A stretch of DNA of 64,000 nucleotides from Alphaproteobacteria bacterium (GTDB lineage: Bacteria; Pseudomonadota; Alphaproteobacteria; UBA7887). Shown piece after piece: positions 1-64,000 of the stretch (positions are counted from its first letter, which is position 1; the number at the start of each line of letters is the position of its first letter). The DNA lies in contig CBDCGL010000011.1 of the NCBI GenBank assembly GCA_965216755.1, positions 2,432,001-2,496,000 of the forward strand, given 5' to 3'. The translations under genes and the position numbers were made by a program. The notes beneath the pieces are model-generated. The model ran no database searches. It was not told the DNA's origin and saw only the letters and a program-made list of their open reading frames with translations.

Positions 1-862
1 GCACTTTGCTGGATAAGTGATGAATATGATGCAGCCCGATATGGCCGGTCATCCATTGCAGTATGTTGGGCAGAAGGTAATACGAGCTGCCGCACAAGGC
101 GGCTTGGACGAAATCCCACTGGCCGGCGCGCCGCCAATACGTGTCCTCGAACTGATGCTGTATGAAGAACAGCCACACGCCGATCGCTGAACCGAGCATC
201 ACAAGGGGCAAATGGACTTTGATCATGGCAACCGGGCCAATCAGCAGGGCTAGGCCGGCGACGGCCGCGGCGATCGCCAGATTGGTCACCATAATACTGC
301 GCCACAGGCCTGTACGGATAAGCGGCAGGTCGCGCGGCAGACGATGTTTGATGACGAACAGATAGACCGGGCCAATGCCGAACAGAACGAGCGGATGGCG
401 ATAAAGCCGGTAGACCAGGCGGCGCCACCCGGGTAGCGCGCGGTACTCTGCCGCTGTCAATGTGTTGATATCGCCGATGCCACGACTGTCGAGATTACCG
501 GAGCTTGCGTGGTGCTCAGCATGAGCCCGCCGCCAATAGTCGTAAGGGGTGAGCGTGATAACGCTGATCGCGCGGCCGACGACATCGTTGGCGCGGCGCG
601 AACGGAAATAGGACCTGTGTCCACAGTCGTGTTGGATGATGAATAGGCGGACCAAAAAGCCAGCCGCCGGCATGGCCAGCAGCAAGGTTATCCAATAAGC
701 GTAGTCGTGGGCCAGCCACATACCAATCCACAAACCGACGAACACACCGCTTGTGACGGCAAGCTGGATAGTGCTACGCCAGCGAACCGCACGAAAGGCT
801 TTGAGCTGGCCAATCACGGTTCGGGGCTCCGGACAGGTCGGCGGCGCCACCTGCCGTGTCAC
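1..862 (-). CDS. Membrane fatty acid desaturase (DesA-like), 3' end runs off the window; start approximate
   Basis: Manual translation of one continuous minus-strand frame gives the three His boxes: RLFIIQHDCGH, HAEHH and HHIHH, plus GVWLFFIQHQFE. It is missing from the ORF track because its stop lies outside the window. Confidence 0.9.
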   Translation of the reverse strand, partial: MTRQVAPPTCPEPRTVIGQLKAFRAVRWRSTIQLAVTSGVFVGLWIGMWLAHDYAYWITLLLAMPAAGFLVRLFIIQHDCGHRSYFRSRRANDVVGRAISVITLTPYDYWRRAHAEHHASSGNLDSRGIGDINTLTAAEYRALPGWRRLVYRLYRHPLVLFGIGPVYLFVIKHRLPRDLPLIRTGLWRSIMVTNLAIAAAVAGLALLIGPVAMIKVHLPLVMLGSAIGVWLFFIQHQFEDTYWRRAGQWDFVQAALCGSSYYLLPNILQWMTGHIGLHHIHHLSSKV

Positions 863-900
863 GCGCTGATTATCGCCCGTGGTGCGAGATCCCGCTCGGC

Positions 901-1134
901 TCAAGTGGCCGAATGCCCCATTTTGCGGCGTCGCGACCGTGCCGCTGGCTGGCTTTCATCTTTGGCATGTGATGATGTCCCGGCTGCATCGCGCGCCAGC
1001 CGCGCGTCTCTTTGTGTCGCGAGCAAGACCTGGCGCCGCGCCGCCTCCCTTTCTTGAATCTGCTTCCATTCGGGCGTGTTTGGCTTGCTATCGTCGCCAA
1101 AAACGGCTGCGGCGAGTTTTGTGTGATGGGCCAT
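901..1134 (-). CDS. Small basic hypothetical protein between cspA and the desaturase
   Basis: ORF MAHHTKL...RDARLARDA, co-oriented between cspA and the desaturase. Confidence 0.5.
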   Translation of the reverse strand: MAHHTKLAAAVFGDDSKPNTPEWKQIQEREAARRQVLLATQRDARLARDAAGTSSHAKDESQPAARSRRRKMGHSAT

Positions 1135-1267
1135 GAAATGAGCGCTCCCTCCGAGCGTATTGGATGCGCGTCGAGGCCCGGTTCGTCCGGGCGTTGAGGA
1201 TGCGGCGGGACGAGTGCGTTCACGCACCTATCCCGCCGCGCGAATCGAATATTACGAAACGCCTATG

Positions 1268-1471
1268 TCAGGCGTTTTTCAGGTTATCTGCGGCAGACTT
1301 TCCGCGCTCCTGAACGACGTCGAATGAGATCTTCTGTCCTTCGACAAGCTCGTCCATGCCAGCCCGCTGGACCGCGCTAATGTGGACGAAGACGTCTTGG
1401 CTTCCGTCGTTCGGCTCGATAAAACCGAAACCACGCTGATGATTGAAGAATTTTACAGTACCAATAGCCAT
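1268..1471 (-). CDS. cspA: Cold-shock protein
   Basis: 67 aa; GTVKFFN, RNP1 GFGFI, RNP2 VFVHIS; GGAGG RBS upstream. Confidence 0.97.
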   Translation of the reverse strand: MAIGTVKFFNHQRGFGFIEPNDGSQDVFVHISAVQRAGMDELVEGQKISFDVVQERGKSAADNLKNA

Positions 1472-1975
1472 GAAGGCCTCCTTTGGATTTGAGTGAGCCC
1501 GATCCGCGCGCGATTATCTCGACGCGCGGCGCGGCGTATTCATTGGCTTCATGGATGTCTTGAGGAGACGCCCTCAGCGGGCGAGTCGGCAAGCGGCCGA
1601 AGCAAATAACTACCCACCTAGTGTGGGCCCCATCGCATCGGATTGCAAGGTCACCGAAATCCGATACCCGACATGCACAATTGAATCGGCCGTCTTCGCC
1701 ACGAAAATACCCATCGCGCATCAAATCCCCAAATCGCGGTCAGTTCCACCCACTCAACCACAACACGACGCCTTACTTTCCCCATAGCGTTAAACTCGCC
1801 CGCGGTTTCTTCCACTGCGCTTGTCCGACACCTGCCGTATCGGTGCCCGTCGCCACCTTCGAGCAGCGGCACGTGTCCTAGAACCCTTCACAAGCGCACG
1901 CATGTCGTCCGGCAGTGATTCCGGTCCTGAATTGGGGATCGCGCGGAAGAAACGGCCGAAGCAGGCAGCGAACGC

Positions 1976-2911
1976 CTATTCCTTCCAGCCCCAAGGGTCG
2001 CCAATTGTGGGATGTCCGACAACCGACCGCAAATCCCAATTCTGCGGCGACGCCAGCGTCTTGCTGCCACTGTGAAGAATACAAACACCGACAACGCCTA
2101 GATCGACGGCGTGGGCAAACTCATTTCGCCGACGCAGGATGTCCCAAGCCTCGCGCATGTCGTGTGACCACGATATATCGTCAAAAACGACAACCGCTCC
2201 GTCGGCCAGGTACGGCAAGAGTCGATCGAGATAATGGATCGTCGCGACTTTTTCGTGATGTCCGTCAATATACGCAAAGTCAATACGCTCATCGAGCGCC
2301 GGGAGTTCGCTGTCGATTGCCTCATCGAAGAGGCGATTGATGACCCTTGCATGTGGTCCGATCTGGGCAAGGCTCTCGGCGGCAATGCGCGCCAGAGCTT
2401 CCGAGCCTTCGACCGTGATGAGTGTTCGAACCGTTGGTGCCAAAGCTAAATAACTTGCCGAGATCCCGGCGCATGAACCCAATTCGAACACAACGTTTGA
2501 CTCGAAGCTTCGCGCGAGCAGATGAAGAAAAGTGCCCCAACGTTTGTCTTTGCCGGTTGCCGCGATTCGCTCCCTTGTGAGCTTCAGAACCTTGCCCGGT
2601 TTCGGCCGACGCGACTCCGCGTCTCCATCACCAACCGCGCTGCCAGGTTTCGGTGAATACCAAATCTCAATCTCTTTATTCCCGCGCGATGAAATCTCAG
2701 CGCGCCGTGTTTCTACCTTAGCAGCGACGACCTTCGCCGCAGGATCGAGCTTTCCGGTTATCAAATAAGTGAGCGGCAGCGAAAGTTCTAAAGGCATGCC
2801 GGATTCAACGAGCGACATCAATTTTGCTTGATTTCGCCCTCGTCGAGCCACCCGAGTTATCGCCGGCCCCACTTTCTTAAGGATTGTCTGCAGTCGTGCC
2901 TCCGTCGGCAA
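1976..2911 (-). CDS. Class I SAM-dependent methyltransferase (Methyltransf_24-like); start uncertain
   Basis: VFELGSCAGIS, ITVEG, DFAYIDGHH and VVFDDISW motifs. Confidence 0.85.
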   Translation of the reverse strand: MPTEARLQTILKKVGPAITRVARRGRNQAKLMSLVESGMPLELSLPLTYLITGKLDPAAKVVAAKVETRRAEISSRGNKEIEIWYSPKPGSAVGDGDAESRRPKPGKVLKLTRERIAATGKDKRWGTFLHLLARSFESNVVFELGSCAGISASYLALAPTVRTLITVEGSEALARIAAESLAQIGPHARVINRLFDEAIDSELPALDERIDFAYIDGHHEKVATIHYLDRLLPYLADGAVVVFDDISWSHDMREAWDILRRRNEFAHAVDLGVVGVCILHSGSKTLASPQNWDLRSVVGHPTIGDPWGWKE

Positions 2912-3187
2912 AAATGTCCGTGATCCTCCGACCGCATTGGGTCGGGTGGCTTGTTGTCACCATGCCCCACACCTTTGCGAGGTTACCATAATTCGTTCCC
3001 AACCAGTGATTTCAATCACCGGCGTTCTGGAAAAGATCGCATGCCCGAAAACGCCGGGTTGGGTCTCTCGGTCCTCGAATGTGCCAGTGAGATCTGTCCG
3101 GTAATTGGCCAACAAAGATAATTCAACCGTTTGCAATCGATTTGGGCGGACGCCGAAAGGTCTCTATTTTTTGTCGTGCTAACTAGA

Positions 3188-3215
3188 ATCTGATATAAGT
3201 TAAATCAGATACTTA
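3188..3215. promoter_or_regulatory. AT-rich inverted repeat overlapping an IHF-like site
   Basis: ATCTGAT (3188-3194) and ATCAGAT (3204-3210) are inverted; AATCAGATACTTA (3203-3215) fits the IHF consensus WATCARN4TTR. Confidence 0.4.
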
Positions 3216-3568
3216 GAGAAATCGCGATTCCCCGTATTTCACCGACTTGGTCGGCAAACAAGTGCCCGATCGGCCTCTTTAGCAGCCTCGGCTATCTCCC
3301 CTACGTGTCTAACGCCATGAATTGCATGAATTTAGTCCATCGTTGAGACGACAAGAGTGTGCCGTTCGGCGGTTTTGTCGCCGCTACCGCGCCAGCCTCG
3401 ATCAATGGCGCGACACGGTGCGTTTGCTGGCGATTGCGGTGTGCCCGCTTCCGAACAATCACTGGGTGATCAGCAGGCCCATACTGACGGTCCCGACAAC
3501 GCCGGCCACCTGCCCGATGCGTTTGCGATCGGTTTGAAAATGGCGGATGTTTAGGTCGACGCCGATTC

Positions 3569-4564
3569 TTATGGTACCGTGACCTGTTTGCCCGTTTTCG
3601 CCGACTCGAACACCGCTTCCATGACGGCCGTATTGCGAACCATCTCATCGGGCCTGATCGGGTAGTCGGCGACACCCGCTACAGCATCCGCAAACGCCTC
3701 CAGATTGTCGCGGACCGGCTGCGCGGCGGGCACGTCCTGGACCACGATGGCGTCTTCTTCGTAGCATGTCTGCACGATCCAGCCGCGCGGGTTCTCGACA
3801 TGCGCTTTGTCGCGGATTTCGATCCAACCCTTGGCGCCATAGACCGCGAATCGCGAGATAAACGGCGTGGCCGAAAGCGCGGAAACGAATGCAATAGCGC
3901 CGGACTTGTACTTCACCATGGCGCACGCGGCATCGCCATTCGGCATGGTCGAGGCAAGCGTTTCGGCCGAGGCCAGCGCGGTGTCAGCTTCGCCGAGCAT
4001 GGCGGTTGCGAGGTCGAACATGTGAATACCGGTCGCGGTCATGCCACCCGCGGGCGCATCGGTGGGCGCGAGCCGCCAATTCTCGCTACCCAGTTTGCAA
4101 AAACGATCATGGCTAAAATTCGCCTCGACTTGGAGTATTGTGCCCAACGTGCCGGAACGGACCGTGTTGAGCGCATCCGCGACCGGCGGCTCCCAGCGGC
4201 GCTCATGGCCGATGCCAAGCACCAAGTTGCCCGCCCGGCACGCCGCGACACTGGCTTCGGCACCGGCCTTGGTGAGAGACAATGGCTTCTCGCAGAACAC
4301 GTGCTTGCCGGCAGCCGCAGCCGCGCGGACCTGCTTGTCGTGCAAATTGTGCGGTGTGGCGAGGATCACCGCGTCGACCTCTTCGTCGACCAACGCGGCG
4401 TCAGAGTTGTCGAGGATTGGGAAATTGACCGTTCTGGCGACAGCCGCCGCAGTATCCGCGTCCGGTTCAATACCCATGACGATGGTCATTTTATCGCTGC
4501 CGGCAATCGAGGCCGTCAGCTTTTTGCCCCACCAACCGAGCCCGACAATCGCCACGTTAATCAT
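3569..4564 (-). CDS. Gfo/Idh/MocA family NAD(P)-dependent oxidoreductase
   Basis: MINVAIVGLGWWG Rossmann start, GKHVFCEKP, GIHMFD. Confidence 0.93.
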   Translation of the reverse strand: MINVAIVGLGWWGKKLTASIAGSDKMTIVMGIEPDADTAAAVARTVNFPILDNSDAALVDEEVDAVILATPHNLHDKQVRAAAAAGKHVFCEKPLSLTKAGAEASVAACRAGNLVLGIGHERRWEPPVADALNTVRSGTLGTILQVEANFSHDRFCKLGSENWRLAPTDAPAGGMTATGIHMFDLATAMLGEADTALASAETLASTMPNGDAACAMVKYKSGAIAFVSALSATPFISRFAVYGAKGWIEIRDKAHVENPRGWIVQTCYEEDAIVVQDVPAAQPVRDNLEAFADAVAGVADYPIRPDEMVRNTAVMEAVFESAKTGKQVTVP

Positions 4565-4619
4565 TGCAAACACCTTTTCAGATCGGTCTGGCGCAATGTG
4601 CGCGTATGAGTAGACGACG

Positions 4620-4849
4620 GTGGTCAAATTGAGCCGAGCGAAACTTGAATGTGAACTGCTCGATCGCCGAAAGTTCCAAACCAAGGCGGAGGCGCGCATG
4701 GCCATCTTCGAGTTCATCGAGGGCTGGTACAATCGCGGTCGACGCCACTCAGCCCTTGGATACAAGTCGCCCATCAATTACGAAAGGTGCGTCACCAAAC
4801 CGCTAGAATCTGCAAGCCTTTAATTGTCCACGAATACAGGGGAATTCCA
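4620..4849 (+). mobile_element. IS3-family remnant: transposase C-terminus plus right terminal inverted repeat
   Basis: LECELL...IFEFIEGWYNRGRRHSALGYKSP is the OrfB end; it is followed by TTGTCCACGAATACAGGGGAATTCCA (4824-4849), which ends in CA like an IS3 IRR. Confidence 0.85.
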
Positions 4850-4984
4850 GCCCCAGATCATGCTCTTCCAGCCACGGGCGGATGTCTGACATCAGCCCTC
4901 CGCCGCTCAGTTTACACGCGGCAATTCGCACGTGCAGCTACCCTCGGAACGATCAGTAATGGCTAACTTGACCCGTGGTCTAAA

Positions 4985-5010
4985 AGGGCAGAGCATGGCA
5001 GCTCTGCCCT
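4985..5010. terminator. GC-rich hairpin downstream of the recombinase gene
   Basis: Perfect 10-bp stem AGGGCAGAGC / GCTCTGCCCT with a 6-nt loop. Confidence 0.5.
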
Positions 5011-5015
5011 CAGAT

Positions 5016-5652
5016 TCAGACATCAACCTGTTCTGCGACGTTGGGCGCGTCGTCAACCTCAATTCCGAGATGTCGGACCGTGCTCTCGGTTTTTTGTATG
5101 ACCGAGCGGCAATTGAACGGCCCTGAGATTGCCTGTGCGCCGATCGATCAGGGTCGCCTTCGTTCGGCGCAGAGAATGGGTCCCAGACAGGGCGGGATCC
5201 AGCCCAATGCTGGCTATCCAGTTCGATACCAAACGGGCATATTGGCGGGTCGTGAGCCGGCGGTTTCTGCCCTTTCGGCCTGAAAACAGGAACTCACCCG
5301 CCTGCTTGTTGGCAGCTTTGCGGTATTCGTCGACGGCCTGTCGTGTCTGCTCGGCAATCTCGAATTTGATGGGTCGCTTGGTTTTCAGTTGGCGAACGGT
5401 CGTGCGCTCGAGGGCATAGCCATGCGGCGCAACATTTTCGACCTTTAGGTTGACGACGTCGCAACCAGGCAACTTACTGTCGTTCGCAAGATTGAATAAC
5501 GCCAAGTCCCGCACCCGTTTGGCCAACTGCAAGCGGATCCGAATCGCCCAAACATGCTTTGGCTGGAGGGGTGGTTTTGGGCTGATCAGCTTGCATTTGT
5601 TCCACGGACCACGTCGGCGGGCGATAACCCGAAACTGCCTGACATCCTGCAT
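5016..5652 (-). pseudogene. Short tyrosine recombinase/integrase, inactivated
   Basis: PWNK..KPPL, LALFNLA.DSKL(P)GCD, GTHSLRRTKA, LGHTK. A frameshift in an A run precedes ESTVR(H)LGIEVDDA. Catalytic Arg is replaced by Pro and catalytic Tyr by His. Confidence 0.85.
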
Positions 5653-6220
5653 CTGACATCTCCTTAAGCCGGAATTCAAAGCGAGTGATCAGATTGGATG
5701 GAGTGTGGGTTTGTTCAGACTGATTTACTGCTGGAAAAACGCCGCGATATGACCAAAACGTGCGCTGAGGGCATACCGGTCGATCATGGCCCTTTCTCGG
5801 CACCGGAACGCTTAGCCAGGATCAGTCATTCCAGATCGCAACGACTCCCGGGCGGTTGTGCGCGTGTCATGGCGTCGAGATGCGCGCGCGATTGTAGCCG
5901 TGCACACTGGTTCGGTGCCTTTGGCGGGGCGCACGAACGCCACGCTCTCCGATCTCCGTTATGGTATCCTTGGGCCGGCGGGAAATGGGCGATTGGCCAA
6001 CCGCGGTTCGGGAGCCAGGCGAGCTTCGGGTGGTCCGGCGCGTTTAGAAAGCCGACCATCTCTGCGAAGCTGTGCCAGACCCCAAGCTTTGCGTGGCACT
6101 GTAGGTGGTGAGTGACGCCGACACGACCCGGAGTCGCACTTGGATTCCGTGCTCAACATCCTAGGCAGAAAGCGCCCTGGCGGCCAATCGCAATCGGCCC
6201 GGAACAGGAGGGACACAAGC

Positions 6221-7564
6221 ATGCCCCAGTCGCCATTGACCCGTCGAGCATTCCTCGGGGCGGGCACGGCCGCGTTCGCATCGGCGCCATACATCAAGGC
6301 CGGCCGCTCTGCGGGCACATTGTCGTTGGGGCTCTGGGATCATTGGGTGCCCGGCGTCAATCAGGCCATCGAAAGTCTGTGCCTGAAGTGGGGCGCCGCC
6401 AACAACGTCGAGGTGACCGTCGATTTCATCACCAATATCGGCAACAAGCTTCTGCTGACCGCGCAAGCGGAATCGCGCGCGCAAACCGGTCACGACCTGC
6501 TTTATCTCCCCAATTGGGGTCCGACAATGTTCCGCCGGTCACTCGAGCCGCTCGATGACGTGATCGAGGAGATCGTGGCGGTGTACGGTCCAATCGATTC
6601 GACCGCAACCCATCTGGCGCGTCTGGACGGTGCCTGGCGGGCGGCTCCGGCGCCGAGCGGATCGCTGGCATTCGCGCAGGCGTCGCGCACAGATTTGTTC
6701 GCAGCCCACGCCGGGATCGACTTGAAGGCGGTCTTTCCCTTCGGCGGCAGCCGTGACCCTGGGCTGGTCGAAGGGTGGAACTACGATGCGTTTCTGAGTG
6801 CGGCGACGGCCCTGCATGACGCCGGCTATCCGTTTGGCGCCGGCATTGCGCCGACGCCGGACTCGGCGCACTGGTTGGGTCAATTGTTCGCGGCCTTCGG
6901 AGTGGTGGTCGCCGATGAAAGCGGCGAGCCGCGGATCAACTCCGAAGAAACACGGCTGGCTCTGGACTATCTGTCGCGACTGACCGCCGTGATGCCGGAG
7001 GGCGTCTATGCCTGGGACGATGCGGGCAACAATCGCTGGCTGATTTCCGGGCAAGGCTCGTCCATCTTCAATCCACCCAGCGCCTGGGTGGTCGCCAAAC
7101 GGGACAATCCCGCGGTCGCGCGCCACGTCTGGCACCACGACTCGCCGCGCGGCCCCGCCGGTCGTTTCCGCGCCATGTCGCCAGCCTACTGGGGCGTATG
7201 GTCCTTTTCCGGCAATATCGGCGCGGCCAAGGCGCTATGCCGGCACGTCAACACGCCGGCGGCCATCGGCCACATGCTGCGCGCCGCCCAGGGCTTCGAC
7301 TTGCCGGTGTTCCCGCGACTGTACGAAACAAGCGATGTCTGGGATGCTGCCGGACCGCCGGCCGGAACGCTGTACAATTATCCGCTCCGCGGCGATGAAG
7401 AGACGTACGTGGTTGGCTATCCGGCGCCGCCTGACCTAGCCTCGCACATTTTCGCGCAGCGATTTCATGCCAATCTGGTTGCGCGTGTGACCCAGGGTGA
7501 CGAAAGCATAGACGACGCGATCTCGTGGGCTGAAAACGAGCTTGAGGGATACATGCGTGGCTAA
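6221..7564 (+). CDS. Tat-exported ABC transporter solute-binding protein (carbohydrate/CUT1-like)
   Basis: Twin-arginine signal LTRRAFLG; SBP_bac_1-like motifs WDDAGNNR and NPPSAW; GGAGG RBS. Confidence 0.85.
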   Translation: MPQSPLTRRAFLGAGTAAFASAPYIKAGRSAGTLSLGLWDHWVPGVNQAIESLCLKWGAANNVEVTVDFITNIGNKLLLTAQAESRAQTGHDLLYLPNWGPTMFRRSLEPLDDVIEEIVAVYGPIDSTATHLARLDGAWRAAPAPSGSLAFAQASRTDLFAAHAGIDLKAVFPFGGSRDPGLVEGWNYDAFLSAATALHDAGYPFGAGIAPTPDSAHWLGQLFAAFGVVVADESGEPRINSEETRLALDYLSRLTAVMPEGVYAWDDAGNNRWLISGQGSSIFNPPSAWVVAKRDNPAVARHVWHHDSPRGPAGRFRAMSPAYWGVWSFSGNIGAAKALCRHVNTPAAIGHMLRAAQGFDLPVFPRLYETSDVWDAAGPPAGTLYNYPLRGDEETYVVGYPAPPDLASHIFAQRFHANLVARVTQGDESIDDAISWAENELEGYMRG

Positions 7565-7725
7565 CGCTCAGTGACGCTCTCGGCCCGTCGGACTCAGGGT
7601 CGACGCCAACCCATCTTTTGAGCGCCGTGTCCACGCGACAGCGACCAGCGACTTAGGGGCCGGTGTCCGTCTTAGGTCGAAAAGCGCTCCAGACGCGCAT
7701 TCCAGTGAGCAACCGGTCAGGTCAC

Positions 7726-8919
7726 TCAATAATTCCCATATTGGAGAATTCGGGTGTCGTTGTCCCACAGGCGGCCCAGGCTTAGCCCTGGTTTGTATGC
7801 GAATGGTTTCTTGGTCAGCACATCCTCGTCCAAGTCGACGCCCAAGCCCGGCTTCTCCGGAAGGTCGATAAAGCCATCCTTCGGTATTGGGAAAGATGGG
7901 TCCTTCAGGATCTCTTCATAGAGTGGGATGTCGCGCGTGAAGAACTCCTGTATCAGAAAATTGGGGGTCGACGCATCGACATGCAGATTTGCCGCGACCA
8001 TGTATGGCCCTTGCTCGGTATGCGGCGCCACGGGGGTGTAGGACGCGTGCGCCATGGCGGCGATTTTCTTCATCTCCAAAATGCCGCCGCAGTGGATGAT
8101 GTCGGGTTGGGCGATCGCCACCGCCTGTTTCTCGAAGACCTCCCACCAACGCCACTTGGTGACGATGCGTTCGCCGGACGCGACCGGGATCTTGATTGCG
8201 TTTCTCACTCGAGCCAAAGCGTCGACACTGCATTCAGGGCAGATCGGTTCTTCGAACCAATAGGGTTTGAACGCCTCGATATCCCGCGCGGCTTGGATCG
8301 CATCCTCAGGGCTCAGCCGGCCGTGGACTTCGATCAACAGTTCAACATCATCGCCGACAGCGCTGCGCACCGCGCCGACGATGTCCCGGACTAGGCGCGC
8401 ATCTTTTCTGGGGACGAAAGCGTCGCTACCGGTATGCCGCCACGGGTCAAACTTTAAATGTTTGAAACCCTTGGCGACCGCATCCGCAGCAAGCCTGCCG
8501 TAATAATCCAGAACGTTTTCGTTTGATTCGGACGGGTACGGGATGAACCACGTGTTGCCGTAGACCGGTATGCGGGGATGGCACGCGCCGCCCAGGAGTT
8601 TGTAAATCGGGACATTGAGGCTCTTGCCCAAAATGTCCCACAGCGCGATTTCAACGCCGGCCAGCGCATTGAGAAGCGTGTCGTCCGGCCGCCGGTAGCT
8701 ATCTCGATAAATAGTATTCCAAAGCAGCTCGATTCGACCCGGGTGTTGGCCGATCAAATAGTGTTCAAGTTCGTGAATTGTTGCTTCGCAGGCCCGCTCG
8801 CGCCCCATGCCGCCGGCCTCACCCCATCCGTAGAGGCCTTCATCCGTTTCGATTTTCACAAAAATCAAATCTCGAAAAACGCCGTCGTAGGGCAATGTTT
8901 TCACGGCCGTGATTTTCAT
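7726..8919 (-). CDS. Mandelate racemase/galactonate dehydratase-like enolase-superfamily enzyme
   Basis: VKIETDEG..GWGE, EIALWDI.GK, KxD (LKFD), EVHGR, WFEEP, SGER, QPD, APH. Confidence 0.9.
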   Translation of the reverse strand: MKITAVKTLPYDGVFRDLIFVKIETDEGLYGWGEAGGMGRERACEATIHELEHYLIGQHPGRIELLWNTIYRDSYRRPDDTLLNALAGVEIALWDILGKSLNVPIYKLLGGACHPRIPVYGNTWFIPYPSESNENVLDYYGRLAADAVAKGFKHLKFDPWRHTGSDAFVPRKDARLVRDIVGAVRSAVGDDVELLIEVHGRLSPEDAIQAARDIEAFKPYWFEEPICPECSVDALARVRNAIKIPVASGERIVTKWRWWEVFEKQAVAIAQPDIIHCGGILEMKKIAAMAHASYTPVAPHTEQGPYMVAANLHVDASTPNFLIQEFFTRDIPLYEEILKDPSFPIPKDGFIDLPEKPGLGVDLDEDVLTKKPFAYKPGLSLGRLWDNDTRILQYGNY

Positions 8920-9086
8920 ACTTTGATCCCCCCTCGCGAACGCGCCGGATGTCGTGTTCAAGGTTGGTCCGTACGCGCGATCCGGCAACAAACTTAACAT
9001 ACGTGGGAGGGCAAACGGCGTGCCAGGGCTCCGACAGTGGCATGCGCGTTTCGCAATTGTGGGGCGCGACAATATCGGCCCGTTGC

Positions 9087-10715
9087 TTAGGCATGCGACA
9101 GGATCAAGTCCGCGCATTTTTCGCCGACCATGATGCTGGGCGTATTGGTGTTGCCCGACGGCATGGTTGGAAAGATCGAGGCATCGGCGACGCGCAGGCC
9201 TTGCATGCCATGCACCCGCAATCGATCGTCGACCACCGCGTCCTTGCCCGGTCCCATGCGGCAAGTGCCGATCGGGTGGTAGGCGGTCTCGGCGTTCGCG
9301 CGAAGCCAACTCTCGATCTTGTCGTCGGTATCGATCGTGGGCCCGGGCGAAAATTCTTCTCCGCTGTAAGCCGCCATCGCGGGCGCGTCGACGATTTGGC
9401 GTAACATCTTAAAACCTGCGTTGGTTGTATCTCGGTCGATGGGGTCGCTCAGGAAATTGAAGTGGATCGCCGGCTGCTCGCGCGGATCCGCAGACTGGAT
9501 ATGGACAGTGCCCAAACTTTCGGGACGCAATTGATAGCAGGCGGCGGTCATCGCCGCGAAATCGTGCAGCTTACGGTGCTTGGGATCTTTCACCGCGTAG
9601 GGAACGAAAAACATCTGCACATCAGGCGTTTCGAGCCCCGTGCGGGTTTTCAGGAACGCGGTCAGCGGGGCTGACGGTAGGCTCAGAAAACCGGTCGATG
9701 CGGTGACGTATTTGAACAGCTCGACGGCGCCACGAACGCCACGCACCCGCCCGTTGTACGACGCGCTTTCAGCCTTCACGCGCAATTGTAGCCGCGCGAT
9801 GATGTGGTCGCGGAGGTTCTCGCCGATGCCGGAAAGCGCGTGGCGTACGTCGATGCCGCATGCCCGCAATATCTCCGGCCTGCCGATGCCGGAGAGCTCA
9901 AGCAGCTGTGGCGAGGCGATGGCACCGCCGCAAAGAATAACTTCGCGCTCGGCACGCACCTCTTCGCTTTGGCCGCGTCGTGCATAGACGACGCCATGGC
10001 ACCGCAGGCCGTCGAGTATGAGCCGCCGGGCCTCAGCCTCGGTGACCACGTGCAGGTTTGGGCGCTTCATCGCGGGACGCAGATAGCAGTGCGCGGTGCT
10101 CATCCGCCGGCCGCGCCAAATGGTCGCCTGGGTCTTGGCGATTCCTTCCTGGTCCGGCCCATTATAGTCCGGGTTGCGGCGATGGCCGACTTGTTCGGCT
10201 GCGTTGAACAGCGCATCGTAGAGCGGATTTTTGTCGCCCACCTCGGATACCCCGAGCGGCCCACCTTTGCCCCGCACGCCGTCCACGGCTTTGTCATGAT
10301 TTTCCATGCGCCGAAATAGAGGCTCGACGTCCTGCCAGCTCCAGCCGCGATTGCCACGCTGCGCCCAGGTATCGTAGTCGAGGCTCTGACCGCGTACGTA
10401 GACCAGGCCATTGATAGACGACGAACCGCCAAGAAGTTTTCCGCGCGGCACCGGAATGACCCGGGTGTGGGTCCCATCTTCGGGCTCAGAACGATAGCGC
10501 CAGTTGACACCGGGGTGATCGATGAACAGCCCAAAGCTCACCGGTAGCCGCGCTAGGGGGTGTCCCGCTTTGCCCGCCTCGATCAGCAGCACCCGGTTGC
10601 CCGGCTTGGCGGTCAATCGATAGGCCAGCGCAGAGCCCGCCGAACCTGCTCCAACGATGACATAGTCGTAACGTGCGTCCGCCAAATCTCTCACTCCCAC
10701 CACACGTTTGGTCAC
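9087..10715 (-). CDS. GMC family oxidoreductase (choline dehydrogenase-like)
   Basis: YDYVIVGAGSAG, PRGKLLGGSSSING, YHPIGTCRMG, GLRVADAS, SGNTN. Confidence 0.95.
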   Translation of the reverse strand: MTKRVVGVRDLADARYDYVIVGAGSAGSALAYRLTAKPGNRVLLIEAGKAGHPLARLPVSFGLFIDHPGVNWRYRSEPEDGTHTRVIPVPRGKLLGGSSSINGLVYVRGQSLDYDTWAQRGNRGWSWQDVEPLFRRMENHDKAVDGVRGKGGPLGVSEVGDKNPLYDALFNAAEQVGHRRNPDYNGPDQEGIAKTQATIWRGRRMSTAHCYLRPAMKRPNLHVVTEAEARRLILDGLRCHGVVYARRGQSEEVRAEREVILCGGAIASPQLLELSGIGRPEILRACGIDVRHALSGIGENLRDHIIARLQLRVKAESASYNGRVRGVRGAVELFKYVTASTGFLSLPSAPLTAFLKTRTGLETPDVQMFFVPYAVKDPKHRKLHDFAAMTAACYQLRPESLGTVHIQSADPREQPAIHFNFLSDPIDRDTTNAGFKMLRQIVDAPAMAAYSGEEFSPGPTIDTDDKIESWLRANAETAYHPIGTCRMGPGKDAVVDDRLRVHGMQGLRVADASIFPTMPSGNTNTPSIMVGEKCADLILSHA

Positions 10716-10878
10716 TCGACCATCGGATGCAACGAGCTTTTGCCAAGGTCAAGCGAAGCTCGCCAGTTTAGCAACTATGCTGCGGCCATGTGATAACCGA
10801 GGACCGAGCGCGGCCGGTACGTGCTTTGGCAGCGCAGCTGATCGTGCACCACCGAGCATTCACGAGAAGGGCCCGCAT

Positions 10879-11886
10879 ATGCAGATTGATGAAAACTGGC
10901 TCGCCCAACACACCGAGACAGCTCTTGAACCGGACCTGCCGATCATCGATCCGCACCATCACTTATGGGACCGACCGGGCGACCGGTACATGCTGCGTGA
11001 TCTGGTCGCCGACACCGGTTCCGGGCACAACATCACCGCCACCGTCTATGTCGAATGGAGCGCCATGTATTGCGCCGACGGTCCAGCCCACATGAAACCG
11101 ATCCGCGAAGTGGAATTCGCCAATGGGATCGCGGCCCAAAGCGCGCGTGGCGAGTTCGGACCAATCCGCGCTTGTCACGGCATTGTAGGCTATGCAGACA
11201 TGACCCGGGGCGCGGCGCTGGATGAGGTCTTGGCAGCGCAGATGGCCGCCGCGCCAACGCGCTTTCGTGGCATACGCCATTCAGTCTGCTGGGACCCGCA
11301 TGAGGATGTGCGGCCGGTCAAGGACCGGCCGCCGCACCTATACGCGGATCAAGCATTTCGCGCCGGTGTCGCGCGGCTCGGCGCCTTGGGGCTTAGCTTC
11401 GAGGCTTGGATGTATCATCACCAAATTGCCGAGCTCACCGAATTGGCACGCGCGATTCCCGACATCACAATCGTCTTGGACCATTTTGGCGGTCCGCTCG
11501 GGACCGGTCCCTATGCGGGCCAGCAAGAGTCGATCTTTCGCCAGTGGCAGGCAGATATTGCGGCCTTGGCCACATGTCCCAACGTGGTCGCGAAATTGGG
11601 TGGTATCAATATGGCGATCAACGGCTTCGGCTGGCACCTACGTGCGCACCCACCGAGCTCCGCGGAACTCGCCAGCGCAACCCGGCATTATTATTTGCAC
11701 AGCATCGATTGTTTCGGACCGGACCGATGCATGTTCGAAAGCAATTTCCCGGTCGATAAAATGTCCTGCAGCTATGCCGTTTTGTGGAACAGCTTCAAGT
11801 TGATGACCAAAGACTTCTCGGCAGCGGATCGGGCTGCCTTGTTTCACGATACGGCCGCGCGCGCCTACTGCCTAGATGGTGTATGA
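10879..11886 (+). CDS. Amidohydrolase family protein (Amidohydro_2, lactonase-like)
   Basis: IIDPHHHLW, RFRGIRH, LDHFGGP, CMFESNFPVD. Confidence 0.9.
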   Translation: MQIDENWLAQHTETALEPDLPIIDPHHHLWDRPGDRYMLRDLVADTGSGHNITATVYVEWSAMYCADGPAHMKPIREVEFANGIAAQSARGEFGPIRACHGIVGYADMTRGAALDEVLAAQMAAAPTRFRGIRHSVCWDPHEDVRPVKDRPPHLYADQAFRAGVARLGALGLSFEAWMYHHQIAELTELARAIPDITIVLDHFGGPLGTGPYAGQQESIFRQWQADIAALATCPNVVAKLGGINMAINGFGWHLRAHPPSSAELASATRHYYLHSIDCFGPDRCMFESNFPVDKMSCSYAVLWNSFKLMTKDFSAADRAALFHDTAARAYCLDGV

Positions 11887-11955
11887 TCCGGCCCATGGCG
11901 TAGCGTCGCCGTGGTCACCAGAGAAAACCGCGAGTAAGTCGGGCGGATGTCGGGC

Positions 11956-13236
11956 TCAAGCGAAAGTCATTGCCACCGGCTCGCCGGTGATCTCGAGGCG
12001 CGAATGCGCAGCGACTTCGTCGCGCATGGGCTCGGAAACGTGAATGTCCACGAGGTCCAGCGTGTTTTTGATGCGAACGATACGTGCCGCCAGTGGCTCT
12101 CTGTTGCGCAAGGTCCTTATGGCTAGGCGGACAGCGGCCGCGCCATCAGCCATCGCGATCGGGATCTTCACGGCTTCGAGATAGGTCGAGGCCACGAGGT
12201 TTGAGTAGGTCACGCCGAAGTCCACACGGTCGAACAGACGCTGCGTGATAATGTCGGCGGCGGCGATACCCGCTGCGTTTCCCTTGGTCGCATCGGTCAG
12301 GTCGAGAAACACCATCTTGGCGACGCGTGGCTTGTTGAAACCGGGGGCGCCGCGTGCGCTGCGACCGGTGACGTTGGCGTCGGCACCGCCACCCGAGATG
12401 TTCTTGCCGATCTCGTCGACCACCAGCACGTCAATATCCTCAAAGAACAGACGCGCCATCAGCTCCTTCGCTCGGCTTTGCAGCTGGCGCTCGCGCGCGA
12501 ACAAGGTTTCTCCGGTCATCGCCTCGACAATTGCCGTGGTGTCGAAAGCATCCTCCACCAGGCCAATGCCGAAAAGGAAAGGGATGTGGCCCATCAGTGC
12601 CTCGGCAGCGTCGGGGATATCGGTGCCGAAGTCGTCCAAGGGATAGCCACGATGAATAGCGCTGGCGCCGGCGATCTTGCCCATGCCGATGACCATCATT
12701 TTCATCACGCCGCTTTCCACCGGCCCACGATAGGCCGGGTGAGGCTTGACCCGATTGATGCAGACGACGCCGTCTGCCTGGTGCGCGTACTTGTCCATGT
12801 GGATGGGCACGCCATGCGCCGTTTCGGCGACCACCACCGTCTCCATGGTGGCACGCACCGGCGCGCCGGTCTCAGACTCGGTGATGCCATAGCCGGCGAG
12901 TAATCCGGCCTGCGCCTCGGCGTCGCCGCCGCCGTGGCTGCCCATGGCGGGAAAGACGAAGGGCGATGCGCCCCGCGACTTGAGTTCGGCCACAAGTGCT
13001 TTGACGGCGATATCGATGTTCGCGACGCCGCGACTGCCGACGCCGATAGCGATGCTCGCACCTGCGGAAATGGTGGCGGCAATCTCAGGCTTGGCAAGCT
13101 CGGCGCGCACGGCAGCGGCGACGTCGTCAATGGTGTGGCGCGCGAAGCGCTGGCGCACGGTAAACATGCGCGGTACGGCAAAATCGAGACCGCCGGGAAT
13201 GTTGATTTTGGCTTGCGAAATGGAGCCCAACGGCAT
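11956..13236 (-). CDS. Lactate racemase (LarA N-terminal/DUF2088)-like protein
   Basis: GSRGVANI, PAMGSHGG, INRVKPH, ESG..KM..IGMGK, GKNISG.G.DANV.GR. Confidence 0.7.
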   Translation of the reverse strand: MPLGSISQAKINIPGGLDFAVPRMFTVRQRFARHTIDDVAAAVRAELAKPEIAATISAGASIAIGVGSRGVANIDIAVKALVAELKSRGASPFVFPAMGSHGGGDAEAQAGLLAGYGITESETGAPVRATMETVVVAETAHGVPIHMDKYAHQADGVVCINRVKPHPAYRGPVESGVMKMMVIGMGKIAGASAIHRGYPLDDFGTDIPDAAEALMGHIPFLFGIGLVEDAFDTTAIVEAMTGETLFARERQLQSRAKELMARLFFEDIDVLVVDEIGKNISGGGADANVTGRSARGAPGFNKPRVAKMVFLDLTDATKGNAAGIAAADIITQRLFDRVDFGVTYSNLVASTYLEAVKIPIAMADGAAAVRLAIRTLRNREPLAARIVRIKNTLDLVDIHVSEPMRDEVAAHSRLEITGEPVAMTFA

Positions 13237-13398
13237 CAGCGGTCTCCTCACGGATCACGGCCATTACATATGGCACGTGTCGGAGCGTTCAAGGCGCGTA
13301 CAACCCGTGCAGCCAGCCGGAGGGGCAAAGGCTCTTCACGGTGGCTAACGTGAGCTGGCGCGGTCGCTCGCGTCGCGGAATCAGACTGATCGAACATC

Positions 13399-13425
13399 GG
13401 GCGCAGACGGGCGCAGACGGGCGCA
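13399..13425 (+). repeat. Short tandem repeat of GGGCGCAGAC, about 2.7 copies
   Basis: Read directly from the sequence. Confidence 0.7.
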
Positions 13426-13741
13426 AGCGATTGAGGTCAACGCAGGCCGGCAGACAACGCACGCAGGAACACAACCCACTGAAGCGGTGGTTCTGCCACA
13501 ATATTGTTGGGGAATGCCGCGGCGTCGGCGCCCATTGCGATCGGTACATTCCAAACATCCAATGCGGCCAAAACCGAGGTTCAGGCGCCGTAGTCGTTTG
13601 GGCCGCTTGGAATCATTTCCCGCTGTCAGAGCAGCGACCGATGCACGTCCGGTAGCAGCTGAACGAAAGACGTTTCAGTAGCTTACGTCGGCTTGTCGGT
13701 GGAATCCGGATGTGTGAGCCAGGGCCCAAGTGAGTAGGCCC

Positions 13742-14205
13742 CTAGAGCGCGTTCCGAGCATATTGAATTAATTCTGTTTGCGGTCCGGCGCGGTGGTCCA
13801 CACAAAGGGCGCCGCAACGCGCCGCTCGTGTCCCGAAACCGCAGTTCGTCACGTCTGACCCCAGGCACCTTACGAACTTCGGTTTCGTCAGGACACGAGC
13901 CGAATATTTGGATCTCGTGCGGTTCACGGATCGAACGTTCGCTCTGGTGCTCGCTGCGAGATCAAGCGAACGTCCGATCCACCGCACGCGCGCATCGGGC
14001 AAGTCGGCCGACCAATGTGGTCGTCCACATGGATTCCCATTGGGGGACGCCTGCCGGTCGCAAACCCGCAGGGCCGGGCGATTTTGTGACAATCGCGACG
14101 ACGCTGTCCGTAGCCGTATGCCCGATACGGCCTGCGGACATCGACTTGATCTTGTCACAAAATCGCTTCGGCAGGATGGTTCAATATGCTCGGAACGTGC
14201 TCTAG
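13742..14205. mobile_element. Non-autonomous MITE-like element with 26-bp terminal inverted repeats ending in CTAG
   Basis: CTAGAGCGCGTTCCGAGCATATTGAA (13742-13767) and TTCAATATGCTCGGAACGTGCTCTAG (14180-14205), one mismatch; internal 14-bp inverted repeat at 14079-14092 / 14152-14165; no transposase. Confidence 0.75.
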
Positions 14206-14229
14206 CCAAGGGGAGATATCAACAGCCTG

Positions 14230-14454
14230 TCATCGGCAGCAACTCGTTCCCGCCTGAATTGGCGGACAAGGCACCGTCCCATACGAACAGAAGACACAGC
14301 AATCCCCAGCTTTCGGCTTCAACAGAGCCCCACACCCTTCGCAATCGTAGAACCACTGACACGAATCCGTGGGCATGACCTCCTGCTTACGATGGCCGCA
14401 TTCGGGACACGTCACCGTGGATTTCAATTCGACGTGGCTATCTGCCGCTTCCAT
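14230..14454 (-). CDS. GDCCVxC domain metal-binding protein
   Basis: CPECGH...MPTDSCQWFYDCEGCG.LLKPKAGDCCVFCSYG. Confidence 0.9.
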   Translation of the reverse strand: MEAADSHVELKSTVTCPECGHRKQEVMPTDSCQWFYDCEGCGALLKPKAGDCCVFCSYGTVPCPPIQAGTSCCR

Positions 14455-14636
14455 AGCACATAAACCCTTAACCAGATGAACAATACAAGCGCCGGCATCA
14501 GGACGTCGTCGATCCAACCGAGGACCCGGGACACGCCGACGGCGGTCGGCAGGACGACCCGCAACGGCGTGAAGCAGCAGAGGGTCGCAACCACTTTGGC
14601 GACGATGCCGACACCCAGAAGCGTCGAGATTCGCAT
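14424..14636 (-). CDS. merF: MerF-like mercuric ion transporter, possibly degenerate
   Basis: About 70 aa, two TM segments, LCCFTP motif and W.D.VLMPAL as in MerF. Confidence 0.7.
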   Translation of the reverse strand: MRISTLLGVGIVAKVVATLCCFTPLRVVLPTAVGVSRVLGWIDDVLMPALVLFIWLRVYVLWKRQIATSN

Positions 14637-14644
14637 CCGGTGGG

Positions 14645-15043
14645 TTACAGGTGTCGCGAACGGGCTGACGCCAACCAATGAGACAGGCCAACCACGGCGC
14701 CACCATAGATCAAAAACCCGGATAAAGGTCCCGCGAATTCGTATAGCTCGTGATCTGACTTCCACGTGTGGCCCACCGCGTGGGCTATGAGAATTGCATC
14801 GACAACTATCTGGCTAGCGCGCCTGAGACTCGGTGACCGATGACCGGTTAGCCAGAAGATAACGAAAAACAGTGGGATGTGGCCGACCACGAACACTGTC
14901 TGCCCGGTCTCATCTGGGAGCAACTCCAGTAGCGGTAGAAGACGCCATTCATGACGCGCCATTGCGTCAAGTTCGTGACACGCGAGAAGCGAAAGTCCCA
15001 GATAGAACAGGACATGTTTCCAATCACTGTGGTCGCGTTCCAT
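14645..15043 (-). CDS. Small membrane protein (DUF6713-like)
   Basis: HELDA...HEWRLLP and four hydrophobic segments with His residues. Confidence 0.6.
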   Translation of the reverse strand: MERDHSDWKHVLFYLGLSLLACHELDAMARHEWRLLPLLELLPDETGQTVFVVGHIPLFFVIFWLTGHRSPSLRRASQIVVDAILIAHAVGHTWKSDHELYEFAGPLSGFLIYGGAVVGLSHWLASARSRHL

Positions 15044-15475
15044 TCTTACTCTCTACCCTTGTGGCGCTCAAAGCCGGCAATAAGCTAGGGGCGTCATCTA
15101 GGCAACGTCTGGAATTGAGCAGGATTCTCCAACACGTGCCGTGGCTTGATGGTTGAGCGGGCGCGGTCGCGGCAGATGTTGGAGAACCCTTTACATGTTC
15201 GGCTGCCCCGTGAAGCTTTGGATAAAGACCGCAGTTGATACTGAAGCGGCCGATCCATGAACGCGCCCTGGGTCAAATTGGGATTCATGCAACCTCATCA
15301 AGGGTGCTTTGTGCAGTCGAACATAAGGCCCTCTCCAGCAGCATGCGAGCCAAGAATGCCGCCGCGTGTCCCCATTGCCCTATAATCGTGGCGAGCCATG
15401 AAAGGACATAGACCAGCGAATGCCGGGAACCGTCGCCAATTGAGGCAACCACTTCATGCTTGGGAGGCGTAGACC

Positions 15476-15808
15476 GTGACGGAAGAAGACGAAGTACTGA
15501 TTGCTCGAATCCGCCCGATCCTGAAGCACCACAAGGGATACTCCGAGAAGAAGATGTTCGGGGGCGTTTGTTTCATGATCAACGGCAACATGTGCGCCGG
15601 ACCTTGGAAGGGTTCGCTGATAGTGCGGCTGGACAAGCAAAACCACGCCGAAACCCAATCGGAGCCGCACGTGAAGCCGATGGACATCACCGGCAAGGTC
15701 ATGCGCGGTTGGGCGTTGGTTGAGCCGCCTGGGATCAGTTCAGATCACGCCCTCAAGGTGTGGCTACAGCGAGCAGTCAAGTTCGCCCAATCGTTGCCAC
15801 CCAAATGA
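15476..15808 (+). CDS. TfoX/Sxy N-terminal domain protein
   Basis: EKKMFGGVCFMINGNM, M.GW..V, LPPK terminus. Confidence 0.88.
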   Translation: MTEEDEVLIARIRPILKHHKGYSEKKMFGGVCFMINGNMCAGPWKGSLIVRLDKQNHAETQSEPHVKPMDITGKVMRGWALVEPPGISSDHALKVWLQRAVKFAQSLPPK

Positions 15809-15888
15809 TCGTGCGTTTGTCGGGCGGTGGCGGCGAAAGAGCCTGAACGGCACTGCCGATTGTGCGAAATCTCACCCAGGCGGAGATA

Positions 15889-16416
15889 TTATGGCGCCGG
15901 GGAACCGTCCACGATCAGCGCGTCCAGAGCTTCAAGCTCTGCGGCGCGCGGTGGTTGCCACCTTGCTTCAAAGAAATCGAAGATTGGCCTTGGTATGGTC
16001 AATCCGCCGAGCTCGTTAGCTGTTCGATTACGTTCCTCAACACGCCTCCATCTTTCCGCAGGATCAACTTTCAAATAGTGCAGTTTGATCCCCGCTCCCC
16101 GCTTTCGGATGGCCGCGGCAACTTCCGCCCGGCGTTTCGCTTGGGCAAGACCAATTTCAATGACCGAGGACGAACCCGTGTTTGCCAACTCCAGAGCGGT
16201 TTCCAGTATTCTGTTTTCACAACGTGTGGCGCGTTCGCTGATCCAGTCCCAGTCTGTGGGATCATTGAGGTCCGGGCCGAACAGGCCGACCATCCAGTCG
16301 TCCAGCGTAAACCGGACAATGTTCATGTCCTTGCTGATGCATTCCGCATACGTCGTTTTTCCAGCACCAATTGATCCGCAGATGAGGTGAATTGTTGCCA
16401 GTTCTGATCGTTTCAT
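15889..16416 (-). CDS. AAA_33 / kinase-like P-loop protein
   Basis: Walker A GSIGAGKTT, FTLDDWM, RWRRV..RN. Confidence 0.85.
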   Translation of the reverse strand: MKRSELATIHLICGSIGAGKTTYAECISKDMNIVRFTLDDWMVGLFGPDLNDPTDWDWISERATRCENRILETALELANTGSSSVIEIGLAQAKRRAEVAAAIRKRGAGIKLHYLKVDPAERWRRVEERNRTANELGGLTIPRPIFDFFEARWQPPRAAELEALDALIVDGSPAP

Positions 16417-16949
16417 AGAATTTCTTTTTCAATCCTTGCACACAAAGCCCGGTCAACTTAGCAGAGAGAAGGACTGCGTTCCCAGCCAAGTGAACACGCT
16501 TGGTCAGCGAAAGATACGAACGAACGCCTGGGCCGCTTTGCATCAGATCCGGAGGTCAGGTCGGAGTGCGCGACGAGTCGGCTATCGGCGCTTGAGCGGC
16601 CGAGACCCCGGAAAACCCGACTTTCGAAGTCCGAAGTCGACTGTCTGGCGCCTGGCAGAAGCAGCACAAGATAACAGCACACAGCCGGCAGCTGTCATTT
16701 CTCGCCGTCGGCTGGCATCTCGCGCGACGTCCCCGGGCAAGGTCGATCAAATCGGGCCGAATGTCAGATCTTGGGGCGAATATGGAATTTGTATCAAACG
16801 CTTACGGACTCCTCGGAATAGCCGGCCCCATCCTTTGATATCACGCCTGTTGAATTGCTTTTCGCCTTCCGTAGATTGCGAACCACTAAACAGCGGACCA
16901 GGGAGGGGCGCGCGTTGCATCGTCGAGCGGGCGCCAGGGCCGAACCTTC

Positions 16950-17868
16950 GTGATGAACGAACCCCTCGCCACGCCCCGGCAAGATCTCACCCACGCCGCA
17001 ATTCCGGCGTTGTTTCTGATGTTGTGGAGCAGCGGCTTCATCGCCGCCAAGATCGGGCTCGCCCACGCCGAGACCCTAACCTTCTTGGGTTTGCGCTATG
17101 CCCTAGCCACGCTGCTGATGACTGCCGTCGCCATCGCCATGCGCGCGCCAAGACCGAAGAGCTGGCGCGACGCCGGCCATATCGCCATCGCCGGTGCCAT
17201 GCTCCAGGCGATTTACTTCGGCGGTGTCTGGCTGGCCTTGGGAAACGGCGTTGGCGCCGGTGTCGCAGCACTAATCGTTTGCCTGCAACCAGTGGTCACC
17301 GCCGCCCTTGTCGGCCCCATGCTCGGCGAGCGGGTGTCGCCGCGCCAGTGGCTTGGCCTGGTTCTGGGTATCGTTGGCGTTGCCCTGGCGGTGGCCCGCA
17401 AACTGGCGCTTGATCCGGGCAGCGCGGAGGGCATGGCTTGGGCCTTCGTCGGGCTGCTCAGCATCACATTCGGAACCCTTTACCAGAAGAAGTTTTTGCG
17501 CCCAGATGGATCCACGCTCGGGCACCGCCCTGCAGTTCTTCGTGGCGACGCTGCTAATAGTTCCGTTAGCGCTGATCTTCGAGGACGGGGTGATCCACTG
17601 GACGCCGGCGTTCATCGCTTCGTTGGCCTATGTGGCCGTGTTCCTGTCGCTGATCTCGATGATCCTGCGAACCGTGATGATCCGTCGCGGAGAGATCTCG
17701 CGCATGACCAGCCTGTTCTTCCTGGTGCCGCCGGTGGCCACGCTGTTGGCGTATCTGGTTCTCGATGAACCGGTGGGACCGACGGCACTCACCGGCATGG
17801 CGGTCGCGATCGCCGGCGTCGCCCTGGTCATGGCACCTGTGGGGAAGGGCCGTCAGACTGCTCGTTGA
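16950..17868 (+). pseudogene. EamA/DMT family transporter, frameshifted
   Basis: The N-terminal EamA repeat in one frame (LWSSGFIAAK...GTLYQKKF) continues in another frame (CAQMDPRSG...FFLVPPVA). There is an extra T in the T run at 17493-17497. Confidence 0.85.
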
Positions 17869-18257
17869 TCGTCGTCCTGGGGGCGGAACGACTTAAGCGG
17901 CGAACGCCGACAGTATGCGGGCGGAACGACGAAGTTGGTCCAAGATTTCCCCGGATTCTGCCGTCTCTGACACTTCTTGGCCTATGCCATTTCTAGCCGG
18001 GGCTGGCGAAAATGTTGCTTCTGCGGGTTCTTTGGCTGTGAATCCCTCCTATACGGGTGACAGGATGGGCCGCGGCGAAGATGGCGCGGCTGGATGTTGG
18101 GGAGAAGTAGCGGCTTTGCCACTTTCATTTCGATGACCAGATCCGCGGCCAAGTTCCGGCACGCAAGCTTGATACCGTGTCGGATTTCGATAGGATCCGC
18201 GCTCCACCAACGCACTGGCGCCTATGCCCCGAAAGATCTGACGAAGAAGACCTGCCG

Positions 18258-19379
18258 ATGACAAAAATCGATCTCTTCACGCCGATGACCATTGGCGGAC
18301 TTCCGCTCTCACACCGCGTTGTGATGGCACCGCTCACACGCATGCGCGCCACGGTACCCGGACACATCGCCAACGAGATGATGGCAACCTACTATGCCCA
18401 GCGCGCGAGCCGTGGCGGGTTGATTATCGCCGAAGCCTCGCAGGTTTCGGCGGATGGCCGTGGCGCGCCATGTACGCCCGGCACCCATTCGCCGGCGCAA
18501 GCCGCGGGCTGGAAGCGGGTCAGCGACGCCGTGCATGCCAAAGACGGAAAGATCTACTTGCAGCTCTGGCATATGGGCCGATTGTCTCATCCTTCGCACC
18601 AGCCCGACGGCGGACTGCCGATCGCGCCGTCGGCGGTGGCTGCCAACTTCGAGATTACCACGCCCGATTTCAAACGCGTGCCCTGCCCGACGCCACGCGC
18701 CCTTGAGACAACGGAGATCCCCGGCGTTATCGAGCGCTATGTCCATGCCGCCCACTGCGCCCTGGAAGCTGGCTTTGACGGCGTCGAAATCCATTCGGCG
18801 AACGGCTATCTGCTGGAGCAGTTCCTTCAGTCACGAACCAACCGCCGCAACGACGGCTATGGCGGCTCGATCGAAAACCGTTGTCGCCTTGTGTTGGAGA
18901 TTACGCAGGCGGTTGCCGCGGTGTGGGGGGCGAACCGGGTCGGTATACGCTTGTCGCCATTCGGCATTGCCAACGACAGTGGCGAGGACGAGCCATTGCC
19001 GCTCTACGCGTATCTCATCCGCGCGCTCGACAAATTCGGCCTGGCGTATCTCCACCTGATCGAGCCACGGGCCAGCGGCGCCGGCCAACGCGAGGTGGAT
19101 CACAAGAATGTGCCATCGGCGGCGGAGCTCTTCCGTCCGATGTGGCAAGGCCCGCTGATTGCGGCGGGCAATTTCCGCGGCGACAGCGCCAACGCAATGT
19201 TGGCAAAGGGTGATGCTGACGCGATCGCGTTCGGCCGCTTCTTCATCTCTAACCCCGACCTCCCCGAGCGACTGCGCGTAAGTGCTGCCCTGAATCCGTA
19301 CGATCGCGCGACATTCTACAGCCGCGGACCGAAAGGTTATCTCGACTATCCAACAATGGATGCGTCTGCGGCAGACTAA
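18258..19379 (+). CDS. Old Yellow Enzyme family alkene reductase (NemA-like)
   Basis: VMAPLTRMR, QLWHMGR, GVEIHSANGYL, FGRFFISNPDL. Confidence 0.95.
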   Translation: MTKIDLFTPMTIGGLPLSHRVVMAPLTRMRATVPGHIANEMMATYYAQRASRGGLIIAEASQVSADGRGAPCTPGTHSPAQAAGWKRVSDAVHAKDGKIYLQLWHMGRLSHPSHQPDGGLPIAPSAVAANFEITTPDFKRVPCPTPRALETTEIPGVIERYVHAAHCALEAGFDGVEIHSANGYLLEQFLQSRTNRRNDGYGGSIENRCRLVLEITQAVAAVWGANRVGIRLSPFGIANDSGEDEPLPLYAYLIRALDKFGLAYLHLIEPRASGAGQREVDHKNVPSAAELFRPMWQGPLIAAGNFRGDSANAMLAKGDADAIAFGRFFISNPDLPERLRVSAALNPYDRATFYSRGPKGYLDYPTMDASAAD

Positions 19380-19500
19380 ACCGAAGGCAAAGATGGCCAA
19401 CGCGATGCCGATCCGATGCCGGCGGCTCTTGCGCCCGAACCCCTTGGCCGAGGACGATGGCCTGGCCCGCAAGAACACCGGCCAACCGCACGAACCTGCC

Positions 19501-19686
19501 TCAGCCGGCGTCGAACCTCGCTTTGTTGTCAGCCATCCAATTGGCCATGTCCTGCGCCGTCTTGGTATTGTCACGAATTACATCGGCATGTGCTTCAACG
19601 TAATGTGGTTTAAGCGCCGCTAGCCATTCTTCGAACGTTGCCCCTTGGGCCTCGTGATTACAGAGGTCGCATTTGACGGTCTTCAT
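19501..19686 (-). CDS. Small putative metal-binding protein (CxxC...H...H)
   Basis: MKTVKCDLC...PHYVEAH; AGGA RBS. Confidence 0.6.
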   Translation of the reverse strand: MKTVKCDLCNHEAQGATFEEWLAALKPHYVEAHADVIRDNTKTAQDMANWMADNKARFDAG

Positions 19687-19904
19687 GGTCTTTTCCTGAT
19701 CAAGAGCGGTCACCTACGCTACGTCCAGCGCCACGGTCATACAAATGGTTGTGGCGGCTTTTCTGGGCCACGCGGCTTTGGCCGGCTGATCGCGCGCGCA
19801 CGACACAGAACAGAGCAAGAAGGCCAGCCTCGACAAACGCGGTGCCCTGACGAAGAGGCCCCAATGAAACGGCGAAGCCCGTGGAAACCGAAAGAAACGG
19901 CGAC

Positions 19905-20357
19905 CTACTCCGCGGCCTTCGGCGCTTGGTCCGCTGCGTCCGGCGTGCGCTGCAATTCCTCCCAGCTCCGATAGGCGGTAAATCCGTCTTCATCGAAGAA
20001 CAGGACCGGGCCATCGCAGAGGAAAAGATAGTCCGTGTCCTCAAGCGCCGTCGTGGCGCCATGCACCATGCCGTTGGGTTCATAGAGATAGTCACCGGCC
20101 TCGAGCGTACCGTCGCGCACCTGAAGCTTGCCGGACAGAATGAAGACATGCGCGCCCGAAAGGTGTTTATGTGGTGGTGCCACGTAGCCTTTCAGCCATC
20201 GGTACAACACCGCCCAGCGACCGCTCTCGGGACTAAGCCAGAGCTTTTTCATGTACGCCTGACCGGGCTTGGTTTCGATCCATTCCATTTCGGCGGTGCG
20301 CACCAGGGTGTCCATGAGTTCGCTGTTCACAGGCGAGATGTCTTGCGGCAGTGCCAT
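19905..20357 (-). CDS. Cupin (ChrR/2,4'-dihydroxyacetophenone dioxygenase-like)
   Basis: PPHKH, GDYLYEPNGMVH. Confidence 0.85.
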   Translation of the reverse strand: MALPQDISPVNSELMDTLVRTAEMEWIETKPGQAYMKKLWLSPESGRWAVLYRWLKGYVAPPHKHLSGAHVFILSGKLQVRDGTLEAGDYLYEPNGMVHGATTALEDTDYLFLCDGPVLFFDEDGFTAYRSWEELQRTPDAADQAPKAAE

Positions 20358-20399
20358 GGCTGTTCTCCCGTTGAGGCGCTTGTCGAATCAACAGGCAGG

Positions 20400-21147
20400 T
20401 TAGCGGATCATTCCGATGGTCCGCAATCGACGTGACCCGCCGCCCCAAAGCACAACATGTCGCGATCGCCATCGCATCCAACCGCTGACCAACGGTTCGT
20501 CACGTTCTCTCGGGCCCGTATACGAATAGCTGCCGCATTCCTCCTGTGTCTCGGTTTCGAGACCCCACATGCGGGCCGCGTTGCCGCCGAAGATCTTTGC
20601 CTTGATCTCATCGGTGAGCTGTGGATATCCGCAGCCGTCGATCAGTTCGTCTGGAATGCGGTTACGTTGCGGCTTGAAGGTCTTCAACGCCGCCAGTTCG
20701 TTGTGGTACGGCCAGGCCGAATGAAAGGCGACGAAATCGAGGTCGAGAAAATCGCCGCACGCTCTGTCAAAATCCTCGACATGAGCATAGCGCGCCAAGA
20801 ATTGGCCAACCGGGCTTCCTTTGTAGCAGCCGATATTTTTGATGCCAAGCGCACGACACTTTTCCCAAACCGGGTAAGCAAGCTTTTCGTCGTCGAACCA
20901 CCAACCTCGCGCCACCGTCGTGGACGATCTTGCCGAAGTTCTCGACATTCATGTCGGACGTGCCGTTTTCCATAGCGAAGGCTTTGCCGAAATTATCGAG
21001 CAGCTCGACGAACCACATGCCTTGTGTCGTGGTGTTGACCGCCAGCATGGCACTGGTCAACCGAAGCGCGGACTTCAGAAACTCGCGGCCCGGCAGTTCC
21101 GATTTCTCAGACATTTCATCCATCCGCGCCCGCACCGCATGGCCCAT
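20400..21147 (-). pseudogene. Amidohydrolase-family remnant with frameshifts and internal deletions
   Basis: Fragments in two frames: AMLAVN..., GWWFDDEKLAYP.WEK, FVAFHSAWP, IPDELI..YPQLT..IKAKIFG.NAAR; large parts of the barrel are absent. Confidence 0.65.
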
Positions 21148-21568
21148 GTGACCGCTCCGAAAGAACGCCGTCCCCGCCTGATACCGATCCCACGGGTTAA
21201 TCTTCGCTTTCTCAAATTCCTTGAAATGCCGTAGAAGATCTAGCTCCGCGGAAGTTCCTCCCTGTCGATCACTTTTCGCTGTCGTGTGGTGGCGTTGTCA
21301 TGTGCTGGCTATGCTGCCGCCTCGGTTCTTGGCCGGTCGGGCACCTGCAACAAATCAGCCGAGACTCTTGAACGACATAGCTGCTGAGCCAACTGGTCAG
21401 AGATGATCGAGAAATGTGCAAGATTATTGTGAGTTTGGCAGGGCCACTTTGAGCGCGTTTTTCGACTGCGTGGAATCAATGCTGTTGGCGGCCCGATAGG
21501 GTCTGGGATGGTGGGTCGGCACCACGATGACTCGACCCACCTCTTGCCCATCCGACGTCGTTATCCGG

Positions 21569-23308
21569 TCAGGGCAGCGCGAACACCCAGAGTACGCCAC
21601 CGATCGGCGTCGGCCGCGTGTCGCCGTCCCAACCTCGCTCCGCGGCGAGCGAATTTTCCATGCGCACCGCGTCGACGCCCCAGCCGGCTTGCACGGCAAT
21701 ATACTGCTTGCCGTTGACCGAGTAGGACGAAGGAACCGCGGTAATTCCGGAGTTGGTCTTGAACTGCCAGAGGATCTCGCCGGTCTCGCCGTGGAAGGCC
21801 CGGAAAAGACGATCCCTGGTGCCGCCCGCGAAGACCAGGTTGCCACCGGTGGTGAGCAGTGGGCCCCAGTTGAAGGACTCGAAGTTCTGCGTCCACACCT
21901 CTTCGCCGGTGTTCAGATTCCAGGCCTGGACTTCGCCGATATGGTCCGAACCCTCGACGTAGTACATCTTGATGTCCGGGATCGGCACGCCGAGCCACAG
22001 CTCACCAGGCACCAAGGGCACGTCCTCGCCGATCAACGAACCGCACAGGTTGTCGTTGGCCGGAATATAGAACAGGCCGTTCTTCGGGTTGTACGCTTCC
22101 GGTGGCCAGTCCTTGCCACCCCACAACGATGGGCAGAACTTGATGAGTTCGCCGACCACAGGCTTCTTGGACTCGTCGTAACTCGGCCGCCCTGTTTCCG
22201 GGTCGATGCTTGTGAAGGCGTCTTGGCGCACATATTTATGCGCGTCGACAAAACCGATGTCCGCGCCCGTGCCGCGATCGAGCAGCCACAGATAGCCGTT
22301 GCGCCCCGCATGGGCGAGACCTTTGATCTGCTGGCCGTCGCGTTCAATCGGAACCAGCAACGGGGTGGAAACCTCGTCCCAATCCCACGAGTCGTTCCAG
22401 TGATACTGGTGGTGGCCGACAATCTCGCCGTCCGCAACCCGGATTGCGAGCGCCGAGGTGGTGTAGAGGTTGTCACCCGGGTGCAAGTCGCCGGTCCAGG
22501 GCGCGGCATTGCCGGTGCCCCAGTAGGAGACGCCGGTATCGGGGTCGTAGTTTCCGGTCAGCCAGACCGAGCCGCCGCCCGTCTTCCAAGCATCGTTTTC
22601 CCAAGTTTCATGGCCGGATTCACCCGGACCTGGGATCGTGTGGCGGACCCATTCTATCGCGCCAGTCTCGGCATTTATCGCCGTGATATGGCCGCGGATG
22701 CCGTATTCGCCACCCGACGTGCCGACCATGATTTTGCCTTCCGCAATCAGCGGCGCCATGGTCATGTAGTAGCCTGTCTCCCAATCGTCGGTGGCGGTCT
22801 TCCAGAGTTCCTCTCCGGTCTCCGCGTTGAGAGCGACCACCATGCAATCCGTGGTCGTGATGTAGACGTTGTTGCCGTAAAGCGCGACGCCACGATTGGT
22901 CGGATGGAGCTGGAACAGCTCTTCCGGGATCTCATGCTGGTAGCGCCACAGAAGCTCACCGTTCTCCGCGTCCAGCGCGATCACCTGGTTCTCCGGCGTG
23001 GTGATGAACATGACGCCGTCATTGACCACCGGCGGCGATTGGTGGCCTTCGTTGACATCGGTCGAGAATGCCCAAGCCGGCTTAAGATCTTTAACATTCT
23101 CGGTATTGATTTCTTCCAGAGGGCTGTAGCCCCAGCCGGCGTAATTACCGCGATACATGAGCCAATTCTCGGGCTCAGGGTTGACGAGCCTGTCGTCGGT
23201 AACGGCCGAGTAATCCGCAGCCGCGGCCGCGGCCGCGGCCGCGGGCAGCATCAAAACCCCTGCTACCAGCATGCGACCGATACGCCACACGTATTTTTTA
23301 GCATCCAT
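21569..23308 (-). CDS. Periplasmic PQQ-dependent dehydrogenase, methanol/ethanol family
   Basis: Signal peptide, WLMY.G..Y.SPL..IN..NV, Trp-docking propeller repeats, GGEYGIRG, WGTGN, WDWD, terminal LWVFALP. Confidence 0.93.
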   Translation of the reverse strand: MDAKKYVWRIGRMLVAGVLMLPAAAAAAAAADYSAVTDDRLVNPEPENWLMYRGNYAGWGYSPLEEINTENVKDLKPAWAFSTDVNEGHQSPPVVNDGVMFITTPENQVIALDAENGELLWRYQHEIPEELFQLHPTNRGVALYGNNVYITTTDCMVVALNAETGEELWKTATDDWETGYYMTMAPLIAEGKIMVGTSGGEYGIRGHITAINAETGAIEWVRHTIPGPGESGHETWENDAWKTGGGSVWLTGNYDPDTGVSYWGTGNAAPWTGDLHPGDNLYTTSALAIRVADGEIVGHHQYHWNDSWDWDEVSTPLLVPIERDGQQIKGLAHAGRNGYLWLLDRGTGADIGFVDAHKYVRQDAFTSIDPETGRPSYDESKKPVVGELIKFCPSLWGGKDWPPEAYNPKNGLFYIPANDNLCGSLIGEDVPLVPGELWLGVPIPDIKMYYVEGSDHIGEVQAWNLNTGEEVWTQNFESFNWGPLLTTGGNLVFAGGTRDRLFRAFHGETGEILWQFKTNSGITAVPSSYSVNGKQYIAVQAGWGVDAVRMENSLAAERGWDGDTRPTPIGGVLWVFALP

Positions 23309-23666
23309 ATCTTGCTCCCTCAGTGGGTATGTGTCGCGGACGCAGGCTCCTGGAGCTCGTCTCAATCCGCGACTGGACTTTTTTTCTGGTTCCGCCAAAC
23401 GACCGTCATGTTCACCGGCAACGATCAGAACGCCCTCGTCCACTGTCGACGGGGCTCAGGCACGGCCCGCTTGCTGGTGCGACCTCCCTTTCTCCCGCGA
23501 TCAATAAGTTTTCTCGTCTACATATTTCCTAGACAATTGTCTGCCGTCGGTTGCACACGCATTCATGATGCGATTTTCTTGACTATGCTTAAGTGTAGCC
23601 ACATCTGCCGGATCGTGGCAGATGTGGCTACGCCCTGGCGCCTGTCGGTCGCTAGGGAGGACTCGG

Positions 23667-24890
23667 TTATGTCAATTTCACGCTCTGATTGCTGTCGCGA
23701 ACAACGATTTCTTTGAAACGCGCCAGGCCGGTTCGGCGTTGGAAAACCGTGTTGGCGATGATCCAAACCCGAACAACGCGCGTCGCAGGGCCACCAATAT
23801 GTTGGGCATAGTCGTCGTAGACGTTGCGGCTCTCTGATATCCACTGACCCAGTGAGTCCCGCCCGTTTCGCACCACCATGTGTGTCTCTATTGGTGTCCA
23901 TCGCGGCAACGGGCAACGAAACACATACCCGACGGGCATGTCCACGCTCCACATGTACGTGATATCCTGGCCATCATCGAATTCGACGGCCATCGACAAA
24001 TAGTCGTGCGTGACGATTTTGTTCTCGGACAATGGCGACGGCAGTTCCTGCACATTCCAATGCCAGTCCAGCACGGTATCAGGGGCGAGCGGCATGGAAA
24101 CATCGCGTTCGAGGATACAAACGTTTTTATGAGTATGGCAGCAGATCTCACCGTCCGCGCACGACGAGAATATGCCGCCAGCGCCGAACATGAAGCCTGG
24201 TCGCCAGCCATCGGGCAGAGGTGGTTCAGTTTCTAGCCGCGTGACCTCTTCACGTATGGCGCCGGCAACATCGCCTTGATCCAGCAGACTACGCAACCCT
24301 GATAGAGGATCGCCGTTCCAGACCAACGCGACGGCCTCGATACGACCATCGCCTTGCTGATAGACGTCTTGTGGCATTGCCACGGCTTCCGCTTTCTCGT
24401 CCACCCAATCGGCGATTGCGCGCGCAACCGAAACCGGACCGGAACGGGCCGCAACCATCGTGCCCGTATTGTTCATTGGCGTGTAGATTGGGCTTTCGCC
24501 GCCGGCACGCGCGAACAGCGCAATGCCAGGTTCGACCCACACGTCGAGCTCTCTCGCAACCCACCAGCGCCCGCTGGCCAAAAAGGTCACGTGCTGACCT
24601 TCTTTAACGTCCAGGCCTATGTCTTTCCAGGGCAGGTCGGTTCCGACGATTTCAAAGCTTGCATAACTATGCAGCTCTGAACTGTCGGCGGCCTGGATGA
24701 TCCGCTCAATGCCTTGGGTAAACTCGTCGGGCGCCATCAAGGTGTGCATCTGGGTGGCCGCCGCGGTGCGAATATATGACATGACCGTCGGCCCAGAGAG
24801 GCCGAGGGCCGCGAGGCCTTTTAGTATTTTCCGCCGCGCGGCGGCGTCTTGAGGCAAATCGAAGTCTGGGTTCTTGATTTCTCTACACAT
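23667..24890 (-). CDS. Tat-exported DUF3047-domain protein
   Basis: RRKILKG Tat motif; C-terminal W.W.V.ELP, DITY.WS, RNV..DY, ANTVFQ. Confidence 0.7.
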   Translation of the reverse strand: MCREIKNPDFDLPQDAAARRKILKGLAALGLSGPTVMSYIRTAAATQMHTLMAPDEFTQGIERIIQAADSSELHSYASFEIVGTDLPWKDIGLDVKEGQHVTFLASGRWWVARELDVWVEPGIALFARAGGESPIYTPMNNTGTMVAARSGPVSVARAIADWVDEKAEAVAMPQDVYQQGDGRIEAVALVWNGDPLSGLRSLLDQGDVAGAIREEVTRLETEPPLPDGWRPGFMFGAGGIFSSCADGEICCHTHKNVCILERDVSMPLAPDTVLDWHWNVQELPSPLSENKIVTHDYLSMAVEFDDGQDITYMWSVDMPVGYVFRCPLPRWTPIETHMVVRNGRDSLGQWISESRNVYDDYAQHIGGPATRVVRVWIIANTVFQRRTGLARFKEIVVRDSNQSVKLT

Positions 24891-25080
24891 GCTTCCTCCC
24901 CAACGGCAATCAATACGCCTTGTACCCTTGCTTGTGTCGCATATGGGGGGCGTCGGTTGGTGATCTTCGCGAAAGTATTTTGTAATTTGATTGTGAGGAT
25001 TCATCGTGGGTTGGCGCGCGAGGCGCCCCGTGCCATGCCGCGTGAATCAGTTTGCCGACCTGCCGAAGGAGATCAAGACG

Positions 25081-25785
25081 ATGAATGTTGCAGACAAAAA
25101 GGCGATTGTGTTCGGCGGAACATCTGGCATTGGCTTGGCCGCCGCAAAGCAACTCGCCGCGCTCGGGGCGTCTGTTATCGCGGTCAGCCGGGACCCGGAC
25201 AAAGCCGGCGACGTCCCGGCCGGCATCAGCCTTCGAAAATGTGATGTGCGCGATCGCACCGCCGTCTCGGAGCTGTTTCAGACGTGCGCACCATTTGACA
25301 TATTGGTGAATGCCGCCACGGGTGGTCGGCGCGCCTTGGGGCCGTTTCTGGAAATGGATATGGACGGTTTTCAGAACTCCTTCGACAAGCTGTGGGGCTA
25401 TGCGAACGTGATTCGCTATGGCACCACACACATGAGCCCGGACGGCACGATTGTGCTGGTCAGCGGGGCGCCGGCGCGCAAGGCGAAACCGGGGCAGGTG
25501 TCGTTGTCCTCGGTTGGTGGCGCGGTTGAAGCTTTTGCGCGCGCCGTGGCGCCGGAAATTGCGCCGCGCCGCTTGAATGTTGTATCGCCCGGCTCGATCG
25601 ACACACCGATGATTTCATTGCAAGGCGACGAACGTCGTGCCTTCTATGAAAAAGCGACCGCCAAGCATCTCATCCCGCGACCGGGCACCGCCGAGGAGGT
25701 TGCACAGGGCATCATTTTCGCGATCCAGAACGACTTCATTACGGGTACGACAATCGATGTTGATGGCGGCGCGCTGCTTTCGTGA
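25081..25785 (+). CDS. Short-chain dehydrogenase/reductase (atypical)
   Basis: VFGGTSGIG, NVVSPG.IDTP, VDGG; the catalytic YxxxK is not evident. Confidence 0.9.
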   Translation: MNVADKKAIVFGGTSGIGLAAAKQLAALGASVIAVSRDPDKAGDVPAGISLRKCDVRDRTAVSELFQTCAPFDILVNAATGGRRALGPFLEMDMDGFQNSFDKLWGYANVIRYGTTHMSPDGTIVLVSGAPARKAKPGQVSLSSVGGAVEAFARAVAPEIAPRRLNVVSPGSIDTPMISLQGDERRAFYEKATAKHLIPRPGTAEEVAQGIIFAIQNDFITGTTIDVDGGALLS

Positions 25786-25924
25786 ACGCGCTGACCACCC
25801 GACACGCCGTGATCGTTATTGCGGGGCGCGCATCCGCATTTGACGATGGCCGCCGCGGCAAGTGCCATCTTGTGTACCAAATTCGTGGATATCTGGGCGT
25901 ATCGCGCCGGGTCAGCGCTGTCGC

Positions 25925-27430
25925 CTAGTCGGCGACGCGGATGGTGACTCGCGCGCGCGCCAGATGGGTCGGATCGATGCGTGAAAAGGACGAAACCAAC
26001 TGGGACATCGAGTCGACCGGAAGCGGCGTCAGATCGGCGACCTTGTAGGCTTCGGGCAGCTTTGTTCCGACCTCCTTATAGGAAGCAAGGCAGACAACCT
26101 CTTCCTGCACGCCAGGTCGTTCGAAAACGATATCGAACAGCGCGTCTTGGGACGGAATCTGCAGGGTCTTGCCACCGATGGCGTAAGGGTCGGGCTGGAA
26201 GCTGTTCGGGAAAATGCGCGCAATCTGGCCCCGGTCGTCTCGGTAATAGCAGTAGACGTAGGAATCCTGCGAGGTCGTCACCGCCAAGCGCAAAACCTCT
26301 TCCACTCTGTATTCGGGGGCGGCGCCTTTCTCGGTCACAAGTTCCAATCCAAGCGGCGGCGGCGCGGTCACGTCGACGGTCGCCGGCTCGGCCAGCTTCG
26401 GTCTGTATCCCAGCGCAAGATCTTGGGCGATCAGCGACCGATAGAGCTGAAGATCGATGTCGCCGTTCGCCAGCAAACCGTTTTCCGCCTGATAGCGGGA
26501 CACCGCTCCTTTTGTACTTGTGTCGAGCGTGCCGCTGATCGGACCGTAATAATAGCCTTCGCTTGCCAGCGCGCGCTGCACAAAAACGATGCGGTCTTGC
26601 GAAGACATGGACTCAAACCACGATCTTGCCACCGCAATCATTTCAGGATTGGTCTGTTCGATTTGCAGGCATCGCCAATACGGCACTTCGGTGAGTTTCC
26701 CCATGATCTCGATAGCGCTGAGTTCAATGAGCGTTCGAGTGGCCGCGTGAACACCTTCGCTGTTGTTCATCGAGACATTGAAAAACAGACCGGCCTTGCC
26801 GATCGTCGCGTTGGCATCACCGCCAACGCCGGTGCGGCTCACCGCAATCGAGTTGTTCGCCGCGATACCTGGCAAAATTTGGCGGGTCGCAAGATGCGCC
26901 ATGTTCATGTCGACTGACACAACCGACACGACCAAGTCTTTGGAAACACCCAAGCTGAAGTCGGGGACCGCGACGCCGCCGCCGACTTGTTCGGCAATCA
27001 CACCCGAATCGAGCTGCGTGATAGCGCCGCGGATATAGTAACTCGGCACGCGGAACTCGTCGGTGTAGCCAATCAGAGCCTGTAACTCTGCAACGTCGTC
27101 TTGGGACTGGTCAAAATCGACGAATGTAAACGCCTTGCTCTTCACGGACATGCGCGAAATCGCCGAAATCAGCATGTCCTTGGTGCCGGCGCCCACCTCG
27201 CCGGTCTCGTCCGGAATGCCATCACTGGTCACCACCACGTCGCGCACGCCAAAAGAATGGAACATATCGTCCATACACTGCAGCGCCGGCGTGAAACTGG
27301 TGATATTGCGCATCGGCGTCGTCTTCGGCTGGGCCACGGTATGGGCGGTTTGCGGATTTGACGTCACGCAGGCCGAGAGCGAGAAGACTAGGCTTAAGGC
27401 TGCCAGGTACTGAACGGTGTTTCGTTTCAT
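25925..27430 (-). CDS. Lipoprotein with CsgG/HfaB-like N-terminal domain, peptidoglycan-binding domain and DUF4384-like C-terminal domain
   Basis: Lipobox LSAC; CsgG-like segment (DETG, YYIRGAITQLD, G.G.., VVSVDMN); PG_binding_1-like VQRAL...GYY.GPISG.L...TK.AV..YQ..NGL...G; DUF4384-like YVYCYY.D..G.I.RIFPN. Confidence 0.75.
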   Translation of the reverse strand: MKRNTVQYLAALSLVFSLSACVTSNPQTAHTVAQPKTTPMRNITSFTPALQCMDDMFHSFGVRDVVVTSDGIPDETGEVGAGTKDMLISAISRMSVKSKAFTFVDFDQSQDDVAELQALIGYTDEFRVPSYYIRGAITQLDSGVIAEQVGGGVAVPDFSLGVSKDLVVSVVSVDMNMAHLATRQILPGIAANNSIAVSRTGVGGDANATIGKAGLFFNVSMNNSEGVHAATRTLIELSAIEIMGKLTEVPYWRCLQIEQTNPEMIAVARSWFESMSSQDRIVFVQRALASEGYYYGPISGTLDTSTKGAVSRYQAENGLLANGDIDLQLYRSLIAQDLALGYRPKLAEPATVDVTAPPPLGLELVTEKGAAPEYRVEEVLRLAVTTSQDSYVYCYYRDDRGQIARIFPNSFQPDPYAIGGKTLQIPSQDALFDIVFERPGVQEEVVCLASYKEVGTKLPEAYKVADLTPLPVDSMSQLVSSFSRIDPTHLARARVTIRVAD

Positions 27431-27484
27431 TTCGGCCTCCGTGCGGTCGCGCAGTGCGCTGTCGCTCGCTCGCGTCGTAGCTAG

Positions 27485-27784
27485 CTAGCAGTTCCGATTG
27501 ACGTTGATGATGTCCCTGGCGACGATGATGACCTCTCGTGGTGGCCGCGCGTTGCCACGTAAGTCGCCGACGATCAGGTCACTACACCCGTCATTCGTGA
27601 TACGGCCGAATTTCTTGGGGTCGGCCTTGCGTCGACTCAGGCCTTCCGCGACCACGGAGTTCACCTTGGCTTGCGAGCCGGGGTCAAGATGCGGCCGATG
27701 ATTGATCTCTTTGGCCGACGCGCTGGTGAGCAAACCGATCACCAGGCCGACGCCGGCAAATATCGCGTATGTTCGGGTTTTCAT
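27485..27784 (-). CDS. Small secreted protein with two Cys
   Basis: Signal peptide ending SASA; GCSDLIVG...PREVIIVARDIINVNRNC; GGAG RBS. Confidence 0.75.
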   Translation of the reverse strand: MKTRTYAIFAGVGLVIGLLTSASAKEINHRPHLDPGSQAKVNSVVAEGLSRRKADPKKFGRITNDGCSDLIVGDLRGNARPPREVIIVARDIINVNRNC

Positions 27785-27818
27785 CGCTCTCTCCCTGCGC
27801 TCTGCCATCGCGCGACGG

Positions 27819-28235
27819 TCAGCAGCTATCGCCAAACGCGCCGACAGCGACACAAGACCGAGTGCCGGCGCCGCCGGCCACGTTCAAGACGCTTTCGACG
27901 ATAACCGTTTGCTTGAAGCTCCCGGGGATGGTCACGTCGCCTTGGACAGTGCCGACGTACATTTCGGCCTCGCTGCCAACGCCGTTGGCCAGATTGACGG
28001 CGCGATCGACCGCCGTCGCATTCGTCAGGTTGCCGCCGACACGAATATCCCCGGCAATCGCGCCAATCGACTGAATGGCCGTACTACCGGCGCCGCGCGC
28101 CTGATTGGCGGCCTCGTTGACAATAGCGACATTGACGAGACGCCCGCCGACTTCAATTTCACCCGCCGAAACCGCGCCTGCCGACACTTGGGCCATAACC
28201 GCGGCAACGACTAGGAGCATTATCCTTCGGTTCAT
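27819..28235 (-). CDS. Secreted protein of three imperfect 37-aa Asn/Gly/Val-rich repeats (amyloid-subunit-like)
   Basis: Signal peptide, then EIEVGGRLVN...N.A.G.GS.A..SIG / DIRVGGNLTN...NLANGVGSEA...VG / DVTIPG...NVAGGAGTRS...VG; C-terminal Cys pair. Confidence 0.8.
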   Translation of the reverse strand: MNRRIMLLVVAAVMAQVSAGAVSAGEIEVGGRLVNVAIVNEAANQARGAGSTAIQSIGAIAGDIRVGGNLTNATAVDRAVNLANGVGSEAEMYVGTVQGDVTIPGSFKQTVIVESVLNVAGGAGTRSCVAVGAFGDSC

Positions 28236-28409
28236 CTATTTGGTCCCATTACACAATTTCGCATCGGCTTGGTTGCCTAAGACCCAACCGCGGGCGGCCA
28301 GCATTCAGCCAAATATACAGCAAAATCTCCCACCGTGGCGTTCGGGCAAACAGCCCATGTCCCGTTCGACGCGGGCGCGCCCGAACCACGGACCGCCGCG
28401 GCGATTTGT

Positions 28410-28736
28410 CTATTCGCCAGCAACGCTGATCGTGCCGATATTCTGCGTGGCGGTGCTTTCGAAGCCATGTGCCAAGTTGACGGCATTCTGGCCCACAACG
28501 CCGACATTGACGAGGTCGCCGCCGACGAAAAGGCCGGCGTCGTCGCTGATGCTGATGGTGCCAATGTTTTGTTCGGCGCTGCTGCCGGCACCAAACGCCA
28601 GATTGACCGCATTTTGGCCGACGATACTCAGGTTCACGGCGTTGCCGCCAACCTCGAGGTCCGCGCCGAAGGCAGTGCCCGCGCTGATCAGACCGATGGC
28701 GGCGGCCACCGGCAGACTTACAAATTTGGCAAACAC
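28410..28736 (-). CDS. Secreted protein of two near-identical repeats at 42-aa spacing (amyloid-subunit-like)
   Basis: AAGGAG RBS, GTG start, signal peptide, then LEVGGNAVNLSIVGQNAVNLAFGAGSSAEQNIGTIS / LFVGGDLVNVGVVGQNAVNLAHGFESTATQNIGTIS. Confidence 0.8.
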   Translation of the reverse strand: MFAKFVSLPVAAAIGLISAGTAFGADLEVGGNAVNLSIVGQNAVNLAFGAGSSAEQNIGTISISDDAGLFVGGDLVNVGVVGQNAVNLAHGFESTATQNIGTISVAGE

Positions 28737-28848
28737 GGCTATGTACTCCTTTGAAGTTCTGAGATGTAGCGTTTTTCTCTACACACGAAGGTCGGTCCCA
28801 ATAGGGGTTAAAGTTGCCCAACAAATCAGCGTGAGGGCCCGCTCGCTA

Positions 28849-30294
28849 TCATCTTCCCTCGCCTTTCAGGATGGCGATCGCCGCGTCGATGCCTCCGTCA
28901 ACGCCGTTTTGAAGATCATCCACTGACAGAAATGGCGTCACGACGTCGGGCGGAATGCCGACCGCTTCGAACACTTCGCCGTCTGGCCCGGCATAGATTT
29001 CGTTGGACAGGCTGACCAGCCAACCGTTTGGCAATGACCGATACAGCTCGTCCGAAAAAATGCCATTGGTCGGCTCTCCGACCAAAGTGACCTGCGGCAA
29101 AGACCGCATGGCAAGCGCGAATATCTCCGCGGCGCTTGCCGTTTCCGCGCTGACCAAGACAACAACGGGGCCCTGATAGCGTGGTCCGCGTGCGGGGCTA
29201 AGAACAAGATCGTGCCGTGTGGTCTCGCCTCCCTTGTCGTGCGGACGCTTCGACCCAAAGACGCGTGTCCGGTCGGCAAACCGACTGGCAATGGCAAGCG
29301 CCACGGCATCGTGGCCGCCGCCGTTGAGGCGCACGTCGACAATCATGCCTGGCAAGTGTCCAACATCGGCCAACATTTCGTTCAGCACGGGTTCAAGAGC
29401 CGCCAGGTCATCGGCTGAAGTGTGTGCCCAATAGTCGAGGTCAGACATGCTGTCGACACGGAAATAGGCCGTCGATCCTTCGATCGCGCCCCACATAACT
29501 TGCGCGTCGAGCGCATGTTCGAGCCGACCGTTCAGATAGTCGTTTTTCAGCACTTTCTGATACAGCGCATATTGTTTTTTGAGATACGCGTCCGGGTTAC
29601 AGTCTCCTTCCAAGCGGTCGCGACAAGCTGCGACAAGCCTGCTGGAAAGCGGCGATGCAACCGACACAACATCCTGGTCATCGATGTACAAAGCCACGTG
29701 CGCGTCGCCGAGCCGTTCCAACATTTCGTCAAGCACATGGCCAAGTTCTCGTCTTGTCGAGCCTTCGCCGACGCGAGGGCGGAACTCGGCGTAGATCGCC
29801 TGCCAATCAACATTACGTTCGGGAAAAAACGCGTAGTGTTGATCGAACGTCTGCCACAGAACCTCAAAATTCAGTACCGGATCGTCTGTAGGCCGCGTCA
29901 AGCCTGTCGGGCACACGCGGTCGAAACCGCCATCGTCCGCCGACACAAATGTAATCGGCGCCAAAGTGCCATCGTTGCGAACTTCGAATATTCGCGTTTC
30001 CCCATTCTGGCGTAACGCAAGGTCAGCAGGAAGTCCGTCAGAGTCGTATTCGCCACTCAGCAGACAACTCACCGGTGTCCGTTCTATCAATCTGGCTTTA
30101 TCCGGCGTAATTTCCGCAACCAAGCCGTAGCCTTGGGATTGCCACAGGCCGATCAGTTCGTCCGCTATCGGTTCGCTTGCGTCGCAACCACTTGCGATGG
30201 CCGATGAGGACATCACGAACCATATCGCTTTGAGACCATGCAACCGGCATGCTCGCCGTGTGGATTGACCGCCTTGTTCGCCCCGTATGGTCAT
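28849..30294 (-). CDS. S41 family peptidase (probable lipoprotein)
   Basis: IASGC lipobox-like; NF..LW..F..HY, LGDAHV, IVDVRLNGGG, TASAAEIF, GEPTNG, G.PPD. Confidence 0.9.
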   Translation of the reverse strand: MTIRGEQGGQSTRRACRLHGLKAIWFVMSSSAIASGCDASEPIADELIGLWQSQGYGLVAEITPDKARLIERTPVSCLLSGEYDSDGLPADLALRQNGETRIFEVRNDGTLAPITFVSADDGGFDRVCPTGLTRPTDDPVLNFEVLWQTFDQHYAFFPERNVDWQAIYAEFRPRVGEGSTRRELGHVLDEMLERLGDAHVALYIDDQDVVSVASPLSSRLVAACRDRLEGDCNPDAYLKKQYALYQKVLKNDYLNGRLEHALDAQVMWGAIEGSTAYFRVDSMSDLDYWAHTSADDLAALEPVLNEMLADVGHLPGMIVDVRLNGGGHDAVALAIASRFADRTRVFGSKRPHDKGGETTRHDLVLSPARGPRYQGPVVVLVSAETASAAEIFALAMRSLPQVTLVGEPTNGIFSDELYRSLPNGWLVSLSNEIYAGPDGEVFEAVGIPPDVVTPFLSVDDLQNGVDGGIDAAIAILKGEGR

Positions 30295-30389
30295 GGATAC
30301 TCCCACGAATTTGCTGAACCTCATCTGGTGGGCTACACGCACCCCAGCGACGCCCATGGCGCCGCAAAGGATACGCAAGGAACGGATTG

Positions 30390-33300
30390 TCAGATCGCTT
30401 TGGCCGGGTTGCCGAGCCAGTGCGCGTTCGAATCGACTGTCTCGCCCTTCATCAAAAACGAATCCGCGGCCAATATGGCGTTGTCACCCATGGTGACCCC
30501 ATAATGCGCGAACGCGTTGATACCCAGCGTACAGCCTTTGCCAATCTTGATATGATCGGACTTGAACACGCCTTCTTCAAGGGAATGCGACTGCAACGTG
30601 CTTTCCTCATTCAGCGTGCAATAGTCGCCAATCACGGCCAGTGTTTTCTCGGTCGGCATGCAGCCGTCGTCGAAGACCATCTTTCCGACCCGGACACCCA
30701 ACAGCCGCGAAATCACACTTTTGAACGGTGTCCCAGTAAACAAAGATTGCAAGGGCGTGTCGGCGACTTTCCAGTGACGTTCGACCAGCCAGTAGCGGTC
30801 ATCATAAATGGTACATGTCAAGGGACGCAGTCTCCTAAATCCGAGACTGCACCATTCGAGTCCGACAAAATAGCCAATGGTCAAGGCGAACCCGGCGATA
30901 AAACCGACGACCAGCGACGCGAGTCCGAAGTCGTTGTAGAGCATCAGCGCGGTGAGGCCAAGATACATAGTAAGGTAGGAAAACAGCCATTTGCCGAGCA
31001 ACCAAAGCCCCATGGTTCGAATGTTATGGCTGTTCTTCTTGCGCAACTGGCTGTCACGCTCGCCGTCATCGACATTTGACATCTGTTGGTCACGCAGCGT
31101 CGCCCGCGGGATTTCAAAGCTCGGTGACCCGAGCAGGCCGACACCTTCACGCACCGGACCGTCGATCGGGATCATGACCTTGGTCGCCAACAAACAGTTG
31201 TTGCCGGTTTTGCTTTCCGATGGATAAAAGATTGCATTGCCCAAGTAATTATGATCACCGATAACGGTCTTCGAGACTTTGAAAGACGACGTCGAGAGTT
31301 GCGCATTCATCATCGTCAGCCCGTCGGAGACCATCGTGCCGGTCCCGATGTGGCACAGCAGCGGATTGTCGTGTTGCTGCATGGTGCCGAAATTGGAACC
31401 GGTTTGGATGACTTTCGCCAAGTCGTAGCCGATGAACCGCAAGTAACGCGTGATATACGAGCTGTCGCCAAACAGGTCATTGTAGAACTTCACGTTACTG
31501 ACCGCGTGGATGTATTGGAAGATAAGGTAACGGATCCCGTAGATCACGTAGGTCCTGCCCTCCTTCATGAACAAGTTGGCGAGTCGAGGCAACACGCCCG
31601 CAAATATCAGGCCAAGAGGAATGCTGAGCGCGAACACCCCGAAATGCACGGCCGGCAAGTATTGCGTGATGGGGCGCCAGTATGTGGCCAGAAGCGTGGA
31701 GAACCGCGCTAAGGCGTCGCCCTCGCCGAACAAGAACGGCAGAAAGTGAACCATGGCGAGCAACGGCAGCGGCAACACGATGAAATAACCGCTGATGATC
31801 AGGTATGCCGAATAGATGACACGCCGCAAAGTGCCGCAGTTTTTGGTTTCCATTTGGCAGAAATCGGTGTCCGTCTCTTCCGCCGGGGAGCCGTGATAGC
31901 GTTTCCCGGCCGGGACAACTTGACCCGGCTGCAATGAAGACACATGAGCCAGCTGGGTGTTGTCCTCCATAGCGGAATTGATGTCGATGATCGAGGCTTC
32001 GCCGACAAAGGCGTTGCTGCCAATCGATACCGAGCCGATCTGGATGTAGCCACCTTCGGCCCGATAGCCCTTGAGGATCGTCTCGCGGCTCAAAATCGTG
32101 TTGTCGCCAATTGAGATCAGATCGGTGCAAACCGGCCCCGACTTGGAAAGAATGACCACATTCTTGCCGATTTTGGCGCCGAGCAAACGCAGGTAAATGT
32201 TGTAGACTGGCGTCCCAACGAACATCGCCATCGGATTGATCTTGGTATACTGCCGGACTACCCAGAAGCGGAAATAGGATAGGCTCCAAATGGGTATGCG
32301 CTCTTCTTTCCAGCGGCCGATCAGCAGCCATTTCACGGCGAAGGGCAGGGCCAGCGAGAACGCCAGCGATGCCATGGCAAAGATAAAGACGCGGGTGTAG
32401 GCGTCCACCATGCCCGTGGCCGAGAACACCCAATTCACACTGAAGATCATGAGCCACAAACCGGCGGCAATGTTGGCGCCGTAAAACAGCAGCTGCAGCG
32501 CGCCGCAGGTAAAATATTCGCGTTTACTTGGAATGCGGTAGGTATCCGGGTTGCCGACCACCGCAGCCGTTGCGTCCTTGGCAGCCAACAAGCCGGCCAA
32601 ACCACGAACGGTCGGGTTGCGGTAGATGTCGCGCATCGACACATCGGTGATATCGAGTTTTTTGCGGATCTTGGCCGTGAAATTGGCCATCATGAGTGAG
32701 TTGGCGCCAAGGTCCTCGAACAGATCGTCTTCAACGGAAACGCGTTCGACATTCAGCAAGCCGGCGAGAATATCGGCGAGTGCGGTTTCAAGTTGCGTGT
32801 CGGGCGCCACATAATCGCGGTCGGTGCGGTTAATCCGCTGCCGCGATGGGGCGGGCAGAGCCTTTCGGTCCGCCTTGTCATTCGACGTCATGGGAATGAT
32901 GTCGAGCGGCTCGTAGTAGGTCGGCACCATGTAGCTTGGCATTAACTCGCGCAGGGCGTCAGCCACACAGGCGGGTTCCAGGTGCGGCCGGCCTTCGACC
33001 GCGGTGTAGTACGCCACCAGCTCCTTGACGCCCGGCTCCGCCTCATACGTGTCAACCACCGCCTGGGCGACACCGGGAATCTGCATGATCACCGACTCGA
33101 TCTCAGTCAGTTCGATCCGATAGCCCCGAATCTTGACCTGCGTGTCAATGCGACCGAGATACTCAATCTGTCCTTCCGCGTTGACGCGACCGAGATCGCC
33201 GGTCCGGTAAATACGCTCGGACGGGTTGTTCGGGATGTTGAGAAAATCGTCGATAAACGCTTTCTCCGTCAGATCCTCTCGGCCAAGATAGCCGGGGGCC

Positions 33301-34502
33301 AAACAGATCCCGGCGATACCGATTTCGCCGGTGTCGCCGCGCGGCAAGGCGCGATTTTCATCCGCCGACAGGATCACGATCGAATAGGTCGGCAGCGGCA
33401 CGCCGATGGTGACGGGCGTGCCGGGGCGCAACGCGGTGACCGTTGCGGTCACGGTCGCCTCGGTCGGACCATAGGCGTTCAGGATGGTGCGGTCATCGCG
33501 GTACCAGCGTTCGACCAAGTCATAAGGGCACGCTTCGCCCGATGTGATCAAAAGGCGCAGGTCCGGCAGATCTTCCTCGATCGTGGCCAACAGGGTCGGC
33601 ACGCAACACAGGGCGGTAACCCGGCGCTCGGCCAAGAATTCGTGCAAGTCCGAACCCAATAGGCTGCCGCCGGTCTGATTGGGCACCAAAGTGGCACCGG
33701 CGATCAACGGCACCCAAATCTCCTCGACAGAGAAGTCGAATGCGATCGTCAAGCCCTGATAGACCCGGTCCTGCCACCGATAGCCGTAGACTTCGGCCGC
33801 CACGCGAACAAAGTTGCAGATGCTACCGTGTTTGATCGGCACGCCTTTCGGTCGCCCGGTGGTGCCTGACGTATAGATGATGTAGGAGAGCTCGCTTAAC
33901 GGGTGCCCCGTCTCGTCGAGGGTCAAGCGCGCCGCATCCTCGGCTTGGATATCTTCTTCGCTTTGGTCGATACAGAGTAGAGGCGTCGTCAGGGCCTTAA
34001 GATTTTCGGTATGTCGCGACAAGGTCACGATCATACTGACGGCGGCATCCTCTGCGATGTAACGGATTCGATCTTCCGGAAAGCAAACATCAAGCGGAAC
34101 ATAGGCGGCATTGATCTTCTGCACCGCAAGAAGCGACACATAGCTGTCGACGGAGCGATCAAAAAGAAGACCGATGATGTCGCCGGTACCGAGCCCCTGC
34201 CGAATCATATACCGCGCTAATTGATTGGCACGCCGATCGAGTTCGCTATAGCTCAAGGCCCCTTCTTGGCTATCGATTGCAAGATGCTCCGCCCTGCCGT
34301 CGCGCGCCAACGCGTCGCAGCGTGCCTCAAACAAGTGATGAAGCCGCTCGCCGCTTGTCCAACGTGGGTTATTGTCCCCCTCAGGCACCAGAATCAGGGC
34401 GCGCCGCGCGTCGTCGACGGTCATTGTCGAGTGAGAGGCTTGGGAGACCGGCACCTGCCGCGCATGCGCGGTCTTTGGTTCTAGGTCCAACGAGAAGTCC
34501 AT
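30390..34502 (-). CDS. Pls/PosA-family single-module membrane NRPS (A-T-transmembrane with C-terminal hexapeptide-like domains)
   Basis: A-domain motifs YIIYTSGTTGRPKG, AFDFSVEE, NAYGPTE, YRTGDL, QVKIRGYRIEL; carrier motif DLGANSL; then TM segments alternating with LLGAKIG/LLGVRVG and IG-repeat domains; ends WLGNPA. Confidence 0.9.
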   Translation of the reverse strand: MDFSLDLEPKTAHARQVPVSQASHSTMTVDDARRALILVPEGDNNPRWTSGERLHHLFEARCDALARDGRAEHLAIDSQEGALSYSELDRRANQLARYMIRQGLGTGDIIGLLFDRSVDSYVSLLAVQKINAAYVPLDVCFPEDRIRYIAEDAAVSMIVTLSRHTENLKALTTPLLCIDQSEEDIQAEDAARLTLDETGHPLSELSYIIYTSGTTGRPKGVPIKHGSICNFVRVAAEVYGYRWQDRVYQGLTIAFDFSVEEIWVPLIAGATLVPNQTGGSLLGSDLHEFLAERRVTALCCVPTLLATIEEDLPDLRLLITSGEACPYDLVERWYRDDRTILNAYGPTEATVTATVTALRPGTPVTIGVPLPTYSIVILSADENRALPRGDTGEIGIAGICLAPGYLGREDLTEKAFIDDFLNIPNNPSERIYRTGDLGRVNAEGQIEYLGRIDTQVKIRGYRIELTEIESVIMQIPGVAQAVVDTYEAEPGVKELVAYYTAVEGRPHLEPACVADALRELMPSYMVPTYYEPLDIIPMTSNDKADRKALPAPSRQRINRTDRDYVAPDTQLETALADILAGLLNVERVSVEDDLFEDLGANSLMMANFTAKIRKKLDITDVSMRDIYRNPTVRGLAGLLAAKDATAAVVGNPDTYRIPSKREYFTCGALQLLFYGANIAAGLWLMIFSVNWVFSATGMVDAYTRVFIFAMASLAFSLALPFAVKWLLIGRWKEERIPIWSLSYFRFWVVRQYTKINPMAMFVGTPVYNIYLRLLGAKIGKNVVILSKSGPVCTDLISIGDNTILSRETILKGYRAEGGYIQIGSVSIGSNAFVGEASIIDINSAMEDNTQLAHVSSLQPGQVVPAGKRYHGSPAEETDTDFCQMETKNCGTLRRVIYSAYLIISGYFIVLPLPLLAMVHFLPFLFGEGDALARFSTLLATYWRPITQYLPAVHFGVFALSIPLGLIFAGVLPRLANLFMKEGRTYVIYGIRYLIFQYIHAVSNVKFYNDLFGDSSYITRYLRFIGYDLAKVIQTGSNFGTMQQHDNPLLCHIGTGTMVSDGLTMMNAQLSTSSFKVSKTVIGDHNYLGNAIFYPSESKTGNNCLLATKVMIPIDGPVREGVGLLGSPSFEIPRATLRDQQMSNVDDGERDSQLRKKNSHNIRTMGLWLLGKWLFSYLTMYLGLTALMLYNDFGLASLVVGFIAGFALTIGYFVGLEWCSLGFRRLRPLTCTIYDDRYWLVERHWKVADTPLQSLFTGTPFKSVISRLLGVRVGKMVFDDGCMPTEKTLAVIGDYCTLNEESTLQSHSLEEGVFKSDHIKIGKGCTLGINAFAHYGVTMGDNAILAADSFLMKGETVDSNAHWLGNPAKAI

Positions 34503-34566
34503 CTTGCACCACCGTTTGTCGTGATGACGCGCCTCGATCCTTGAGCCGGATCGAGAGCGCGTCGGG

Positions 34567-34977
34567 TTAAAAGGACGCCACCGTCGGCCTTAGAAAGGCT
34601 GACATGGTGACGAGGTAGTGGCGGGCCGCAGCGGCATCCCGATCCGAAGCCGTGGGTTGATCGTGCGGCTGGTCGGTTGGGTCGACGGGCGCGCCGCCGA
34701 CGGTCCAACCGTTCCCCTCTAGATCGGCAAGCGCGGCGCCCAAGGGCGACTGCCCCCGCCGCCGTATGCCGACAAAGACATAGCTGAATGGATCGAAGCT
34801 GGGCACGGCCGGAAGCTCGTCAGCCGACAGAGCCAAACCGATGGCCACCCCGGCAAGGTCGAGTGCCTTGGCGACGCTGGCGCTCGGACAGGTCCGAAAC
34901 AGCACCATCTTCTTCGGCCCGCGCGTCAAAAGAACGCGATCGCGGGCGTAGCTGCTAAAATTTCGTCCGATGAACAT
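34567..34977 (-). CDS. Hypothetical protein between the DABA transaminase and the NRPS
   Basis: GGAGG RBS directly after the transaminase stop; co-oriented. Confidence 0.55.
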   Translation of the reverse strand: MFIGRNFSSYARDRVLLTRGPKKMVLFRTCPSASVAKALDLAGVAIGLALSADELPAVPSFDPFSYVFVGIRRRGQSPLGAALADLEGNGWTVGGAPVDPTDQPHDQPTASDRDAAAARHYLVTMSAFLRPTVASF

Positions 34978-34992
34978 CTCTACCTCCCTGCC

Positions 34993-36300
34993 CTAAGCGG
35001 TTGCCGGAATCGGAAGACGCGAAAATTGTGCGCCGAAGCCACCAAACTCCTGCGCCAGCGCGTGCTCCAGGCGATCCAGACCATCATCCAAATGCTCCCA
35101 ACTAATGGTGAGTGGCATGAGGCATTTGATGACTTCGTCGTTCGGCCCGGCTCGTTCGATGATGAGCCCATTTGCGAAAGCGTTCTTCGTCACTGCGGCA
35201 GCGCGATCCGGATCCGCGGCGCGCACACCTTGCATCATGCCGTGCCCGCGCACTTCGACCAGGTGCGGCGCGAAAGAACGCACCATACGTTGCAGGCGCT
35301 CGGTCAAATGCTGACCCTTGGCACACACATCATTGGCGAAATCCGCCGTGCGCCAGTAGCGTTCAAGAGCCGCCGTGGCGGTGACGAACGCGTGATTGTT
35401 GCCCCGGAAGGTGCCGTTGTGCTCGCCGGGCTGCCACTGGTCCAACGACCGACGCATCAAGACAAGCGCAAACGGCAGGCCGTAACCGGACAGCGATTTT
35501 GACAGTGTGACGATGTCGGGCTCGATACCGGCCCATTCGAAGCTAAAGAACGCGCCCGTTCGGCCGCACCCGGCTTGAATGTCATCGACGATCAGCAGGA
35601 TGTCGTTCTTTTGGCAAAAAGCCTGCAAACGTTGCAGCCAGGCGGCGCGGGCAACATTGAGTCCGCCTTCGCCTTGGACGGTTTCAACAATCACCGCGGC
35701 GGGATGGTCGACACCACTTGAGGGGTCTTCCACCATACGCTCGAGATAAGCGATGCTGTCGAGATCGCCGAGATAGCCGTCGAAGGGCATCACGGTCGTG
35801 CCATAAAGAGGTACGCCGGCGGCGCCGCGGTGGTGCTGATTGCCGGTCGCCGCCAGCGCCCCGGTGGACACGCCATGAAAACCATTTGTAAAACAAATGA
35901 CGTTCGTCCGATTGGTCACCTTGCGGGCGATTTTCAGGGCGGCCTCAACCGCGTTCGTTCCGGTCGGGCCGGTGAACTGCGCCACATAGTCCAAGCCTCG
36001 CGGTTCGAGCACGATGTGCTGCAACGCCTGAAGGAAACGTTCCTTGGCCGCAGTATGAAGATCGAGGCTATGGGTGATTCCGTCGCGTGTGATGTGCTCG
36101 ATCAATGCTTGCTTTAGCAAGGGATTGTTGTGGCCGTAATTCAAGGATCCGGCACCGGCAAGAAAGTCCAGGTACCGTCGCCCCGAGGCATCCCAGATCT
36201 CCGCGCCGACCGCACGATCAAAAACACGCGGAAAGGCCCGTGCATAAGACTGCACGCTCGACTCCACTTGTTCGAAGATGTTGTTTGTCGTCATTGTCAT
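34993..36300 (-). CDS. ectB: Diaminobutyrate--2-oxoglutarate transaminase (EctB/Dat)
   Basis: [59 protein letters not shown] Lys in [19 protein letters not shown]. Confidence 0.93.
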
Positions 36301-36762
36301 GGTCTCCCAAACCAATAGAGTTCACCGACTTGCGGTCGTGTTCTTGCGCACGCGCCTACGCTCGCGCGCAGTCGCGGCTCGACCGATCTATGAAGGGGAT
36401 GCCTTGCCCGCGGTTACCGCGCCGGGCGTCTTAGGCCCTGAACGTCAACCGGTTCCGGGCTTGAAATCTGAACACTGTCTGATTCCCCCGAAGAAGATCC
36501 GTTCGTGTGAACTAGATCACATATCGGAGTACACGCGGGGTACGCGCCGGGGGGTTATTCTTCGTTAAAAAAAGACCGCACGCGCGAAAATGGGGCAATT
36601 AAGTTATTGACGCAGAAAGATTATCGACACACCACGAAAACGATCGACCGGCCCCGCATGGATCACGGGCAACGGTTCGATCGGTTGATTTTGACGATCA
36701 TAGGAGCATCAGTGATCGGCGCGATCACAATTCTGTGCCTGATCAAACCAGCCCGATAACGC

Positions 36763-36990
36763 TCACGGAGGTAACGCGGTCGCGGTTTTGTATTGGTGCA
36801 GGGCGATCTGCGAGGTGGCCGAAGCGACCGAATCGTGGCCAAGCACGCTTTCCATCAAAAAGCGCCAGAATTCGGCGACGCTTCGCGCGCGAACGATCAG
36901 CGTATCGTCATTGGCACCGGTCACCGCATGGCACTCCAGGATTTCGGACGTTTCCACGATTTTGTTTTCGAAAGCCTGACGCTTTTTTTT
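36763..36990 (-). pseudogene. Lrp/AsnC regulator remnant (ligand-binding domain only)
   Basis: AFE..I....EILECHAVTG..D..L.V.......F..FL...... is the AsnC C-domain. There is no HTH; a 9-T run lies at the truncation point. It is divergent from hppD. Confidence 0.75.
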
Positions 36991-37117
36991 TGGGGTTCAT
37001 AGTTTTTCGGATTCACGAAGACAAAGACACAGAGGTGAAATACGCCTCAATAAGAACGATAAAACCCAAAAAATCGCGATAGAATGTGCCGCCGACACGC
37101 ACAGAGGGGAATGCGCG

Positions 37118-38203
37118 ATGGCTGATCTTTTCGACAACCCGACCGGCCTGGACGGGTTTGAATTCGTGGAGTTTTCGGCACCGGAAAAGGGCGTGCTGGA
37201 ACCGGTCTTTGAGAGCATGGGTTTTGCCGAAGTCGCCCGGCACCGTTCGAAGGATGTCGCGCTCTGGCGCCAGGGCGAAATCAATCTGATTACGAACTAC
37301 GAGCCACGGTCCGCAGCGTGGTTCTTTGCGCGCGAGCATGGCCCTTCGGCCTGCGGCATGGCCTTTCGGGTCGGGGACGCCGCCAAGGCTTACGACCATT
37401 TGATCGCGCAAGGTGCCGAGCCGGTACCTGTCGTCACCGGGCCAATGGAACTGCGCATTCCGGCCATCCGCGGCATCGGCGGCGCCATCCTCTATCTGGT
37501 CGATCGCTACGGCGACGACCTCTCGATCTACGATATCGATTTCAATTATTTGCCTGGCGTCGACCTCAAGCCCGTCGGCGCGGGTTTTAGGATGATCGAT
37601 CACCTGACCCACAACGTCTATTCCGGCCGTATCGCCTATTGGGCGAATTACTATGAAACGCTGTTCAATTTCCGCGAGATTCGCGATTTTGACATCAAGG
37701 GCGAATATACCGGCCTGACGTCAAAAGCGCTGACCGCCCCGGATGGCAAGATTCGGATACCGCTGAATGAAGAGGCCGAAGGCGGAAAAGGCCAGATCGA
37801 GGAATATCTGCGCGCATTCAATGGCGAAGGTATCCAGCATGTCGCCCTTATTTGCGATGACTTGATCGCGTGCTGGGACCAATTGAAGGCACGCGGTGTC
37901 CCCTTCATGACGGCGCCATCAGACACCTATTACGACATGATTGGCGAGCGCCTGCCGGGACATGGTGAACCTGTAGGCGAACTAAAGGCCCGTGGCATTC
38001 TGCTGGACGGAACGACAGACGGGGGTCAGCCACGCCTCTTGCTGCAGATCTTTGCCGAAGCCCAAATCGGGCCTGTGTTCTTCGAATTCATCCAGCGGAA
38101 GGGCGACGACGGCTTTGGCGAAGGCAACTTCAAAGCGCTGTTTGAATCCATGGAGCGCGATCAAATCCGGCGCGGTGTGCTCAATACTGAAGACACGGTA
38201 TAG
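37118..38203 (+). CDS. hppD: 4-hydroxyphenylpyruvate dioxygenase
   Basis: [49 protein letters not shown]. Confidence 0.97.
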
Positions 38204-38352
38204 GGGACCGCACCTTGCGTGAGACATCGCCGCCGCGTACGCGCGCATAGCGGCATTTCCCCCTTGTCCTCCGGCGCTTTGCAACCAATCCCATTGGGCG
38301 TAGCTTTGTCGCGAGATCTTGCGCGCAGGCGCGTGAACGGGGAGATCGAGGC

Positions 38353-39471
38353 ATGAGAGCGGCAACAGCACTGGCCGCCGCGGGCGGCGTCGTCGTCGGC
38401 ATAGCAATTGGTGCGACATTGTTCCGGAGCGGTGACGAGACCGAGGGTGCAACACAAACCGATAGTTCCGCGCCCACCACGGTCGCGGAGCCCGGCGTCG
38501 GACCATCCGTGCAATGGAAACTGGCCGGTTTGTTTCCCCGCACCTTGGTGCTGACGGGCGAACAAGGTGTCCGATTCGTCGACCGGCTCAAGGTGATCTC
38601 GAACGGCGACATCGAGCTCAAATATTTCGAACCCGGTGCGCTCGTGCCGGGCCTGGAGATCTTCGATGCGGTGTCGTCCGGGGCCATCGACGCCGGTTGG
38701 GCAAGCCCAGGCTTTTGGGCGGGCAAAGTGTCGGCACTGCAGTTCTTCACCGCGGTCCCATTCGGTCCCGAGCCAGGTGAGTTGCTCGGCTGGCTGATGT
38801 ATGGCGGTGGTCGCGAGCTGGTGGAGGAACTCTACCATCGTCACAATATCCACCCGCTCATATGCAACATGACGTCACCCGAGGGCTCGGGCTGGTTTCG
38901 ACGCCCGATCGAGTCGGTCGACGACCTCAGGGGCCTCAAAATGCGTTTCTTCGGCCTCGGCGCCAAAGTGGTCGAAAAACTCGGCGTCTCGACACAACTG
39001 ATCGCGCCAGGTGACATTTTTCCAGCGCTTGAGCTGGGCACTATCGACGCGGCCGAATTTGCCATGCCGGTTATGGACGAGGCGCTCGGCCTCGACCAAG
39101 TCGCCAAGCATTATTACTTCCCCGGCTGGCACCAACCTGCGAGCTTCGGCGACCTCATCGTCAACATCGAACGCTGGGAGGCGCTCAACGCGACCCAGAA
39201 AGCGCAAATCGAAATGGCGTGCCGCGAAAGCGTACTGCGCGGGCTTGCCGAAGGCGAGGCACTGCAAGGCAAAGCCTTGGAAGCACTACAAGAGCGCGGC
39301 GTGACTCTGCACCGCTGGCCGCCCGAAATGATTGCGGCGTTCCGCGGCGCGTGGCACGAGGTGGCCGCAGAGCAGGCCGCCGCCGACGCCGACTTCGCCC
39401 GCGTTTGGGAATCATTGAGCACGTTCCGCGAGACCTATAGCCTGTGGGGCGAATACGGCTATCTGCGCTGA
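38353..39471 (+). CDS. TRAP transporter solute-binding protein (DctP/TakP-like)
   Basis: FTAVPFG, GWFRRPI.S..DL.GLKMR, YYFPGWHQP. Confidence 0.9.
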   Translation: MRAATALAAAGGVVVGIAIGATLFRSGDETEGATQTDSSAPTTVAEPGVGPSVQWKLAGLFPRTLVLTGEQGVRFVDRLKVISNGDIELKYFEPGALVPGLEIFDAVSSGAIDAGWASPGFWAGKVSALQFFTAVPFGPEPGELLGWLMYGGGRELVEELYHRHNIHPLICNMTSPEGSGWFRRPIESVDDLRGLKMRFFGLGAKVVEKLGVSTQLIAPGDIFPALELGTIDAAEFAMPVMDEALGLDQVAKHYYFPGWHQPASFGDLIVNIERWEALNATQKAQIEMACRESVLRGLAEGEALQGKALEALQERGVTLHRWPPEMIAAFRGAWHEVAAEQAAADADFARVWESLSTFRETYSLWGEYGYLR

Positions 39472-39601
39472 AGCAATAGGTCAAGCACCAAGCTCATTAT
39501 TTTGTCAGCATCATATGCTTATGCACAGGATATAGACGTCGCAATCGACACGCCGACCGGAAGCGCCACGTACATGGTAGGTGACCAGCGAAACGGCGTT
39601 T

Positions 39602-39701
39602 CGGTGTTTCGGTGACAGTTTACTAAATACACCGGATTTTGTGGTGATTTATCAAAGACTACGATATTTTGTGTATTTAGTAAACTGTCACCGAAACACC
39701 G
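39602..39701. repeat. Perfect 31-bp inverted repeat with 38-bp AT-rich spacer (REP-doublet/MITE-like)
   Basis: CGGTGTTTCGGTGACAGTTTACTAAATACAC (39602-39632) and its exact reverse complement at 39671-39701. Confidence 0.85.
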
Positions 39702-39941
39702 TAATATCCGATGATTCTGGCGGACACCGACCTGTTAGCGATTTTGGACAGGTCTTGGTCGCTTAAGTAGGGCGCGCGAGCGGCGCGCGCGGCACGGTCA
39801 GCGTGGTCTTCGCGCAAGGCTTCCACGACGCTCTATTCGCCGCGGGCAACGCTGCCGCCGAAAACCTGCGGATCCGGTCAACCGCCATACCGTGTTAAAG
39901 GACGGCGACATTCATCAACAAAGCTGTCAAGGAACGCCATC

Positions 39942-40730
39942 ATGCCCCCAGATGCCTTTGATGTGACCGGCAAGGCGGTTTTGATTACGGGTGCAGGACG
40001 CGGCATCGGCAAGGGCATCGCGCAAGTTCTGGCCGAGGCCGGCGCCGACGTCGCCATCAATGCCCTAACCCCGCGCTATGTCGAGGGCGTCGCGGCTGAG
40101 ATTGCCGGCGCCAGCGGCAGAAAGGTTGTACCGGTGATCGCGGACGTCACCAAAATCGATGGCGCGCAGCGGGCAATTGACGCAACGATGGAGGCCTTTG
40201 GCCGAATCGATGTGCTGATCAACAATTTGGGCGACGCCATCTACAAGCCACTGGTGGCCTTGCCCGGCGATGAAACACCAGCATTGACCGACGAAGAGCT
40301 GAACCTGGTCATGGATGTCAACCTCACCGAGGCCATTTTGTGCACGCGCGCAGTCGGGCCGCACATGTTGGCGCGCCGTTCGGGCAAGGTGATCAACATT
40401 TCCTCTTGGACCGCCCGCCAAGGCGGCGGCGACATGGTCGTGTACTCGATCGCCAAGACCGGTCTGGCTGGCTTCACCCGTGCCCAAGCGTTGGAATGGG
40501 CGCCATATGGCGTGCACGTGAATAGTATTGCGCCAGGCATTTTTCCCGACCCGGTGACGGTCGGGGACGATGGGATGGCGCGCTCCAAAGAAATGGCGGC
40601 GCGCAGCGTACCCTTGATTCGTCCCGGCGAGCTCCGTGAAGTGGGCTATCTGGCGCTCTACCTCGCATCGGCCGCGTCTAACTACATGACCGGACAAACC
40701 ATTTCGCTCGATGGCGGCATGAGCCTATAG
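39942..40730 (+). CDS. Short-chain dehydrogenase/reductase
   Basis: TGAGRGIG, YSIAK, VNSIAPG, DGG. Confidence 0.93.
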   Translation: MPPDAFDVTGKAVLITGAGRGIGKGIAQVLAEAGADVAINALTPRYVEGVAAEIAGASGRKVVPVIADVTKIDGAQRAIDATMEAFGRIDVLINNLGDAIYKPLVALPGDETPALTDEELNLVMDVNLTEAILCTRAVGPHMLARRSGKVINISSWTARQGGGDMVVYSIAKTGLAGFTRAQALEWAPYGVHVNSIAPGIFPDPVTVGDDGMARSKEMAARSVPLIRPGELREVGYLALYLASAASNYMTGQTISLDGGMSL

Positions 40731-40824
40731 GCCTGCACGGCTGCGAACATGCTCGGGACAGCGCTGTGTGAGCCAACATGATACGCTCGGCCTGACCAGT
40801 TCACCGAGCGAGAGATCAAGAGAC

Positions 40825-41625
40825 ATGTCCGACTTGACAGGGCGAACGGCGATCGTGTCGGGGGCAGCCCGCGGCATCGGCGCGGAATGCGCCAAGGCGC
40901 TGGCCGCCGCGGGCGCGGCCGTGATGCTGACCGATGTGCTTGAGGCCGAGGGCACAGCCACCGCGGATGCGATCCAAACCGCCGGGGGTATCACCGCATT
41001 TTCCGTGCACGACGTTACCCGGGAAGAAGACTGGCAACGCGTCTTCGACGATACCGCGGCGCGTTTCGGCGGCCCCCATATCGTGGTCAACAACGCCGGC
41101 GTTTTTGTCGGGAAACCACTCGAGGACATGACGCTCGCGGAATGGCGGTGGCAAACGTCGATCAATCTTGACGGCGTGTTTCTCGGCACCAAGCATGCCA
41201 TGCGGCGCTTGAAGGGAACCTGTGCCGGCGATAGGCCCAGCGGCTCGATCGTGAACCTGTCGTCGGTCGCCGGCCTGATCGGCTCGCCACTCAGCGCCGG
41301 CTATAGCGCCACCAAGGGGGGCGTGCGTTTGTTGACCAAATCAGCCGCGCTCGAATGCGCGCATTTGGGATACAACATTCGCGTCAACTCTGTGCATCCC
41401 GGCATCATCGAGACCGATATGATGACCCAAGTGGCCCAAAAGATGATGAAAATCCAAGATGCCAACTATGATCAGGCATGGGATTTCCTCAGCGATTTTC
41501 AACCCATTGGGCGCAAAGGCCGCGCTGACGAGGTCGCCCGTGCCATCGTGTTTTTGGCTTCGGATGATTCATCTTTGATGACCGGTGCCGAGCTGGTCCT
41601 TGATGGCGGCCTGACAGCGAAGTAG
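40825..41625 (+). CDS. Short-chain dehydrogenase/reductase (3-alpha/20-beta-HSD-like)
   Basis: SGAARGIG, NNAG, YSATK, RVNSVHPG. Confidence 0.93.
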   Translation: MSDLTGRTAIVSGAARGIGAECAKALAAAGAAVMLTDVLEAEGTATADAIQTAGGITAFSVHDVTREEDWQRVFDDTAARFGGPHIVVNNAGVFVGKPLEDMTLAEWRWQTSINLDGVFLGTKHAMRRLKGTCAGDRPSGSIVNLSSVAGLIGSPLSAGYSATKGGVRLLTKSAALECAHLGYNIRVNSVHPGIIETDMMTQVAQKMMKIQDANYDQAWDFLSDFQPIGRKGRADEVARAIVFLASDDSSLMTGAELVLDGGLTAK

Positions 41626-42022
41626 TGCGCGGTGCGACAGGCGCCGCCACAGACGCGCTACCGCGACCGTCGTGGGTCGCTGAGCACGAGCTCAACATTG
41701 CCATCGATATTGACCCCGTCCACGATACGCCCGGCAGCGCTTCGACCGATACCGTCGCGCCGCGAGGGATCTATTCTCGGGCCTGGGAATAGGCTCAATT
41801 CTGATGAGGCAAAGAGTTCAAGGATGACCGCAGAGCCCAAGACGATCTCGTTTACAGAAACCGTTCGTGCGGCGATTGGTGTCGTCGGATCATGAGCGGC
41901 GCCGTCAGTTCAACCAAAGCGTATGATCCCACCATCCGGGCGCTGCGGCGATCGTCGATGGCATCGGCCACGCGAATCACCGATTGCACTGGCGCCCGCG
42001 CGTTGTCGCAGGGATCGGCCCG

Positions 42023-42394
42023 ATGACCCGCGAAGAGTTGATCGCCCAGCTGCGCGACATTCACTTCCCGCCCCTCGTCGATCATGTGCCGGGGCTGGAC
42101 TTCGCGATCTGGCCGATCGCACTGTTGGCCATGATCTGGATTGGAATTCGCGCCGTGCGATTTTGGCGGCGAAATGCGTGGCGCCGTGACGTGCGCGCCG
42201 CACTAAAGCGGATTGAATCGCGGATAGATCGCGCCGAGCAATGGCCCGCATTGCTCGATCTGGCGATCAAGATCGCACATGTTCGTGGGCGCGCGACTCC
42301 GCTGCCAGCGATCGCCTACCGGCGTCCAGATCAAATCGGAGATGCCGATATGCGTGCTCTGGTCCGGCACATTCGCGCCGAAACGTCGCGATGA
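42023..42394 (+). CDS. DUF4381-like membrane protein of Bat/MoxR loci
   Basis: QLRDIH.P then a TM segment and RRN.WRR; ATGA overlap with the next gene. Confidence 0.7.
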   Translation: MTREELIAQLRDIHFPPLVDHVPGLDFAIWPIALLAMIWIGIRAVRFWRRNAWRRDVRAALKRIESRIDRAEQWPALLDLAIKIAHVRGRATPLPAIAYRRPDQIGDADMRALVRHIRAETSR

Positions 42395-43329
42395 TTGAGT
42401 TCATACGGCCCTGGGCGTTACTTGCGCTGCCATTGCCGTTTCTGGCCTGGCGACTGCTGCCGGCGTTGCCTGTGCCCTCGGCCGTGCCGGTTCCGGCCGG
42501 CGTTCGCGATTTGCTGCAGGGGCTGAACCGGGCGGGTCATCGCCGCGCACTGCGCTGGTCGGCCGGCCTTGGTCTTCGCGCTCTTGGGTGGACGGCGTTG
42601 GTGATCGCACTCGCTGGACCATTCACCCGTGGCCAGATCTTGGCGTCGCCGACCGGACGCGATCTTGTCGTCGCGGTCGACTTGTCCGCCAGCATGGACG
42701 AAGACGATATGAAGTTGGATGGAGAAACGATGGCGCGCTATCAAGTGGTACGCGACCTAATCGGAAAGTTCATTGCCGAACGACGCGGCGACCGGGTCGC
42801 ATTGATTGTGTTCGGCCAAGAGGCACACTTGATCGCACCGCTGACCTTTGATACCGGTGCTGTTGCGGCGATGCTCGACGAATTGGTCATTGGCTTATCC
42901 GGCCATCGCACCGACCTTGGACGCGCGATCGGGTTGACGGTGCAGGTGCTGCGCCACGAGCCCAAAGCGACGCGGGTGTTGGTTTTACTGTCTGACGGCG
43001 AAGACAACTCCGGTGCGCTGACCGGCCTTGATGCCGCCCAAATCGCCGCCGCGCACGACGTGAAGATTTACACGATCGGCTTCACAGCCGAACTCAATGC
43101 CGACGGCGCCGATAATCTGCGTACCCTGGCCGAAGTCACCGGCGGCGTGTTTTACCCGGCACAATCGGCGGCCGCGCTCGCCGAAATCTCCAAAATGCTT
43201 GATCAAGTCGAACCCTCCGCAATCGAAGCTGACCAAACCCGCCTGATCCGGGAATGGACCGCGGTGCCACTGGGTCTTGCTTTTCTGGTTCTCGTGGGAT
43301 TGGTTGTGACGCGGAGACGTGACGCATGA
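42391..43329 (+). CDS. vWA domain membrane protein (BatA/MxaC-like)
   Basis: F..PWALL.LPLP, MIDAS DLSASM, RRGDRVALIVF, LLSDGEDNSG, IYTIG. Confidence 0.9.
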   Translation: MIEFIRPWALLALPLPFLAWRLLPALPVPSAVPVPAGVRDLLQGLNRAGHRRALRWSAGLGLRALGWTALVIALAGPFTRGQILASPTGRDLVVAVDLSASMDEDDMKLDGETMARYQVVRDLIGKFIAERRGDRVALIVFGQEAHLIAPLTFDTGAVAAMLDELVIGLSGHRTDLGRAIGLTVQVLRHEPKATRVLVLLSDGEDNSGALTGLDAAQIAAAHDVKIYTIGFTAELNADGADNLRTLAEVTGGVFYPAQSAAALAEISKMLDQVEPSAIEADQTRLIREWTAVPLGLAFLVLVGLVVTRRRDA

Positions 43330-44180
43330 CCATTACCAACCCGCTCGCGCTCACGCTCTTACTTCCAGCTGTCATCGGCTATATCTGGCTTTTGTACCAG
43401 CCGGCCGGCGCGCCAGGCCGACTGCCGGGCGGTTGGCGGCGCCTCGTCGCGCCGGCGCTCACACCATTTATGACACGCCACGTGCTGCCTGGCTCGGCGC
43501 TCAGTTTGACGCTTTTGTTGGCGATCTGGACCGTGATGGCATTTGCACTCGCGCGCCCCAGCATCGAGAATGCCAAACCAAGTGCCTTCACCAACATTGC
43601 CGGCCGCGTAGTTGTGCTCGATCTGGGCACCAGTGCCGATGTCTACGCCCAGCGACTGGCGGTTGCTAAGCTCACTGCAGCGTCGCCCAGAATCCCGACA
43701 GCGCTGATCGTGGCCACGGCCGATGCGTTCAATGTCGTGCCGCTCACCACCGATCATGGGTTTATCGACCGTTATCTCAACGTCATCCACCCAGATATCA
43801 TGCCCGTCGCCGGCCGGTCGCTCGCTGTGATGATCGCACATGGCGAAGCCGTGCTTGCCGGGGCCGATATCATCGCCGGGCAACTTGTCGTACTAACCGG
43901 CGGCGCACCACCTCAGGGGCAAGTCGCACCCGCAACACATTGGGAGCGGACCATTGTGGTTGACGCGAACGGACGCCAAGCGTGGCGGGCTTATGCTGAC
44001 CGCACAGAATCGCGACTCGCCATCTTTGATGACCTTGATCCGCTCATTGCCGATTTCGATCGTGTCGTGGAACGCGCGCGCCGCGATAGCAGCCGCGATG
44101 CCCATTTGGACCTGCGGCCCCATCTGATCGGCACGGCACTGTTACTTTGGCTATTCATGTTTCGGCATAGGAAGACCTGA
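43326..44180 (+). CDS. Degenerate vWA membrane protein (BatB-like)
   Basis: W..LVAP.L, ALARP, A..VVPLTTD, L.PDIMPV.G. Confidence 0.75.
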   Translation: MTITNPLALTLLLPAVIGYIWLLYQPAGAPGRLPGGWRRLVAPALTPFMTRHVLPGSALSLTLLLAIWTVMAFALARPSIENAKPSAFTNIAGRVVVLDLGTSADVYAQRLAVAKLTAASPRIPTALIVATADAFNVVPLTTDHGFIDRYLNVIHPDIMPVAGRSLAVMIAHGEAVLAGADIIAGQLVVLTGGAPPQGQVAPATHWERTIVVDANGRQAWRAYADRTESRLAIFDDLDPLIADFDRVVERARRDSSRDAHLDLRPHLIGTALLLWLFMFRHRKT

Positions 44181-44983
44181 TGAACACCAGGCCAATTTCG
44201 GTCGTCGGGGCACTGGGCTTGACCGGCTTGTTTTGCTGGCTTTGGCCATACGTCACACTTCCACCGACAACACAAGAGATGGCGAAGCAGGCCTTCGACT
44301 CCGGCCGGTTCGAGGACGCGTTGCTCCTTTTCGACGCACCGGCTTGGCGGGGGGTCGCGGAGTATCGCGCGGGCCGCTACGGCCGCGCTGTTGGGGCGTT
44401 TTCATCCGCTGAGAGCACGCTAGAGCTGTACAATCTCGGCACAGCCTACGCGCAACTTGCGGAATGGGACTACGCAATTGCCGCGCTGGAAGAGGTCCTG
44501 CGCCTGGACCCAAATCACAACGATGCGCGGCACAATCTTCATATCGCGCGGCGGGCCGCCAAACTTGAAGACGATCAAGTAGCACCGCCGTTCGAAGATT
44601 CGAAGCTCGAGGAGTCGGGCGGCGACGAAAGCCGAACGTCGCAAGGCACCGGCCGCGATCCCAAAGACCAACGTACGAGCGCCCCGAAAGATGGGCCGAC
44701 CGAGAGCACCGATTCCCTGATCGATCGAAAGGGGAATAGCAACGAACCGGGGGCCCTTAGCAGCAACCGACCGACCAAACATGCGGGAACCGCCGACGCG
44801 ATCGGCAATCCAGGGCCGACTCCCGAAGTCGGGGAACGTGAGCGTCACGGATCCGTGGAACTTGAGGCACGTGAAAGCGAGCAGATGTTGGAGATTTTGC
44901 TGCGCGGAATTGTCGATGATCCGGATAAGGTACTGCGTGTGCGGCTCCACACCGCCCACCAAAATCGCACATTGGGACCCTAG
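44180..44983 (+). CDS. TPR protein (BatC-like)
   Basis: WRGVA.YRAG.Y, YNLGTAYA, L.LDPNH.DARHNL, low-complexity linker, I.DDP..LR. Confidence 0.8.
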   Translation: MNTRPISVVGALGLTGLFCWLWPYVTLPPTTQEMAKQAFDSGRFEDALLLFDAPAWRGVAEYRAGRYGRAVGAFSSAESTLELYNLGTAYAQLAEWDYAIAALEEVLRLDPNHNDARHNLHIARRAAKLEDDQVAPPFEDSKLEESGGDESRTSQGTGRDPKDQRTSAPKDGPTESTDSLIDRKGNSNEPGALSSNRPTKHAGTADAIGNPGPTPEVGERERHGSVELEARESEQMLEILLRGIVDDPDKVLRVRLHTAHQNRTLGP

Positions 44984-44985
44984 CC

Positions 44986-46299
44986 GTGAGACGGTTACTT
45001 TTCATTATGGCACTCACTATTTTGAGCGGATCGGCTTTGAACGGATCGGCGGGCGCTCAGCCAAACACCGCGCCCACCAAGCCGGAATTGACCGTATTGA
45101 TCGAGCCGTATCACGTAACGGTCGCTGGGGCATATGTTCAGGAACAGATCAGACTTCGGGTTGTCCTTGTATCGCCCCATCCGTTTGAGGAGCTCAAGCT
45201 CGACTTGCCGACAATCCCAAACGCGCGCGTGGTGACCCTGCTGCAACCACGCGCCGGTAAGCTACGAAGCTACGTGTCGGGGTACGGCTACGAAACACGC
45301 CTAGCCCTGTTTCCTGAACATAGTGGTGCGTTGACGATTCCATCCATTTCGGTGTCTGGGGAAATCGCAACGGGGCCCGAGCAACGTGAGCAATTTCGTC
45401 TTCAAGAACCGGAAATCGTAATCCCGGTCCGGATCATGAACCCTTCATTGGCCAGCGACTGGTGGTTGGTGTCGGACGGGATTGAGTTCGCGGAATCATG
45501 GCAGCCGGACCCCCAGGATTTTCGCGTGGGGACAACGATCCAACGCCGTGTTGAATTGACGGCCCGGGGCGTGGCGGTCGAACAATTGCCGATTTTCGAG
45601 CAACCCGCTGGCACTGGCTATGATGTCGTGGGGGTTCAGTCGACCCAGAACACTGAGCTTACAAAGGAAGGTCTGGTATCGCGGGTTTGGAAGACATGGG
45701 AGCTGCGCATCCGATCAAGCGACGTTTTTTATGTCGGCCCAATACGAATCGACTATTGGAATCCGTTGGCCGACCAAGCTGCCGCCGCGATCCTGCCTGC
45801 CAAGCGCGTCGAACCGCTGGTTCCAGACCCTGCCGCCGCCCGCGCCGCTTTGATTGATGCGGCCCTGACGGCGCACGCAAATCGGCGTCTGGGGGCGATC
45901 GTTCTCATCGCCGTGCCCGGGCTTGTCGCCGGCGCCATACTCGTGCTGTTTGTCATTATTGCATGGCCGACCCGCGCCGACCGACAGCTAAAAAGACGTT
46001 GCACGCGCGACGCGTCCCCCGCCGACAGCCTATCTGCGGTCTTGACGTGGTCGCGCGAGAGTTATGGATTGCGGGGAGGTTCGACGCTGGCACGGCCGCG
46101 GGTACATCTAGGCGCGGGCGCGAGCGACGCTGTGCTTCATCTTCAAGAATCGCTTTATGGGCCGCGCGCGGGCGCGTGCGATCCGCCGCGGCTCGCGCGG
46201 CGTCTGATATCGTCGGCACGTCGCCAAAGGCTCAATGCGGCGTGGCGACGTTTATCGACCCCTTTTCATCGTTATTTCGCGGCACAACGCTTGGACTGA
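44986..46299 (+). CDS. BatD-like protein
   Basis: Signal peptide, YVQEQI, P..SG.LTIP, VG..I.R.V.L.A.G, C-terminal TM. Confidence 0.75.
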   Translation: MRRLLFIMALTILSGSALNGSAGAQPNTAPTKPELTVLIEPYHVTVAGAYVQEQIRLRVVLVSPHPFEELKLDLPTIPNARVVTLLQPRAGKLRSYVSGYGYETRLALFPEHSGALTIPSISVSGEIATGPEQREQFRLQEPEIVIPVRIMNPSLASDWWLVSDGIEFAESWQPDPQDFRVGTTIQRRVELTARGVAVEQLPIFEQPAGTGYDVVGVQSTQNTELTKEGLVSRVWKTWELRIRSSDVFYVGPIRIDYWNPLADQAAAAILPAKRVEPLVPDPAAARAALIDAALTAHANRRLGAIVLIAVPGLVAGAILVLFVIIAWPTRADRQLKRRCTRDASPADSLSAVLTWSRESYGLRGGSTLARPRVHLGAGASDAVLHLQESLYGPRAGACDPPRLARRLISSARRQRLNAAWRRLSTPFHRYFAAQRLD

Positions 46300-46395
46300 A
46301 ACGATCCGCCCAAGCGACCGCTGGGGTTTCGCTGCGATTTAATCCAGATTGGCAATCGGATGCGCTTTTGTATCTTGCAGAGAGTAGTTTAGACC

Positions 46396-46881
46396 ATAGC
46401 GGATTCGGGGCGCGTTGCGGTAATCGGCGCCGGCGTGTCGGGCATTGCCGCAGCCGATGTTTGGAAAAGATGCGGTTATGCGGTGATGGTTTTCAAACGC
46501 AGCGACCGGATTGGTGGGCAATGGAACCAGACTTACCCTGGCGTGCGTCTCGCCAGCGTGGTCCGCCAGTTTTGGACTTTCATTGCCAACCTATTCCTAT
46601 TCCAACACCGGCGCGACGCCCAACTTGGCAGCATCGCGCCAAGCGTCCTCGACGACGCCATGCCACCCAAATCCCAGTTCGTACGGGATCTCCGCAGCGC
46701 GATGGCACTCGCGCCAAACCACTACTGCGAGCATGTCGGACATGGGCGTATCAAGGCGAAACGGGCGCACTGTGGCAAGTGGCCGTGTTTCGCGGTGACC
46801 TGCAACTTCCCTCCGCCGCCGAAATGCGCACCTCAGCCGACCGTGCCCACCAGATCTTTCTCAAAGACCGGAATGCCATAG
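46396..46881 (+). pseudogene. Flavin-containing monooxygenase remnant
   Basis: VAVIGAGVSG...IGGQW..TYPGVRL N-terminus with ATA at the start position, then an abrupt jump to a short internal fragment. Confidence 0.65.
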
Positions 46882-46994
46882 GCAGGAGACGTCGGAAACA
46901 GGGCTTGGCTCAGCGGGCTTTCCACCGTCGGACCAAATTGAAACTGGCCCAAGCGCCCAACGCGCTCGTCAAAAAGCTCAAGCCACACCTGCTC

Positions 46995-47309
46995 TCAATC
47001 CTGTCCCATGGACGGATAGACCGCGGCCGGAAACAAGTGCGTCGCGACTTCGCCCTGGGGCCCAAAGAAGTCCAGGTCATAGGCGCTAAACATGCGCCAT
47101 ACGTCGGTCAGGTCTGTCGCGATATTGTGATTGACCTGCCATCCCGGCGGCAAATCGAGATGATAAATCGGCACCTGCAAACCATGGTCATAAATGACCA
47201 CGCGTCCGCCTTGCCCCTCGCCGGATAGATGGTCCGCTTGAACGATACCGGGCATAAAACACAGCGCGACAACCGCGGCGTATTGGCAAATGGTTCTAAG
47301 AAAATTCAT
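46995..47309 (-). CDS. Secreted hypothetical protein, possibly truncated
   Basis: Signal peptide (VQA), GAGG RBS, I.D.GL..P....LP.GW. Confidence 0.5.
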   Translation of the reverse strand: MNFLRTICQYAAVVALCFMPGIVQADHLSGEGQGGRVVIYDHGLQVPIYHLDLPPGWQVNHNIATDLTDVWRMFSAYDLDFFGPQGEVATHLFPAAVYPSMGQD

Positions 47310-47402
47310 GCGTCCCTCTTGCGCCGGCGGCGACGCCACCGCAATTCGAGATAGCCGACACAACCATCGCATCGCCCAAGAGACAGCTTATGCAAAACCA
47401 TA

Positions 47403-49337
47403 TCACAAATCCGCAACGTCGGTCATGTCGTAGTCGTCGAACGATGGCGCGCGGCACATCGCCCAATAGTCGACCAAGCGCCATGGCATGACCGAAAACA
47501 CACGTCCCTTTTTGTTGCGGTAGTAGGTCGACATGCCCGGATGGCTCCAAATCATGCAGTCATGTTCAGCATCCACCCGGGCCATGTAGGCATCGTGCAC
47601 CGGACGTTTGACGTCGATGGTCGCGATATTTCGCTCGATCATGCCGACCAGACATCCGGTGATATAGCGGGCTTGGCATTCGGCTTGAAAGATGGCGCTG
47701 CCGCCATGACCGAGACCTGTGTTCGGCCCCTGCATACAGAAAAAGTTCGGGAACTGCGGCACGGTTATCCCCAAATACGCTTTCGGATCGTCGTCGGCCC
47801 AAACATCCGTCAGCCGCGCCCCATCGCGCCCCGTGATGTTCAATCGCGCCGCCATCGGCCCGACACGGAAGCCGGTCGCGAAAACGATCACGTCCGCCGC
47901 CCGCAATCTGTCATCTTCGGTCAGCACCCCTGTGGCCGCCAAACGCTTTACGCCGTCTGTGACGAGTTCGACATGTGGCCGTTTCAGCGCTGCGTACCAG
48001 CCATTGTCAAGTAAAATGCGCTTGCCGAATGGTGGATAGGTCGGCACACATTTGGCCAGCAGGTCGTCCCGGCCGCGAAGCTCGTGCTTGATATGGTCCG
48101 TCATTTCTTCGCGATGTCGATCATTGGTCCGGTTCAGCGATCGCCGCGGATTCGGCCATTGCGGATCCTTTCGCAATGTCGGCAACAGGCCGTCGCCATA
48201 CCGCCACAGCATGGCGAAACGAAACCAAGCCGCATAATAGGGAACGTGCTGCAAAAGCCACCGCGCGCCGCCATCAATCGCGTCGCGATAACGTGGAATT
48301 GGCCGCACCCATTGTGGGCTCCGCTGATAGATTGTGAGCGCGGCAACGGTATCAGCGATGGTGGGTACGATTTGCATGGCGGACGCGCCGGTGCCGATGA
48401 CGGCAACACGCTTGTCTGTCAGGTCCAGATTGCGCGGCCAGTTCGCCGAGTGAAATAACACGCCGGCGAATTTGTCCGCGCTTCGGATCCGCGGGGTTGA
48501 CGGCAGGCTCAGTTGACCAATTGCGCTAACCAATGCCGCACCCTCGATCACCTCATGACCCGCAGGGCCGGTCACAGCAATCCGCCAACGCGCAGTCGCC
48601 TCGTGCCAATCGGCCCGCTCGACACATGTCCGAAAACGAATGTGCGGCCGGATGCCGGCCTCGCCTGCACTACGCGTCAAATAATCCTGAATCTCATCAC
48701 GCGCGGCAAAGTAACGGGACCACGGATATGCGCAACCAAACGAGAATGAATAGGCGTGATTTGGCGTATCGACGCCACAACCCGGATAAACGTTTTCCAG
48801 CCACGTGCCGCCCACTTCGTCATTCTTTTCCAGGATAATGAATGGGATACCAAGCTTGACCAGATTGGCACCCAGCGCGATTCCGCTGGCGCCGGCGCCG
48901 ACAATCACAATTGGGCGCGACAGCGCCGCCGTTTCGGGGCGTCGACCGCGCCACGCGATTTGGCGGGCGCAAAATCCCATTTCTTCACGCATCATCGGCG
49001 CATATTCGGCGGGAACGTTTTCCCCGAGGCACGCCCGCATCATCTCAACCATCAGCGCGTCGCCGGGGTCGTCGATCGCCGGCTTGATATTGTCGGCTGA
49101 CAGCAGCGCCACCGCCGCCGCGCAGGCGTCTCGGCGCGCCGTTTTCGAAAGGCCGGCATCTTCGTCCGCGATCAGCTTGACATCGCGTTTTGGTCTAAAT
49201 GGCGCCGCCATCCACCGCCGGTCACCCGTGAGGTGGACCAAAACCATCAACAGGACCCGCATGTCGGCGTGTTGAAGGGCCCGCTCCAGCGTAGCTTTTG
49301 ACAAAGTCGGCGCGGTGTCGGCGGGCGACGTGTACAT
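47403..49337 (-). CDS. Baeyer-Villiger monooxygenase (4-hydroxyacetophenone monooxygenase-like, N-terminally extended)
   Basis: GAGASG, GGTW..N.YPG..VD, FxGxxxHSAxW (FAGVLFHSANW), GTGASA, ATGF. Confidence 0.9.
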   Translation of the reverse strand: MYTSPADTAPTLSKATLERALQHADMRVLLMVLVHLTGDRRWMAAPFRPKRDVKLIADEDAGLSKTARRDACAAAVALLSADNIKPAIDDPGDALMVEMMRACLGENVPAEYAPMMREEMGFCARQIAWRGRRPETAALSRPIVIVGAGASGIALGANLVKLGIPFIILEKNDEVGGTWLENVYPGCGVDTPNHAYSFSFGCAYPWSRYFAARDEIQDYLTRSAGEAGIRPHIRFRTCVERADWHEATARWRIAVTGPAGHEVIEGAALVSAIGQLSLPSTPRIRSADKFAGVLFHSANWPRNLDLTDKRVAVIGTGASAMQIVPTIADTVAALTIYQRSPQWVRPIPRYRDAIDGGARWLLQHVPYYAAWFRFAMLWRYGDGLLPTLRKDPQWPNPRRSLNRTNDRHREEMTDHIKHELRGRDDLLAKCVPTYPPFGKRILLDNGWYAALKRPHVELVTDGVKRLAATGVLTEDDRLRAADVIVFATGFRVGPMAARLNITGRDGARLTDVWADDDPKAYLGITVPQFPNFFCMQGPNTGLGHGGSAIFQAECQARYITGCLVGMIERNIATIDVKRPVHDAYMARVDAEHDCMIWSHPGMSTYYRNKKGRVFSVMPWRLVDYWAMCRAPSFDDYDMTDVADL

Positions 49338-51010
49338 CACGACCGCAACACTTGCCCAGCCGCGGCCCCGGTCAACGTGCCGTCGGCGTAGACGACCGTG
49401 CCATTGACAATCGTGTGGCAAATGCCACGCGACGGCATCACCATGCGTTTGCCGCCGCCGGGCAAGTCATAGCGCCGCTCGCCACGATTGGATGAACCGA
49501 CGGTCTGCGGATCATAAACGCAGATATCCGCGGCCAGACCGGGCCTGAGCCGACCCCGATCCGTGATCCCAAAAAAGTCGGCGGGATCGGAGGTCAGGCG
49601 TCGCACCGCTTCCTCTTGCGTGATCGCTTGGCGTTCGCGTACCCATGTGCCGAGCAAATAGGTTGGATAACCGGAATCGCACAACATATCCAAATGGGCA
49701 CCGCCATCGCCCAGTCCGATCAGAATGCTCGGGTCGTTCAACAACTCCGTCATGCGGTCGACGCGTGTGTTGTAGGACGAAAGCGTAAACTCGCAAGCCA
49801 GATCGTCCGCCAATACAGTATCAAGAAACGCGTCGACTTCGTCTTTTCCCTGAGCACGCGCGATTTCGGCAACATTGAGTCCTTCAAATCTCTTGAGTTG
49901 CGGATTGTGTACTTCGTGCAAGGTGATGCGATGCCAATTGCCCATGGTCAGTTTGCCCGCCAAATCATCGCGAAACTGGTCGCGGAATCCGGGGTCGGCA
50001 TATGCCGCCTTTTGCCCGTCGAATGACTTGTCGGCAAAGACCCGTTGCCACGAAGGAAAGGCCGCGAACGAAAACGGGTTGCGCATGTTGATTTCACGGG
50101 TCAGCGGCAGTGGCGATGTTTGCGGCCGCGCACCACGCGCAATCATCGGCGCCGCCCGGCGCAAAGTGTCACGCACGGCCTCGGGGATGTCATCGCGATC
50201 AAACAGCGCGATAAAGGTCACCGGACGGCCGCTTTCGGCGAGCAGAAAATCAAGCAAGTTGCATTGGCCTTCATCCAGCACACCAATCTGGCGAGTCAAC
50301 GCGACTTCAATCGCACCCTTGCCTTTTTGCTTGAGCACGTTGGCGTAGGCCTTCAGCTCGTCCCGGCTGGCTTGACGACACGCCAGCGGGCGACCTTCGT
50401 ATCCCAAATGTTGGTTGAGGATTGTGCTGGAAAACCCAAATGCACCAACATCGATTGCCTCAGTAATCAACTCGCGTATGCGCGCCGTTTCGTGGTCGGT
50501 CGCGGCGCGTTCCATTGACTCTTCGCCCATGACATAGTGTCGAAAGGGTGTGAGCGGTGCCAGAAAAGCAAGATTCAAGACCGGGTCTCGGCGCGCCGCC
50601 GCATCCATGAATTGGGGAAACGTCTCCCACTCCCAAGTGATTCCCTGGTTCAGCACGTCATAGGAGATCGCCTCCACGCTGACCAGGTCGCGCATGGCGA
50701 TTTCGCGGGCACCGGGGTGGCATGGCGCGATGCCGACACCGCAATTGCCGAGCACGGCGCTGGTCACACCGTGCCACGACGACGGCGTAACAGCGTTGTC
50801 CCAGCAAATTTGCGCATCGTAATGCGTATGCGGATCAATGAAGCCGGGTGCAACCACGCAGTCGGCGGCGTCAATGAGGGTCGCGGCGCCGTCAGTGATG
50901 CGCCCGATTTCGGCAATTACCCCCTTATCGACCGCCACATCCGCCTGCCGGGCCGGCGCGCCGGTGCCATCGATCACCGTACCGTTTTTGATTAGCAAAT
51001 CGTGGGCCAC
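49337..51010 (-). CDS. N-acyl-D-amino-acid deacylase family amidohydrolase
   Basis: DLLIKNGTVIDGTG, PGFIDPHTHYD, GNCGVG, DGGAH, DLPGGGKR. Confidence 0.92.
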   Translation of the reverse strand: MAHDLLIKNGTVIDGTGAPARQADVAVDKGVIAEIGRITDGAATLIDAADCVVAPGFIDPHTHYDAQICWDNAVTPSSWHGVTSAVLGNCGVGIAPCHPGAREIAMRDLVSVEAISYDVLNQGITWEWETFPQFMDAAARRDPVLNLAFLAPLTPFRHYVMGEESMERAATDHETARIRELITEAIDVGAFGFSSTILNQHLGYEGRPLACRQASRDELKAYANVLKQKGKGAIEVALTRQIGVLDEGQCNLLDFLLAESGRPVTFIALFDRDDIPEAVRDTLRRAAPMIARGARPQTSPLPLTREINMRNPFSFAAFPSWQRVFADKSFDGQKAAYADPGFRDQFRDDLAGKLTMGNWHRITLHEVHNPQLKRFEGLNVAEIARAQGKDEVDAFLDTVLADDLACEFTLSSYNTRVDRMTELLNDPSILIGLGDGGAHLDMLCDSGYPTYLLGTWVRERQAITQEEAVRRLTSDPADFFGITDRGRLRPGLAADICVYDPQTVGSSNRGERRYDLPGGGKRMVMPSRGICHTIVNGTVVYADGTLTGAAAGQVLRS

Positions 51011-51354
51011 AAATCCCTCCGTCATTGGCCGCGCCAGGGGTGACGCGCGCGAGTGTGTCATTTTGATGGATTAATCGGGGCCAGAGAATTGTCACGTTGG
51101 CACGGCAGCCAGCCCGGAAAGGCAGTTACCACCAGGCGCCGCACCCGATCGTCATCAATGCCTTGCCACATTCGACGATTCGCTCGGGCCTGCCCCAGCT
51201 GGCGACGTCGGAGAAAAACCCCAAGTGGCTTGCGATCTTTTCCAATATCAAAATGCTTCAGCCATTATCCTAGTGCGCTTCGTGATCGTTCTGGTCATGG
51301 CATATGTCACCGATCGTTTGAGGGCGCGGGTGCAATCGCCCGCGACAGGTTGTT

Positions 51355-52101
51355 TTGGATTTCGAGCGCCTGGCCATTGTCGGCGTCATTTTTCTGTTTG
51401 CCGCCGTCGTCAAAGGGACGACCGGCTTGGGCTTCTCGACGTCGGCCTTGCCCTTGCTGGCGCTCACGGTCGGCGTCAAGGCAGCTTTGCCGCTGCTGAT
51501 CATTCCGTCGCTGGCAAGCAATGCCATGGTCATGCGGCGGGCCGGGCATTTCATCGAAATGTTGCGGCGGTTTGCCTGGCTCTATGTGCTCGCCCCGGTG
51601 GGAATCGCCGGCGGTCTGGCGCTGCTCAATCAGGTCGACGGCGCGACGGCCGGTGCCGCCTTGGGCATCGTGCTGGTCGTCTATAGCCTATTCGTCTGGC
51701 GCACACGCCGCCTGCAACTTCCGATCGCACTTGAACGACCGCTGGCGCCGATCATCGGCGCAGCCACCGGCGCGATCAACGGGCTTACCGGTTCGCAGGT
51801 CATGCCCCTGTTGCCCTATTTGATGGCTCTTGGGCTCGATCCACGACGGTTGGTCCAGGCAACCAATATTTCGTTTACCTTGTCCAGCCTGGTCATGGCT
51901 TTCGGTTTGATGCAAATCGGCCTGATGACGGCCGAAACAGCGGCCATATCCGTGTTGGGTTTGTTGCCGGTTTATATTGGCATCGCATTGGGAACGCGGA
52001 TCCAAGCGCGGCTGTCAGCGTCTGCCTTTCATCGCGCCATCGTGATCCTGCTGGGACTTTCGGGATTGATCCTCGTGTTGCGCCCGGCAATGGGATTCTA
52101 A
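51355..52101 (+). CDS. TauE/SafE sulfite exporter family membrane protein
   Basis: VKG.TGLGF, G.INGLTG, multiple TM segments. Confidence 0.85.
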   Translation: MDFERLAIVGVIFLFAAVVKGTTGLGFSTSALPLLALTVGVKAALPLLIIPSLASNAMVMRRAGHFIEMLRRFAWLYVLAPVGIAGGLALLNQVDGATAGAALGIVLVVYSLFVWRTRRLQLPIALERPLAPIIGAATGAINGLTGSQVMPLLPYLMALGLDPRRLVQATNISFTLSSLVMAFGLMQIGLMTAETAAISVLGLLPVYIGIALGTRIQARLSASAFHRAIVILLGLSGLILVLRPAMGF

Positions 52102-52318
52102 TCGCCGCGCAGGCGCGCACGACGGGTGACTGGCAGCGAATTTGGATTTGCCGCAGAATATGTTACGGTTGTCTCCACAAGCTTACACTCTCGGAATTTT
52201 CTACCTGCGCGGCGCGCGAAGATGGTCGTCGCGGTAGGGCATTCGTGCGGCCGGCCGTGTTCATCTTGATCCGTGACGAGGTGGATGTCGGCGAGGCGTA
52301 CCCAAGGGGGCGAATTAC

Positions 52319-53188
52319 GTGCCGGAAACAGACACATACGACGAAATCAACGAAGCCAAGGCAAATCTGGACTATGTTTATGAACAGCCAGATCCCAGGG
52401 CTTATTTTCGCGAACTCAGAAAGCTCGGTTACGCGATTCCCGGACTTGCCAAGCCAATATTTCAGACGTTGATCACGCATTTGCGCGACCAGCGCCACGA
52501 CACCATCCGCGTGTTGGACCTCGGTTGCTCCTACGGCGTAAACGCCGCGCTGCTGAAGCATGATCTGTCGATGCCCGAACTCTACGAACATTGGGGGGAC
52601 GATGCGATCCGCGATGTAACGCCACAGGAAGTGGTCGCGCATGATCAGCGTTTCTTCGGCGAACTCGAGGGCGCCGAAGACATCGAGGTTATCGGCTTGG
52701 ACCAATCGGAGCCCGCCGTCGCCTTCGCGGAGAACGCCGGCCTGGTCGACGAAGGGCTCGCGGTTAATCTCGAAACCGAACCGCTGCCCTTCGATGTGCG
52801 AGAAGACCTGGCACCGATCGATCTGGTGACATCCACGGGATGTGTGGGCTATGTGACAGAAAAAAGTTTCGACCGGCTGTTGCCCGCTGTAACGCAAGGC
52901 CAGGCCGCGTGGATCGGTAATTTCGTCTTGCGCCTGTTTCCTTTCGATCTGATCGCGCAGACTTTGGCGGGATGGGGCTACGCCACCGAGAAACTCGAAG
53001 CACAAACCTTTGTACAACGGCGCTTTGCATCGTCCGAAGAGCAGGAACGCGTGATCGAGCAACTCCGCCAACAGAATATCGACCCAACCGGCAAGGAAAC
53101 AGAGGGGCACTTGCTCGCTGAGTTTTACTTGTCACGGCCGACCAAGGACGCGGCGGCCATGCCCATCGACGAGCTTCTGGCCGCTTGA
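52319..53188 (+). CDS. Class I SAM-dependent methyltransferase-like protein
   Basis: VLDLGCSYG, IGLD.S, STGCVGY. Confidence 0.75.
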   Translation: MPETDTYDEINEAKANLDYVYEQPDPRAYFRELRKLGYAIPGLAKPIFQTLITHLRDQRHDTIRVLDLGCSYGVNAALLKHDLSMPELYEHWGDDAIRDVTPQEVVAHDQRFFGELEGAEDIEVIGLDQSEPAVAFAENAGLVDEGLAVNLETEPLPFDVREDLAPIDLVTSTGCVGYVTEKSFDRLLPAVTQGQAAWIGNFVLRLFPFDLIAQTLAGWGYATEKLEAQTFVQRRFASSEEQERVIEQLRQQNIDPTGKETEGHLLAEFYLSRPTKDAAAMPIDELLAA

Positions 53189-53294
53189 CCGCGGCCGCGG
53201 CACGGTTGCGCCGGAAATCGGCGGTTACGGGCGCGATCGGCCGATATATCGTTGCGGTCTTTGCGCCGGTCGCGGGCGGGCGTAAGGTCATGAC

Positions 53295-54890
53295 ATGTGG
53301 GACGACATACGGGTCGGCAGCCGTTTTATCCGGCAGTTGCCGCGTTTCCTGCGTACGCCAATCTCCGTCGACGCGGCACGCGCGCGGGTTCAGGCGCGTT
53401 TGCGCAATCGTGCAGCAAACCTGTACGCCTTGCTGCACCGTATTGCGACCTCACCGCATCGATCGCCCTACGCGCGCCTGCTGGCGAATTGCGGATGCGA
53501 ACCGGGCGATGTTGCACAGCTGATTGATCGGCAGGGTGTCGAGGGCGCGCTCGCCGAACTGTTGGCCAACGGCGTCTACCTTACCGGGGACGAGTTTAAG
53601 GGCCGGGTGCCGGTGACACGCGGCAGCGTGTCGTTCACCATCGATCCGGGCGACCTTATCAGCCCATCGGCCGTCGTCCACGGCGTGGCCGAAAGCAGCG
53701 GCAGCCGCGGTGCGCGCACGCCGGTTCCCATCGATCTCGCCTTTATCGCCGATCACGCCGTCAACACCCTTTTGACCTTGCATGCCCACGACGGCCACGA
53801 CTGGATCCACGCCCATTGGGGCGTGCCGGGCGGCACCAGCGTCACCAACCCTTTGGAGTTCGCCAAGGGCGGCACACCGCCGGAGAAATGGTTCACACCA
53901 ATTGAACCTGGCGCGCCCGGACTGCATCCACGCTATCGATGGGGCGCGCGGGCGATGTGGCTGGCCAGTCGCGTGGCGGGCGTGCCGATGCCGGGACCAA
54001 CACTGGCCCCGCTGAACGACCCCACGCCGATTGTGAGATGGATGGCCGCGGTATTGCAACGCGGCCAGACCCCGCATCTGTGGACGTTCGCAAGCTCCGC
54101 CGTTTTGGTGTGTGCGGCCGCGATAAAGATGGGAGTCGATATCCGCGGCGCACGCTTTACCGCGGGCGGCGAACCGACCACAACCGCCCGGCGCCACGCC
54201 GTTGAAAATGCCGGCGCCGTCATGATCCCGCGCATGGGCACCACCGAGACGGATATCTTGTCATACGCGTGCCGACATCCGGCGGCGCCCGATGATATGC
54301 ATTTTTTCCATGATCGCCATGCCGTGATCCAACCGGGCGACGGTGGGCCGCCGGCCTTGCCCGCAAAGGCCTTGCTCTTAACCTCGCTGCTGCCGACGGC
54401 ACCAATCCACTTGCTCAATGTCTGCTTCGGTGATCAGGCGACGATCGCACTGCGCCGCTGCGGCTGTCCGATGGAAGGTTTGGGTTGGCCGCAGCACATC
54501 AGCAATGTGCGCAGCTTTGAGAAGCTCACCGCCGGCGGCATCACGCTGCTCGACTATGACGTCGTGCGCGTGCTGGAAGACGTTCTGCCCGCGCGCTTCG
54601 GCGGCACGTCGCTCGACTACCAGATCGTCGAACATGTCGACACCACGGACGGCCGTCCGCGCGTTCAACTATTTATTAGCCCACAATTGGATATCGTGGA
54701 TACGAAGGTCGTGCGCGAGGTCTTTCTAAAGGCCATCGGCGGCGGCACCAGCGGTGAACATCTGATGGCATTGCAATGGCATGACGGCCAGGTCGTCGAC
54801 GTGGTCCGCGACCAGCCGCGCCGCACGGCGTCAGGCAAAATCCACCACGTTTTTGCCGAGACAAGTATTCCGAGACAAGCTGACAGATAG
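53295..54890 (+). CDS. PaaK/phenylacetate-CoA ligase-like adenylating protein
   Basis: SSGSRG P-loop-like, GGEP, G.TE, GD...C.CG, RTASGKI terminus. Confidence 0.65.
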   Translation: MWDDIRVGSRFIRQLPRFLRTPISVDAARARVQARLRNRAANLYALLHRIATSPHRSPYARLLANCGCEPGDVAQLIDRQGVEGALAELLANGVYLTGDEFKGRVPVTRGSVSFTIDPGDLISPSAVVHGVAESSGSRGARTPVPIDLAFIADHAVNTLLTLHAHDGHDWIHAHWGVPGGTSVTNPLEFAKGGTPPEKWFTPIEPGAPGLHPRYRWGARAMWLASRVAGVPMPGPTLAPLNDPTPIVRWMAAVLQRGQTPHLWTFASSAVLVCAAAIKMGVDIRGARFTAGGEPTTTARRHAVENAGAVMIPRMGTTETDILSYACRHPAAPDDMHFFHDRHAVIQPGDGGPPALPAKALLLTSLLPTAPIHLLNVCFGDQATIALRRCGCPMEGLGWPQHISNVRSFEKLTAGGITLLDYDVVRVLEDVLPARFGGTSLDYQIVEHVDTTDGRPRVQLFISPQLDIVDTKVVREVFLKAIGGGTSGEHLMALQWHDGQVVDVVRDQPRRTASGKIHHVFAETSIPRQADR

Positions 54891-54989
54891 CTTTTTGCAG
54901 AGATAACTTTGTGCACCGTGCACCGCGCTTTTCACAGCGCCACACGACCGCCACCGCATTCTTAAATCGATGAGCATCGCAGAACCCGA

Positions 54990-55070
54990 AGAATCCCCCT
55001 CGGCACAATGTACCGAGGGGTAATCCTTCGCAGTAAAACTACTTACCGTGGCTTCACTACTAATCTTTCC
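54990..55070 (-). ncRNA. tracrRNA
   Basis: The minus strand begins GGAAAGATTAGTAGTGAAGCCACGG, a 25-nt anti-repeat (55046-55070) with 2 differences from the CRISPR repeat. Downstream is a hairpin, CCCCTCGG (54996-55003) / CCGAGGGG (55013-55020). An AT-rich -10-like element lies at 55071-55080. Confidence 0.85.
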
Positions 55071-55131
55071 ACTATATAGTTAACTCGATCAGACTTCTGC
55101 ATGCAAGCCAAAAGTGATTGGGAGAATGCAT

Positions 55132-58100
55132 ATGCAAATCCGCGACTCGATCTGCTTCGGCAACGATATTGGAATCGCCTCATGCGGTTGGTCCGTTCTC
55201 AATACTGATAGCCATTCGGTCTGCGGTGCGGGGGTACGGCTATTCGATGCGCCCGAGACGGACAAAGAAAAAACGCCCAAGAACCAGATTCGCCAAGAGA
55301 AACGCAGCCTGCGCCGATTGATCCGGCGCAAGCGACAACGCATGACCAAAATACGCCACTTGTGCCGCGCGCATGGCTTGACGGACACATCCCAAAAGGA
55401 CGTATTCCAAACGTGCCTCGTCAGTCTTAACGAGAACGCGGCCGGCGGCACCCAGGTCACACCTTGGAACCTCAGGGTCGCGGCTCTCGACCGCGTCCTC
55501 GCCGGGCCCGAGTTCGCGGTGATCCTTGGTCACATTGCCAAGCACGCCGGATTTCAATCGAACCGCAAAGGTGGCGAAAAAAACCTCGCCGGAGACGACC
55601 AAAAAGCGTTGAAAGCCATGGAGGGCCTGGCAACGCAAATCGCGGACTACCGTAGCTTTGGCGAGGCCTTGGAAAAAGATCCCGAACTGTCGGCACGCAA
55701 GCGCAACCGCAGTGGCATCTATGACCGCACGCCGAAACGTACCTGGCTTCGCCAAGAGATTGTGCGGATTTTCGAAACACAACGTCGCCACGACAACCCA
55801 TTGGCAACGCCCGAGCTTGAGTCCGCCTACACCGAAATCGCGTTCTCCCGCTTACCTCTTCAAGACGTCGAACATCTGGTCCGACATTGTCCGTTCGAGC
55901 CCCGCGAAAAACGGGCGTCGAAATATGCGCCATCGTTCGAACGATTCCGGTTTCTGCAATCCCTCGTCCATCTGCGCATTGATGATCCGCAACGTGACAG
56001 CGACCGCCTCACCCCCGAGGAAATCGACGCCCTCGAACGCGCCTTCGGCAAAACCCAAAAATTCAGTTTCAAGAACGCCCGCAAAATCTTGAGGTTGTCC
56101 GACGCGGGCAAGTTTCGCGGCCTGCCGATCAAGGACGAGGCGCGCGACATTGCCGCGCGTAAGAAACCCGGCGCCCAAGGGACACACACGCTGCGCCACG
56201 TGCTTGGCGTTTTGTATGATGATCTGCCCCCGGCACAGCTGGATGATGCCATGGCAAAGATCTCGTTCCGTGAAACGAACGCGTCGATCGAGAGTGGACT
56301 TGCCGAGACCGGCTTGCCCAACGACGCGATCGCGGCTTTGATGAGCGCGGTTGCAGAGAATGATTTTCACTTCGCCACCGGCGCCGGCCATGTTTCCGCC
56401 AAAGCGTGCCGAAATATCATTCCAGGTTTACGCAATGGCCTGGTCTATTCAGACGCGTGCGCGGCCACACGCTACGACCACACCGCGTCCGAAACCTCGC
56501 CGTTTGTCGCGCTTCGCAAAACGCTGGGCCACGCCTCGCTCACCGAGAAACGCAAGGCTGTTATTCAGATACTCTCTGACAAAGAACGTTCCCCCATCAA
56601 TTCGCCGATCGCGCGCAAGGCGGTCATCGAAACGGTCAAGCAATTCAGCACCCTGTGCCACGAACATCCGGCCTTGGCCGGCGCCCTACCCGGACAAGTT
56701 AACATCGAATTGGCGCGCGAGATCGGCAAGAGCGGCGAACACCGCCGAGAGTTGACACGTGGCCTGGAACGCCGCAATCGGGAAACCGATGCACTTGCAA
56801 AAGCGTTCGAAGAAACCTTCGGTCACACACCAAACAAAGGTGACCTGAGAAAATTCGAGTTGGCGCAGGAGCAAGGCTGGAAGTGCCTCTATTCCGGCGA
56901 CCCAATCGACCCCGCCCGTCTGTTTGACGGCGTGTCTTATCAGGTCGACCACATTCTCCCGTGGAGCCGCTTCGGCGACAATTCCTACCGGAATCTGACT
57001 TTATGTACGGCCGCGGCCAACCAAGCAAAGCAAGACCGCACGCCCCACGAATGGATCACGGCGCACGGACTCGATTGGGACATCTATGTCGCGCGGGTGG
57101 AGGCTCGCCCTGGCCCACGCGACCCACACGGCATGAAAGGATTGAAAAAGCGCAACTATTTGCTCAAAGACGCATCGGAAAAAGAACAAGGCTTTCGCAA
57201 CCGCAATCTCAATGACACCCAGTGGGCCGCGCGGGTCGTCATGCAGGCGATCGAGGCGTTTTATCCCATCGAATTGAATAAGAACGGCAACCCGATCCAC
57301 CGGGTGCGCGCGCGGCCCGGCGCCGTAACCGCCTTGCTCCGCCGCGGCTGGGGTCTGGAGCCGCTGAAAAAAGATGCCGAGGGCAATCGCGTGGATGACG
57401 ATCGCCACCACGCCATCGACGCCATGGTCGTCGCGGCCACCAGCGAGAGCATGCTGCGGCGCTTGACGCGCGCCGTCCAGCGATCGGAAATGCTGGGCAA
57501 ACCAAGATTCTTTGAACACATGGATCCGCCCTGGCCTGATTTTCGCGAACAGGCGAAAGTGGCACGGGACGGTATCAGGTGTTCGCGCGCCGAGCGCCGC
57601 CGGGCCAAGGGCGAAGCCCACGAAGCCACCTTGCGCGGCCTGGACCCTGACAATGGGTGCCTATTCACGCGCGAAACGGCCGAAAAATTGGTCGGTGGCC
57701 TGGTGACGAAATGCGATGGCGATTCCGCGCGCATGGCCGAAGCGTTGGCGGCCCGCATGGCGCGGCCGGAGCGATCCAAAGTGATCATCGCGGCTCTCGT
57801 GGATTGGGCGCTGCGTGGCGCGCCACAAGACGCGCCGCCGCTCGGCCCGACCGGCGACCCGATTCGCAAAATCCAAGTGATCGATACGCGCTCGAAGCTC
57901 GCAGTGCCGATCGGCGCCAAAGCAAGCGCCGATCGCGGCGAGATGGTCCGCGTCGATGTATTTGCCAAAAAGGACAGGAAGGGCCGGGACAAGTTCTATC
58001 TGGTTCCGATCTATCCCCATCAGGTGATGGACAAACAGCGCTACCCATTGCCGCCGAACCGGGCGATCGTGGCCGGCAAGGACGAACAGGATTGGGAGCA

Positions 58101-58395
58101 AATCACCGCCGACCATACGTTTCGCTTCAGCCTTTATCCATTGTGTTGGATTGAAGTGGTCACGGCGAAGGGCGAGGTGATCGAGGGCTATTACCGCGGC
58201 ACGGACCGATCCACGGGTGCCCTATTGATATCGCCGCATCAGTCGTTGCAAACAACGCGGTCCGGCATTGGCGCCAGGTCGCTCCTAAGCTTCAAGAAGT
58301 TCGCGGTCGACCGCTTGGGCAACATTTCTGAGATCGATCAGGAGGAACGGACATGGCATGGCGTGGCGTGCACATCTGCAACGCGGCCGGGCTGA
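55132..58395 (+). CDS. cas9: Type II-C Cas9 (about 1087 aa)
   Basis: RuvC-I GNDIGIASCGW, Arg-rich bridge helix, RuvC-II NIELARE, HNH VDHILPWS...N...NQAK, RNLNDT, RuvC-III HHAIDA, PI domain MVRVDVF. Confidence 0.97.
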   Translation: MQIRDSICFGNDIGIASCGWSVLNTDSHSVCGAGVRLFDAPETDKEKTPKNQIRQEKRSLRRLIRRKRQRMTKIRHLCRAHGLTDTSQKDVFQTCLVSLNENAAGGTQVTPWNLRVAALDRVLAGPEFAVILGHIAKHAGFQSNRKGGEKNLAGDDQKALKAMEGLATQIADYRSFGEALEKDPELSARKRNRSGIYDRTPKRTWLRQEIVRIFETQRRHDNPLATPELESAYTEIAFSRLPLQDVEHLVRHCPFEPREKRASKYAPSFERFRFLQSLVHLRIDDPQRDSDRLTPEEIDALERAFGKTQKFSFKNARKILRLSDAGKFRGLPIKDEARDIAARKKPGAQGTHTLRHVLGVLYDDLPPAQLDDAMAKISFRETNASIESGLAETGLPNDAIAALMSAVAENDFHFATGAGHVSAKACRNIIPGLRNGLVYSDACAATRYDHTASETSPFVALRKTLGHASLTEKRKAVIQILSDKERSPINSPIARKAVIETVKQFSTLCHEHPALAGALPGQVNIELAREIGKSGEHRRELTRGLERRNRETDALAKAFEETFGHTPNKGDLRKFELAQEQGWKCLYSGDPIDPARLFDGVSYQVDHILPWSRFGDNSYRNLTLCTAAANQAKQDRTPHEWITAHGLDWDIYVARVEARPGPRDPHGMKGLKKRNYLLKDASEKEQGFRNRNLNDTQWAARVVMQAIEAFYPIELNKNGNPIHRVRARPGAVTALLRRGWGLEPLKKDAEGNRVDDDRHHAIDAMVVAATSESMLRRLTRAVQRSEMLGKPRFFEHMDPPWPDFREQAKVARDGIRCSRAERRRAKGEAHEATLRGLDPDNGCLFTRETAEKLVGGLVTKCDGDSARMAEALAARMARPERSKVIIAALVDWALRGAPQDAPPLGPTGDPIRKIQVIDTRSKLAVPIGAKASADRGEMVRVDVFAKKDRKGRDKFYLVPIYPHQVMDKQRYPLPPNRAIVAGKDEQDWEQITADHTFRFSLYPLCWIEVVTAKGEVIEGYYRGTDRSTGALLISPHQSLQTTRSGIGARSLLSFKKFAVDRLGNISEIDQEERTWHGVACTSATRPG

Positions 58396-59273
58396 GCCTG
58401 CATCGCAACCAACTGGTGGTCGCCCAAGAAAAAGCCGAAGCGACCTTTCCGTTGGAGGACATCGCCTATGTGATCCTTGACACCCCGCAAACGACAATCA
58501 CCGGCGCCCTGCTCGCCGCCATGATGAACGCCGGCATAGCCGTTGTGCAATCGGACGCAAAGCATATACCCTGCGGCGTGGCGTTTCCGTTCCACGCACA
58601 CTGGCGCCAGGGCGAAACCGCGCATCTGCAAACCGGCCTGACCCAGCCGTTCAAAAAACGTGCCTGGCAAACAATCGTTCGGCGCAAACTGGCCAATCAG
58701 GCCACAGTGCTGGAGACCACGCGCACAGACACGGCGGCGCGCGAATCGAAAGCCATTCGTGCCATGGTCGCCCAGGTCCGATCCGGCGACCCTGACAATG
58801 TGGAAGCTCGGGCGGCCCGTGCCTATTGGGGTGCTCTATTCACGAACTTCCGGCGCGGTGACGATGGCGACCAGCGCAACGCCGCATTGAACTATGGCTA
58901 TGCCGTGGTCCGTGCATGCTTGGCCCGAAGTTTGGCCGCATCTGGGTTGATCCCCGCCTTTGGCCTGCACCACGCCAGTGTCACCAACGCGTTCAATCTG
59001 GCCGACGACTTGATCGAGCCGTTCCGACCATTCGTCGACTATTTGGTGCTCAAAACAATGGGTACCGCGGGCATCGCGGAGGGCGCACTGACTAAGGAAG
59101 ACCGCCAAGCCATGGCCCAAGTACCGTTCGAGTCGGTGCTGCTGGGCGGCGAGAACATGAACCTCTTGGTGGCCACGGAACGGGTCGGCCAAAGCTTGGC
59201 GGCGGCGATGCGCGCCGGTGAAACCGGAGGGCTGATGCTGCCGGAATTCGCCGCCGTCGCGCCGTTGCTATAA
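58353..59273 (+). CDS. cas1: Type II Cas1
   Basis: MAWR.VHI, PLEDIA, SGDPDNVEA.AAR.YW, NAALNYGYA, GLHH, FNLADDLIEPFRP. Confidence 0.96.
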   Translation: MAWRGVHICNAAGLSLHRNQLVVAQEKAEATFPLEDIAYVILDTPQTTITGALLAAMMNAGIAVVQSDAKHIPCGVAFPFHAHWRQGETAHLQTGLTQPFKKRAWQTIVRRKLANQATVLETTRTDTAARESKAIRAMVAQVRSGDPDNVEARAARAYWGALFTNFRRGDDGDQRNAALNYGYAVVRACLARSLAASGLIPAFGLHHASVTNAFNLADDLIEPFRPFVDYLVLKTMGTAGIAEGALTKEDRQAMAQVPFESVLLGGENMNLLVATERVGQSLAAAMRAGETGGLMLPEFAAVAPLL

Positions 59274-59293
59274 GCACCGAGGCCGCGCGATTC

Positions 59294-59599
59294 TTGTGGC
59301 TGATGTGTTTCTTTGATCTGCCGGTTGGCACGCCGAACCAGCGGCGCATGGCGACGCGTTTTCGCAACCATCTGAAAAAAGACGGATTTATCATGTTACA
59401 ATGGTCGGTATACGCGCGCCTGTGCAAGGGTGAAGACGGCGTGGAGAAGCATTTGCTGAGGATCAAGGGCGCACTGCCGAAAACCGGCTCGATTCGGACC
59501 CTGCAAATCACGGATCGACAATATGCGCGCATGCAGATTCTCCTCGGCGCCGCCGAAATAACGGAAAAGAAAGGAGCTGATCAGCTTGTTATGCTTTGA
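59294..59599 (+). CDS. cas2: Cas2 (start codon atypical)
   Basis: FFDLPV, FRN.LKKDGF.MLQWSVY.R, ITDRQY, QL.ML. Confidence 0.93.
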   Translation: MWLMCFFDLPVGTPNQRRMATRFRNHLKKDGFIMLQWSVYARLCKGEDGVEKHLLRIKGALPKTGSIRTLQITDRQYARMQILLGAAEITEKKGADQLVML

Positions 59600-59657
59600 T
59601 TTTTTTGCCGGCCGGAAAGCCAAATATTCTGGCAGAACAAGCTGATACGCGAAACCC

Positions 59658-60221
59658 AGCCTACCACGGAAAGATCAGTAGGGAAGCCACGGCGTATGTA
59701 GATGAAGTTATTTCATCTTTCAGAGCCTACCACGGAAAGATCAGTAGGGAAGCCACGGCGCTACCTGCAATGCTCGTTCCTGGTTGTCCAGCCTACCACG
59801 GAAAGATCAGTAGGGAAGCCACGGCGGCGCGCTTAAACTGGATATCAAAATAGAGAGCCTACCACGGAAAGATCAGTAGGGAAGCCACGGCGTTTGAATG
59901 CTGTGAATGGGGCTAACTTCAAGCCTACCACGGAAAGATCAGTAGGGAAGCCACGGCACATCAACGACCATATTCTGCCGATGGCGCAGCCTACCACGGA
60001 AAGATCAGTAGGGAAGCCACGGCTTGAATTCCCAAACAGTGTTCATCACCAACAGCCTACCACGGAAAGATCAGTAGGGAAGCCACGGCGCGGGCACTGC
60101 TCTCAACACCATCAATGTCAGCCTACCACGGAAAGATCAGTAGGGAAGCCACGGCCGCCGATGTGGGTGACCGGCGATCGCGGCAAGCCTACCACGGAAA
60201 GATCAGGTGGGAAGCCACGAC
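59658..60221 (-). CRISPR. Type II-C CRISPR array: 9 repeats of 36 nt and 8 spacers of 30 nt
   Basis: The + strand repeat AGCCTACCACGGAAAGATCAGTAGGGAAGCCACGGC starts at 59658, 59724, 59790, 59856, 59922, 59988, 60054, 60120 and 60186 (last copy degenerate). Strand is inferred from tracrRNA complementarity and the TGGTAGGCT extended -10. Confidence 0.98.
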
Positions 60222-60237
60222 CCCCGCGACGTGTGCG

Positions 60238-61389
60238 CTAAATACACGCGCGCAGCAGGTCCTTGGCGGCGTCCAGGCTCAGCGGCACCGGATTGCCGCC
60301 AGCGCAGGGATCGTCGACCGCCATCGCGGCCATTTTGTCGATCCGGTTGTCGTCGACGCCCAGCCCACGCAGCTTGTCGGGGACACCCAGTTGCGCGCGC
60401 AGCGCCCGGATCCGGGCGACAAAGCCGTCGAACCCCCCGTCGATCCCCAGATAAGCTGCCGCTGCGGTGATGCGCGATTCAATCGCCGCGCGGTTATATG
60501 CCAACACGGTCGGCAAGATCACCGCGTTGGTCATGCCGTGATGGGTGTCGTAGAGCGCGCCAACCGGATGACAAAGCGCGTGGATCGCACCGAGCCCTTT
60601 TTGAAACGCCGTCGCCCCCATTGCCGCGGCGCTCATCATATGACCACGGGCCGTGAGGTCGGCGCCGTCGGCCGCCGCGCGCGGCAGGTTCTCCAGCACA
60701 AGGCGCATCCCCTCCAGCGCAATGCCTTGGCACATCGGGTGATAGAAAGGTGAGCTATAGGCCTCTAAACAATGAATGAACGCATCCATGCCGGTGCCCA
60801 CCGTGATGACCTTTGGCATGCCAACTGTCAGCTTGGGATCGCAAATCACAATCACCGGCAGCATTCTTGGATGAAAGATGATTTTCTTGGTGTGGGTTTC
60901 GGAATTGGTGATCACCGCCGCCCGCCCGACCTCAGAGCCGGTGCCGGCGGTGGTTGGCACGGCGACGACCGGGGAGATGGCGTCGCCGTCCGCGCGCGTC
61001 CACCAATCGTCAATATCCTCAAAATCCCACAGGGGTCGCGTTTGGCCGGCCATAAACGCAATCAACTTGCCAAGATCGAGGCCCGAGCCGCCGCCGAACG
61101 CCACCACCCCATCATGATCGCCGTCACGAAACGCCGCGATGCCAGCCGCCAAATTGACATCACTGGGGTTCGGGTCGACGTCAGCGAACACGGCTTTGCC
61201 CAGCCCTTCGGCCGCCAGCAAATCCACGGCCTGCCGAGTGATGGGCAAGCCGGCCAAACCACGGTCGGTCACCAGCAGGGGCCGCACAATGCCGGCCGCC
61301 CGGCACGTGGCCGCCAGTTCACCGATACGGCCGGCGCCAAAGCGGATCGCGGTGGGGAAACTCCAATTCGCCGTCGTGGTCACGGTCAC
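60238..61389 (-). CDS. Iron-containing alcohol dehydrogenase
   Basis: FGGGSGLD, PTTAGTGSE, MDAFIH..E, GAIHAL.H, HHG. Confidence 0.95.
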   Translation of the reverse strand: MTVTTTANWSFPTAIRFGAGRIGELAATCRAAGIVRPLLVTDRGLAGLPITRQAVDLLAAEGLGKAVFADVDPNPSDVNLAAGIAAFRDGDHDGVVAFGGGSGLDLGKLIAFMAGQTRPLWDFEDIDDWWTRADGDAISPVVAVPTTAGTGSEVGRAAVITNSETHTKKIIFHPRMLPVIVICDPKLTVGMPKVITVGTGMDAFIHCLEAYSSPFYHPMCQGIALEGMRLVLENLPRAAADGADLTARGHMMSAAAMGATAFQKGLGAIHALCHPVGALYDTHHGMTNAVILPTVLAYNRAAIESRITAAAAYLGIDGGFDGFVARIRALRAQLGVPDKLRGLGVDDNRIDKMAAMAVDDPCAGGNPVPLSLDAAKDLLRACI

Positions 61390-62762
61390 ACGGCCTTTTT
61401 CAAATGATAGGATTTCGGCCGGGTCAGCGTTTGATAGCCGATCACCGATAACGCACCGCCGCGGCCGGTATCCTTGCAGCCGGTCCAACACAAGCCGGGA
61501 TCCAGATAATCGGCCCGATTCATAAAAATCGTCCCGGCTTGAATCCGGGCGCCGAGCGTCGCCGCCCGCGCCGCGTCATGTGTCCACAGCGAGGCCGTCA
61601 AACCAAAGGCGCTGTCATTCATCAATTCGATCGCCTGCGCATCATTGTCAACCTTCATAATGCCGACGACAGGGCCGAAGCTCTCGTCGCGCATGACCCG
61701 CATGGCGTGGTCGACATCAACCAGAATTTGCGGCCCCACATAGGCGCCCCCGTCATCGGCGGGAAACAGGGACGCGTCGATCAGCGGCGTCGCCCCGGCA
61801 GCCACTGCTTCGGCAATTTGCGCCCGCACCTCAGCGGCAAAGCGGGGATGCGCCATCGGCCCCAATGTCGTCGCCGGATCCAAGGGATTGCCCAACACAA
61901 AATCGGAAACGATCGCGACCGCCCTTTCAACAAACGCATCGTAAAGCGCGGCCGCAACGTAAATCCGCTCGATCGCGCAGCAACATTGCCCGGAATTGTA
62001 CATGGCCGCGTCGACCAGCGTGTCGGCGGCCGCATCGACATCGGCGTCGGCCATCACATAACCGGGATCCTTACCACCCAGCTCCAGCCCCAGGCCGGTG
62101 AAGGTGCCCGCCGCCGCCCGTTCGATGGCGCGGCCACCGGCGACGGAGCCGGTGAAGTTGACGAAATCGAAATGTCGCCCGGCGATCAACGCGGTCGTGG
62201 TGTCGTGATCCAAAAAAATATTCTGAAACACATCGGGTGGAATGCCGGCTTCGGTAAGGGCGCGCACCATACGTTCGCCGACCAACAAAGTTTGGCTGGC
62301 CGGTTTCAGCAACACCGCGTTGCCGGCAATCAAGGCCGGGGCCACGGTATTGATGGCGGTGAGATATGGATAGTTCCAGGGCGCAATCACCAGCACGACG
62401 CCATGTGGCTCGCGCACAATGCGTCGTTCGAATGCCGCCGAGTCCTCGATCACCAGCGGCCTCAGGGCACCCTCGGCGATATCGGCCATATATGTTGCAC
62501 GCTCGGCAACGCCGCCGAACTCGCCGCCATAACGTATTGGGCGGCCCATCATGCGCGCCAGTTCCGGCACCACATCGTCATTCATGGCACCCAAACGATC
62601 AACGCCGGCGCGCACCAGCGCGATACGCTCGGCGAGCGGGCGGGCGGCCCAATCCCGTTGGCCGCGACGCGCCAGAGCGATGGCGGCATCGGCGTCCGCC
62701 GCCGTCGCCGGCACGCGTTCCGCGACCACGCTGCCGTCAATCGGTGAAATGCAGCGGATCAT
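61386..62762 (-). CDS. Aldehyde dehydrogenase
   Basis: PWNYP, FTGS, LELGGKDP, NSGQCCC, ESFGP. Confidence 0.96.
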   Translation of the reverse strand: MIRCISPIDGSVVAERVPATAADADAAIALARRGQRDWAARPLAERIALVRAGVDRLGAMNDDVVPELARMMGRPIRYGGEFGGVAERATYMADIAEGALRPLVIEDSAAFERRIVREPHGVVLVIAPWNYPYLTAINTVAPALIAGNAVLLKPASQTLLVGERMVRALTEAGIPPDVFQNIFLDHDTTTALIAGRHFDFVNFTGSVAGGRAIERAAAGTFTGLGLELGGKDPGYVMADADVDAAADTLVDAAMYNSGQCCCAIERIYVAAALYDAFVERAVAIVSDFVLGNPLDPATTLGPMAHPRFAAEVRAQIAEAVAAGATPLIDASLFPADDGGAYVGPQILVDVDHAMRVMRDESFGPVVGIMKVDNDAQAIELMNDSAFGLTASLWTHDAARAATLGARIQAGTIFMNRADYLDPGLCWTGCKDTGRGGALSVIGYQTLTRPKSYHLKKAV

Positions 62763-62783
62763 GCGGTCACTCTCCGTTGCGGT

Positions 62784-64000
62784 TTACGCCCGTTCGAATC
62801 CGCGTGCCAGATCCCAGTCGGTCACATGGCGGTCGGACTCAGATTGCTCCCACTTCGCCGCGTGCACATAGTGATCGATGACAGCGTCGCCGAACGCCGC
62901 GCGCAGCATGGTCGAACAATCCAAAGCGGCGGTCGCGGCACGCAGCGTCGCTGGAATCTCAGGCACACCGGCACTTGTATAGGCGTCACCGACAAAAGCC
63001 GGGCCCAACGCCATCTTGTTCTCGATACCGTCCAACCCCGCCGCCAGCAATGCCGCCATGGCCAAATGGGCATTGAGGTCGGCGCCACCGATCCGACATT
63101 CGACGCGCACCGCCGGTGTGTCGACGCCGCAAATGCGAAAGCCGGCGGTGCGGTTGTCCAGGCTCCACACCGTCTTGGTGGGCGCAAATGTGCCGACGGC
63201 AAAGCGTTTGTAGGAATTGACGTAGGGCGCCAAGAAATAGGTGATCGCGTCGGCATGATGAAGCAGGCCGGCCAGATAATGACCCATCAGCGCCGACATG
63301 CCGTGCGCGGCCTTGGCATCGTAGAACAGCGGCGCACCATCCGGCGCCGCCAGCGATTGGTGAATGTGGCACGAATTGCCGGCCGCCCGGCTGCTCCATT
63401 TGGCCATGAAACTTAGCGCATGGCCTTTAGCCCAAGCAATTTCCTTGCACGCGTTCTTGATGATCGCGTGGCGGTCGGCCATGGTCAGCGCATCGGCGTA
63501 GCGGACATTGATTTCTTCCTGCCCGGCATCGGCCTCGCCCTTGGTGTTCTCCACCGGCACATCGGCACCTTGCAGACCGACGCGGATCGCGCGCATCACC
63601 GCTTCTTCCTTGGTGGTTTGGAAGATGTGGTAATCCTCGTTATAGGCGCTGATCGGTGTCAGACTGCGATGGTCGCTCTGCTGCGCCTCCTCGTAGCTTT
63701 CGCGAAACAGAAAGAACTCCAGCTCCGACGCCATCAGTGGCTTCATTTGTACAGCCGCCAGGCGCGCGATCTGTTTCTTCAAAATCGCGCGCGGCGCGTG
63801 CGCCACCTCGTCATGGCTATGATGGTCCAACACGTCACACAGCACCAGCGCTGTGCCCTCCAGCCACGGCACCCGGCGCAGCGTTTCCATGTCGGCCTTC
63901 ATGATGTAGTCGCCGTAGCCGGCCGCCCAGCTGGTCGACTTGTAACCATCTACCGTGAACATCTCCATATCGGTCGCAAGCAAATAGTTGCAGCTGTGGG
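62784..64000 (-). CDS. Glutamine synthetase family gamma-glutamylating enzyme (5' end outside the window)
   Basis: SELEF, KGEA..GQEEIN, FMAK...GNSCHIHQS, NSYKRF, DNRT, ECRIGGADLN. Confidence 0.93.
   Translation of the reverse strand, partial: HSCNYLLATDMEMFTVDGYKSTSWAAGYGDYIMKADMETLRRVPWLEGTALVLCDVLDHHSHDEVAHAPRAILKKQIARLAAVQMKPLMASELEFFLFRESYEEAQQSDHRSLTPISAYNEDYHIFQTTKEEAVMRAIRVGLQGADVPVENTKGEADAGQEEINVRYADALTMADRHAIIKNACKEIAWAKGHALSFMAKWSSRAAGNSCHIHQSLAAPDGAPLFYDAKAAHGMSALMGHYLAGLLHHADAITYFLAPYVNSYKRFAVGTFAPTKTVWSLDNRTAGFRICGVDTPAVRVECRIGGADLNAHLAMAALLAAGLDGIENKMALGPAFVGDAYTSAGVPEIPATLRAATAALDCSTMLRAAFGDAVIDHYVHAAKWEQSESDRHVTDWDLARGFERA

Follow-up and report, generated by a model that had tools for sequence, protein, structure and literature searches.

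Four adjoining genes, g1 to g4, lie at 25,925–28,736 on the minus strand of the window, by which is meant the whole 64,000-nucleotide stretch of DNA that was analysed. These genes look like a surface-fibre or anchor system that is kin to curli yet distinct from it, and we infer that they serve the export and polymerisation of repeat proteins. The chance is about even that they encode a module of the CsgG/HfaB type that exports and assembles β-solenoid subunits, g3 being a one-rung nucleator or anchor. The gene g1 (28,410–28,736, minus strand; 108 aa) has a GTG start with AAGGAG 9 nt upstream, g2 (27,819–28,235, minus strand) is a 138-aa ORF, g3 (27,485–27,781, minus strand; 98 aa) has GGGAGAGAG ahead of its chosen ATG, and g4 (25,925–27,430, minus strand) encodes a 501-aa predicted lipoprotein and has GGAGG upstream. 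For g3, an alternative longer ORF with a GTG start runs from 27,853. A sequence-only reading of this DNA had proposed four co-oriented genes with export signals, and this layout agrees with it in strand and coordinates; the signal peptides of g1–g4 and the g4 lipobox were likewise readable by eye. No Rfam match was found within the window, and at the locus the search for sigma-70-like promoters returned 0 against 1.2 expected, while terminator-like sites (4 against 4.2 expected) were not in excess. The g1–g2 spacer was rejected as an attenuator or terminator, as its fold stability lies within the shuffle range (z −1.46). An upstream S41 peptidase (28,849–30,378) was also rejected as a FapD-like processing protease, since its homologues occur in 2 fetched loci only and lie there on the opposite strand.

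The g1 protein consists of a predicted signal peptide and two repeats spaced 42 aa apart, with no Cys, and the g2 protein carries a predicted signal peptide, three 37-aa repeats and a C-terminal Cys pair (C126...C138). Self-comparison of g1 gave its best offset at 42 aa with a score of 125, against 27.5 ± 5.5 (maximum 47) for 200 shuffles, and g2 scored 139 at 37 aa and 55 at 74 aa against 29.3 ± 4.7 (maximum 48). The repeats thus stand about 18–23 sd over shuffles, and their numbers are those first read from the two sequences, which are 46% identical to each other. Both are members of a small protein family that has no name; its proteins are secreted and carry 2–4 repeats each. A search of 1.84 billion proteins gave 48 cluster representatives for it at E ≤ 0.001. 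Across 281 repeats from 101 members, the motif is kept at fixed positions (G 91%, N 68%, A 81%, G 96%, A 80% and G 85%). Typical of the family is the g2 type, with about three repeats and a Cys pair at the end, whereas g1 is a clade-restricted paralogue with few close relatives, namely 3 homologues besides itself in addition to those in the four nearest loci. There is therefore no basis for the earlier assignment of g1 as the major subunit and g2 as a nucleator or cap.

The g2 model (pLDDT 84.8) is all-β, and its only structural neighbours are β-helices, with a best Z of 3.4 in a wide VIA search. Foldseek returned nothing at E ≤ 0.001 for this model; the FapC fibril 9u4u_A stood in the top row with a non-significant E of 0.32, FapC was absent from the VIA list, and neither CsgA nor FapC fibril structures matched significantly. 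A PDB sequence search with the repeat-family profile had no hit at E ≤ 10, to FapC or to any other protein, and the ESM Atlas gave only unnamed clusters and generic β-solenoid neighbours for the homologue P0126. The curlin repeat is roughly 22 aa long, unlike the 37–42 aa repeat of g1 and g2; none of 50 family members matches Curlin_rpt, so the view that the repeat is not curlin stands, and the family profile aligns with CsgA only at the signal peptide (hhalign E 0.085). Fap subunits have three imperfect repeats and a Cys near the C-terminus, and in these features and in the length of the repeat FapB and FapC resemble the repeat proteins described here. The exporter of Fap is, however, a FapF-type barrel and not a CsgG/HfaB-like protein as at this locus, where no equivalents of FapA, FapD or FapE were recognised. 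With 2–4 rungs and a stapled end, the repeat proteins could also be capped monomers instead of polymerising units.

The g3 protein is predicted to be secreted and has two Cys (C66 and C98), which, like the terminal Cys pair of g2, had been noticed before. In an alignment of 37 sequences, its family shares the N-terminal motif K-E-[YI]-N-x-R-P-H-L, and the C-terminal end of the family profile matches the final repeat of the repeat proteins over 38 columns (hhalign E 3e-6, probability 88%), compared with E 0.027–0.5 for seven unrelated control comparisons, two of them at 0.027–0.031. With a plain repeat HMM this similarity is weak (best E 0.014; best shuffle 0.17). The proposal of a CsgE/F-like adaptor is not supported, as hhalign found no similarity of g3 to CsgE or CsgF (E 0.1 and 0.5, respectively). 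Since the C-terminal segment of g3 is also present in the repeat proteins, g3 is nearer to a homologous nucleator or anchor in the style of CsgB, which is homologous to CsgA; as in curli, the small repeat subunits are accompanied by a shorter homologous partner. In a complex prediction, mature g2 with mature g3 scored 0.29 against a mark of 0.32, which counts neither for nor against their binding.

The N-terminal domain of g4 (26,657–27,313, minus strand; residues about 40–258, a length of about 215 residues) has a CsgG/HfaB-type fold, and it is followed by two further domains that are real, as the sequence-only reading had held. PG_binding_1 (PF01471; 26,435–26,599, minus strand; residues 278–332) matches Pfam at 1e-9 with 38.8 bits against a cut-off of 23, and the DUF4384 region (PF14326; 25,928–26,365, minus strand; residues 356–501) at 8.5e-19 with 67.9 bits against a cut-off of 27, the match covering 373–452. 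The DUF4384 region is modelled as an Ig-like β-sandwich (pLDDT > 90) with VIA Z of about 8 to GbpA, CARDB and PKD domains, and its Cys pair C394/C447 is invariant among homologues. The lipobox L-S-A-C21 was recognised by eye, and C21 is conserved in at least 90% of 93 homologues. CsgG chains are the best PDB structure matches of the g4 model (Foldseek E 2.6e-6); the N-terminal domain reaches VIA Z 13.5 to CsgG 4uv2_M (rmsd 4.6, 172 of 217 aligned) and Z 12.8 to membrane-bound CsgG 4uv3_A. The 93-sequence g4 profile aligns with an HfaB (405 bits on NF037935) over 228 columns at hhalign E 3.8e-6 (probability 87%) and with E. coli CsgG at E 0.0019, so that HfaB is nearer by profile, and the first recognition of the N-terminal half of g4 as CsgG/HfaB-like is borne out by both structure and profile. 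In addition to fold and predicted lipoprotein anchor, g4 and CsgG have a D-x-T-G motif region in common. In contrast to curli, the score of g4 on Pfam CsgG (PF03783) is 18.0 bits, under the 20.8 cut-off. A CsgG scan of its own genome gave no match above the cut-off and no candidate other than g4 itself at 19 bits, PF03783 appears in the precomputed annotation of 2 of 120 g4 homologues among the matches listed, and a PDB sequence search with the profile of 93 homologues returned no CsgG at E ≤ 1.

The CsgG constriction loop carries a Tyr/Asn/Phe eyelet. In the hhalign alignment, g4 has a 12-residue gap where E. coli CsgG has this loop, and only one of the 22 sequences shown differs in the length of the gap region (77–83). 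The putative g4 channel, which lacks about 12 constriction-loop residues, might therefore be wider and tolerant of disulfide-stapled client ends. Segments 142–166 and 185–221 align with the two CsgG membrane-hairpin regions (hhalign), about 60 extra residues fall exactly at the two hairpin positions, and residues 213–221 alternate between hydrophobic and polar across 93 sequences. The pLDDT of the model is below 50 at 142–166 and 52–75 at 190–230; membrane insertion of g4 stays a prediction because these hairpin-equivalent segments are poorly modelled.

In the proposed mechanism, the products of g1–g4, to judge from their signal peptides, would pass the inner membrane by Sec, and g4, once lipidated, would be sent to the outer membrane; there its N-terminal domain may oligomerise into a CsgG/HfaB-like channel. 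PG_binding_1 and the Ig-like DUF4384 domain would hang in the periplasm and probably tie the g4 ring to the cell wall. The protein g2 and its paralogue g1, going by their repeats and the all-β model, would be small β-solenoid subunits of 2–3 rungs. Exported by way of g4, they would form fibres or short oligomers on the cell surface by end-to-end stacking. The g3 protein has a strongly conserved peptide at its N-terminus and, at its C-terminus, a single repeat-like rung that a Cys pair closes; given its repeat homology, it may serve near the cell as the nucleator or anchor that joins the subunits to the pore or the outer membrane.

The earlier expectation that the four genes would co-occur elsewhere holds in many other genomes. 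Counted on both strands, 81 loci with a g4 homologue include g3 in 44, a repeat gene in 36 and both in 34; this count supersedes an earlier one restricted to the same strand and to upstream genes (76 g4 ORFs with at least 1.5 kb upstream: repeat 31, g3 29, both 22), which misses divergent arrangements. All-versus-all ORF clustering was blurred by antisense and low-complexity ORFs and served only as a lead for neighbour-family searches. The four nearest loci all have the gene order repeat-repeat-g3-g4, which recurs in records from Alpha-, Beta- and Gammaproteobacteria. Of 301 genomes sampled evenly across the class, 5 carry g4-type genes and 3 carry repeat genes, and those 3 are all among the 5. 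The own genome holds seven subunit paralogues at four loci, and in a second cluster there, repeat and g3 genes alternate ahead of another g4 paralogue. Upstream in that paralogous locus lie genes for an ECF sigma factor and for a 518-aa protein whose DUF4384 match is weak and below cut-off (8.6e-5). Some repeat genes lie far from any g4.

Co-occurrence fails in a clade of 31 loci (Azospirillum and relatives), where g4 is present without g3 or convincing repeat genes, and three Azospirillum genomes had no repeat-family match genome-wide; outside this clade, g3 accompanies g4 at 45 of 51 loci and a repeat gene does so at 35 of 51. The pore family is therefore not dedicated to these proteins, which revises the earlier interpretation. 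In a 2026 paper, as far as its accessible text goes, BLAST-type screening found no csgA or csgG in Azospirillum (PMC13723633). Homologues of g4 are present in Azospirillum, though repeat proteins were not found in that genus. Overall, g4 most often has an OmpA-like protein as its neighbour, at 65 of 82 loci, followed by a different small two-Cys protein at 48 of 82; the window locus has neither.

A bolder version of the export module is tentative and on the whole somewhat unlikely. It holds that the repeat proteins would be a third bacterial class of β-solenoid fibre subunits, sequence-unrelated to curlin and Fap, exported by a wall-tethered channel without an eyelet; g3 would plug the pore by its N-terminal peptide and template growth, and the seven paralogues would diversify the fibre. 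In such a system, loss of the eyelet could allow the channel to pass partly folded, disulfide-stapled clients.

It is unlikely that g4 exports or stabilises g1–g3 as a short, detergent-resistant hetero-oligomer embedded in the outer membrane, which would tether exopolysaccharide or matrix without free-standing fibres, as HfaA, HfaD and HfaE do with HfaB. The Caulobacter holdfast anchor is also alphaproteobacterial and also has a CsgG/HfaB-superfamily lipoprotein encoded beside small secreted proteins. By profile, g4 is nearer to HfaB than to CsgG, as given above. By inspection, two Cys are common to g4 and the HfaB of locus L100: one lies in the first helix, the other directly follows the last helix of the domain. 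The subunits, at 2–4 rungs, are very short, and different g4 clades come with several different small secreted proteins, which recalls the multi-protein Hfa anchor in the available parts of its descriptions (PMC6707917; bioRxiv 10.1101/2022.07.20.500906). In addition, according to the accessible portion of one preprint, a widely distributed Acinetobacter/Neisseria three-gene cluster, functionally unassigned, uses a CsgG/HfaB-family lipoprotein for a non-curli purpose and in Acinetobacter affects PNAG (bioRxiv 10.1101/2021.05.19.444899). Its two partners are, however, lipoproteins and not secreted repeat proteins, and no PG-binding/DUF4384 fusion is described in that portion. Against an anchor of the holdfast kind, g4 scores just 24.4 bits on NCBIfam HfaB (NF037935), with a cut-off of 300 (E 1.4e-5, residues 130–248 only), and a scan of the own genome with this model found nothing at E ≤ 1e-20. 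PG_binding_1 and DUF4384 are absent from the 335-aa HfaB of L100, g3 and the repeat proteins are without similarity to HfaA or HfaD, and the repeat-family profile meets HfaA and HfaD of L100 only in the signal-peptide region (E 0.041 and 0.085, respectively). No polysaccharide synthesis or export genes adjoin the locus within 22,000–33,000 of the window or occur in L014, and no holdfast genes were seen near the locus.

An equally improbable alternative is that g4 forms a wall-tethered lipoprotein ring of the CsgG/PelC/FlgT fold with no protein-conducting pore, and that g1–g3 are periplasmic β-solenoids binding it, for example via DUF4384, in a structural or stress-sensing role. The fold class does include non-pore rings, and after CsgG the next fold neighbours of g4 are PelC (VIA Z 9.2), FlgT (9.0) and DUF330 (8.7). 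Half of g4 is a periplasmic part of PG-binding and Ig-like domains, an OmpA-like wall-binding protein is its commonest neighbour, and the paralogous locus has the ECF sigma factor and the weak-DUF4384 protein upstream. Cys pairs would suit proteins that fold in the periplasm, and the low-confidence hairpin segments and the absent constriction loop are also consistent with a scaffold. However, CsgG lies about 4 Z units above PelC and FlgT and is aligned over 172–187 residues, compared with 119–142 for PelC and FlgT (119–124 for PelC alone, at Z 9.0–9.2), and the roughly 60 extra residues of g4 sit where CsgG has its hairpins. HfaB, the closest sequence relative, is reported in one of the two descriptions cited above to be required to translocate its clients, which also argues for export.

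That g1–g4 are neighbours with no functional tie and the repeats compositional noise of a GC-rich genome is very improbable: the missing sigma-70-like promoter, the shuffle-like g1–g2 spacer and the unconserved S41 peptidase would fit it, but the height of the repeat scores over shuffles, the gene order kept in the nearest loci and across three proteobacterial classes, and the genome-level co-occurrence of repeat and g4-type genes largely refute it.

To our knowledge, nearly everything understood about CsgG/HfaB-type export (type VIII secretion) comes from curli, with a smaller share from the Caulobacter holdfast anchor. A search of the literature open without subscription found no description of the architecture reported here. 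The export module preferred here pairs a divergent pore-like protein with an unnamed client family that is short and Cys-stapled and has a clean 37-aa repeat and one single-repeat partner. If this reading is true, it would offer a compact model for client selection and release by such pores, and might provide a new amyloid-like or solenoid scaffold as well as a candidate wide-bore CsgG-type nanopore.

The four minus-strand genes g1 to g4 are best read as a CsgG/HfaB-type module for export and assembly, a reading to which we give about an even chance, with its function assigned by analogy only. The genes lie in the window (G000:C11:2432001-2496000, from a 5.0 Mb genome that is 99.8% complete) and share the GC content of their surroundings. 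They comprise the repeat-protein genes g1 (28410-28736, minus strand, 108 aa, with a GTG start and AAGGAG upstream) and g2 (27819-28235, minus strand, 138 aa), g3 for a small two-Cys protein (27485-27781, minus strand, 98 aa counted from the ATG behind GGGAGAGAG) and the lipoprotein gene g4 (25925-27430, minus strand, 501 aa). By inspection, all four products carry signal-peptide-like N-terminal segments, and the g4 lipobox ends in Cys21. The observation of these four genes in the sequence-only reading was borne out as written, with the open reading frames in place and the repeats far above chance.

Directly upstream of g1 and in the same orientation is an S41/tricorn-type peptidase with a lipoprotein-like N-terminus (28849-30378, minus strand), which is not conserved with the cluster, its homologues being found only in loci L040 and L042 and on the other strand. 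Further upstream is a 1370-aa protein (30390-34502, minus strand) with AMP-binding and PP-binding domains, hexapeptide repeats at its C-terminus and long hydrophobic stretches, which looks like a membrane-bound, NRPS-like single-module enzyme. The downstream flank contains a PQQ-dependent alcohol or glucose dehydrogenase (21569-23443, minus strand), a 445-aa DUF3047 protein (23667-25004, minus strand) and a short-chain dehydrogenase (25006-25785, plus strand), and no link of these flanking genes (21569-25785) to the cluster was seen.

The domains of g4 are as first read from the sequence, with Pfam matches above cut-off to DUF4384 (8.5e-19, 67.9 bits against 27) and PG_binding_1 (1e-9, 38.8 bits against 23), while the matches to CsgG (Pfam, 18.0 bits against 20.8) and HfaB (NCBIfam, 24.4 bits against 300) fall under theirs. 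In the structure predicted from alignment A2 of 93 homologues (mean pLDDT 77.2), an alpha/beta N-domain (about residues 40-258) is followed by a helical PG-binding part and then a beta-sandwich; pLDDT exceeds 90 in the beta-sandwich and is below 50 in segments 142-166 and 201-205. CsgG chains were its best PDB matches in Foldseek (E 2.6e-6), and VIA-align placed pre-pore CsgG (4uv2_M; Z 13.5, rmsd 4.6, 172 aligned) and membrane-bound CsgG (4uv3_A; Z 12.8) above other members of the fold class, namely PelC (9.2), FlgT (9.0), DUF330 (8.7) and HpaA (7.8). When PDB sequences were searched with the g4 profile, CsgG was not among the matches. In direct profile comparison, g4 is nearer to HfaB than to CsgG, because an alphaproteobacterial HfaB (405 bits on the HfaB model) aligned at E 3.8e-6 (probability 87%, 228 columns) and the annotated K-12 record of E. 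coli CsgG at E 0.0019 (160 columns). The proposed CsgG/HfaB likeness of the N-terminal half stands: fold and profile both place g4 in the CsgG/HfaB superfamily, though in neither curated family. Within its own genome, neither a CsgG above the Pfam cut-off nor an HfaB was found.

Compared with CsgG, g4 keeps stretches of the right length at both membrane-hairpin positions, where the model is poor and insertion is putative; residues 213-221 alternate between hydrophobic and polar family-wide. A non-exporting envelope scaffold, one of the two main rival readings, seems to us improbable. Moreover, g4 is 12 residues shorter than CsgG between the common D-x-T-G motif and the next helix, opposite the CsgG loop that carries the Tyr/Asn/Phe eyelet. 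The 93 homologues in A2 share two invariant Cys pairs, one in the N-domain (C52/C254) and one in DUF4384 (C394/C447). If the module exports, the shortened constriction loop might, speculatively, be an adaptation of the channel to clients with disulfide staples.

The repeat proteins g1 and g2 have no Pfam or NCBIfam match. Internal repeats score 125 at period 42 in g1 (27.5 +/- 5.5 in 200 shuffles), and 139 at period 37 and 55 at period 74 in g2 (29.3 +/- 4.7 in shuffles). A word search of 5.8 billion proteins returned only three close relatives of g1, and phmmer, run exhaustively on 1.84 billion representatives with g2 as the query, gave 48 proteins at E <= 0.001, 3 of them at E <= 1e-10; one match of 791 aa (P0149) looks spurious and was left out of the family alignment A3. 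Members of the family are secreted, about 100-180 aa long and carry 2-4 repeats, and most of them have at the end two Cys at a spacing of 8-12 residues. Pooling g2-search proteins with locus-derived members (101 members, 281 repeat instances) gave the motif x-[VI]-G-G-x-[LV]-x-[NQ]-[TV]-[TV]-x-[VA]-x4-N-x-A-x-G-x-G-x2-A-x3-[IV]-G-[ST]-[IV], with fixed positions G 91%, N 68%, A 81%, G 96%, A 80% and G 85%, and with two repeats in 51 members, three in 35, four in 8, one in 5 and six in 2.

The g2 model (50-sequence alignment, pLDDT 84.8) is all-beta, and its structural matches are weak and all beta-helical (TPS/EtpA Z 3.4, bactofilin Z 2.5); the top Foldseek row, a FapC fibril, is non-significant (E 0.32), and Atlas neighbours of a family homologue are unnamed clusters and generic solenoids. 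The repeat had been called distinct from curlin, and this agrees with the absence of Curlin_rpt matches in all 50 members searched and with an hhalign comparison in which signal peptides alone aligned with CsgA, as also with HfaA and HfaD. The family profile matched no PDB sequence at E <= 10. We take g1 and g2 to be short proteins of the beta-solenoid type, from a family so far undescribed. The other main rival, a complex that anchors a matrix polymer in the manner of Hfa, would sit with the HfaB profile match of g4 and has to be set against the HfaA and HfaD comparison; it is also unlikely.

The g3 family (alignment A4, 37 sequences) has three parts: a strongly conserved peptide directly after the signal peptide, K-E-[YI]-N-x-R-P-H-L-x-P-G-x-Q-x-K-V-N, a variable linker and a Cys-bounded C-terminal segment. 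The suggestion that g3 is a CsgE/F-like adaptor was not upheld, the family showing no similarity to CsgF or CsgE. Instead, hhalign matches the final 31 residues of g3 to the repeat family's last repeat plus tail (E 3e-6, probability 88%, 38 columns), with unrelated profile pairs at 0.027-0.031 and other negatives at 0.04-0.5. The plain repeat HMM matched g3 weakly (best full-sequence E 0.014, where the best among 185 shuffles reached 0.17), consistently at the segment E-V-I-I-V-A-R-D-I-I-N-V. We read g3, on sequence grounds, as a unique N-terminal peptide joined to what would be one repeat-like rung.

Repeat genes number seven in the own genome, and g3 genes four. A paralogous cluster, L014, lies on one strand about 1.4 Mb from the window (G000:C11:3866000-3880000), in the order ECF sigma factor (10828-11481), 518-aa protein with a coiled coil and a weak DUF4384 match (9265-10821), repeat, g3, repeat, g3, repeat, g4 paralogue (59% identical to g4) and 'CWQ' protein, a small two-Cys protein (3808-4173). 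Its three repeat genes (170-173 aa) alternate with two g3 paralogues, which suggests duplication of the repeat-g3 pair as one unit. This cluster is flanked by a divergent OmpA-family gene upstream and an autotransporter downstream. In addition, a lone repeat-g3 pair (L015, 4586-5540) lies downstream of ATP synthase genes, and a solitary 170-aa repeat gene (L105, 4085-4597) has a translation identical to one L014 copy; both are away from any g4.

Among 8000 candidates scored, 658 proteins were g4 homologues at E <= 0.001, and a locus scan with one genome per species gave 153 g4 relatives, with 80 loci kept, from Geminicoccaceae and other alphaproteobacterial MAGs, Azospirillum, Rhodocyclaceae/Propionivibrio, Terasakiella and some gammaproteobacterial MAGs. 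Neighbours were counted with iterated HMMs on six-frame ORFs of both strands at 81 loci (these 80 and the paralogous locus): g3 occurs at 44, a repeat gene at 36, both at 34 and either at 46. Loci with neither concentrate in one 31-locus clade of Azospirillum, Aliidongia and relatives on the midpoint-rooted g4 tree. Outside it, g3 occurs at 45/51 loci and a repeat gene at 35/51, a split that is descriptive since the clade was noticed through that absence itself; several remaining loci there have less than 600 bp of upstream sequence. The expected synteny holds in part: repeat, g3 and g4 genes are linked at many loci, and the order repeat (103-116 aa), repeat (136-150 aa), g3, g4 is kept exactly in the four nearest, but the 31-locus clade lacks g3 and repeats. 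Three Azospirillum genomes had no repeat-family match genome-wide; matches were found in Propionivibrio and 'Bacterium HR40' genomes. Among 301 evenly sampled genomes of the class, in which kin are not independent, 5 carry g4-type genes, and the 3 with repeat genes all belong to those 5.

Other recurrent neighbours of g4, absent at the window locus, are an OmpA-family protein (65/82 loci), the 'CWQ' protein (about 120 aa, two Cys; 48/82) and a 385-aa DUF4384 protein (25/31 Azospirillum-clade loci). At L071 and 30 other loci of Azospirillum, Aliidongia and relatives, the g4 homologue is followed by these three genes. At L071 the g4 homologue is preceded by a pair of small secreted paralogues that share a G-H-H-H-L-L-I-D-T motif and would be the candidate clients in Azospirillum. 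At L043, L045, L048 and L083 (Rhodocyclaceae, Propionivibrio), repeat and g3 genes lie upstream of g4, divergent on the opposite strand, and further small secreted proteins come after it. One clade (L021, L024, L025, L029, L031) has no separate repeat gene within 8 kb; its g3-like gene is extended at the C-terminus by a tail (G-G-N-V-E-I-G-R-D-C) that looks like the beginning of a further repeat, and an OmpA-family gene lies divergently upstream.

In the export and assembly module, g4 would form an oligomeric, wall-tethered outer-membrane ring through which g2 and g1, as short solenoid clients, may be exported and then stack, while the one-rung homologue g3 might act as nucleator or anchor. 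What the analysis establishes is the fold and domains of g4, the repeat architecture, the kinship of g3 with the repeats and the linkage of the genes. Because the putative pore family exists without repeat or g3 clients in Azospirillum, the core function of g4 is argued to be broader than that of a 'repeat-protein exporter'.

In the CsgG/HfaB and DUF4384 literature surveyed, including PMC13397529, PMC6707917, bioRxiv 10.1101/2021.05.19.444899 and bioRxiv 10.1101/2022.07.20.500906, no description of this architecture was found. For A. baldaniorum, one study reports that sequence screening found no csgA or csgG, along with formic-acid-resistant matrix proteins (PMC13723633). The g1-g4 system is a real, conserved variant of the CsgG/HfaB secretion-assembly theme, apparently unpublished.
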